NCBI RefSeq assembly: GCF_018336915.1
Contig: NZ_CP064923.1
Coordinates: 4,860,001-4,892,000 of the forward strand
Length of the DNA: 32,000 nucleotides
Source of the DNA: Acaryochloris marina S15
Lineage (GTDB): Bacteria > Cyanobacteriota > Cyanobacteriia > Thermosynechococcales > Thermosynechococcaceae
Reading direction: 5' to 3'
Below the pieces are notes generated by a model. That model was not told the origin of the DNA and did no database searches. It saw only the letters and a program-made list of their open reading frames with translations. Of this stretch, positions 1 through 32,000 are shown one piece after another (the first letter of the stretch is position 1; each line of letters starts with the position of its first letter). Position numbers and translations under genes: made by a program.

Positions 1-956
1 AAATCCCCTTGGGTAAGCTGGTCTGCATTACAGGGGTTTCGGGGTCGGGTAAATCGACGCTGATGAATGAGCTGCTTTATCCGGCATTGCAGCATCATTT
101 GGGCTTTAAGGTGCCGTTCCCCAATGAGCTAGATCGGGTTGCGGGTCTGAAAAGTCTGGATAAAGCCATCGTCATTGACCAATCCCCTATTGGCCGAACC
201 CCTCGCTCTAATCCCGCCACCTATACGGGGGTGTTTGATGTGATTCGGAGCGTGTTTTCGGAAACGGTGGAAGCTAAAGCCCGAGGGTATAAACCTGGTC
301 GGTTTTCCTTCAATGTTAAGGGGGGGCGTTGTGAAGCCTGCGGTGGGCAAGGCGTTAATGTCATTGAGATGAATTTCCTGCCGGATGTCTATGTTCAGTG
401 TGAGGTATGTAAGGGGGCAAGGTATAACCGGGAAACGCTCCAGGTGAAGTACAAGGGCAAGTCGATTGCGGATGTGCTGGCGATGACGGCGGAGGAAGCC
501 CTGAAGTTTTGTGAGAATATCCCCAAGGCAGCGAATAAGCTGCAAACGATGGTGGATGTGGGGCTAGGGTATGTACGGCTTGGACAAACGGCTCCCACAC
601 TGTCGGGTGGGGAAGCCCAGCGGTTGAAGTTGGCGACGGAGTTGTCTCGGCGAGCGACTGGGAAAACGCTTTATTTAATTGATGAACCGACGACGGGGCT
701 GTCTTTTTATGATGTTCACAAGTTGCTGGATGTGTTGCAGCGGCTGGTAGATAAGGGCAATTCAGTATTGGTGATTGAGCATAATTTGGATGTGATTCGC
801 TGCTCAGATTGGGTGATTGATCTAGGGCCGGATGGCGGCGATCGTGGGGGTGAGTTGGTGGCAACGGGTACGCCGGAGACAGTTGCGAATGTGGCTGAGT
901 CTTATACGGGGCAGTATCTTAAGCAGGTGCTAGCTCTTCATCCTCTTGCCCAATGA
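1..956 (+). CDS. uvrA: Excinuclease ABC subunit A, C-terminal ~316 aa (5' end lies upstream of the window)
   Basis: Frame is open to the window edge; the ORF-track M at 9 is an internal TTG (Leu). Second UvrA ATPase module: Walker [10 protein letters not shown], zinc finger [17 protein letters not shown] signature LSGGEAQR, Walker [17 protein letters not shown]. Confidence 0.95.
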
Positions 957-1040
957 TCCTGATAAAACCAAAAGCATAATAGCTTCTAACCAGGTGTTTT
1001 TGCTAGCTGTGGAAGGTCTGAGTTGACCTTGTTGGGACAT

Positions 1041-1073
1041 GGGGGAATAAGGAATCAACGCTTTGATTCCCCC
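1041..1073 (-). terminator. Weak stem-loop between the convergent uvrA and island-operon ends
   Basis: GGAATCAA-cgct-TTGATTCC at 1051-1070; alternative pairing GGGGGAAT/ATTCCCCC (1041-1048/1066-1073). No clean U-tract on either strand. Confidence 0.25.
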
Positions 1074-1131
1074 AATCGAACTTAAGATGATGGAGGCGGC
1101 TGACTCCATCCTTAGCTGGACAGGGCCAAAA

Positions 1132-1938
1132 TTAAATGCATGAGGTCTGTCCACCATCGACCAAAATTTCAACACCTGTCATCGAGGGTATGCAGCGTGC
1201 TCCAATAAACGCAACCAATCTTCCAATTTCTTCTGGATCAACAAATCGGCCAGTAGGAATTCGTAATTCTCGTTCTCTCAATACCTCCTCTCGAGCACAG
1301 CCTCGCATTCGGGCCTCCTCTTCTATGAGTCTTTCGATTCGTTTAGTTTTCGTGCTCCCAGGTGAAATAGTGATTACAGAAATGTTTTTATGAGCAAGTT
1401 TTTTTGCAAGCCCTTTTGAGAAATTAATAATGGCAGCATTAGCCATACTTCCAGGAAGAAAGTCTGGCCGGGGAGATCTCCCAGCACCACCAGCGATATT
1501 AATAATTGTTCCAGAACCAGACTCAACCAAATACGGAATTACCTCTTTTGCCATTCGAACATATCCAAATACCTTCAGTCTCCATGCTTCGTCGAAAACG
1601 CTAACATCAGACTCTGGAAACGCAGTCATAGGAGCAGATCCAGCACAGTTCACTAGTATATTGATCCGTTGAAACTTCTCCATTGCGAACGCTACTGCAG
1701 ACTCAGAAGCATCCTTATGTGAAAGGTCGCATGAATAAATTTGAATAGAACGATTTGAGTAATAAGGAGTTGCATCAATGATTGCGTTTCTAGCACTATC
1801 AAGCCGTTTTTCATCTCTGGCCACAAGCAATACTTCTGCTCCATATCCGGCTAAAACCTTCGCACAGTGAAAACCTATTCCCGAACTGCCACCAGTGACA
1901 ATTGCAGCTGATTGTGAAAGTCGATCAAACATTTGCAT
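1132..1938 (-). CDS. SDR-fold (short-chain dehydrogenase/reductase family) protein with atypical active site
   Basis: 268 aa. Rossmann motif TGGSSGIG, LLVARDEKR after beta2, NCAG (NNAG variant), PG motif ISPGSTKT. The expected Ser..YxxxK stretch reads NIAGGAG..PGSMANAA. ATG at 1938 (second ATG at 1932) overlaps the YciI stop. Confidence 0.85.
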   Translation of the reverse strand: MQMFDRLSQSAAIVTGGSSGIGFHCAKVLAGYGAEVLLVARDEKRLDSARNAIIDATPYYSNRSIQIYSCDLSHKDASESAVAFAMEKFQRINILVNCAGSAPMTAFPESDVSVFDEAWRLKVFGYVRMAKEVIPYLVESGSGTIINIAGGAGRSPRPDFLPGSMANAAIINFSKGLAKKLAHKNISVITISPGSTKTKRIERLIEEEARMRGCAREEVLRERELRIPTGRFVDPEEIGRLVAFIGARCIPSMTGVEILVDGGQTSCI

Positions 1939-2233
1939 TCACACCTAATATTGAGTTTAATTCGGGTAACCAACTTCCCAGCTCAAACTCGATTATTTCG
2001 TACTCTGCAACTCCTGCAATGCAAAACGGATCCTGCCTAGCAATCTCTTCAATGTCATCAAAGCTTTTGCCAACCGCAAGAATTACTCCACCCGTTCGAG
2101 GCCACTTTCGTCCTGAGAGTAAAAATGTTTGCGTCCTATAGTTTTCCCGCAGATAATCAAAATGGCGTTTTACAATTCGATCGACTTCTTCCAGTGGTTT
2201 TATATATGTGAGCAGGATTAAATGGGCTCTCAT
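1925..2233 (-). CDS. YciI-like family protein
   Basis: 102 aa. The size and the pattern RHFDYL...GGVILAV...ARQDPFCIAGV..YEI fit the YciI/DGPF fold. GAGG lies 9 nt upstream of the ATG. Confidence 0.75.
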   Translation of the reverse strand: MRAHLILLTYIKPLEEVDRIVKRHFDYLRENYRTQTFLLSGRKWPRTGGVILAVGKSFDDIEEIARQDPFCIAGVAEYEIIEFELGSWLPELNSILGVNANV

Positions 2234-2269
2234 GGAAGTGACCTCAATGATGGATATTTCAAACAGAAA

Positions 2270-2965
2270 TCAATTCAACCTAGCTCGTCGTAGAATTCTA
2301 CGACTTAAACCCGACAAAGCAGTTCTCCCATGGAGAACCCTATGATTTAGCAACCAAATTGCATCTCCAGTACGGAGATATACTTGCTGCGAATTTTGGA
2401 TATCATTCACTGCAGTTTGGACCAAATTGAGCACATGATTGGCGAAGGGTGAAAGAGGCTTGATCGAGTATTTTGTGTCACTTCTAAACCTAATACCAAT
2501 GCCTCCGGTTTCCTCAATTGGGAAGAATATACTCCCAGTCACCTCTACATTGGTAAATTTTTCACGGCGAGAGAAAACGAATAACGCACTTTCAGGGTTC
2601 TTAGTAGTAGAGGACACAATATCATAAATCGTATTTCCATCAACAATGGTGGTGACACCGTATCCATACTGATCAGATTGGACACATTGAAGCAGGATAT
2701 GTTTTGGCGGAATTTGCTCAAACGTACCGTCAGTATGTGGTCTCATTTCACTAGCAGAGTATGCGATTGAGTTAGGACGAGTTGGGATGCATGGGTCAAA
2801 CTTTACAAGACCAATAGCCTCTTCAAATATTCCATTCACACATACTCCAATTTTAGAGAGCAACCTTCGCAATGTCTCCTCACTCGTTCCAATTTCTCGA
2901 AACACATAAAAGCCTTGCTTAAGAAGACATTCAAAGCTTTCATTCCAACATAAAGCTTCATTCAT
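2270..2965 (-). CDS. TauD/TfdA-family Fe(II)/2-oxoglutarate-dependent dioxygenase
   Basis: 231 aa. HxD facial-triad motif (RPHTDGTF) and distal GDAIWLLNHRVLHGRTA, matching the family pattern GD..WDN...H.R. AAGGAG lies 6 nt upstream of the ATG. Confidence 0.8.
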   Translation of the reverse strand: MNEALCWNESFECLLKQGFYVFREIGTSEETLRRLLSKIGVCVNGIFEEAIGLVKFDPCIPTRPNSIAYSASEMRPHTDGTFEQIPPKHILLQCVQSDQYGYGVTTIVDGNTIYDIVSSTTKNPESALFVFSRREKFTNVEVTGSIFFPIEETGGIGIRFRSDTKYSIKPLSPFANHVLNLVQTAVNDIQNSQQVYLRTGDAIWLLNHRVLHGRTALSGLSRRILRRARLN

Positions 2966-2989
2966 GACTGTCTCCTTATGAACGAGAAA

Positions 2990-3835
2990 CTAATGGGTTA
3001 ATTCGAGAAAATGGTAAATCGCTTCTGCGACTCCAGAGTCATTGTTACTACCAACAATATGTTTAGCCACTGCCTTCAGTTCGGGTACGGCATTATCAAC
3101 TGCAACCCCGAAGTGAGATTTTTCAACCATTTCTATATCGTTATACCCGTCCCCAATTGCCATGATCTTTTTTTGGGTGAGGCCCTCACTCTTCAAAGCA
3201 TGAATCATAGAATCCCACTTTGATACAAACGGGGATGTGCACTCGATGTAACCTAGTCGGGTCTTGATTATTTTCAATCTGTTTGAATTGAACTCTAGTG
3301 CCTGCTTGTAGACAGTGTCTTCAAGAGGAGATTCTGTGTGAGGATTATAGTTATTTGATATTTCCAGTGGATATACGAAGAACTTGTGAAAATTTCTACA
3401 ATCTAACTTAGTTAAGTCTGACCTATATTCAAATGTTGCTCCTGTCCGCTTCTTATAGTGATCTACCACCTTGTCATCAATCGTTGTCGTTGCGAAAATC
3501 GAATCATTTGAGAACAAGACAACATTATGGTTTCTAAGATCAAATTTATCTGTTAGGAATCGCATGTCAGAATAGTTCACGCATTCTTCATAACAAGTTG
3601 TGCTATCAGAAGAACGCAAAACCAATGCTCCGTTATAACAGACGAAATACGAAAAAAGTTCTTTTGACTCCCCAATAATTCGAGTAACAGCTTGTGGCAT
3701 TCTACCGGTTGCAACTATTAAACAAACGTTTTGTTCATGAGCAACCTGCAATGCTGTTATATTTTCTTCAGAAATTTTGTTGTCGGAGTTTAAAAGAGTG
3801 TGATCTAAGTCAAGGGCAATGGCTTTCATTTTCAT
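2990..3835 (-). CDS. Cof-type HAD-IIB phosphatase
   Basis: 281 aa. HAD motif I IALDLDHTLL, motif II VATGR, motif IV GDGYNDIEM. Its ATG overlaps the stop of the upstream EPSPS-like gene (ATGA). Confidence 0.85.
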   Translation of the reverse strand: MKMKAIALDLDHTLLNSDNKISEENITALQVAHEQNVCLIVATGRMPQAVTRIIGESKELFSYFVCYNGALVLRSSDSTTCYEECVNYSDMRFLTDKFDLRNHNVVLFSNDSIFATTTIDDKVVDHYKKRTGATFEYRSDLTKLDCRNFHKFFVYPLEISNNYNPHTESPLEDTVYKQALEFNSNRLKIIKTRLGYIECTSPFVSKWDSMIHALKSEGLTQKKIMAIGDGYNDIEMVEKSHFGVAVDNAVPELKAVAKHIVGSNNDSGVAEAIYHFLELTH

Positions 3836-5139
3836 ACCCTACACTGAAGTGTAGCTCCATGTTGATTTAGTATTTCAAGAAAGGAAGGAAAGCTCTCTTT
3901 ATATTCCCCAGCATCTAAAATCTGAGTTGAACCATTTGCCACAAGCGCAGCGACTATCATGCTCATTTCGATCCTGTGGTCTTTTTCTGACTTAACAACA
4001 CAACCCGCTAGTTTTTGCGGACCAACGACTGAAAAACCATCATTCCGTGGAGTGATTTTAGCTGAAAAAGGCGATAGAGAGGTAATAATTGAATCGATTC
4101 GATCAGTATCTTTTACGCGTAATTCAGCAGCATCTCTCACCGTAGTTGTCCCATGGGCTGCGAGTGAAAGTACGGCAAATATTGGGATTTCATCTATCAT
4201 AGTCAATACTTGATCACTTGATAGCTCTATACCTCTAAGTTTAGAGTGCCTTACTCGGATATCGCCACATGGTTCACCAGCAATATTATATTGATCTTCA
4301 ATTGATATACTTGCACCCATTTCACTAACCGCATTCAGCAAACCTATTCGACCTGGGTTCAAATTGACTCTTTCAATAGTTATGTCGCTTTCGGGAACTA
4401 GGATTGCAGCTGCAATAAGAAAGGACGCCGAACTCATGTCACCAGGGATTGAAACATTCAATGGATTTAATGTTGAGGGTCTAACGAAAATCTGCCCTGG
4501 AATCGATTCAATATTTGCGCCTTGGGCTCTTAATAGTCGGACTGAGTGGTCACGTATCGTTCCTTCATATGAAATTGTTGAATTGCTCGAGGCGTTTAAT
4601 GCGGCGAGCAGTAACGCAGTTTGTAACTGCCCGCTCGAAACTGGCATCCTATAATCGATCCCATTCAATTGGCCGCCCCTCATATATACAGGGGCATGGC
4701 CGTTAGTCGTTTCAACTGTAGCTCCCATTAAGCGCAATGGGAGCGCCACTCTCTCCATCGGTCTTTGATTTAATACATTATCCCCAATAAGATACACATC
4801 TGAAGGAACTGCTGCTAAAGCCCCCATAAAGAATCGCATCGTAGTAGCAGATCTCTTGCAATCGACGGTAATTTTCGGCCGATTGTACTCTAATAATGGG
4901 CATCCAGTTATTTTGGCTGTTGGCGATCCCTCACTGTTTGTGAAAATTTTAATTGGAACACCAAGGTTGACAAGTACATCAACCATATGACGAGTTGTGT
5001 TGGCATCGAGGATATTTTCAATAACTGAATTACCTCTTGCAAAGCTTGCAAATAACAGAGCACGGTGTGATATAGATTTATCGCCTGGTAATCTGACTCT
5101 TCCGAGTAGAGGTCCTGACCTTTTTATCTCAATAATCAT
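3832..5139 (-). CDS. aroA: 3-phosphoshikimate 1-carboxyvinyltransferase (EPSP synthase) family paralogue, class II-like, divergent PEP site
   Basis: 435 aa. LPGDKSISHRALLF, VSSGQLQTALLLAAL, RDHS, PGDMSSASF, IDEIPIFAV, AAELRVKDTDRI and DHRIEM fit EPSPS. The usual GN(A/S)GT(A/T)MR loop reads KRSATTMR, and RVKE reads RVKD. Confidence 0.85.
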   Translation of the reverse strand: MIIEIKRSGPLLGRVRLPGDKSISHRALLFASFARGNSVIENILDANTTRHMVDVLVNLGVPIKIFTNSEGSPTAKITGCPLLEYNRPKITVDCKRSATTMRFFMGALAAVPSDVYLIGDNVLNQRPMERVALPLRLMGATVETTNGHAPVYMRGGQLNGIDYRMPVSSGQLQTALLLAALNASSNSTISYEGTIRDHSVRLLRAQGANIESIPGQIFVRPSTLNPLNVSIPGDMSSASFLIAAAILVPESDITIERVNLNPGRIGLLNAVSEMGASISIEDQYNIAGEPCGDIRVRHSKLRGIELSSDQVLTMIDEIPIFAVLSLAAHGTTTVRDAAELRVKDTDRIDSIITSLSPFSAKITPRNDGFSVVGPQKLAGCVVKSEKDHRIEMSMIVAALVANGSTQILDAGEYKESFPSFLEILNQHGATLQCRV

Positions 5140-5149
5140 GTATTCATTC

Positions 5150-5971
5150 CTATGTCATGCGAGTTCTTAGGGCAATTCGAAATCCCGTGGCTTGTCCTCT
5201 GAATGTGATGAGATTTCGACAGCGGTATGCAGAATGAACATGCTCAACAGGTGCCTGCCACCCACTACCTCTCACCACACGTCGGTCTGCCTCTCCATTT
5301 GTTTCGATAGGATCTATTAGATTGCCATCTGCTCTTAACCGATATGCATAAGGATTCCACATATCAAGGCACCATTCCCACACATTTCCAAGTTGTGAGA
5401 CTGTACCAAACGGACTAGAAACATGTGAGAATAAGTCTGAGTTAACTGGTTGTCCGGCTTTCAAGTCTTGACCGTACCTTGCAAGCTGAGAATTTGGCAA
5501 TTCGTACCCCCAAGGATATGGTCTAGAATCTCTTCCCCTCGCTGCATACTCCCACTGAGCTTCGGTAGGCAGTGTTACGGTTGTATTAGATATATCTGAA
5601 AACCATTCACAGAAAGCAATAGCATCCTCCCAAGAAACGTAAGTAACTGGTACTGTATTATCTATTAATCTATCTGTAACAAAGGACTTAGGGTGATCAC
5701 GCTTTGTTGAATCTAAGAATTGGACAAACTGATTAACAGTGACAGGATTTCTAGACATCCAAAATGTAGACAAAGCAACCCAATGCGGTGGTTGAGAAAA
5801 ATGGAGATCAGCAAGCCCCATCTCAAACATTCCACCCTCTACTTCAACGAATTCCATTCCGGCAACACGTTTAATCTCAATCATCGATCGGGCAGCTGAG
5901 ATAGTTGGTTGTGAAAACTCAATGCCAACCGGGTAATAATTCGAACCATCTGCCTTTTTCTGGCCCGCCAC
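5150..5971 (-). CDS. Formylglycine-generating-enzyme (SUMF1/EgtB/PvdO) fold protein
   Basis: 273 aa. FGE-sulfatase motifs VTVNQF, VSWEDAIAFCEW, LPTEAQWEYAARG, GNVWEWC, RVVRGSGW, GFR. The ORF-track start is GTG with no obvious SD; the ATG at MIEIKR is an alternative start. Confidence 0.8.
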   Translation of the reverse strand: MAGQKKADGSNYYPVGIEFSQPTISAARSMIEIKRVAGMEFVEVEGGMFEMGLADLHFSQPPHWVALSTFWMSRNPVTVNQFVQFLDSTKRDHPKSFVTDRLIDNTVPVTYVSWEDAIAFCEWFSDISNTTVTLPTEAQWEYAARGRDSRPYPWGYELPNSQLARYGQDLKAGQPVNSDLFSHVSSPFGTVSQLGNVWEWCLDMWNPYAYRLRADGNLIDPIETNGEADRRVVRGSGWQAPVEHVHSAYRCRNLITFRGQATGFRIALRTRMT

Positions 5972-5997
5972 TTTTGGCGAATTGATTTGTAACGAGC

Positions 5998-6855
5998 CTA
6001 AGAAGGGTTTTGAATCAAATTAAGACATTCTTGAAGGAATAGACAGTGTGACTTGTATAGAGTCGCTTCCCGGTTCACAGGCTTGCAAATACTTATGTGA
6101 TCTTCCTCTAGTGGAATTGCCTTTTCATGTGGAATGCGTGGCTCAGCACTTGTAGGATCAACAACAAGAAAACTGACCCCCGGGTTTATTGTGTGATTAA
6201 AGAAAGGAATCGTAATTCCTGGCTTAATCTTTTGTCTTTCGGCGAATGCACGACAAACCATTTTTCTGTTGCTAACTACTTTAAGAAATGCAGTGTGAAG
6301 CGAATTTAATTGACTACTGTGGTGCTGAAGTGCGGATACTTGTTCTGAAGTGTTTAACAGCAAACTAAAAAAATTTGCAAAGCTTGCCAAATTTGCCCCT
6401 GCATGTGGAGTTGCAATGAAACTCACACCTAAAACCTTTTCGCCGAGCAACTCCCACCTTGGGACATCCTGGGAAAATGCGTGAATTATCAACTGTTTTG
6501 CAACCAAACCACCTAAACTATGTGTAATGAAAATAATTGGCCGTGATCCTAATTCGCATGCCACCATTTCTTCGAGAATCGTGTCACCTAAATCCTCAAG
6601 CGGCATCGAATCCTTCACCCAAGCTGATATCGAACTGCTATACCCCATTGTCCAAATGTTTAGATTGGGAAAAGAGCGTGCGAGCCAATCTGGCCAGAAT
6701 TTCTCAACATCTTGTTCATAGGCCCATGTGGTTTGGGAACCACCACCAAGGCCATGAATGAAAATCACATCAGCATCTATATCATTGTGGTGGGCCAACA
6801 CTTCTGTTTCAAGTTTGAGACTTACTTTAGTTGCATCCACCAATTCTGTTCTCAA
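5998..6855 (-). CDS. Alpha/beta-hydrolase, DUF676/PGAP1-like (SesB-like) putative serine esterase/lipase
   Basis: 285 aa. VIFIHGLGGGSQTTW..FWPDWL..IWTMGY..PIIFITHSLGGLVAKQ (nucleophile elbow HSLGG), ATPHAG, late DH pair. TTG start at 6855 is preceded by GGAGGG 6-7 nt upstream. Confidence 0.8.
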   Translation of the reverse strand: MRTELVDATKVSLKLETEVLAHHNDIDADVIFIHGLGGGSQTTWAYEQDVEKFWPDWLARSFPNLNIWTMGYSSSISAWVKDSMPLEDLGDTILEEMVACELGSRPIIFITHSLGGLVAKQLIIHAFSQDVPRWELLGEKVLGVSFIATPHAGANLASFANFFSLLLNTSEQVSALQHHSSQLNSLHTAFLKVVSNRKMVCRAFAERQKIKPGITIPFFNHTINPGVSFLVVDPTSAEPRIPHEKAIPLEEDHISICKPVNREATLYKSHCLFLQECLNLIQNPS

Positions 6856-7243
6856 GGTTTACCCTCCGCTTCATAGGAACTTGCAAGCATTGGAGCATAA
6901 AATGTATCTTATCAAGAAAGTCTGGAAAGATTGGCTTCAACCCAGTGTTATGGAGATCTTCAGTTAAGCAAAGGCCTAAATCTCCAAACAAAGCTGCTTT
7001 CTAGCATATGGATTAAATGTGAACTGCAGAGCTATATGAGTACTACTACAATAAAGTAGACAACTTGCAGTCAAAACTCACAAAATAGTCGTCTAACGAT
7101 CCGTATTTACACAACGACATGAATGATCTCAAACATCAATTTGGAGAACGAATATCCAAGTTTATGACAGAGATAAAATATCCAATTCAGTAAATCTTTA
7201 ACTGTTTTCCTCACAAAGAACACGAGCATGATGCCTCCAATGT

Positions 7244-8491
7244 TTGGAGATAGAACAGTTGACATCTGATATACAATCCAAGAATCAGCCAGTAGACATC
7301 AACCTAAAGCACCCAAACTCCAACCTAAAACAAGTCGGAATCATCGGTGCAGGCCCAGCCGGACTAGCAACAGCAATCACCCTCAGAAAGCAAGGCATAG
7401 ATGTCCACATCTATGAACGCGCCAAAGCCTTTCGACCCATTGGCGCAGGCGTCACCCTATCCCCCAACGGCATCAGAAGCCTAGCCGCCATTGATGCCGA
7501 TATTGTCCAGCAACTTAAACAGCAAGGCTCACAACTCAATCGCTTCCGAATCAGAACCACTAGAGGATGGCCCATCCTCAACCAACCCGTCAAAGACGAC
7601 GAATACGATCAGCCCTTCCTAGCCATTCGCTGGTTTAGCCTCCAAGAAATCATGAGGGCCAAACTCCCCCCAGAAATCCTGCATCTCAATCATCAACTCA
7701 TTCACTTTGAGCAGACCCAGCAAGGCGTCAACCTGTCCTTTGAAAATGGCGAAACGGCAAGCGTTGATCTCCTCATTGGTGCAGACGGCATTCGTTCCGT
7801 CGTTCGTAAACAGCTCTTTGGCCTAGAAGACCCAGCCTATGGGGGCTGGATGACCTGGCGTGGTGTTCAAAAATATCAGCATCGTTTGCTCCCTCCTCAC
7901 CACACCACCATTTTTGCCACAGGCGGCAAGAGCCTAATTCTTCTAGATAACGCTCAAGGTTACGTTTCTTGGGCATTGGAGATGGCCACTCCCACCGTTA
8001 TTCGTTCCCAAAACCCCGAAGCAGCAAAAGCCCAAGTCCTCAAAGAACTCTCCAACTGGCATCCTGCCCTGCAAGAACTGATCAACCTAACAGATGCAAA
8101 TACGATCGTTGAAAGACCCGTTTGCGAACCTATGATCTTGCCTAAATGGAGCAAAGACAGAGTTACCCTAGTCGGGGATGCCGCCCATCCCATGGCCCCC
8201 TTTTTAGGACAGGGCACTAACACCACTTTTGAAGATGTGTTGGCACTGTCCACCTGTATCTCCCAACAGGAAACTCTAGAAGCCGTTTTAAAAAAGTACG
8301 AAGCCAGTCGTATAGAACGCGCCCATATCATTCAATATCGGACGATGTTTTCTGCAGCTCAAATGCGTAACCCTTTTCTGCGACCCCAATGGTTTAAGAC
8401 ACCATTAGGAACAGTGCCCAACCAAGCCAAAGTCAGTGAAAAAGCGTTTTCAGATTGGCTGTATCAGTATGATCCAAGCGCCCAAACTTAG
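7244..8491 (+). CDS. FAD-dependent aromatic-ring monooxygenase (salicylate-hydroxylase/UbiH-like)
   Basis: 415 aa. GxGxxG IIGAGPAGLA, GADGIRSVVR, GDAAHPMAPFLGQGTNTTFED. Only a TTG start is available after the in-frame stop at 7229. Confidence 0.85.
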   Translation: MEIEQLTSDIQSKNQPVDINLKHPNSNLKQVGIIGAGPAGLATAITLRKQGIDVHIYERAKAFRPIGAGVTLSPNGIRSLAAIDADIVQQLKQQGSQLNRFRIRTTRGWPILNQPVKDDEYDQPFLAIRWFSLQEIMRAKLPPEILHLNHQLIHFEQTQQGVNLSFENGETASVDLLIGADGIRSVVRKQLFGLEDPAYGGWMTWRGVQKYQHRLLPPHHTTIFATGGKSLILLDNAQGYVSWALEMATPTVIRSQNPEAAKAQVLKELSNWHPALQELINLTDANTIVERPVCEPMILPKWSKDRVTLVGDAAHPMAPFLGQGTNTTFEDVLALSTCISQQETLEAVLKKYEASRIERAHIIQYRTMFSAAQMRNPFLRPQWFKTPLGTVPNQAKVSEKAFSDWLYQYDPSAQT

Positions 8492-8590
8492 CCGAGAACT
8501 GGAACGAAATACTCTTAATTCAAAGGCCAAAGGGCATAGGCTCAGATCCATTCCAGGAATCCAGCTTTATTCCCTCTACTATCAGTCCTT

Positions 8591-8630
8591 AAACAAACAA
8601 AAATAAAGCGCCCCCGGAGGAGCACTTTAT
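8591..8630 (-). terminator. Rho-independent terminator of psbA copy 1
   Basis: On the minus-strand RNA, AAAGUGCUCC-UCCG-GGGGCGCUUU forms a stem that includes G-U pairs. It is followed by a UUUAUUUUUGUUUGUUU tract, 64 nt after the stop. Confidence 0.5.
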
Positions 8631-8658
8631 TCAAATTAGATTCTCAGTTTAACTGAGG

Positions 8659-9789
8659 TTCAACCTTTAATTCAGAACTAAGTTAGTTCAGGAATTAGCC
8701 GTTGATGACAGGAGCAGTAAGAGCAACAGGAGCAGACTCACCAGCAGCCAAGTCTAAGGGGAAGTTATGAGCATTGCGCTCGTGCATAACTTCGAAACCT
8801 AGGTTTGCGCGGTTAAGAACGTCAGCCCATGTGTTCACAACGTTACCTTGTGAATCAACGATGGAGTGGTTGAAGTTGAATCCGTTCAAGTTGAAAGCCA
8901 TGGTGCTGATGCCCATTGCAGTCAACCAGATGCAGACAACGGGCCAGGCACCCAAGAAGAAGTGCAAGGAACGGCTGTTGCTGAAAGATGCATATTGGAA
9001 GATCAAACGACCGAAGTAGCCGTGGGCTGCAACGATGTTATAGGTCTCTTCCTCTTGGCCGAACTTGTAACCGTAGTTGGCGGACTCACCTTCGGTGGTC
9101 TCACGAACTAGGGTGGAGCTAACCAAGGAACCGTGCATGGCGGCGAATAAGGAACCACCCAAGACTCCAGCCACACCAAACATGTGGAAGGGGTGCATCA
9201 AGATGTTGTGCTCAGCTTGGAACACGAACATGAAGTTGAAGGTTCCGCTGATGCCTAGAGGCATGCCGTCGGAGAAGCTGCCCTGACCTAGTGGGTAGAT
9301 CAAGAAGACGGAGTAGGTAGCAGCCAATGGTGCAGAGTAAGCTACGCAAATCCAAGGACGCATCCCTAGGCGATAGCTATATTCCCACTGACGGCCTAGG
9401 TAGCAAATACAACCAATCATGTAATGGAAGATGATTAGCTGGTAAGGGCCACCGTTGTACAACCACTCGTCTAGAGAAGCTGCTTCCCAAATGGGATACA
9501 GGTGAAGACCAATAGCGTTAGAGGAAGGAACAACGGCACCAGTGATGATGTTGTTGCCATATAAAAGTGAACCAGCTACGGGCTCACGGATTCCATCGAT
9601 GTCGACGGGAGGGGCGCCAATAAAGGCGATTACGAAACAGGTTACAGCGGTGAGAAGGGTAGGAATCATCAATACGCCGAACCAACCGATGTATAAACGG
9701 TTGTTGGTGCTGGTGATGAAGCTACAGAATCTTTCCCATGCGCTGGCGCTTTCGCGTCTTTGCAAGACTGTTGTCATGGTTATGATTGC
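8659..9789. repeat. Tandem direct repeat unit 1 (psbA CDS plus 36 nt 3' and 12 nt 5' flank)
   Basis: My line-by-line comparison with 10129-11259 found all 1131 nt identical except 8691 g versus 10161 a. Period is 1470 bp. Confidence 0.95.
8695..9777 (-). CDS. psbA: Photosystem II reaction-centre protein D1 (copy 1)
   Basis: 360 aa, unmistakable D1. Tyr161, Asp170, Glu189, His190 and [13 protein letters not shown] are present. C-terminus is ..HNFPLDLA followed by a 16-aa extension. Residue 130 is Gln. Confidence 0.98.
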
Positions 9790-9860
9790 GGTTAAAGAAT
9801 ATATTGGGTATGAATATGAGGAGGTAGCTCAGATAAATCTTGGTTAACTCCTTCCACATC

Positions 9861-9889
9861 ATCATAACCGACTTGTTTACATTTGTAAA
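9861..9889 (-). promoter_or_regulatory. psbA copy 1 sigma70-type promoter
   Basis: On the minus strand: TTTACA (9889-9884), 17 nt spacer, TATGAT (9866-9861), about 80 nt upstream of the ATG. The -35 lies inside the palindrome GTTTACA-TT-TGTAAAC (9875-9890). Confidence 0.55.
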
Positions 9890-10039
9890 CTTTTTAAGAG
9901 TTTCTTCACATAAATGTCATTGAGTCAGTCGAGACTATCTAGCTCTAACGACCAAGGCATGAGCATTTAGGGAGAATAGAAGGTCTATGATAGGTGGCTG
10001 AAGAGAATATTTGAGAGTGAATCAGAACACTCTGCCATT

Positions 10040-10075
10040 AAAAAGCTCCCCTGGTACTCTGACCTAGAGGAGCTT
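10040..10075 (-). terminator. Second (tandem) terminator-like hairpin downstream of psbA copy 2
   Basis: AAGCTCC (10043-10049) pairs with GGAGCTT (10069-10075), with extra pairs after a bulge. On the minus-strand RNA it is followed by UUUUUAAU. Confidence 0.4.
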
Positions 10076-10083
10076 CTATATAG

Positions 10084-10130
10084 TAAAAAAATAAGGTCTG
10101 CCTTCAATAAATGAGGGCAGACCTTATTTT
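10084..10130 (-). terminator. Rho-independent terminator of psbA copy 2 (bidirectional shape)
   Basis: ATAAGGTCTGCC..GGCAGACCTTAT is a 12-bp perfect stem (10091-10126). It is flanked by an A-run on the left and TTTT on the right, so the minus-strand RNA ends in a U7 tract. Confidence 0.65.
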
Positions 10131-11259
10131 CAACCTTTAATTCAGAACTAAGTTAGTTCAAGAATTAGCCGTTGATGACAGGAGCAGTAAGAGCAACAGG
10201 AGCAGACTCACCAGCAGCCAAGTCTAAGGGGAAGTTATGAGCATTGCGCTCGTGCATAACTTCGAAACCTAGGTTTGCGCGGTTAAGAACGTCAGCCCAT
10301 GTGTTCACAACGTTACCTTGTGAATCAACGATGGAGTGGTTGAAGTTGAATCCGTTCAAGTTGAAAGCCATGGTGCTGATGCCCATTGCAGTCAACCAGA
10401 TGCAGACAACGGGCCAGGCACCCAAGAAGAAGTGCAAGGAACGGCTGTTGCTGAAAGATGCATATTGGAAGATCAAACGACCGAAGTAGCCGTGGGCTGC
10501 AACGATGTTATAGGTCTCTTCCTCTTGGCCGAACTTGTAACCGTAGTTGGCGGACTCACCTTCGGTGGTCTCACGAACTAGGGTGGAGCTAACCAAGGAA
10601 CCGTGCATGGCGGCGAATAAGGAACCACCCAAGACTCCAGCCACACCAAACATGTGGAAGGGGTGCATCAAGATGTTGTGCTCAGCTTGGAACACGAACA
10701 TGAAGTTGAAGGTTCCGCTGATGCCTAGAGGCATGCCGTCGGAGAAGCTGCCCTGACCTAGTGGGTAGATCAAGAAGACGGAGTAGGTAGCAGCCAATGG
10801 TGCAGAGTAAGCTACGCAAATCCAAGGACGCATCCCTAGGCGATAGCTATATTCCCACTGACGGCCTAGGTAGCAAATACAACCAATCATGTAATGGAAG
10901 ATGATTAGCTGGTAAGGGCCACCGTTGTACAACCACTCGTCTAGAGAAGCTGCTTCCCAAATGGGATACAGGTGAAGACCAATAGCGTTAGAGGAAGGAA
11001 CAACGGCACCAGTGATGATGTTGTTGCCATATAAAAGTGAACCAGCTACGGGCTCACGGATTCCATCGATGTCGACGGGAGGGGCGCCAATAAAGGCGAT
11101 TACGAAACAGGTTACAGCGGTGAGAAGGGTAGGAATCATCAATACGCCGAACCAACCGATGTATAAACGGTTGTTGGTGCTGGTGATGAAGCTACAGAAT
11201 CTTTCCCATGCGCTGGCGCTTTCGCGTCTTTGCAAGACTGTTGTCATGGTTATGATTGC
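10129..11259. repeat. Tandem direct repeat unit 2 (psbA CDS plus flanks)
   Basis: See unit 1. Identity breaks at 11260 (t versus g) and to the left of 10129. Confidence 0.95.
10165..11247 (-). CDS. psbA: Photosystem II reaction-centre protein D1 (copy 2, protein identical to copy 1)
   Basis: The 360-aa translation is identical to copy 1, and the CDS nucleotides were identical in my comparison. Confidence 0.98.
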
Positions 11260-11321
11260 TGAAGTATAAATTTGTATGAAATAGAAGCGCCAAGATCAAA
11301 CTTGGTTAACTTCTGTACCTG

Positions 11322-11350
11322 ATTGTAACCATCTTGTGTAAAAATGTAAA
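11322..11350 (-). promoter_or_regulatory. psbA copy 2 sigma70-type promoter
   Basis: On the minus strand: TTTACA (11350-11345), 17 nt spacer, TACAAT (11327-11322). It shares the upstream TTAAAAAG tract and the downstream GTTAACCAAG box with copy 1. Confidence 0.55.
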
Positions 11351-11389
11351 CTTTTTAATATTTTCTTAGGGTTTCGACATGGTCTTGTT

Positions 11390-11782
<393 letters not shown>

Positions 11783-11908
11783 CTACGGGAGGTCAGTCTA
11801 GGAATTCAAATCTTTAGTAGTAAAGAATAATCCAGGCGAAAATCCCCCTCCAGAGAAAGCCTGCAGAAACGTATACAGATAGTCAGGTGCGAAGTAGTAT
11901 GGTAAAGC

Positions 11909-11940
11909 GCTGTAAACGTTGCAATGTAAAGGCATGTAAA
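11909..11940 (-). promoter_or_regulatory. HLR1-like direct repeats (candidate RpaB-type site)
   Basis: The minus strand reads TTTACATG-CC-TTTACATT (11940-11923), then 6 nt, then TTTACAGC (11916-11909). The HLR1 consensus is (G/T)TTACA(T/A)(T/A)-N2-(G/T)TTACA(T/A)(T/A). Confidence 0.35.
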
Positions 11941-11996
11941 CGTTTGAGCGTGTTTCAAACTTGACAGAAATATCTCAGTAGAACCGGTAGGAAATA

Positions 11997-12743
11997 ATGA
12001 TGCATCCTCACTTGCAATCAGCTTTGGCCCAATGCCGTGCCATCAAGATTATCAGTGGCTTAAATAACTTCGATACAACCCATGTCACTGCTGTGGTAAA
12101 AGCTGCTGAACAAGGTGGAGCCACCTTTGTTGATATTGCTGCCGACCCTAATCTGATCCGCACAGTCCGACAATCAATCCAATTACCCATTTGTGTATCC
12201 GCCGTAGAACCAGAGAAATTTGTCGAAGCCGTTGCTGCAGGCGCAGATCTAATCGAAATTGGTAACTTTGATAGCTTTTATGCCCAAGGGCGTCAGTTCA
12301 ATGCAAAGGAAGTCTTAGAACTGACCTATCAAACCAGAGCCTTACTACCTACCATTCCTTTATCTGTAACCGTCCCTCACATTTTGGAATTGGATCAACA
12401 GGTCCAGCTAGCTCATGACCTAGTAAAAGCAGGAGCCAATCTGATTCAAACAGAAGGGGGCACCAGCAGTGATCCAAGTCATTCAGGCACGTTAGGATTG
12501 ATGGAGAAAGCAGCCCCCACCTTAGCGGCTGCCTATGAAATCTCCCGGTCCGTTGATATTCCAGTGCTTTGTGCCTCCGGTTTATCCAATGTCACAGCCC
12601 CCTTAGCGATTGCCGCAGGAGCCTCGGGGATTGGGGTTGGTTCAGCCATCAATCGACTGAATGATCCCTTAGCAATGGTTGCAGCCGTCCGAAGTTTAGT
12701 GGAATCCCTCCCACAATCCGTTAATCGGCCTGCGGTTGGATAA
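11997..12743 (+). CDS. ycf23: Ycf23/DUF561 TIM-barrel-like protein
   Basis: 248 aa. The N-terminal AIKIISGLNNFD..VVKAAEQGGATFVDIAADP..VCVSAV..AGADLIEIGNFD pattern is as I remember it from cyanobacterial/plastid Ycf23. Confidence 0.7.
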   Translation: MMHPHLQSALAQCRAIKIISGLNNFDTTHVTAVVKAAEQGGATFVDIAADPNLIRTVRQSIQLPICVSAVEPEKFVEAVAAGADLIEIGNFDSFYAQGRQFNAKEVLELTYQTRALLPTIPLSVTVPHILELDQQVQLAHDLVKAGANLIQTEGGTSSDPSHSGTLGLMEKAAPTLAAAYEISRSVDIPVLCASGLSNVTAPLAIAAGASGIGVGSAINRLNDPLAMVAAVRSLVESLPQSVNRPAVG

Positions 12744-12829
12744 TTTACCTTGACAACTGCTGCCTGACGGCCAGTCTGCAACCGCGACTGACTTCAATGT
12801 GGTGGCTGCATAGCCTCAGACAATAACTT

Positions 12830-12855
12830 CAATCTCCTGCATCCGCAGGAGATTG
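12830..12855 (+). other. Perfect 11-bp stem / 4-nt loop hairpin in the 5' leader of the nucleotidyltransferase gene
   Basis: CAATCTCCTGC-atcc-GCAGGAGATTG, ending 25 nt before the ATG at 12880. No U-tract follows it. Confidence 0.4.
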
Positions 12856-12879
12856 GGCGTAGTTCATGGAGCATAAATT

Positions 12880-15414
12880 ATGAGAGCCGTACTCATGGCC
12901 GGTGGGGAAGGGACTCGGTTACGACCGCTAACCTGCGATCTACCCAAGCCGATGGTACCTATTCTCAATCGACCGATTGCCGAACATATCGTTAATCTGC
13001 TCAAGCACCATCAGATCTACGAAATCATTGCTACGCTCTATTATCTCCCTGATGTCATGCGGGACTATTTCCGCGATGGGTCCGACTTTGGCGTACAGAT
13101 GACCTATGGTATCGAAGAAGAACAGGCCTTGGGAACTGCAGGCTGCGTCAAAAATATTTCTGCCCTGCTAACCCATACATTCCTGGTGATTAGCGGCGAC
13201 TGCATCACCGATTTCGATTTAACCGCCGCTATTCAGTTTCATCAAGAGAAAGGATCTAAAGCAACCCTAGTACTAGCCCGCGTTCCAAATCCAATGGAAT
13301 TTGGGGTGGTGATTACGGACGAAGAGGATCGAATTTGCCGCTTCTTAGAAAAGCCCTCCACCAGTGAAGTTTTTTCCGATACGGTCAATACCGGTATCTA
13401 CATCCTTGAACCAGAGGTTTTAGACTACCTACCCAGCGATCAACCCACTGACTTTTCCAAGGACTTGTTTCCTCTGCTCCTAGAAAAGGATGAACCGATG
13501 TTTGGCTACGTCGCCGATGGGTATTGGTGTGATGTCGGCAGTTTAGACTCCTACCGGGAAGCTCAGTATGATGCCCTACAAGGGAAAGTCCAGATTGAAT
13601 TTGCCTATCAGGAAGTGAAGCCAAGGCTGTGGATGGGACAAAACATCCATATTGATCCAGATGCGAAACTTCATCCCCCCATCCTGATTGGAGACAATTG
13701 TCGGATTGGACCCCGAGCCAATATAGAATCCGGAACCGTCGTGGGGGACAACGTCACCATTGGCAATGATGCAGATCTAAAACGGCCGATTATCTGGAAT
13801 GGAGTCTTAATTGGCGAAGAAGCCCATCTCCGAGCTTGTGTCATCGCCCGGGGTGCTCGGGTAGATCGACGGGCCCATGTCCTAGAAGGGGCAGTGGTTG
13901 GGGCTCTATCAACAGTGGGAGAAGAAGCTCAAGTTAGTCCTGGGGTGCGAGTATGGCCCAGTAAGCTGATCGAACCCGGTGCGGCCCTCAATATCAACTT
14001 AATTTGGGGGAATACTGCCCCCCGAAATCTTTTTGGTCAAAGGGGCGTCGCAGGTTTAGCGAATGTAGACATTACGCCAGAATTTGCTGTTAAGCTCGGT
14101 GCGGCCTATGCCTCGACCCTTAAACCGGATTCTCAGATCACGATTTCTCGTGATCAGCGCAGTATTTCTCGGATGGTTTCCCGATCCTTAATCTCCGGCA
14201 TCATGTCCGTGGGCATCGATGTCCAGAATCTAGAGGCAACCGCATTACCGATTGCCCGCTGTGTCCCTCGAAATGCTCTAGTGGTGGGCGGGGTTCATGT
14301 GCGGATTCATCCCGATCGATCTGACTTTATCCTGATTGAATTTTTTGATGAGCAAGGCATCAACATTTCCAAAACCAAGGAAAAGAAAATTGAAGGAGCC
14401 TACTTCAAAGAAGATTTTCGGCGAGCTCCCATTGGAGAAATTGGTGGCATTACCTATCCCGGCGTTTTATTAGATGATTACGCCCAAATTTTCGAAAAGT
14501 GGCTGAATACCACCGTTGTTCGAGAAGGTGACTTTAAGGTGGTCATCGACTATGTCTATGCCGTATCGGGTGCTGTATTACCGCGATTGCTCAGCAAATT
14601 TGGCTGTGATGCCGTGGTTCTAAATGCCAGTTTGCGAACGAAAGGCCCCACCCCAGAACAGCGGGAAGAATTACTCACTCAGTTAGGCCCTGTTGTTGAA
14701 GCCTTGAAGGCCAATTTTGGGGTCCAAGTGGCGGCCAATGGTGAACAGCTTTTACTGGTAGATGAAACAGGAAGTGCCATTCGAGGAGAGCAATTAACGG
14801 CATTGATGGTGGAGATTATTTTGACCGCCAATCCTAGGGGCACCGTTGTGGTCCCTGTGCATACTTCAAGTGCCGTCGAGCAAATTGCCCGCCGTCACGA
14901 TGCCACCGTGATTCGAACTAAGGTCAACCCTACCGCTTTAATGGAAACCTGCTGGACCAACCCCAATGTGGTGTTAGGGGGCAGTGCTGATACGGGATTT
15001 ATCTTCCCCCAGCTCCACCCCGGGTTTGATGCCATGTTTTCTATTGCCAAGCTGATTGAAATACTGACTTTGCAACAAAAATCTCTTGGGCAGCTCAAGG
15101 CCGATTTGCCCCGCATTTTTCATCGAACTCAAACTGTACGATGTCCTTGGAATCGTAAAGGGGCGCTGATGCGCTATTTAGTCGAGACCCACCCTGCTGA
15201 GACATTGGAACTCATTGATGGCGTTAAGGTCAAAGACCCAGCATCGGATAATTGGACATTAATCCTCCCCGATGCCAGCGAACCTCTAGTACATATTTTT
15301 GCCAATGGAGGCGATCGCGAGTGGGTTGATGCGACCTTAAGGGAGTATCGTCAGCGAATCCAAGAGTTTACTGAACGGGATCCGGATTTAGAAAACAATC
15401 TTGAGGAAAGCTGA
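12880..15414 (+). CDS. Sugar-1-phosphate nucleotidyltransferase with left-handed beta-helix and C-terminal phosphohexomutase-like domain
   Basis: 844 aa. N-terminus LMAGGEGTRLRPLT..PKPMVP; hexapeptide-repeat middle region; C-terminal four-domain PGM/PMM-like region (..DASEPLVHIF resembles RPSGTEP). Confidence 0.85.
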   Translation: MRAVLMAGGEGTRLRPLTCDLPKPMVPILNRPIAEHIVNLLKHHQIYEIIATLYYLPDVMRDYFRDGSDFGVQMTYGIEEEQALGTAGCVKNISALLTHTFLVISGDCITDFDLTAAIQFHQEKGSKATLVLARVPNPMEFGVVITDEEDRICRFLEKPSTSEVFSDTVNTGIYILEPEVLDYLPSDQPTDFSKDLFPLLLEKDEPMFGYVADGYWCDVGSLDSYREAQYDALQGKVQIEFAYQEVKPRLWMGQNIHIDPDAKLHPPILIGDNCRIGPRANIESGTVVGDNVTIGNDADLKRPIIWNGVLIGEEAHLRACVIARGARVDRRAHVLEGAVVGALSTVGEEAQVSPGVRVWPSKLIEPGAALNINLIWGNTAPRNLFGQRGVAGLANVDITPEFAVKLGAAYASTLKPDSQITISRDQRSISRMVSRSLISGIMSVGIDVQNLEATALPIARCVPRNALVVGGVHVRIHPDRSDFILIEFFDEQGINISKTKEKKIEGAYFKEDFRRAPIGEIGGITYPGVLLDDYAQIFEKWLNTTVVREGDFKVVIDYVYAVSGAVLPRLLSKFGCDAVVLNASLRTKGPTPEQREELLTQLGPVVEALKANFGVQVAANGEQLLLVDETGSAIRGEQLTALMVEIILTANPRGTVVVPVHTSSAVEQIARRHDATVIRTKVNPTALMETCWTNPNVVLGGSADTGFIFPQLHPGFDAMFSIAKLIEILTLQQKSLGQLKADLPRIFHRTQTVRCPWNRKGALMRYLVETHPAETLELIDGVKVKDPASDNWTLILPDASEPLVHIFANGGDREWVDATLREYRQRIQEFTERDPDLENNLEES

Positions 15415-15561
15415 TCCATTTCTTCATTCTTGGTAGACTGCCTGAGTCTGCGAGATGAAAATCAACCTCACGATGCTGAGAACCCATTGGAGTTCAGTTT
15501 GCGACTCTGCTCTTAGAAGGCTGCCATCTCCCCCAAACAGAAGATTTGAAGGATTAAATAT

Positions 15562-16014
15562 ATGAATACTTGTGTCTTAATGGCAGAGATTACCAAAGCC
15601 CCGCAACTGCGATATACCCAGGATGGACAAACGGCCATCTCCGAAATGTGGGTGCAGTTCCAACCCTTACGCTCCGGCGATCCCATGTGCACCATCAAAG
15701 TGACGGGATGGGGTAATTTGGCCCAACAAATTCAAGAACAGTTTCACGAAGGCGATCAAGTCATTATTGAGGGTCGCTTGGGTATGAATACCATCGACCG
15801 TCCCGAAGGCTTCAAAGAGAAGCAAGCTGAACTGACGGCATCTCGAATTCATACCACTGATATGTCCATCAGTGCTAGTGCTGCCCCCGCGGCATCCCCT
15901 GCACCTGCTCGTCCTCCGGCTCCGGCGGCGGCAGCAGCACCTGCGGCTATTCCAGCACCTCCTGCTCCACCCCAAGCAGAAGCAGAACCCAATTATGATG
16001 ACATTCCCTTCTAG
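15562..16014 (+). CDS. ssb: Single-stranded DNA-binding protein
   Basis: 150 aa. OB-fold N-terminus (LMAEITKAPQLRYTQDG..), Ala/Pro-rich linker, acidic tip ending DDIPF. Confidence 0.9.
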   Translation: MNTCVLMAEITKAPQLRYTQDGQTAISEMWVQFQPLRSGDPMCTIKVTGWGNLAQQIQEQFHEGDQVIIEGRLGMNTIDRPEGFKEKQAELTASRIHTTDMSISASAAPAASPAPARPPAPAAAAAPAAIPAPPAPPQAEAEPNYDDIPF

Positions 16015-16019
16015 TTTGC

Positions 16020-17303
16020 TTAGTCCAAATTGATATTGATGGTGCGTTGACCAATATCTTGGCGGTAGTAGCAACCCTCAAATTGAATGGACGGTATTGC
16101 CTGATAGACGGTTTTTAGAGCTTCTTCAAAGGTACTCCCTTGTCCAGTCACAGCTAATACTCGACCGCCACTAGTGACAATGGCTTGGTTTTTCAATTGG
16201 GTACCTGCGTGAAAGACTGTCACCCTTTGAGCTTCGGCCTTAGCAATACCGGAAATCGGCAAACCTTTTTGGTAACTGCCAGGATACCCCCCAGACGCCA
16301 ATACGACACAGGCTGAAAAGCCTGACTGCCACTGAATATCAATTTCAGCCAATCTCTGTTGGGTACAGGCCAGGAGTAGCTGATCTAAAGGAGTAGCGAG
16401 AAGACTTAAGACCGCTTGGGTCTCAGGATCCCCAAACCGACAGTTAAATTCGATTACTTTGGGCTCGCCTGTTGGAGTAATAATCAGGCCTGCATACACA
16501 ACCCCTCGATAATCAATGCCTTGGTGTTGGAGTGCAGTCAAAGTGGGTTGGAGAATTTCTGTCTCTACTCGCTGCATCAATTTAGGTGTCACCCAGGGCA
16601 CAGGGGCGTAGGCTCCCATGCCGCCGGTATTTGGCCCCGTATCTCCTTCTCCAATGGGCTTATGGTCTTGAGCAGGGACCAGCGGCTTAATGGTTTTGCC
16701 ATCTGCCAGGGCTAAAACTGAGACTTCTTGACCCGTGAGATATTCTTCAATCAGCACCGTCTGGCCCGCTTCACCAAATTTGCCCGAGAAAGCTTCATTC
16801 ACTGCGTTGAAAGCTTCATCCAGGGTGAGGGCAACGGTCACTCCTTTGCCTGCGGCCAGACCATCGGCCTTAATCACAATCGGAGCACCCTCCGCCTGAA
16901 TATAGGCCTGGGCTGCGTCAGCATCGGTAAAGGTTTGAGCTTTGGCCGTAGGGATTCCAGCCTCGGTCATTAAAGTTTTGGCCCAGGTTTTGCTGGCTTC
17001 GAGTTGGGCACCGGCTTGGGTGGGACCAAAAACAGGAATATTAAACAGTTGCAGGGCATCAGTAATCCCTGAGGCCAGTGGCGCTTCTGGCCCCACAACC
17101 ACTAGGGCAATGTCATGAGATTGGGCAAATTGACCGATAGCAGTAAAGTCTTCCTCGGAAATATCAATGTTTTGGCAGTTAGTAAGGGTAGCGGTACCGC
17201 CATTCCCGGGTAAGCAATACACCTGATGCACCGTTTGCGATCGCAACAAGGACCACGCCAACGCATGCTCGCGACCACCACTGCCAATCACTAAGATATT
17301 CAC
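16020..17303 (-). CDS. purD: Phosphoribosylamine-glycine ligase
   Basis: 427 aa. ILVIGSGGREHALAW, ATP-grasp core, EFNCRFGDPE. GTG start. Confidence 0.95.
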   Translation of the reverse strand: MNILVIGSGGREHALAWSLLRSQTVHQVYCLPGNGGTATLTNCQNIDISEEDFTAIGQFAQSHDIALVVVGPEAPLASGITDALQLFNIPVFGPTQAGAQLEASKTWAKTLMTEAGIPTAKAQTFTDADAAQAYIQAEGAPIVIKADGLAAGKGVTVALTLDEAFNAVNEAFSGKFGEAGQTVLIEEYLTGQEVSVLALADGKTIKPLVPAQDHKPIGEGDTGPNTGGMGAYAPVPWVTPKLMQRVETEILQPTLTALQHQGIDYRGVVYAGLIITPTGEPKVIEFNCRFGDPETQAVLSLLATPLDQLLLACTQQRLAEIDIQWQSGFSACVVLASGGYPGSYQKGLPISGIAKAEAQRVTVFHAGTQLKNQAIVTSGGRVLAVTGQGSTFEEALKTVYQAIPSIQFEGCYYRQDIGQRTININLD

Positions 17304-17373
17304 GGCTAACTTCTACCCAACAGAGAACATCCTATAGTCTGGGTGACGCCAGTGGCATTGGTCAACAGCCTGG

Positions 17374-18105
17374 TTAAAACTTGACTTTGAACAGGTGAAA
17401 CAGCTCTTGACTCTCTGCTTTAAGCACCTTGCCGCCCGCTGTTTTGATCAAGCTTGTCCAGGTCTCTAAGGGCTCAGGAAATACTTCTGCTCCGAGGTAA
17501 GTTTCTAAGATTGACCAGTTATCGGCCAATTCGCTATCGGGATCGATCACATCGAAGACCAGAACACTGCCCGGTTTCAGCACTCGCTTGATTTCTGTCA
17601 CCACGGTTTGCCAATAGTCCGGGGAAAAATAGCAGCTAAATCCAGTCGCTACCACCCCATCAAACTGATTGTCTTCGTATTGCAGGTGATGAGCCGGACC
17701 GCGTTCTACACCTTTGAACAATTTGGAGTTCAACTGCGGCCCCCGACTATTGACCGCTTCCTGGGCGACTTTACTCAGCTCTTGACCGTAGAAGTAGGCT
17801 TCCCACTCAAACCAGGGATACACCAAAAAGCTCAGTCCACAACCAATATCCAGCCAATTCTGCTTTTTCTTGGGTTTTTGGAACTGCCAAAATTCAGAGG
17901 CAATTCTGGCTTGCAGACGCCCCGCATTCCAGTCTTGAAATACAGGCATTGCTTCTACTTCTGGCGGTAGCTCAAAGGCCGCTTGCTCATATTCGCGGTT
18001 AAACCGCTGGGTCACTGCTTGTATCTGCTCCTGCCATTGATCATCAGGATTGGCTAACTCGGGCAAACTGGTGTACAAATTCGTTTGCTGCTGCTTTTTA
18101 GCCAT
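17374..18105 (-). CDS. Class I SAM-dependent methyltransferase
   Basis: 243 aa. Motif I WLDIGCGLS, a later acidic loop, and VLKPGSVLVFDV (post-II/III). Confidence 0.75.
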   Translation of the reverse strand: MAKKQQQTNLYTSLPELANPDDQWQEQIQAVTQRFNREYEQAAFELPPEVEAMPVFQDWNAGRLQARIASEFWQFQKPKKKQNWLDIGCGLSFLVYPWFEWEAYFYGQELSKVAQEAVNSRGPQLNSKLFKGVERGPAHHLQYEDNQFDGVVATGFSCYFSPDYWQTVVTEIKRVLKPGSVLVFDVIDPDSELADNWSILETYLGAEVFPEPLETWTSLIKTAGGKVLKAESQELFHLFKVKF

Positions 18106-18156
18106 AGTGTGACTCAGGATATAAGGTGAGCATCTGATTTGTGACGAAAAGAGGGA

Positions 18157-18336
18157 TTAGCCTTTAAGCGCCTTGGTAAAATTTTGCCGATAGGACTTGT
18201 TCGCCAACATCACGGGCCAGAGAAGGGTGAGAATTAGACGGTTAGAAGTAAAATTCGTCTGTCTAAATCCGGACCAAAATCGCCAGCCGCCACCGGTATA
18301 GATAACGATTAACAATAGCCAGACAAAAAAGGGCAT
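18157..18336 (-). CDS. Small hydrophobic protein (59 aa), below the ORF-track cutoff
   Basis: My translation is MPFFVWLLLIVIYTGGGWRFWSGFRQTNFTSNRLILTLLWPVMLANKSYRQNFTKALKG. It has an ATG start and TAA stop, is co-directional with the methyltransferase gene, and lies 52 nt upstream of it. Confidence 0.4.
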   Translation of the reverse strand: MPFFVWLLLIVIYTGGGWRFWSGFRQTNFTSNRLILTLLWPVMLANKSYRQNFTKALKG

Positions 18337-18568
18337 AAACGATGTCCTCCTGATCGAACATTCGACGATGATAATGCATCAATTTTAGTTCACAGATTCA
18401 GTAATTGTTTGCATCTGCACAGTTCTGTAATGCCGTGTTGGTTTACGCTGAAGCTACAGATCGGTTCTGCCAGTTGAGATTGGGGTCTGGTTCTGTCTCT
18501 AGAAAAGCAATTCAGACTGTATCAGCGACAGAATGTCATGATAGAACTTACAGTCAAGGGAATGAACA

Positions 18569-19093
18569 ATGCCCCAGTCTTCCCAGGATCCAGATGCAGT
18601 ATCTGTCGAGACTGAAGTCATTACGGATGACGACTATCAACAGACCCTTGAACAGCAAAAGCATCTGGCTGCACAGGATCAAAAAGCGAGAGCACAAGCT
18701 CGGCAAATTCTGCAGCGCTATGACCAGGGCTTTACCCCAAATTTAATTCAAGATATTCGCCTGTCCGCTTTTGATTCCCTGACGGCGAGTCGAGCCATTA
18801 TGCAGTTGTTACGACTCAGTTTGGCTGCAGATGAGTATGGTGCTGTGGGAGAACCCCGGCTGACTTATACGCGGGGACGCAATGTTGCGATCGCACAGCA
18901 ATGCGGCCATATCCTCTACCAACTAGGTGGCCTCCGGCTAATGGAAAGAGTCGTGACTCGTTTGATTCCACCCTTTGATCAGGAAAACTTACATCAAGCT
19001 TGGCAAGGCATTGGAGCTGGGCCTGCTGAAATCCTTAAAGCAACAGCAGCCAAGAAGCTTCCCTCAACTGGATTCACAAATCCTAAGCAGTAG
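18569..19093 (+). CDS. Hypothetical protein (acidic N-terminus, helical core)
   Basis: 174 aa with an ATG start. It is the longest ORF in an otherwise empty interval. I recognised no motif. Confidence 0.55.
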   Translation: MPQSSQDPDAVSVETEVITDDDYQQTLEQQKHLAAQDQKARAQARQILQRYDQGFTPNLIQDIRLSAFDSLTASRAIMQLLRLSLAADEYGAVGEPRLTYTRGRNVAIAQQCGHILYQLGGLRLMERVVTRLIPPFDQENLHQAWQGIGAGPAEILKATAAKKLPSTGFTNPKQ

Positions 19094-19145
19094 TATCACA
19101 AGCTCTCTTGAGATCTACATATGGGTCAATAGCCTCCTTCTAACT

Positions 19146-20036
19146 CTATGGAGCAGGTGCTACCGTTGACTCATAGATAGGGGCTGGTTTTTCCCTAATG
19201 CGTTGGGCAATGGGTTGAACGCGTTTAACTACCTTGATCAAGTATTCATAATCAGGCGGCTGGGCATTGGAGATGTAACCCACCGAACGTTTTGTTTTGG
19301 GCGCAGCAGATTCTAAGGCATCCAATAGCTGAGTCTGTAAGACATTATCAACATCTGGCCCAATGAGTACTGCTCCTGAAGGCACCAAATGGGAGTCCCG
19401 ATGCAAAATCCGAAAGTCTGCATCCTTGAAATCGGCACGATATTGCCCTAATTCTGCCAAAGACAAAGCACCTGCAGCCACTTCCCCCTGATTGATCCAC
19501 TTCAATACCTCTTTAGGGGTGGAGCCAAATTTGATCTCGGCGAGGGTCAAACCATACAAATTAAAGACCGGAAAATAGTAGCCAGCCGCAGATCCTCTCT
19601 GACCTAAGGCAACAGTTGTGTTACTGAGATCTTTAATAGCCATAGCAGGGTGATCATCACGAACAACGATGACCGATCGTTCTTGATCTCCACCTTCACG
19701 AGGCAAGAGTGGAACATACTGAGCCTGAGAAATAGCGATTGCGGCCAACCCAGGAGGCGCAAAAACTAAATCCCAATTTTGCCGTTCAATCTGATCGATA
19801 GCCTGAATTTCATTGAGAGCAGGCTCTAATTCAATTAGGCTTTTTAATTCCGCCCCTAAATGCTCTTTTAATGCGGCATATTGCTCTAATGAGCGGGCCC
19901 CTTCACCATAACTAACCACACCGACCACTAATTTCTTCAAGGTTGTATTTTCAGTAGAGTCACAGGCTACCAACAACCACAAAATAGGTAATAAGAAAAC
20001 CAAAAAAAAACGGCGTGAATGCATCTTCAAGATCAT
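19146..20036 (-). CDS. PhnD-like (phosphate/phosphonate-type) periplasmic substrate-binding lipoprotein
   Basis: 296 aa. Signal peptide with lipobox LLVAC. A type-2 SBP pattern (VVGVVSYG.., DLVFAPPG, GSAAGYYFP) is reminiscent of PhnD. No permease or ATPase gene is adjacent. Confidence 0.65.
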   Translation of the reverse strand: MILKMHSRRFFLVFLLPILWLLVACDSTENTTLKKLVVGVVSYGEGARSLEQYAALKEHLGAELKSLIELEPALNEIQAIDQIERQNWDLVFAPPGLAAIAISQAQYVPLLPREGGDQERSVIVVRDDHPAMAIKDLSNTTVALGQRGSAAGYYFPVFNLYGLTLAEIKFGSTPKEVLKWINQGEVAAGALSLAELGQYRADFKDADFRILHRDSHLVPSGAVLIGPDVDNVLQTQLLDALESAAPKTKRSVGYISNAQPPDYEYLIKVVKRVQPIAQRIREKPAPIYESTVAPAP

Positions 20037-20263
20037 AAAAAAACTTCATCTAACTTATCTATGCTTGATCTTGTCGCGGTTCGTCTAGCTAGGCTAAGCT
20101 TGGAAATAGCTATAAGCTAGCAAAATCAATTGTTTCGAAGTATCACAATGACTAGAAGCGCAGAGGATAATATCCCAGGATAGACCACATTCTACAGTGA
20201 CATCAATAGAGAGTTGATCGTAGTAATAATTCTCCGTTTGAAAATAATTGTTTTACCTTTACA

Positions 20264-20289
20264 TGACTTAAAGGTCTGGTATTAAGTCA
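20264..20289. promoter_or_regulatory. Inverted repeat TGACTTAA-N10-TTAAGTCA in the divergent intergenic region
   Basis: 8-bp perfect arms, ending 54 nt upstream of the ATG at 20343. Candidate operator; no known consensus assigned. Confidence 0.25.
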
Positions 20290-20342
20290 CTCAGTCTTGA
20301 AGAATAATACTCACCATGAACAATAGCTAAGGAATCCTGCCA

Positions 20343-21263
20343 ATGTTCCAAAATCTCAAGTTGGGCGTCAAGCTAAACCTCATTTTGCTGTCGGTTTTCT
20401 TAATTATTGTTCTGATTAATGGTTTGCTTTTATCTAATATCCTGCAGAAGAATGCGGAGCAAGAAGTCAAGGATAAAGCCCTAGTCCTAATTGAGACCAT
20501 GACTTCTGTGCGCGAATATACCAGTAAGCAAGTAAACCAAGGGACAATCAAAAAGCTATCTCCTGAATTAGAGATTGATGGTCAGTTTGTCAAGACAAGC
20601 GTGCCTGGCTATTCCGCTCGGGAAGTCTTTAGTAACCTACAAAAACGTGAGCAGTACAGTGACTTCTTCTATAAAGAAGCAACCCTAAACCCTACTTATC
20701 CTCGCGATAAAGCCGATAGATTCGAAACTGAAGTCGTTGAAAAATTCCGCAGTCAACCAGATTTGCAAGAGCAAGTCGGTTTTCGCAAAATTTCAGCTGG
20801 AGACCTATTTTATATTGCACGACCTTTGCAGATTAAAAGTGAAAGTTGTTTAGTCTGCCACAGTACCCCTGAAAAAGCCCCCGCTAGCCAAATTAAAACC
20901 TACGGAGATACCGGTGGTTTTGGTTGGGAACTCAATGAGATTATTGGCGCTCAAATGATTTCCGTACCGGCCAGCAAGGTATTTGCAGAAGCTCGACGAT
21001 TGCAATTGCTTGTAATCGGCATCCTAGCAGCAGGCTTTATCGTTGCAGCCGTTATTCTCAACCTGTTCTTGAAATTCTCAATTATTACGCCCTTGACCAA
21101 AATGTCCAAGTGGTCACGAGATGTCAGCACAGGGGCGTCAGATACTGATTTTGAACATAAGCCTAATGATGAAATCGGGGTACTTGCAGCTTCTGTGAAC
21201 CGCTTGAAAGTCAGCTTGGAAATGGCAATGAATATGCTCAAGCAGAACCCTGACAATCCTTAA
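20343..21263 (+). CDS. Membrane-anchored c-type-heme DUF3365 (Tll0287-like) sensor domain plus HAMP, no output domain
   Basis: 306 aa. N-terminal TM, periplasmic domain with the heme-c motif CLVCH, second TM, then a HAMP-like ITPLTKM..DEIGVLAASVNRL. The protein ends about 25 aa later. Confidence 0.75.
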   Translation: MFQNLKLGVKLNLILLSVFLIIVLINGLLLSNILQKNAEQEVKDKALVLIETMTSVREYTSKQVNQGTIKKLSPELEIDGQFVKTSVPGYSAREVFSNLQKREQYSDFFYKEATLNPTYPRDKADRFETEVVEKFRSQPDLQEQVGFRKISAGDLFYIARPLQIKSESCLVCHSTPEKAPASQIKTYGDTGGFGWELNEIIGAQMISVPASKVFAEARRLQLLVIGILAAGFIVAAVILNLFLKFSIITPLTKMSKWSRDVSTGASDTDFEHKPNDEIGVLAASVNRLKVSLEMAMNMLKQNPDNP

Positions 21264-21345
21264 GTTATCCCAATAGGAGTAACAAGAAGATAGCTAAAAG
21301 TGAGTATGAGTTAAAGCAATGTCAGTCAGCTTCTCCCTCTTGAAC

Positions 21346-24081
21346 TTAGAAAAAGTCTTTAGCTTTCTGAACTACAAGAGTTAGAGCAAAAATGGCAAAT
21401 ATAAAGATGCCAAAGATACCTAAATGTTGATTGACATTGACTTTGAACGCATTGCTGAATTGCTCATTAATGCCGTTGATTAAGCCTTCAGCATTACCGA
21501 GCGCTTTGTTTCGCTTCGAGCTCCAGTCTCTAAAAGCGGTTTGGTATTCTTCTAAATCTTTTTCAAATTTGTCAAAAGCGTCTGGAGATTGGGCCGCCGC
21601 CCCAGTCGGTTGCTTAGGCTTTACGGGTTCTGGCTCGTCTACGCTTTTATCATATTCTGCCAAGATGCCAGGAAAATTGCATGTCTTAAAGACGCTTTTT
21701 CCCATACAATCACAACTCTTTTTTCGTTCTTCTTCAATAGCATCGACTTCTTTGACCTTTCCTGATGTAACATCCTGCCAGCAGAGATCTTCGGCTACAT
21801 CAACGCCGACTTTCGAAAGGGTAGAAAGCGCTTCAAATGGCCACTTGGTCAGAGACAATTGGTTCAAAACCTTACCCGGAGGGCCAAAGGTATCTATCGG
21901 CAAGACTCCACCCCCAAAAATAATTTGAGGAATAAGAAAAACCAATACTAAAATCGGTGCCACACTTTGATTTGGAGCCGCTGCTGATCCCAATAGTCCC
22001 AACAACATCCCGGCTATAACAGAAAGGGTAATCGTGAAATACATTCCTACTAGAATGCCAGGTTCACTCGGCAAATCTGGGATAGCAATCACTTTAAAGA
22101 GTAGGAAGACACCCCCTTGATACAGCGCCAGCAGCACGCTGACCCATACCTTTGAGAAAACATAAGGAATGATTTGTAAGCCGATGATTCGTTCACGACT
22201 ATAAATATCAACTTCTTTGACAATTTCACGCATGGTTGGAAGTGCACCCACCATAACGGAGAACAAAATTGTCGTGAATAACATCGTCAACGCTAAGTTG
22301 GCACTCCCATCTTCCCTACCAAAGAGCGGTTGACTCCAGGTCACGAGATCCAGCATCCCCAGGATAGGGGCAACAGCTAGCATTAACATCAAACTGACGC
22401 GATCGCGCATCAGTATCGCGATATTCCGCTTCGATAAAATCAGGAATTGTTTCCAACTCGAAATAGTTTTGACCTGAGCGCCGGGTAATTGCTGCTTCAG
22501 GCGTTTCGCACCTCTTTGAGTTCCAGATGCCCCCAAGGATTGTTGGCGTTGCGCCACATATTTCTGATACAGGGGCGATTGCTGATACCGCTGTTGCCAT
22601 TCCTGGGGGGATAATTCATGTTCAACCTTGCTGTAAATTTGGTTGAATTTTTCTACGCCAAAATAGCCGGGTGCTTCTTTAGGTGGGCCATAGTAGGCTA
22701 AATAACCACCCCGGGCCATAAACACCACCTGATCACACATGGTCACATTGTCGGTGGCATGGGTAATCAGCAAAATGGTGCGGCCTTGATCCGCTAACTC
22801 TCGCAATAGCTGCATAAGCTCAGCTTCTGTACCGGGATCAAGGCCCGACGTTGCTTCATCTAAATAAAACAAGCTGGGCTTCGTCAGGAGTTCTACCCCA
22901 ATGGACACCCGCTTAATTTGACCACCACTCAAAGACTTAATGGGAACAGAACGTCGATGTTCCAGCCCTAAGTCTTTAAGGACTTCACTCACCCGCATTT
23001 TACGTTCTGCTCGGGTTGTATCATTGGGCATTCTCAGTTGAGCCGCAAAATCTAAGGCTTGTTCAACCGTTAACTCCATATGGACAATGTCCCGCTGGGG
23101 AACATAGCCAATTTGATTGCGATAGGCATTGAAATTACGGTATAAATCCGTACCGTTGACTAAGACATTCCCACTAGTCGCTGGACGAAATCCGTTCAGG
23201 GCGTCCAGTAGGGTAGATTTCCCCCCACCACTGACTCCCGCAATCACGACAAATTCCCGAGCCTGAATCGACAAGGAGATATCTTGCAGCAGGTTGAGGT
23301 CCTTATTGATTTGCTTATTCAAGCCAATAGCATCAATCCGCAGATTACCTTCTTCATTGCTATGCAAAAGGGTCTCATTCAGGTTAAAGACCAGATTGGT
23401 CGGACCCACACGAATCGAATCCCCTACTCGGAGAGGATGATGTCCCGCAATTTGCTTGCCATTTAAGAAAGTGCCATTTGTAGAGTTGAGATCGAGAACA
23501 ATATAAGAACCGTCTTGCTTTTTGATTTGGGCATGGAACCGGGAGACAGACGGGTGGTTGATCTCCATGTCATTGAGGGGATCACGCCCCAAGGTGAAGG
23601 TATCACGTCCTTTTAAGTCTAAATGTCGAGATTGGGTGGGAGGAGCTCCCACACCAGCCTCTGGAACGCCTGAAATAGTCGTTTTTTGAGCTGAAACCGG
23701 GACAGGAGACTGGGCGGGAATAGGAACGGGTGCTGCAATCGCCAAAATTATTTCATATTTACCGATGCGTACTTGATCGCCTGCAACCAGTGATCGGGGC
23801 GTGTGAGGGGCTAACTGAATGCCATTGACGTAGGTACCATCCGAGCTATTGAGATCTGTGACAGCATAAGCATTACCAGAATATTTGAATTGGGCATGAT
23901 GCCTAGAGACTGACAAATCATCACTTAAAACGAGCTGATTATCTGGGGAGCGACCTAAGTTGACTTCAGTTTGGGTCAGTGGAAATTCTCTAATGAGAGC
24001 TTGGTCTTTGCGGATAGCAAGTTTGGCAGCAGGATTAGGCATCGTCAGATTCGAGACAGCATAAACGGAATTGGCTGGCAA
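21346..24081 (-). CDS. ABC transporter (ABCG/ABC-2 half-transporter) with two N-terminal FHA domains
   Basis: 911 aa. Two FHA cores (LGRSPDN..SRHHAQ..TDLNSSDGTYVNG; LGRDPLND..SRFHAQ..LDLNSTNGTFLNG). Walker A GVSGGGKST, signature LSGGQIKR, Walker B LFYLDEATSGLD. Six TMs with a ~150-aa loop before the last TM. The track start is TTG; the ATG at 24042 is an alternative. Confidence 0.9.
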   Translation of the reverse strand: MPANSVYAVSNLTMPNPAAKLAIRKDQALIREFPLTQTEVNLGRSPDNQLVLSDDLSVSRHHAQFKYSGNAYAVTDLNSSDGTYVNGIQLAPHTPRSLVAGDQVRIGKYEIILAIAAPVPIPAQSPVPVSAQKTTISGVPEAGVGAPPTQSRHLDLKGRDTFTLGRDPLNDMEINHPSVSRFHAQIKKQDGSYIVLDLNSTNGTFLNGKQIAGHHPLRVGDSIRVGPTNLVFNLNETLLHSNEEGNLRIDAIGLNKQINKDLNLLQDISLSIQAREFVVIAGVSGGGKSTLLDALNGFRPATSGNVLVNGTDLYRNFNAYRNQIGYVPQRDIVHMELTVEQALDFAAQLRMPNDTTRAERKMRVSEVLKDLGLEHRRSVPIKSLSGGQIKRVSIGVELLTKPSLFYLDEATSGLDPGTEAELMQLLRELADQGRTILLITHATDNVTMCDQVVFMARGGYLAYYGPPKEAPGYFGVEKFNQIYSKVEHELSPQEWQQRYQQSPLYQKYVAQRQQSLGASGTQRGAKRLKQQLPGAQVKTISSWKQFLILSKRNIAILMRDRVSLMLMLAVAPILGMLDLVTWSQPLFGREDGSANLALTMLFTTILFSVMVGALPTMREIVKEVDIYSRERIIGLQIIPYVFSKVWVSVLLALYQGGVFLLFKVIAIPDLPSEPGILVGMYFTITLSVIAGMLLGLLGSAAAPNQSVAPILVLVFLIPQIIFGGGVLPIDTFGPPGKVLNQLSLTKWPFEALSTLSKVGVDVAEDLCWQDVTSGKVKEVDAIEEERKKSCDCMGKSVFKTCNFPGILAEYDKSVDEPEPVKPKQPTGAAAQSPDAFDKFEKDLEEYQTAFRDWSSKRNKALGNAEGLINGINEQFSNAFKVNVNQHLGIFGIFIFAIFALTLVVQKAKDFF

Positions 24082-24206
24082 TGGGTCGATTATGAACGAG
24101 GGAACTAGGGCTTCGTATTAGGATCCCATTCGATCACATTCGAACATTGATCAATATTAATCCCATTAAAGTTCGAATCCTTCAAGATAAAGTTATTCCG
24201 CAACAC

Positions 24207-25532
24207 TTAGGAGCGTAATCGTTGCCGAAATTCTGTGGCTTGCTCTGCAATCGGAATTTGCTGCGAAAGCAGTTTGACTAACTCTTGTTCCGTCACATCC
24301 GGATACTGGGTCAGTGTGCGCTGATAAACAATAGCTGAGATGGGGCCAATAAACTCTGCTAGAAGATTTTGACACTTTTGCCCAAATTCTGGCCGAACGG
24401 CAGATTTTGAATTAGGGACAATGGGCACGGTGGCCGATTCCGGTGCTGTCGATGCAGGACCTGTTGCCGGAGGAGAAGGAGCTGGCGTAATCGGCTGACT
24501 GTTTGCCTGAGCACTAGAGGAAACTGGCTGACTAGGAGGTTGAGCACTGGGAGGAATGCTGGAGCCAGATGAATGAGGATGAGCAGAATTAACCGCCTGG
24601 GTAGGTTCAACACCCAACGCTGGATTCAGCACGGAAGCAGGAATAGATTGACCGCTACTTTCCAAAACAACGAGCTGCTGCAGTAGCACTTCAGCATTTG
24701 CGGGTCGTTGGCTAGCCACTGGAGCCATCAGCCAATCTAAAAGATTGGAAAACCGAGGTGAGATATTAATGGCGGTGGAGCGCCATTCGAATTCATCCGT
24801 ACTACCGTCATAAAATTGGCTGAGTTCTTTGCCCGTCACCAAGTAGACGAAGGTTCGACCTAAAGCAAAAAAGTCAGACTGGGGAACTGCCTGCCCATGA
24901 ATTTGTTCACGGGGAGTATAAAAGGAGGAGACAACGCGTGTTCCACCTTGTTGAGTGTTGGTCACATTCGTCACTGAGCGGGCCGTACCAAAGTCAACCA
25001 AACAGATGTTGCCATTGGCTTTCAGCATAATGTTAGAGGGCTTAATGTCCCGGTGCAGCACCTGCTGTTGATGGACAACCTGAAGAATCTTCAGGACTTG
25101 TTTCAGCCATTGGACAGCCAGTTTTTCATCAATGGGATGACCCCGTTGTCGTAAATAATCTTGCAAATCTAACCCCACAATTTTTTCCATGACCAGGCAA
25201 TGGAGGGGTTCTTTCCAATTGCGAGGATAGAACGTGAAGTAAGAATTGGGCTCAACTTTAGGAATGCCAGGATGATGGAGTTGGCTCAGCAAATTAGCCT
25301 CGCGCTGAAACAACTCCACATGTTTTGGATAATTATCAGTCAGTATTTTAAGGATTTTAGAACTACTCTCTAAATCACTCACTTCGTAGGTTTTGCCAAA
25401 TCCTCCCTGCCCTCGCAGACTAAGGACTCGATAACGACCTTCTAATAACAGTTCTGAACCACAACTCGCACAGAACAGATGGTCATCTGAGCTTTGTGGA
25501 TCGGCACAACTAGGATTGATGCAGAGACTCAT
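24207..25532 (-). CDS. Ser/Thr protein kinase with N-terminal 4-Cys zinc ribbon and C-terminal ~85-aa domain
   Basis: Started at ATG (MSLCINPSC..FCASCG); the track start at 25568 is a TTG extension. GQGGFGKTY, HRDIKPSN, DFGTAR, a P/S/A-rich linker, then a conserved-looking tail. Confidence 0.9.
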   Translation of the reverse strand: MSLCINPSCADPQSSDDHLFCASCGSELLLEGRYRVLSLRGQGGFGKTYEVSDLESSSKILKILTDNYPKHVELFQREANLLSQLHHPGIPKVEPNSYFTFYPRNWKEPLHCLVMEKIVGLDLQDYLRQRGHPIDEKLAVQWLKQVLKILQVVHQQQVLHRDIKPSNIMLKANGNICLVDFGTARSVTNVTNTQQGGTRVVSSFYTPREQIHGQAVPQSDFFALGRTFVYLVTGKELSQFYDGSTDEFEWRSTAINISPRFSNLLDWLMAPVASQRPANAEVLLQQLVVLESSGQSIPASVLNPALGVEPTQAVNSAHPHSSGSSIPPSAQPPSQPVSSSAQANSQPITPAPSPPATGPASTAPESATVPIVPNSKSAVRPEFGQKCQNLLAEFIGPISAIVYQRTLTQYPDVTEQELVKLLSQQIPIAEQATEFRQRLRS

Positions 25533-26421
25533 GCGAGGGTAATTAACAGAATGGGAGTAAAGCAGCAAAGGTCAGACCGAAAGATTCCAGTCATGATTCG
25601 CGGCGGTGTAAAGATAGTGTTTTGCCAAGTCGCAGGCAGTAGGACTCTAGGGTGAAGTCCAATACTGTTTCGGTTGAATGCCTTCATCTATGAGGTATGA
25701 CATCGGGGTGATAACCCGAGGAATCATGGGCAGAAGACAGGTTGTCTCATCAACAATTTCTTTTACCCCCTATAGAAATATCAACAGCTTCCAGGATCTT
25801 TATGCAAGTTCCAGAAAACATATTGGAAGGTTACCCATATTCACAGAATTTACTTGCGGCTAATGGGTTCGGATCGAACGGGTGACAATTACGACTTTCT
25901 AGTTTCAGTTTATGGGGCCAAGGGCGCCACGAAAATGATCTCTGTCATCCCTACATCTTTCTTATGATCAATAGTGGTTGGTGATCTAGCTCAAGATCAC
26001 ATCGTGTCAGACTTCTACAGATATTCTGGGAGTCTTGGTCTAGATACATGGCCTTTCGTCAGCACAGCTGACAAAAAATCACTTCAGAGTGTCTATGCAG
26101 AGAACATCCGCTTTTCTAGATATTTTATAAGCCAATAGTTGTAGTTTTATATACTTATCTCAAACAGTCTAGAGTAGAAAGATAAGGCACGATTTCAACT
26201 TGGCCAATGAAATTATTTTCATGCTATGGAAACAATGATGATCTCTCATTACCTTACTTAAAGCCTTATAGAGGAAGGAAGTGACAATTCTGAGCATATC
26301 CCCATTCTGAATATGAGCCATTCGGTTAATATTCGTCTTAAAACTTTACAGACAACAATTCCTAATCACCCTAAATGAGGCGATTAGGAGAATGATGTTA
26401 TTCAGCGCAGCGGGTTCTTAA

Positions 26422-29300
<2,879 letters not shown>

Positions 29301-29445
29301 AATGAGTCCATGGAATATATGGGTTTAACGTCCAGTATTACACTCTGTCACGCTTCATTTAGGAGACTACCCCACTCATGTATCGATACAAGGAGATTCC
29401 AAAGAACCGCTAGAATCAGAGGGAGATCAGTTCAGGGCCACACCT

Positions 29446-31353
29446 ATGACGTCCCCCCAGGCAGTTGAATTTTTGGATGAGTTTGAAGTAATTGTCGTGG
29501 GGGCAGGCCATGCCGGTTGTGAAGCAGCGTTAGCCTCTGCTCGGATGGGCTGCAGTACCCTATTGCTGACCCTCAATCTAGACAGAATCGCTTGGCAACC
29601 CTGTAATCCAGCCGTAGGAGCACCTGCCAAGTCCCAGCTCACCCATGAAGTCGATGCCCTAGGCGGCGAAATTGGCAAAATGGCGGATCGCACCTATTTG
29701 CAAAAACGTCTCCTTAACCATTCCCGTGGTCCTGCCGTTTGGGCCCTACGGGCTCAGACCGACAAGCGCGAATATGCCGCGGTGATGAAAACCATCGTCG
29801 AGAATCAGGGCAATCTGACCGTGCGGGAGGGCATGGTCACTGATCTAGTGCTAGGAGCCAATGATGAGGTCGTTGGCGTTCAGACCTACTTTGGTGTTGC
29901 CTTTCGTTGCCAGGCCGTCATTCTGACCACAGGCACCTTTTTAGGAGGACGGATCTGGGTCGGAGATAAGTCAATGCCGGCCGGACGAGCTGGAGAGTTT
30001 GCAGCGGAGGGACTGACCGAAACCCTGAATAAATTAGGGTTTGAAACAGATCGGCTGAAAACCGGAACCCCCGCTCGCGTCGACAAACGGTCTGTGGACT
30101 TTAGCGTCATGGAACCTCAGCCCCCGGATCAGCAAGTACGGTGGTTTAGTTTTGATCCTGCCGTTTGGATTGAACGGGAGCAAATGAACTGCTATATCAC
30201 CCGCACGACCCCTGAAACCCACAAATTGATTCAGGACAATTTACACCTGTCTCCAGTCTATGGCGGTTGGGTCGATGCCAAAGGCCCCCGCTACTGTCCC
30301 AGCATTGAAGATAAAATCGTGCGGTTTGCCGATAAGGCCAGCCATCAGATTTTTATTGAGCCAGAAGGTCGCGATATTCCTGAACTCTATATTCAAGGAT
30401 TCTCAACGGGTTTGCCCGAAGCGCTGCAGTTACGGATGTTGAGATCGCTTCCTGGTCTCGAACGTTGTGCCATGCTCCGCCCGGCTTATGCCGTGGAATA
30501 TGATTATCTGCCCGCCACCCAGTGTTATCCCACCCTCATGACCAAACGCATTGAAGGTCTCTTCTGTGCGGGACAAATTAATGGCACCACCGGCTATGAA
30601 GAAGCGGCTGCCCAGGGCATTGTCGCGGGCATCAATGCCGCTCGATTCGTGAACCAACAGGAAATGATCGTCTTCCCTCGAGCCCAAAGCTATATTGGCA
30701 CGCTGATCGACGATCTCTGCACCAAAGACTTACGAGAGCCCTATCGGATGTTGACAGGCCGATCCGAATATCGATTGCTGTTGCGATCAGACAATGCCGA
30801 TCAGCGATTGACGCCCTTAGGACGTGAAGTGGGTCTGATTGATGATCGACGCTGGCACTTATTTACCCGTAAGCAGGCCACCATCACAGCTGAAAAAGAA
30901 CGGCTCCATGCCACTCGTATTAAGGAGCGTGAGCCAGCAGCCCAGGCCATTGTCCAGGCAACGGGCGAAAAAATCAAAGGATCCATTACTCTGTCAGAGT
31001 TACTGCGTCGCCCCAAGTTTCACTACTGCGATCTTCACCAGCATGGCCTGGGCATAGAGACCCTCGAACGAGCCGAACGCGAAAGTGTCGAAATTGAAAT
31101 CAAATATGCGGGCTATATTCAGCGCCAACAGCGCCAGATTGAGCAGGTGAGTCGGCAAGAGCAGCGTAAGTTACCAGAAAATTTAGACTACGCCAACATC
31201 CAGACATTGTCGATGGAAGCACGGGAGAAATTGGCGAAAGTGCAGCCCCTGACCGTAGGACAGGCATCCCGCATTGGTGGCGTCAATCCTTCAGATATCA
31301 ATGCTTTGCTATTTTATCTAGAAACCTTGGCTCGATTGTCCCCAGTCAGTTAA
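29446..31353 (+). CDS. mnmG: tRNA uridine-5-carboxymethylaminomethyl(34) synthesis enzyme MnmG (GidA)
   Basis: 635 aa. [45 protein letters not shown]. Confidence 0.97.
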
Positions 31354-31399
31354 AAGCCTGTGATAGGATGTTAAAGTCTTATTGGCAATGAGCCAACAA

Positions 31400-31473
31400 C
31401 GGGATGTAGCGCAGCTTGGTAGCGCGCCTGCTTTGGGAGCAGGATGTCGCAGGTTCGAATCCTGTCATCCCGA
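31400..31473 (+). tRNA. tRNA-Pro (anticodon UGG)
   Basis: Hand-folded 74-nt cloverleaf. Acceptor CGGGATG/CATCCCG, D stem GCGC/GCGC, anticodon stem CCTGC/GCAGG with loop TTTGGGA, T arm GCAGG-TTCGAAT-CCTGT, discriminator A. CCA is not encoded. Confidence 0.9.
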
Positions 31474-31807
31474 TTTAATCTTTAGAATTAGAGCAGAAAA
31501 GTCTCTGATAGTGAGGGTGATCACCGCAACTCTGAACTATCATGACTTTACTAGATAATGTGATGAAAAAAGGTCTATCTAGACTGTCATCATATCTATC
31601 TCCTGAGTACCCATTCTTTAGGAGTCTACATTGCCACAAACATCAGCAATATAGATTAATCTATGCTGTCAGTTAACGCTTCTGGGTATCAATACACCTT
31701 CAAAAAACTGAGTATTGTTACTCATCCCATATTGAACTGTTTTTAGTGTACAAATCAGTAATAAATGTGATTCATACTCATTAACTGGCTATCCCCAATA
31801 ACCTCAT

Positions 31808-32000
31808 ATGACATTTACGACCTTAACTTTCGTAGTATTTTTACTACTGACCTTTACCAGTTACTGGAAATTAGGAAAAAGGTCATTACAAAATATTTTT
31901 CTGGTTGTTATTAGCTACATTTTTTATGGCTGGTGGGATTATCGCTTTTGCTTTTTATTACTAGCCTCTAGTTCTGTCGATTATTGGATTGGCCTATACC
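31808..32000 (+). CDS. MBOAT-family O-acyltransferase (AlgI/DltB-like), N-terminal 64 aa, runs off the window
   Basis: My translation is MTFTTLTFVVFLLLTFTSYWKLGKRSLQNIFLVVISYIFYGWWDYRFCFLLLASSSVDYWIGLY, a typical MBOAT N-terminus (..FYGWWDxRF..). Absent from the ORF track because it has no stop in the window. Confidence 0.75.
   Translation, partial: MTFTTLTFVVFLLLTFTSYWKLGKRSLQNIFLVVISYIFYGWWDYRFCFLLLASSSVDYWIGLY

Follow-up and report, generated by a model that had tools for sequence, protein, structure and literature searches.

Seven open reading frames run in the same direction on the minus strand, from position 6855 to position 1132 of the 32,000-nucleotide stretch of Acaryochloris marina S15 DNA analysed here (the window), and are spaced by 26, 10, -4, 24, 36 and -14 nt (Table 1). 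An earlier note on this DNA had described such a block, and both the reading frames and the spacings match it exactly. The four SD-like tracts that it listed were also located, namely GGAGGG before 6855, AGGAA before 5139, AAGGAG before 2965 and GAGG before 2233; the FGE gene starts with GTG (5971) and has no obvious SD upstream. Pfam and NCBIfam searches returned the family proposed for each gene: a DUF676/PGAP1-type α/β hydrolase (weak), FGE-sulfatase, EPSP synthase (EPSPS), Cof-type HAD-IIB, TauD, YCII and SDR.

Table 1 Features of the locus, in window coordinates.
Feature	Position	Strand	Length	Description
Replaced cassette	946-7311			Strain-specific insertion in the uvrA-to-monooxygenase slot, defined by blastn homology break and GC
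Convergent spacer	957-1131			uvrA stop to SDR stop; inside the non-homologous cassette
Gene 7	1132-1938	-	268 aa	AerF-like atypical SDR without Ser/Tyr/Lys triad
Gene 6	1925-2233	-	102 aa	YCII-family protein; stop overlaps SDR start; window-specific accessory
Gene 5	2270-2965	-	231 aa	Small Fe(II)/2-oxoglutarate dioxygenase, TauD family
Gene 4	2990-3835	-	281 aa	Cof-type HAD-IIB phosphatase; ATGA overlap, translationally coupled to EPSPS
Gene 3	3832-5139	-	435 aa	Extra divergent Chloroflexi-type EPSP synthase; remodelled PEP-side pocket
Gene 2	5150-5971	-	273 aa	Stand-alone FGE-sulfatase (C-type-lectin-fold, 'FGS') domain protein
Gene 1	5998-6855	-	285 aa	Alpha/beta serine hydrolase (ABH), DUF676/PGAP1-like; window-specific accessory
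Divergent intergenic region	6856-7243		388 bp	Between ABH start (6855, -) and monooxygenase start (7244, +)

From the tight spacings, the two overlaps, the uniform GC3 and the lack of any terminator-like signal above shuffled background between the seven genes, we infer that they are co-transcribed as a single unit. Within the block, promoter-like hexamers are as frequent as in the background. The operon promoter and leader presumably lie in the divergent intergenic region, where a promoter scan called no promoter-like site on the operon (minus) strand, the sole such site being at 7057-7086 on the plus strand, and where no Rfam match (E ≤ 1) was obtained and no riboswitch was found in the leader. 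At the other end of the block, a terminator scan of the convergent spacer called no terminator-like stem-loop.

The cassette has a GC content of 41.7%, whereas the remainder of the window has 47.8%, and mean GC3 is 0.341 for the block compared to 0.492 for the other window genes. The six block genes that encode 150 aa or more all fall below each of the 17 others in GC3 (Mann-Whitney U = 0, p = 4e-4); the seventh, the YciI gene, has a GC3 of 0.35, and the range over all seven is 0.30-0.38. These computations clearly set the block, described earlier as AT-rich, apart from the rest of the window. The HIP1 palindrome GCGATCGC occurs seven times in the window where 0.29 copies would be expected by chance, and all seven perfect copies lie beyond 11.6 kb, leaving the block without any, as had been observed. 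Searches also bore out the reported absence of an adjacent tRNA and of flanking direct repeats: the nearest tRNA is at least 31.4 kb from the block, and no direct repeats bracketing it were found.

Homology detected by blastn to MBIC11017, AP026075 and CCMEE 5410 (85-92% identity) ends at about 943-945 and resumes at about 7312-7325, and the whole block is absent from these sister Acaryochloris strains, whose slot instead contains either a TIR_2-WD40 gene (1409 aa) or a DUF4365 gene with one for an unknown protein. The uvrA-to-monooxygenase interval is a hypervariable slot, in which the foreign cassette takes the place of other cargo. All five block proteins that were looked up are singletons among about 15 billion proteins. 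Taken together, these data support the view of a compact, compositionally foreign, strain-specific cassette with core genes on both sides. Variable slots carry resistance cargo besides defence genes, according to one source (10.1101/2024.01.28.577318).

The EPSPS scores 336.9 bits against TIGR01356 (cut-off 287.25), and its best non-self matches are Anaerolineae aroA genes inside shikimate operons, at about 50% identity. As these are housekeeping copies and the block is absent from the sister strains, a native aroA is likely present elsewhere in the genome. The enzyme retains K22, R27, R124, S169, D313, K340, R344, H385 and R386. Two positions that are invariant in 109 relatives, E. coli E341 and A170, are changed to D and G, and N94 is changed to R, as in 11 of the 109. 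At the 90 columns conserved at ≥98%, the window EPSPS has 11 changes, compared to a background mean of 0.42 (109 relatives), and EPSPS copies linked to a small TauD gene carry 7-12 changes at invariant columns. Among the three such copies of Chloroflexi type, E341D is found in all, Q171H/S in two and A170G in two, and the 168-171 loop is altered in each; the core catalytic and S3P-contact residues are kept, save S23A in one. The three are not monophyletic in an NJ tree. The E→D change is also seen in EPSPS genes that resemble ordinary housekeeping copies (L100-L102), and is thus not diagnostic.

The phosphatase scores 161.3 bits against TIGR00099 (cut-off 137) and contains all four HAD motifs. 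The dioxygenase matches Pfam TauD at 7e-20, and its best non-self match is 32% identical. A profile search with the small TauD gave about 16 further clusters above 175 bits, 207-238 aa in length (226-238 aa in 15 cases), after which the next matches drop to 117 bits, leaving a sharp subfamily boundary. On these profile scores, gene 5 defines a rare TauD subfamily of about 17 clusters, related to TmpA and gamma-butyrobetaine dioxygenase; the best PDB matches are TmpA (6npb, 2e-18) and BBOX1 (3e-15), and H77-x-D79, H212 and R223 are invariant across the 17 members. Catalytic motifs are intact in the HAD, TauD and hydrolase proteins.

Six small-TauD gene contexts were inspected. In the five other loci, the neighbours include EPSP synthase (three loci), a shikimate kinase or shikimate operon (two), a phosphatase (four) and a close relative of the FGE-fold protein (one). 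Locus L006 has the order EPSPS-HAD-TauD, with a HAD 32% identical to gene 4 and the same 4-nt EPSPS overlap. L089 has VOC-EPSPS-TauD immediately upstream of a full shikimate operon with its own second, canonical aroA, and this unit comes straight after, and overlaps, an NB-ARC-WD40 STAND gene. L104 has HTH.FGE-HAD-TauD (47%, 39% and 38% identity to the window FGE, HAD and TauD proteins), with no EPSPS within 17 kb, and adjoins PIN, PemK, PhdYeFM and HEPN/MNT genes. In L103 a shikimate-kinase-like gene overlaps TauD within a large biosynthetic-looking cluster that also holds HAD and EPSPS genes, and in L007 a metallophosphoesterase gene adjoins TauD. Conflict-type genes lie beside three of the six contexts. 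None of 80 genome loci with more distant TauD relatives has EPSPS or HAD beside TauD, and no small-TauD relatives were found on viral contigs. Co-occurrence had been put forward earlier as a check on the block, and it is partial: the full seven-gene set does not recur outside this genome, and the ABH, YciI and SDR genes were not seen with the core in other loci, whereas the core (FGE-fold, EPSPS, Cof-HAD and small TauD) does recur together, in unrelated bacteria and in few loci.

The FGE-fold protein matches PF03781 at 1.3e-38, and both FGE catalytic Cys residues are replaced. A role as an FGE or EgtB enzyme was rejected, given the lost Cys residues and EgtB/SenA/PvdO scores far below the cut-offs, and judged by its sequence the protein belongs to the binding/sensor class. 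Its nearest relatives are HTH-FGE fusions (P0244, 60% identity; P0284 at L104, 47%), and others are TIR-, NACHT-TIR- and pentapeptide-FGE proteins. In cyanobacterial conflict systems, FGS has been described as a domain that binds and has no enzymatic activity (PMC7159879; PMC10907252).

The hydrolase matches Pfam DUF676 (8e-07) and PGAP1 (8e-06), and aligns to the N-terminal half of the 474-position PADLOC profile PDLC02918 'DUF626_VIII' at 4e-38. It carries HGLGG, THSLGG and a C-terminal DH, and has no PDB sequence relative; its AF2 model is unusable (pLDDT 35). Gene 6 matches Pfam YCII (1.2e-11) and nothing in NCBIfam, PDB or PADLOC, and its AF2 model is of low confidence (pLDDT 53). For gene 7 (adh_short, 1.7e-40), TGxxxGxG is present and YxxxK is absent, in keeping with the 'triad-less SDR' of the earlier note. 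It does not appear to be a dead fold, however, as the best PDB match, 6JH7 (3.4e-36), is AerF, which acts in the Choi pathway as an NADPH-dependent reductase of alkenal double bonds and reduces a cyclohexadienyl intermediate derived from prephenate, and the Tyr/Lys-less segment is common to both. Gene 7 is a putative NADPH C=C (enone/alkenal) reductase.

We tentatively read the block, with a probability of about 0.4, as one strain-specific operon, gained horizontally, for a small-molecule pathway that branches from the shikimate pathway at S3P/EPSP. The extra EPSPS would move an enolpyruvyl group, or one much like it, onto S3P, with PEP or an analogue of PEP as donor, and the coupled Cof phosphatase would strip the 3-phosphate; because chorismate synthase requires that phosphate, the dephosphorylated intermediate would be committed away from chorismate. 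The small dioxygenase would then hydroxylate or oxidise the ring or side chain, and in Acaryochloris the YCII protein and the AerF-like ene-reductase would isomerise and reduce the resulting enone or alkene. An ester may be trimmed or released by the serine hydrolase, and the FGE-fold protein may bind substrate or product; in the closest relatives, the HTH-fused FGE domain probably regulates the operon. This branch is suggested by the recurrence of the core in the same order and with the same overlaps, by the dioxygenase lying beside shikimate genes, by the S3P-contact and core catalytic residues kept in the EPSPS, and by the resemblance of the SDR to AerF. Against it, the full set is unique to this genome, L104 lacks an EPSPS, the TauD-linked EPSPS copies are not monophyletic and conflict-type genes adjoin half of the six inspected contexts. 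Plain EPSP synthesis also gives no obvious reason for E341D and the 168-171 loop changes, a pattern just as compatible with a resistance copy or with a different donor. The earlier note had offered three hypotheses, of which an enolpyruvyl-transfer small-molecule pathway is best supported; an antimetabolite with a self-resistance EPSPS is still in play, and gains weight from the remodelling of the PEP-side pocket, while the case for a conflict or defence module is circumstantial. As that note had said, no characterised pathway or defence system with this gene set was found, here in PADLOC and literature searches. The recurring core near shikimate genes suggests a pathway for a small molecule, or a resistance module, that has yet to be described and would act at the step that glyphosate blocks.

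The EPSPS changes could instead mark a (self-)resistance module against an EPSPS-directed antimetabolite, which we consider unlikely. The EPSPS would then be a target-replacement copy with a remodelled PEP/inhibitor pocket and normal catalysis, the TmpA-like dioxygenase and the phosphatase would inactivate or process a phosph(on)ate-type toxin (or, in a producing organism, synthesise it), and the FGE-fold protein would sense it. E341D, Q171H/S and A170G do fall on glyphosate/PEP-contact positions that are otherwise 100% invariant, the TauD-linked copies carry an excess of invariant-column changes, and the same E→D in three non-clade copies suggests parallel selection, although housekeeping-looking copies share it. 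To our knowledge no natural EPSPS inhibitor is known, and no account of EPSPS serving as a marker of self-resistance turned up in our literature search. The L089 EPSPS is an extra copy, given the separate canonical aroA of its host, and a VOC/glyoxalase-family protein is added there; the VOC superfamily takes in fosfomycin- and bleomycin-resistance proteins. Among solved structures, the TauD protein is closest to TmpA, a phosphonate hydroxylase; HTH fusions as the closest FGE relatives are what an inducible operon would be expected to show, and variable slots are known for resistance cargo (source cited above). A resistance role nevertheless leaves the AerF-like reductase, YciI and hydrolase unexplained, L104 has no EPSPS, and the EPSPS-phosphatase ATGA coupling in two loci resembles consecutive pathway steps.

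An anti-phage or other conflict module, with the hydrolase as effector, the FGE-fold protein as sensor of an invader molecule, and the EPSPS, phosphatase and dioxygenase making an antiviral small molecule or draining S3P/PEP on a trigger, seems rather improbable. The PADLOC match of the hydrolase, the TIR, NACHT-TIR and pentapeptide repeats fused to FGE-domain relatives, the described role of FGS domains (PMC7159879; PMC10907252) and the TIR-WD40 or DUF4365 genes in the same slot of sister strains all favour it; but the other six proteins drew no PADLOC match, there is no complete known system, the hydrolase was not observed alongside the core in other loci, and the closest FGE relatives, as HTH fusions, are more regulator-like than effector-like. 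The toxin-antitoxin-type genes near L104 and the STAND gene at L089 are weak evidence, as such genes are very abundant in these phyla, small-TauD relatives are absent from viral contigs, and recurrent linkage is strongest with enzymes of the shikimate pathway, not with defence genes. We give a similarly low probability to a mosaic in which unrelated accessory genes share an island; hydrolase and FGE could, for instance, form one pair, EPSPS-HAD-TauD a unit and YciI-SDR a second pair, all with separate roles. Elsewhere only sub-sets do recur, ABH, YciI and SDR are window-specific, and the 36-nt and 26-nt gaps could house internal promoters, with promoter-like hexamers no more than background. 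The uniform GC3 suggests one donor, however, and the tight packing, two overlaps and SD-like tracts argue against a mosaic, as does the L104 FGE protein, which ties the 'left' pair to the HAD-TauD core; the nearest solved relative of the SDR also acts on a shikimate-pathway-derived ring, as expected downstream of EPSPS.

Compared to known systems, the window EPSPS resembles the housekeeping class II-like AroA of Anaerolineae/Chloroflexi over its full length and, as in most relatives, Ala stands where E. coli has Gly96. It differs in lying outside a shikimate operon, as an island-borne extra coupled to a phosphatase and a dioxygenase, and in having Asp for the catalytic Glu341, Arg for Asn/Gly94 and an altered 168-171 loop. 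Gene 7 shares with AerF, at moderate identity, the Tyr/Lys-less active-site segment and, as proposed here, a position downstream of a shikimate-pathway-derived, non-aromatic ring intermediate. BacG, an atypical SDR ene-reductase of the bacilysin pathway, is grouped with AerF (aeruginosin-Choi). Unlike the AerF and BacG pathways, the block lacks an AerD/BacA prephenate decarboxylase, an AerE/BacB cupin isomerase and an NRPS, and entry here would be at S3P/EPSP instead of prephenate. Gene 5 keeps the HxD...H triad and 2OG-binding Arg of TmpA/BBOX1, but at about 230 aa it has no N-terminal domain, reaches 44 bits where the equivalog cut-offs are 268-415, and stands apart in a rare subfamily that has invariant residues of its own and a gene context linked to shikimate.

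In the early nikkomycin/polyoxin pathway, enolpyruvyl transfer to UMP by NikO/PolA is followed by phosphatase and Fe/2OG oxygenase steps. The block would likewise combine a PEP-dependent enolpyruvyl transferase acting on a phosphorylated alcohol with a phosphatase and a 2OG-dependent oxygenase. Unlike NikO, its transferase is a genuine AroA-type EPSPS with S3P-binding residues, and the block has no radical-SAM enzyme (NikJ/PolH) or aminotransferase, its recurrent neighbours being shikimate-pathway genes. Finally, gene 2 has the same Pfam domain as the FGS proteins of cyanobacterial conflict/DGR systems (Kaur et al. 2020) and, like them, no catalytic cysteines; in its closest relatives the domain forms the C-terminal part of TIR, NACHT, pentapeptide or HTH proteins. 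In contrast to those systems, gene 2 is stand-alone and linked to metabolic enzymes, with no STAND, vWA or MoxR partner or DGR reverse transcriptase nearby, and in the two multidomain proteins most closely related to it the domain is fused to an HTH, which suggests regulation rather than invader neutralisation.

All seven minus-strand ORFs described in the earlier note are present at the coordinates it gave, and its gene spacings (26, 10, -4 (ATGA), 24, 36 and -14 nt), SD-like tracts and seven family calls were likewise recovered, the calls with both Pfam and NCBIfam profiles. Gene 2, encoding the FGE-fold protein, starts with a GTG at 5971, 26 nt past the hydrolase stop and with no recognisable SD before it; GenBank also gives it 273 aa, and lists the SDR (gene 7) at 266 aa, two codons less than the longest ORF. 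No internal terminator signal rises above background within the block, and we infer that the seven genes are co-transcribed as a single operon. The suspected AT-richness was borne out, with a GC content of 41.7% in the cassette vs 47.8% in the remaining window, as was the preference for A/T-ending codons (mean GC3 0.34 vs 0.49 outside, with disjoint ranges; U=0, p=4e-4) and the placement of all HIP1 sites of the window (7/7) outside the block. Every block gene has a GC3 between 0.30 and 0.38, a uniformity that points to one donor of low GC. Two further patches of low GC (0.40-0.43) occur in the window. An FHA-domain ABC transporter fusion and an adjoining Ser/Thr kinase, also in the window, may form a phospho-regulated exporter pair.

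To place the block among its relatives, sister genomes were retrieved via the exact psbA protein and the flanks then aligned. Homology to the sister strains (85-92% identity) stops at window position ~945, the end of uvrA, and restarts at ~7312-7325, just within the FAD monooxygenase gene, so that the flanks align, the interval does not, and the block is missing from the sisters. In MBIC11017 and AP026075 the slot holds a single 1409-aa TIR_2-WD40 gene, and in CCMEE 5410 a DUF4365 gene plus a gene of unknown type. With three different contents among the strains, the slot has at least three alternative cargos including the block, and the uvrA-to-FAD-monooxygenase interval is a hypervariable, cargo-swapping hotspot in Acaryochloris. 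Of the hallmarks of a classical integrative island, the block has foreign composition and presence/absence polymorphism; as the earlier note had read it, an integrase (no such domain in the block), a tRNA target (closest tRNA 31.4 kb off) and bracketing direct repeats are lacking. A search for a riboswitch at the block found none. The GenBank accessions of the five block proteins looked up fall inside the run QUY41892-QUY41898 on a host chromosome of 5.88 Mb, and all five are singletons at 90% clustering of ~15 billion proteins. The neighbouring psbA locus, a tandem pair in this strain, has one copy in MBIC11017, two in AP026075 (one called at 324 aa) and two in CCMEE 5410.

Coordinates of the block genes, other window features and features of compared loci. 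Positions refer to the window unless a locus handle is given.
Locus	Position	Strand	Feature	Match or content
Window	5998-6855	minus	Gene 1, DUF676/PGAP1-like alpha/beta hydrolase	Pfam match weak
Window	5150-5971	minus	Gene 2, FGE-sulfatase domain	1.3e-38
Window	3832-5139	minus	Gene 3, EPSP synthase	336.9 bits vs aroA cut-off 287.25
Window	2990-3835	minus	Gene 4, Cof-type HAD-IIB	161.3 bits vs cut-off 137
Window	2270-2965	minus	Gene 5, TauD	7e-20
Window	1925-2233	minus	Gene 6, YCII	1.2e-11
Window	1132-1938	minus	Gene 7, SDR	1.7e-40
Window	8695-9777 and 10165-11247	minus	Tandem psbA pair	identical 360-aa D1 proteins
Window	19146-21263		Low-GC patch	phosphonate-binding ABC substrate-binding protein and Tll0287-like/HAMP protein; sister strains carry both
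Window	21346-25568	minus	FHA-domain ABC transporter fusion (911 aa) adjoining Ser/Thr protein kinase (453 aa)	two FHA, ABC_tran, ABC2_membrane in the fusion
Window	~25500-27000		Low-GC patch	between Ser/Thr kinase gene and CNNM/CBS gene
L090/L092	12427-16656		Sister-strain slot cargo
L094	12653-14140		Sister-strain slot cargo
L089	5804-12230		Small-TauD unit	NB-ARC-WD40 STAND gene (1228 aa) overlaps VOC start; VOC overlaps variant EPSPS; TauD next
L103	3865-19570		Small-TauD cluster	NTP_transf_5, flavin reductase, NDK-like, methyltransferase, shikimate-kinase-like, small TauD, ThiO-like FAD oxidase, APH, ROK kinase, HAD, GFO/MocA, DegT aminotransferase, dTMP-kinase-like, EPSPS (aroA-scoring); then opposite-strand DUF6444 gene and NRPS condensation (C) domain
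L100	247-1581		EPSPS with Asp for catalytic Glu (KD[TS]DR)	otherwise canonical
L101	666-1790		EPSPS with Asp for catalytic Glu (KD[TS]DR)	otherwise canonical
L102	405-1685		EPSPS with Asp for catalytic Glu (KD[TS]DR)	otherwise canonical

EPSP synthase, the target of glyphosate, is usually viewed as a single-copy housekeeping enzyme. Gene 3 passes the TIGR01356 equivalog profile, with residues 13-429 aligned, and its closest relatives (~50% identical) are housekeeping aroA genes in complete shikimate operons of Anaerolineae; it is thus xenologous to true EPSPS enzymes rather than a NikO/MurA-like protein. A NikO-type nucleotide enolpyruvyl transferase was rejected, as the protein is AroA-type with intact contact residues for shikimate-3-phosphate (S3P). 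No other aro genes lie beside gene 3 in the window, and because the sister strains manage without the block we infer a native aroA elsewhere in the host genome. An exact-sequence look-up of the gene 3 protein in a contig index gave no match, and a plasmid search returned unrelated matches only, these being ordinary plasmid-borne aroA genes.

The residues of E. coli EPSPS (1G6S) that contact its ligands were mapped onto 109 close relatives. Gene 3 retains K22, R27, R124, S169, D313, K340, R344, H385 and R386, and position 94 is Arg. Within the contact set K22/S23/R27/R124/S169-Q171/D313/K340/E341/R344/R386 it differs at two positions: catalytic residue 341 is Asp vs Glu in 109/109 relatives, and residue 170 is Gly vs Ala in 109/109. 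Asp at the catalytic Glu was seen in only 3 of 120 homologues, namely the Chloroflexi-type, TauD-adjacent copies of the window, L006 and L089. At 90 columns conserved to at least 98% among the 109 relatives, these copies carry 11, 12 and 7 substitutions, respectively, against a background mean of 0.42 and maximum of 5, and the changes cluster at E341 and the 168-171 loop. An NJ tree does not unite the three as a clade, and ordinary relatives reach 69% identity to the L089 copy; the common changes could have arisen in parallel, or long branches may have distorted the tree. A metagenome scan with an Asp-specific pattern recovered three more EPSPS genes (L100-L102), with canonical motifs, ordinary neighbours and no TauD. 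Glu341->Asp was therefore dismissed as a diagnostic signature or proof of new function: it is compatible by itself with a normal EPSPS, enzymes of housekeeping appearance evidently tolerate it on occasion, and gene 3 may retain EPSPS activity despite it.

The 231-aa TauD protein (gene 5) is a near-orphan, with a top non-self match of 32% identity. A profile search added ~16 clusters with lengths of 207-238 aa (226-238 aa in 15 cases), all above 175 bits and with the next match at 117 bits; the protein belongs to a rare subfamily with a sharp boundary. The Fe(II)/2-oxoglutarate dioxygenase set H77, D79, H212 and R223 is invariant in 17 subfamily members and lines up with the ligands of the closest solved relatives, TmpA and BBOX1. 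A TmpA/BBOX/TMLH equivalog was excluded, since gene 5 scores 40-44 bits vs cut-offs of 268-415; it is also shorter than those enzymes (~360-390 aa), and their N-terminal domain was not found. An exact look-up of the protein matched nothing but a Logan contig of 3.9 kb, itself identical to the window. Scanning genome contigs with the TauD profile gave distant GBBH/TauD proteins only (<=32%), none of 80 loci having an EPSPS or HAD gene adjoining TauD, and no match in the Acaryochloris species representative. Plasmids yielded unrelated matches, such as a cryptophycin-type locus, and viral contigs no TauD relatives.

Six small-TauD contexts were compared. L006 (63% GC) has the order EPSPS-CofHAD-TauD, and its EPSPS and HAD genes overlap by 4 nt, just as they do in the window. 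L089 (46% GC) has VOC-EPSPS-TauD, followed immediately by a full shikimate operon whose own aroA, the second at this locus, belongs to another class; a DHQase fragment and an SK-DHQS fusion in duplicate are also present there. L104, from a Bryobacterales MAG, has HTH.FGE-CofHAD-TauD and no EPSPS within 17 kb; its HAD and TauD are the closest to the window proteins among the retrieved loci (39% and 38% identical), and its FGE domain is 47% identical to gene 2, with only the HTH-FGE protein P0244 (60%) closer. In L103 (65% GC) a shikimate-kinase-like gene overlaps TauD within a long co-directional cluster of biosynthetic look, which matched no known cluster, and in L007 a metallophosphoesterase gene adjoins TauD. 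The earlier note had asked whether its seven genes co-occur in other genomes: the complete set was not found elsewhere, whereas a core made up of the FGE-fold protein, EPSPS, the Cof phosphatase and the small TauD does recur. Within the shikimate pathway, the anchor point of this core is the S3P node.

Gene 4 carries all the expected motifs of the Cof-type HAD family TIGR00099 (DLDHT, VATGR, the conserved Lys and GDGYND), and the oxyanion motif, nucleophile elbow and DH motif of the hydrolase are intact. Gene 2 was rejected as an FGE/SUMF1 enzyme, as both catalytic, copper-binding cysteines of the CxxxxC motif are absent ('FLCHESYC' of T. curvata FGE, 6s07, aligns with 'WQAPVEHV'), and as an EgtB/OvoA/SenA synthase, as it consists of the C-terminal FGE domain only and lacks DinB (80.7 bits vs 360 for EgtB, 71.9 vs 420 for SenA). 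In an exhaustive search its relatives were mostly giant multi-repeat proteins or C-terminal domains of TIR, NACHT-TIR, pentapeptide and HTH proteins, the nearest (60% identity) having an XRE-like HTH at its N-terminus. This picture matches the 'FGS' domain, described as a non-enzymatic binding domain of cyanobacterial conflict systems (PMC7159879; PMC10907252). The SDR lacks the classical YxxxK, the region reading IAGGAG...GSMANAAIINFSK. Its closest solved relative is AerF (6JH7; 3.4e-36), which has the same Tyr/Lys-less segment, and gene 7 is on these grounds a putative AerF/BacG-type ene-reductase; the AerF class comprises atypical reductases acting on non-aromatic rings derived from the shikimate pathway. 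No solved sequence relative was found for the hydrolase or the YciI protein, single-sequence AlphaFold models of both (pLDDT 35 and 53) were of too low a quality to be searched for similar folds, and no informative relative of YciI was found. PHROGs matches were uninformative.

We tentatively read the block as a small-molecule pathway branching from the shikimate pathway at S3P/EPSP (probability about 0.4), on the strength of the compact foreign cassette, the recurrence of the core, the intact catalytic motifs and the linkage to shikimate genes. In such a pathway the gene 3 EPSPS would convert S3P to EPSP or a near analogue, and the coupled Cof phosphatase would strip the 3-phosphate. Because chorismate synthase needs this phosphate, its loss would divert the intermediate, which the small dioxygenase would then oxidise. 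In Acaryochloris, the YCII protein and the AerF-like reductase would process the unsaturated system formed, and the hydrolase would trim an ester. The FGE-fold protein would bind substrate or product, acting as a regulator where fused to an HTH.

The same core could instead confer resistance, or self-resistance, to an EPSPS-directed antimetabolite. The changes in EPSPS fall at glyphosate/PEP-contact positions and spare the core catalytic and most S3P-contact residues, the L089 enzyme is an extra copy, the oxygenase is TmpA-like and a VOC gene is a neighbour; against this, we found no literature report of EPSPS as a self-resistance marker, and we consider the idea unlikely. The idea of a conflict or anti-phage module draws on the FGS class of gene 2, the TIR-WD40 cargo of the sister-strain slot, the TA genes of L104 and, in L089, a STAND gene that overlaps the unit. 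The hydrolase also matches the PADLOC-DB v2 family PDLC02918 'DUF626_VIII' (4e-38), covering only the first half of the 474-position profile. This support is wholly circumstantial. None of the six other block proteins matches PADLOC-DB v2, and a complete known defence system is absent. The surroundings of the hydrolase hold neither a reverse transcriptase nor another partner gene, and no literature report of the family name was found. We hold such a module to be quite improbable. Little credence is likewise given to a functionless mosaic, since GC3 is uniform and the FGE protein ties the left end of the block to the core. A bolder proposal, which we regard as a long shot, is that the module is the footprint of natural chemical warfare at EPSPS, making or protecting from an antimetabolite of EPSPS or chorismate synthase, with the island EPSPS as an insensitive replacement. 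In this proposal the antimetabolite would be S3P-derived or a PEP analogue, and the insensitive enzyme would be the one bearing the parallel Glu341->Asp and 168-171-loop changes.

An extra EPSPS seems to have been recruited repeatedly to a rare accessory module, where its partners are a small oxygenase dedicated to the purpose and a phosphatase. This recurrent partnership was unexpected, as was an apparently parallel change in the catalytic residue of glyphosate's target, invariant in 109 close relatives, in the linked enzymes of three non-clustering lineages. If the module is biosynthetic, it would mark S3P/EPSP as a new point of departure from the shikimate pathway, and its product in this chlorophyll-d cyanobacterium would probably be a new metabolite of the cyclohexene-carboxylate type. 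If it is protective, natural EPSPS-directed antimetabolites would be implied, and the EPSPS variants would be naturally evolved ones of agronomic interest; chemical warfare, if true, would be the first evidence of a natural counterpart to glyphosate-type inhibition. The HTH fusions adjoining metabolic genes also offer a testable example of an FGE/C-lectin-fold domain as a small-molecule-linked sensor.

Each protein belongs to a known superfamily, and the novelty would lie in the recruitment of a primary-metabolism enzyme as the centre of an accessory operon for a small molecule or for resistance. The earlier note knew of no characterised pathway or defence system of this kind, and PADLOC and the literature agree, with no report found of an EPSPS+TauD cluster. 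The Choi/bacilysin-type prephenate pathway was excluded because AerD/BacA and AerE/BacB domains occur in 0/7 proteins; the module resembles Choi and bacilysin pathways in its ring-reduction logic without belonging to them. It likewise resembles the early nucleoside-antibiotic pathway in passing from enolpyruvyl transfer through a phosphatase to 2OG oxygenases, and is not a member of that pathway either.

What the first reader, a model, noticed from the sequence alone, without database searches (positions are those of the whole stretch)
3832..5139. EPSP-synthase paralogue altered at the PEP/glyphosate-site residues
The translation keeps most of the EPSPS scaffold: PGDKSISHR (Lys22/Arg27 equivalents), SSGQ, RDHS, PGDMSSASF, IDEIP, DHR. 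Two hallmark motifs are changed. The loop that reads LGNAGTAMR in E. coli (Asn94, Gly96) and GNAATGCR in the glyphosate-insensitive CP4 enzyme reads CKRSATTMR here. That gives Arg for Asn94 and Ala at the Gly96-equivalent position. The catalytic RVKE(T/S)DR motif (Glu341) reads RVKDTDR. Gly96Ala in E. coli, and the natural Ala100 of CP4, are established determinants of glyphosate insensitivity. The shikimate-3-phosphate side therefore looks retained while the PEP side is remodelled. This fits either a resistant or self-protective EPSPS, or an enolpyruvyl transferase with altered chemistry. Its location in an accessory-looking operon suggests it is not the housekeeping aroA.
Basis: partly seen in the sequence, partly recalled or inferred. 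Interest (0 to 1): 0.7.

Follow-up and report, generated by a model that had tools for sequence, protein, structure and literature searches.

The report
Accessory EPSP-synthase paralogue in conserved cassette
This is a horizontally acquired second-type EPSP synthase in Acaryochloris marina in which the normally invariant catalytic glutamate is an aspartate. It is coupled to a phosphatase and an iron/2-oxoglutarate oxygenase in a rare gene cassette that recurs in unrelated bacteria, so it probably feeds or protects an unknown side branch of the shikimate pathway rather than acting as the housekeeping aroA.

Summary
A 435-aa ORF on the MINUS strand (5139→3832) is a full-length class II-type EPSP synthase with loop CKRSATTMR (G93K, N94R, G96A) and RVKDTDR (E341D).

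The loop changes are not special. In its nearest relatives, named Anaerolineae/Chloroflexi where a source names them, Ala96 is the majority state and position 94 varies (G, N or R).

The exceptional change is E341D. Glu is present in 285 of 288 relatives. Asp occurs only in the window protein, in two metagenomic proteins, and in a fourth gene found later (L098).

All four Asp341 genes are followed by a small TauD-family oxygenase. Three are followed first by a Cof-type HAD phosphatase whose start overlaps the EPSPS stop by 4 nt. A fifth TauD-linked paralogue carries E341K. The same FGE–HAD–TauD–YciI–SDR cassette also exists without any EPSPS. Shikimate-pathway genes are frequent neighbours.

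The operon is low-GC and lies between uvrA and psbA. Six of its seven proteins were found by exact look-up, each as the only sequence, or one of two, in its 90% cluster.

Best reading (about 0.45): a dedicated branch-point EPSPS whose product is dephosphorylated and then oxidised. Rivals are a self-resistance copy, altered chemistry, and a plain isozyme. The product is unknown, and a second aroA in this genome could not be checked.

The parts
3832..5139 (-). EPSP-synthase paralogue (435 aa), E341D subfamily. NCBI QUY41896.1 / WP_212663085.1, Acaryochloris marina.
   Evidence: ORF and translation. Pfam and TIGR01356. PDB alignments. AlphaFold model has pLDDT 93.3. Its best structural match is Coxiella class II AroA in liganded form, TM 0.94. 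Identity.
4834..4860 (-). Codons 94-102, CKRSATTMR, the loop equivalent to E. coli 92-100. K95 = G93, R96 = N94, A98 = G96, T99 = T97, R102 = R100.
   Evidence: Alignments.
4099..4119 (-). Codons 341-347, RVKDTDR. D344 (GAT, 4108-4110) replaces the catalytic Glu341. K343 = K340 and R347 = R344.
   Evidence: Glu is present in 285 of 288 relatives.
2990..3835 (-). Cof-type HAD-IIB phosphatase (281 aa). Its ATG overlaps the EPSPS TGA (ATGA).
   Evidence: Hydrolase_3 177 bits and TIGR00099 161 bits. Overlap. Homologues in the same position in L002, L098, L097 and L100.
2270..2965 (-). Minimal TauD-family Fe(II)/2-oxoglutarate oxygenase (231 aa; H77, D79, H212, R223).
   Evidence: Pfam TauD. Subfamily of about 17 clusters. 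Model pLDDT 94.9; nearest folds are BBOX1 and TmpA. Invariant residues.
1925..2233 (-). YciI-family protein (102 aa), part of the conserved cassette.
   Evidence: Pfam YCII. 45% identical homologue in the same position in L100.
1132..1938 (-). Short-chain dehydrogenase/reductase (268 aa), last gene of the operon.
   Evidence: adh_short. 42% identical homologue in the same position in L100.
5150..5971 (-). FGE-sulfatase/DUF323-domain protein (273 aa), immediately upstream of the EPSPS gene.
   Evidence: Pfam FGE-sulfatase 134 bits. 45-47% identical homologues directly upstream of HAD-TauD in L097 (fused to an HTH) and L100.
5998..6855 (-). Alpha/beta-hydrolase (285 aa), first gene of the minus-strand operon. 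It was not seen in the other cassettes.
   Evidence: Weak DUF676, PGAP1 and Abhydrolase_6 hits. NCBI names it esterase/lipase.
6856..7243 (.). Divergent intergenic region, the presumed promoter region of the operon. No riboswitch was detected.
   Evidence: ORF map. Rfam scan found nothing.

Best explanation
The gene encodes a structurally intact, class II-type EPSP synthase paralogue. It arrived by horizontal transfer as part of a seven-gene accessory operon: alpha/beta-hydrolase, FGE-like, EPSPS*, HAD, TauD, YciI, SDR.

It belongs to a very small subfamily with four known members. In these, the otherwise invariant catalytic Glu341 is Asp and Asn94 is Arg. Each gene is followed by a small TauD-family Fe(II)/2OG oxygenase, and in three of the four by a Cof-type phosphatase first.

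Proposed mechanism:
1. EPSPS* binds shikimate-3-phosphate through the fully conserved S3P site. It transfers the enolpyruvyl group of PEP, or a very close analogue, to the 5-OH, giving a pool of EPSP-type enol ether dedicated to a side branch.
2. The co-translated HAD phosphatase removes the 3-phosphate. This takes the compound out of the chorismate-synthase route.
3. The TauD-type oxygenase oxidises the dephosphorylated product. YciI and the SDR tailor it further.

Asp341 retracts the general acid/base carboxylate, so it is expected to change rate or partitioning at the PEP C3 / tetrahedral-intermediate step. Ala96 predicts CP4-like glyphosate insensitivity as a by-product.

Shown here: the fold, residue states, rarity, synteny and translational coupling. 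Inferred: the substrates, the order of steps and the product.
For: Scaffold and ligands:
- Full-length EPSPS by HMM and model. The model is closest to liganded class II structures.
- Every residue that is 100% invariant in 164 canonical relatives (K22, S23, R27, R100, R124, S169, Q171, D313, K340, R344, H385, R386) is kept, except E341, which is D.

Rarity of E341D:
- Asp occurs only in P0001, P0041 and P0084 among 288 relatives, and in the L098 gene.
- A profile search of 5.8 billion clusters gives the trio 795-820 bits, then drops to 671 bits.
- An exhaustive search of 1.84 billion representatives adds none among the best 150.

Synteny:
- EPSPS*-HAD-TauD in the same order in the window, L002 and L098, each with a 4-nt EPSPS/HAD overlap.
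- EPSPS*-TauD beside a shikimate operon in L001.
- aroB-TauD-EPSPS(E341K)-aroA in L084.
- Shikimate kinase is coupled to, or near, the TauD gene in L096, L099, L098 and L001.
- The TauD subfamily has only about 17 clusters. In 7 of about 14 loci examined an EPSPS homologue lies within 8 kb.

Phylogeny: the window protein groups with P0084 and L098 at 85% NJ bootstrap.

Accessory status: GC 0.39-0.44 against 0.47-0.53 in the flanks. Six of the seven operon proteins were found by exact look-up, five alone in their 90% cluster and the SDR with one other sequence; the HAD sequence as translated here was not found. The nearest EPSPS relatives that carry a source name are Anaerolineae/Chloroflexi.
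Against: - No enzyme activity, product or expression data exist.
- The cassette FGE-HAD-TauD(-YciI-SDR) also occurs without any EPSPS gene (L097, L100). EPSPS* is therefore dispensable for the cassette in some hosts. That fits a supply role but equally a resistance role.
- TauD-subfamily genes also sit beside mevalonate-pathway genes, a NUDIX gene or a His-phosphatase, with no EPSPS seen on those short contigs. The TauD substrate need not be shikimate-derived.
- A pure supply isozyme would not need to change an invariant catalytic residue.
- Q171 is replaced in the other four TauD-linked paralogues, which hints at non-standard donor handling.
- The NJ tree does not recover all four Asp341 proteins as one clade. 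P0041 falls at the base of the canonical clade.
Confidence: 0.45

Rival explanations
1. Self-resistance or immunity copy. The HAD-TauD(-YciI-SDR) enzymes make, or the cell meets, an antimetabolite aimed at EPSP synthase. EPSPS* is then an insensitive target isozyme (Ala96, Arg94, Asp341) that keeps aromatic amino-acid synthesis running.
For: - The cassette exists with and without the EPSPS gene, as expected for an optional immunity gene.
- The substitutions lie at residues that contact glyphosate or the cationic intermediate (established knowledge of 1G6S and CP4; mapping).
- In L001 and L084 the paralogue sits next to another aroA-type gene.
- In L098 the module is flanked by a transposase and integrases.
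Against: - The stop/start overlap with the phosphatase in three lineages suggests consecutive enzymes, not a stand-alone target copy.
- Q171, invariant in 164 canonical enzymes, is S, H, H or E in the other members, and one member has E341K. This is hard to reconcile with retained normal EPSPS catalysis.
- No natural EPSPS-directed antimetabolite turned up in the literature searches here.
- No export or obvious scaffold-building genes are present.
Confidence: 0.2
2. Altered chemistry. The Asp341/Arg94 (and, in relatives, His/Ser171) active site no longer makes EPSP. It uses a different carboxyvinyl-type donor or a modified S3P, or it releases a different product such as an arrested or ketal-type adduct. 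That product is the true substrate of HAD and TauD.
For: - Changes are concentrated at two positions that are 100% invariant in canonical enzymes, 341 and 171, and at the phosphate-facing loop, across five TauD-linked paralogues.
- Glu341 is the general acid/base at PEP C3 (established enzymology, recalled from memory).
- The same state recurs in proteins only 42-48% identical to each other.
Against: - The window protein itself differs from canonical enzymes only conservatively (E to D) and keeps Q171 and all other PEP ligands.
- No gene for making an alternative donor is in the conserved core.
- Cassettes lacking EPSPS* would then have no substrate unless the gene is encoded elsewhere.
Confidence: 0.2
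3. Ordinary redundant aroA. This would be a horizontally acquired, fully normal EPSP synthase whose E341D is a tolerated conservative change and whose neighbours are coincidental.
For: - It passes the curated aroA equivalog threshold.
- It has a high-confidence EPSPS fold.
- Asp and Glu are chemically similar.
Against: - Glu341 is invariant in 285 of 288 relatives.
- All four Asp341 genes, and one Lys341 gene, are next to the same rare TauD subfamily in different lineages.
- EPSPS and HAD are translationally coupled.
- By a rough estimate, chance adjacency of a single-copy gene to a 17-cluster family in five or more loci is negligible.
Confidence: 0.1

Closest known systems
Class II EPSP synthases (AroA of Coxiella burnetii 3SLH/3TR1, Agrobacterium CP4 2GG6, Bacillus halodurans 3RMT)
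   Same: Same two-domain fold (TM 0.90-0.95 for the best chains, rmsd about 2 Å). 33-37% identity. The same S3P and PEP ligands. Like CP4, Ala at the Gly96-equivalent position.
   Different: The catalytic Glu341 is Asp and Asn94 is Arg. It is encoded in an accessory operon, coupled to a phosphatase and a 2OG oxygenase, rather than among aromatic amino-acid genes.
Anaerolineae/Chloroflexi-type aroA (for example P0002, P0007, P0008, P0127)
   Same: These are the nearest sequence relatives (46-51% identity). They share the xxSATTMR loop with natural Ala96.
   Different: They all have Glu341 and Gln171 and mostly Gly at position 94. At E. coli positions 118 and 120 their commonest states are His and Gly, where the Asp341 group has Asp and Val/Ile.
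E. coli AroA G96A (1MI4) and other engineered glyphosate-insensitive variants
   Same: The same Gly to Ala state at the PEP-phosphate/glyphosate site.
   Different: The state here is natural and ancestral to the clade, not a recent resistance mutation. No engineered or field variant known to me alters Glu341 (from memory, not tested).
NikO/PolA and MurA enolpyruvyl transferases. In nikkomycin/polyoxin biosynthesis an enolpyruvyl transfer is followed later in the pathway by a phosphatase and a 2OG-dioxygenase step (recalled from memory).
   Same: The same superfamily fold (MurA TM 0.80). A similar pathway logic: enolpyruvyl transferase, phosphatase, Fe/2OG oxygenase.
   Different: MurA models score far below their cutoffs (77-86 bits against 297-393). 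The acceptor site here is the intact S3P site, not a nucleotide site. No radical-SAM partner is present.

Membership tests
EPSP synthase / AroA (PF00275, TIGR01356) | Full-length match to the family models above the curated cutoff | tested here: met
   PF00275 313 bits over positions 3-417 of 417. TIGR01356 336.9 bits against 287.25.
EPSP synthase / AroA (PF00275, TIGR01356) | Two-domain inside-out alpha/beta barrel fold | tested here: met
   AlphaFold2 model has pLDDT 93.3 and pTM 0.91. TM 0.94 to Coxiella AroA.
EPSP synthase / AroA (PF00275, TIGR01356) | S3P-binding residues (K22, S23, R27, T97, S169, K340; E. coli numbering) | tested here: met
   K21, S22, R26, T99, S169 and K343 are present.
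EPSP synthase / AroA (PF00275, TIGR01356) | PEP-binding residues (R124, Q171, D313, R344, H385, R386) | tested here: met
   R126, Q171, D316, R347, H388 and R389 are present. Asn94 is Arg, but position 94 is not conserved in the clade.
EPSP synthase / AroA (PF00275, TIGR01356) | Catalytic Glu341 (general acid/base) | tested here: not met
   Asp344, codon GAT at 4108-4110. Glu is present in 164 of 164 and in 285 of 288 relatives.
EPSP synthase / AroA (PF00275, TIGR01356) | Catalyses S3P + PEP to EPSP + Pi and supports aromatic amino-acid synthesis | not testable with these tools
   Needs an enzyme assay or delta-aroA complementation.
Housekeeping aroA of the genome | Sole or vertically inherited copy in a core genomic context | tested here: inconclusive
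   The context is accessory: low GC, and operon proteins alone or nearly alone in their 90% clusters. The nearest named relatives are Chloroflexi, not cyanobacteria. No island-bearing Acaryochloris genome was among the GTDB representatives hit. The rest of the S15 genome could not be searched for a second aroA.
Class II (glyphosate-insensitive) EPSPS | Closer to class II references (Coxiella, CP4, S. pneumoniae) than to class I (E. coli, Vibrio, plants) | tested here: met
   276 bits to Coxiella against 134 bits to E. coli. TM 0.94 against 0.86. Coxiella is the class II reference in the bioRxiv preprint 10.1101/2020.05.27.118265.
Class II (glyphosate-insensitive) EPSPS | Full published marker set, and a measured high Ki for glyphosate | not tested
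   The marker table is in a supplement that was not read. Ki needs an assay. Ala at the Gly96-equivalent position (CP4 Ala100-like) is present.
MurA / NikO-type enolpyruvyl transferases | Match to the family models above cutoff | tested here: not met
   TIGR01072 77 bits against 392.7. NF006873 86 bits against 297.
Target-duplicate self-resistance gene in a biosynthetic cluster | Extra, divergent copy of an essential target enzyme embedded in a conserved accessory cluster | tested here: inconclusive
   An embedded divergent copy is shown. That the cluster makes an EPSPS inhibitor, and that the copy is insensitive, is untested.

The most novel reading that the evidence does not exclude
The HAD-TauD(-YciI-SDR) cassette converts a shikimate-pathway intermediate into a natural antimetabolite aimed at EPSP synthase. 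The Asp341/Arg94/Ala96 paralogue is its dedicated immunity enzyme. This would be a natural counterpart of the pairing of glyphosate with a resistant EPSPS, mobile between phyla.
Probability: 0.12. Interest if true: 0.85.

Novelty: new variant of a known kind. Interest (0 to 1): 0.6.

Why it matters
EPSP synthase is one of the best-studied enzyme targets, being the site of action of glyphosate, and Glu341 is treated as an invariant catalytic residue.

This is a natural subfamily that replaces Glu341 and is repeatedly wired to a phosphatase and an Fe/2OG oxygenase. That points to an undescribed branch leaving the shikimate pathway at S3P/EPSP, or to a natural resistance system for this target.

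It also shows that curated 'equivalog' models annotate these paralogues as ordinary aroA, including an E341K form. This matters for surveys that predict glyphosate sensitivity from EPSPS sequences.

The cassette is small (3-7 genes) and would be easy to express heterologously, so the question can be tested directly.

Tried and rejected
- **Plus-strand reading of the coordinates.** It is full of stops. The gene is on the minus strand.
- **The loop N94R/G96A as the distinguishing feature.** Rejected, because both states are common in the nearest ordinary relatives.
- **K411 loss as a further change.** Rejected, because that position is not conserved in class II-type relatives.
- **GTDB genome scan with the TauD profile.** It returned 80 loci, the best at 32% identity. 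None had an EPSPS nearby, and none was an Acaryochloris locus carrying the island.
- **Plasmid database.** It holds only ordinary aroA genes at 40% identity or less and one distant TauD. No cassette was found.
- **Riboswitch search in the operon leader, and Rfam over the whole window.** Nothing except a tRNA at 31400-31473.
- **Flanking direct or inverted repeats that would mark an insertion.** Only short chance-level matches.
- **Exact-sequence contig look-up of the window protein.** Not on record.
- **Literature.** Searches for the cassette, for Glu341 variants, for EPSPS paralogues as resistance genes, and for Acaryochloris EPSPS/aroA found nothing relevant.
- **Fold search of the TauD model.** It gave only generic relatives (BBOX1, TmpA, IsnB/PvcB, aryloxyalkanoate dioxygenases, CarC, CsiD), so no substrate can be assigned.
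- **Monophyly of all four Asp341 proteins.** NJ did not recover it. P0041 sits at the base of the canonical clade. A single origin remains plausible from the shared Asp118 and non-Gly120 states, but it is not shown.
Full report
**What is there.** The coordinates 3832-5139 contain a single 435-aa ORF, but on the minus strand (ATG at 5139). The plus strand is closed by stops. The protein matches Pfam EPSP_synthase end to end (313 bits). It passes NCBI's aroA equivalog model (TIGR01356, 336.9 bits against a cutoff of 287.25), while the MurA models score far below their cutoffs. An AlphaFold2 model is confident (pLDDT 93.3, pTM 0.91). It superposes best on liganded class II enzymes: Coxiella AroA at TM 0.94 and about 1.9 Å, and CP4 at 0.92. 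The fit is worse for class I (E. coli, 0.86) and MurA (0.80).

**Residue mapping.** phmmer alignments to solved class II structures place CKRSATTMR opposite GNSGTT(T/A)xR. The multiple alignment gives G93K, N94R, A95S, G96A and E341D. K22, S23, R27, T97, R100, R124, S169, Q171, D313, K340, R344, H385 and R386 are all retained. The Asp codon is GAT at 4108-4110.

**Which changes are unusual.**
- The protein is Acaryochloris marina QUY41896.1/WP_212663085.1, on a 5.88-Mb contig.
- Its nearest relatives are only about 50% identical. Those that carry a source name are Anaerolineae/Chloroflexi.
- Among 115 of these relatives, position 96 is Ala in 89 and Gly in 26. Position 94 is Gly 79, Asn 25 and Arg 11.
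- The loop substitutions that drew attention are therefore ordinary for this clade. They imply only the generic, CP4-like prediction of glyphosate insensitivity.
- Glu341, in contrast, is Glu in 285 of 288 relatives with a recognisable motif. Asp occurs only in the window protein and two metagenomic proteins, P0041 and P0084.
- A profile of these three, searched against 5.8 billion clusters, scores them at 795-820 bits and then drops to 671 bits.
- An exhaustive HMMER scan of 1.84 billion representatives added no further Asp341 protein among the best 150.
- A fourth Asp341 gene was found in locus L098, where the public gene call was truncated.
- In 164 canonical relatives, thirteen active-site positions are 100% invariant. 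The TauD-linked paralogues (described next) depart from them at position 341 (D, D, D, D, K) and position 171 (Q in the window protein; S, H, H, E in the others). Two members also have Ala at position 23 and one has Ala at position 97.
- All of these paralogues, including the E341K form, still pass the aroA equivalog cutoff.

**Genomic context in the window.** The gene is the third of seven tightly packed minus-strand genes:

| Gene | Coordinates |
|---|---|
| alpha/beta-hydrolase | 5998-6855 |
| FGE/DUF323-domain protein | 5150-5971 |
| EPSPS* | 3832-5139 |
| Cof-type HAD-IIB phosphatase | 2990-3835 |
| minimal TauD-family oxygenase | 2270-2965 |
| YciI | 1925-2233 |
| SDR | 1132-1938 |

 The EPSPS stop and the HAD start overlap as ATGA. 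The block has a GC content of 0.39-0.44, against 0.47-0.53 in the flanks. It lies between uvrA and a divergent FAD monooxygenase followed by two psbA copies. Six of the seven operon proteins were found by exact look-up in a collection of 15 billion proteins. Five are the only member of their 90% cluster, and the SDR shares its cluster with one other sequence. The HAD sequence as translated here was not in the collection.

**The same module elsewhere.**
- P0084 (L002) and the L098 gene are followed by HAD and then TauD, in the same order and with the same 4-nt EPSPS/HAD overlap.
- P0041 (L001) is followed by TauD. Next comes a shikimate operon (aroQ, a second divergent EPSPS homologue, aroK, aroE, aroB).
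- A metagenome scan with the TauD profile found L084: aroB, TauD, an EPSPS paralogue with E341K/Q171E/T97A/N94M, then a canonical actinobacterial aroA.
- The TauD proteins form a sharply bounded subfamily of about 17 clusters (182-365 bits, then a gap to 129 bits).
- Sampling the TauD contexts gave:
  - L096 and L099, with shikimate kinase coupled to TauD and an EPSPS about 7 kb downstream in a larger biosynthetic cluster.
  - L097 (a Bryobacterales MAG), with HTH::FGE, HAD and TauD.
  - L100, with FGE, HAD, TauD, YciI and SDR. This is the window's order at 35-45% identity, but with no EPSPS gene.
  - Short contigs where TauD sits beside a His-phosphatase, a NUDIX gene or mevalonate-pathway kinase/decarboxylase genes.
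- The conserved core is therefore HAD-TauD, often with FGE, YciI and SDR. An EPSPS paralogue altered at position 341 is a recurrent but optional insert.
- In L098 the module is flanked by a transposase and integrases.
- An NJ tree places the window protein with P0084 and L098 (85% bootstrap). P0041 falls at the base of the canonical Anaerolineae-type clade. All four Asp341 proteins share Asp118 and a non-Gly residue at position 120, where His and Gly are the commonest states in the canonical clade. A single origin is plausible but not demonstrated.

**Interpretation.**
- The intact S3P site, the frequent shikimate-kinase and shikimate-operon neighbours, and the translational coupling to a phosphatase fit one scheme best. 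In this scheme EPSPS* makes an EPSP-type enol ether from S3P. The HAD then removes the 3-phosphate, so the compound can no longer be a chorismate-synthase substrate. The TauD-type oxygenase, YciI and SDR then tailor it. I put this at about 0.45.
- The position-341 substitution moves or replaces the carboxylate that, according to established enzymology (recalled from memory, not tested here), protonates PEP C3 and acts on the tetrahedral intermediate. Altered partitioning or altered donor specificity is therefore a serious variant of the scheme (about 0.2). The loss of Gln171 in the other members strengthens this variant, and its retention in the window protein weakens it.
- The EPSPS gene is optional within the cassette, and its changes lie where glyphosate and the cationic intermediate bind. 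This keeps a self-resistance reading alive (about 0.2).
- A plain redundant aroA is unlikely (about 0.1), given the invariance of Glu341 and the repeated linkage to a very rare TauD subfamily.

**Limits.**
- No tool here could search the remainder of the A. marina genome for a canonical aroA. That this gene is not the housekeeping copy is inferred from its lineage, its GC content, its rarity in the protein collection, and the absence of an island-bearing Acaryochloris locus among the GTDB representatives hit.
- No substrate could be assigned to the TauD enzyme. The sequence search and the fold search give only generic relatives: BBOX1, TmpA, DfmD, IsnB/PvcB, aryloxyalkanoate dioxygenases, CarC and CsiD.
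- No riboswitch, flanking repeats, plasmid-borne copies or literature on the cassette were found.

**Verdict.** This is a new variant of a known enzyme family: a position-341-altered EPSPS paralogue embedded in a conserved, mobile phosphatase/oxygenase cassette of unknown product. Interest is moderate to high (0.6).

Noticed in passing
window 8695-9777 and 10165-11247 (minus strand): There are two tandem psbA (D1, 360 aa) genes. Their DNA is identical across the whole coding region, plus about 40 nt downstream and about 12 nt upstream, with a single mismatch. The outer flanks differ. This suggests recent duplication or gene conversion.
   Followed up: partly
L096 3865-19570 and L099 (whole locus): Two related metagenomic contigs carry a larger cluster. 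It runs: NDK-like, methyltransferase, shikimate kinase, a TauD-subfamily gene, DAO/FAD oxidase, APH kinase, ROK kinase, HAD, Gfo/Idh/MocA oxidoreductase, DegT aminotransferase, TMK-like, then a class I-like EPSPS with loop RQSGTTSR and a normal Glu341. In L096 the kinase gene overlaps the TauD gene by 4 nt, and an NRPS condensation domain follows the cluster. The ROK/HAD/Gfo/DegT set resembles RifN/M/L/K kanosamine genes (from memory).
   Followed up: partly
L084 1239-4534: The gene order is aroB, TauD, EPSPS paralogue, canonical actinobacterial aroA. The paralogue has Lys at position 341, Glu at 171, Ala at 97 and Met at 94, yet it still scores 345 bits on the aroA equivalog model.
   Followed up: partly
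L001 13060-14382: A second EPSPS homologue sits inside an aroQ-aroK-aroE-aroB operon. It is only 25% identical to the window protein. It aligns with Phe, Gln, Cys and Pro at E. coli R100, R124, S169 and Q171, but passes the aroA cutoff. The alignment may be unreliable at this distance.
   Followed up: no
L101 174-1888, L104 1075-2907, L105 1483-3392, L102 159-1395, L083 705-2134: Other members of the same TauD subfamily sit next to a diphosphomevalonate-decarboxylase-like gene, a mevalonate-kinase-like gene, a NUDIX hydrolase or a histidine phosphatase. In every sampled case, a neighbouring gene encodes an enzyme that acts on a phosphorylated small molecule.
   Followed up: partly
L097 7996-9090 and window 5150-5971: The FGE/DUF323-domain gene of the cassette is fused to an XRE-type HTH domain in the Bryobacterales locus. 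The FGE-like domain may therefore be a ligand sensor or regulator rather than an enzyme.
   Followed up: no
window 7244-8491 (plus strand): An FAD-dependent aromatic-ring-type monooxygenase (best NCBIfam match HpxO-like, far below its cutoff) is transcribed divergently from the operon. Whether it belongs to the island is unknown.
   Followed up: no
window 19146-21263: A PhnD-like phosphonate-binding protein lies next to a Tll0287-like/HAMP protein, about 14 kb from the EPSPS gene. No link to the cassette was found.
   Followed up: no
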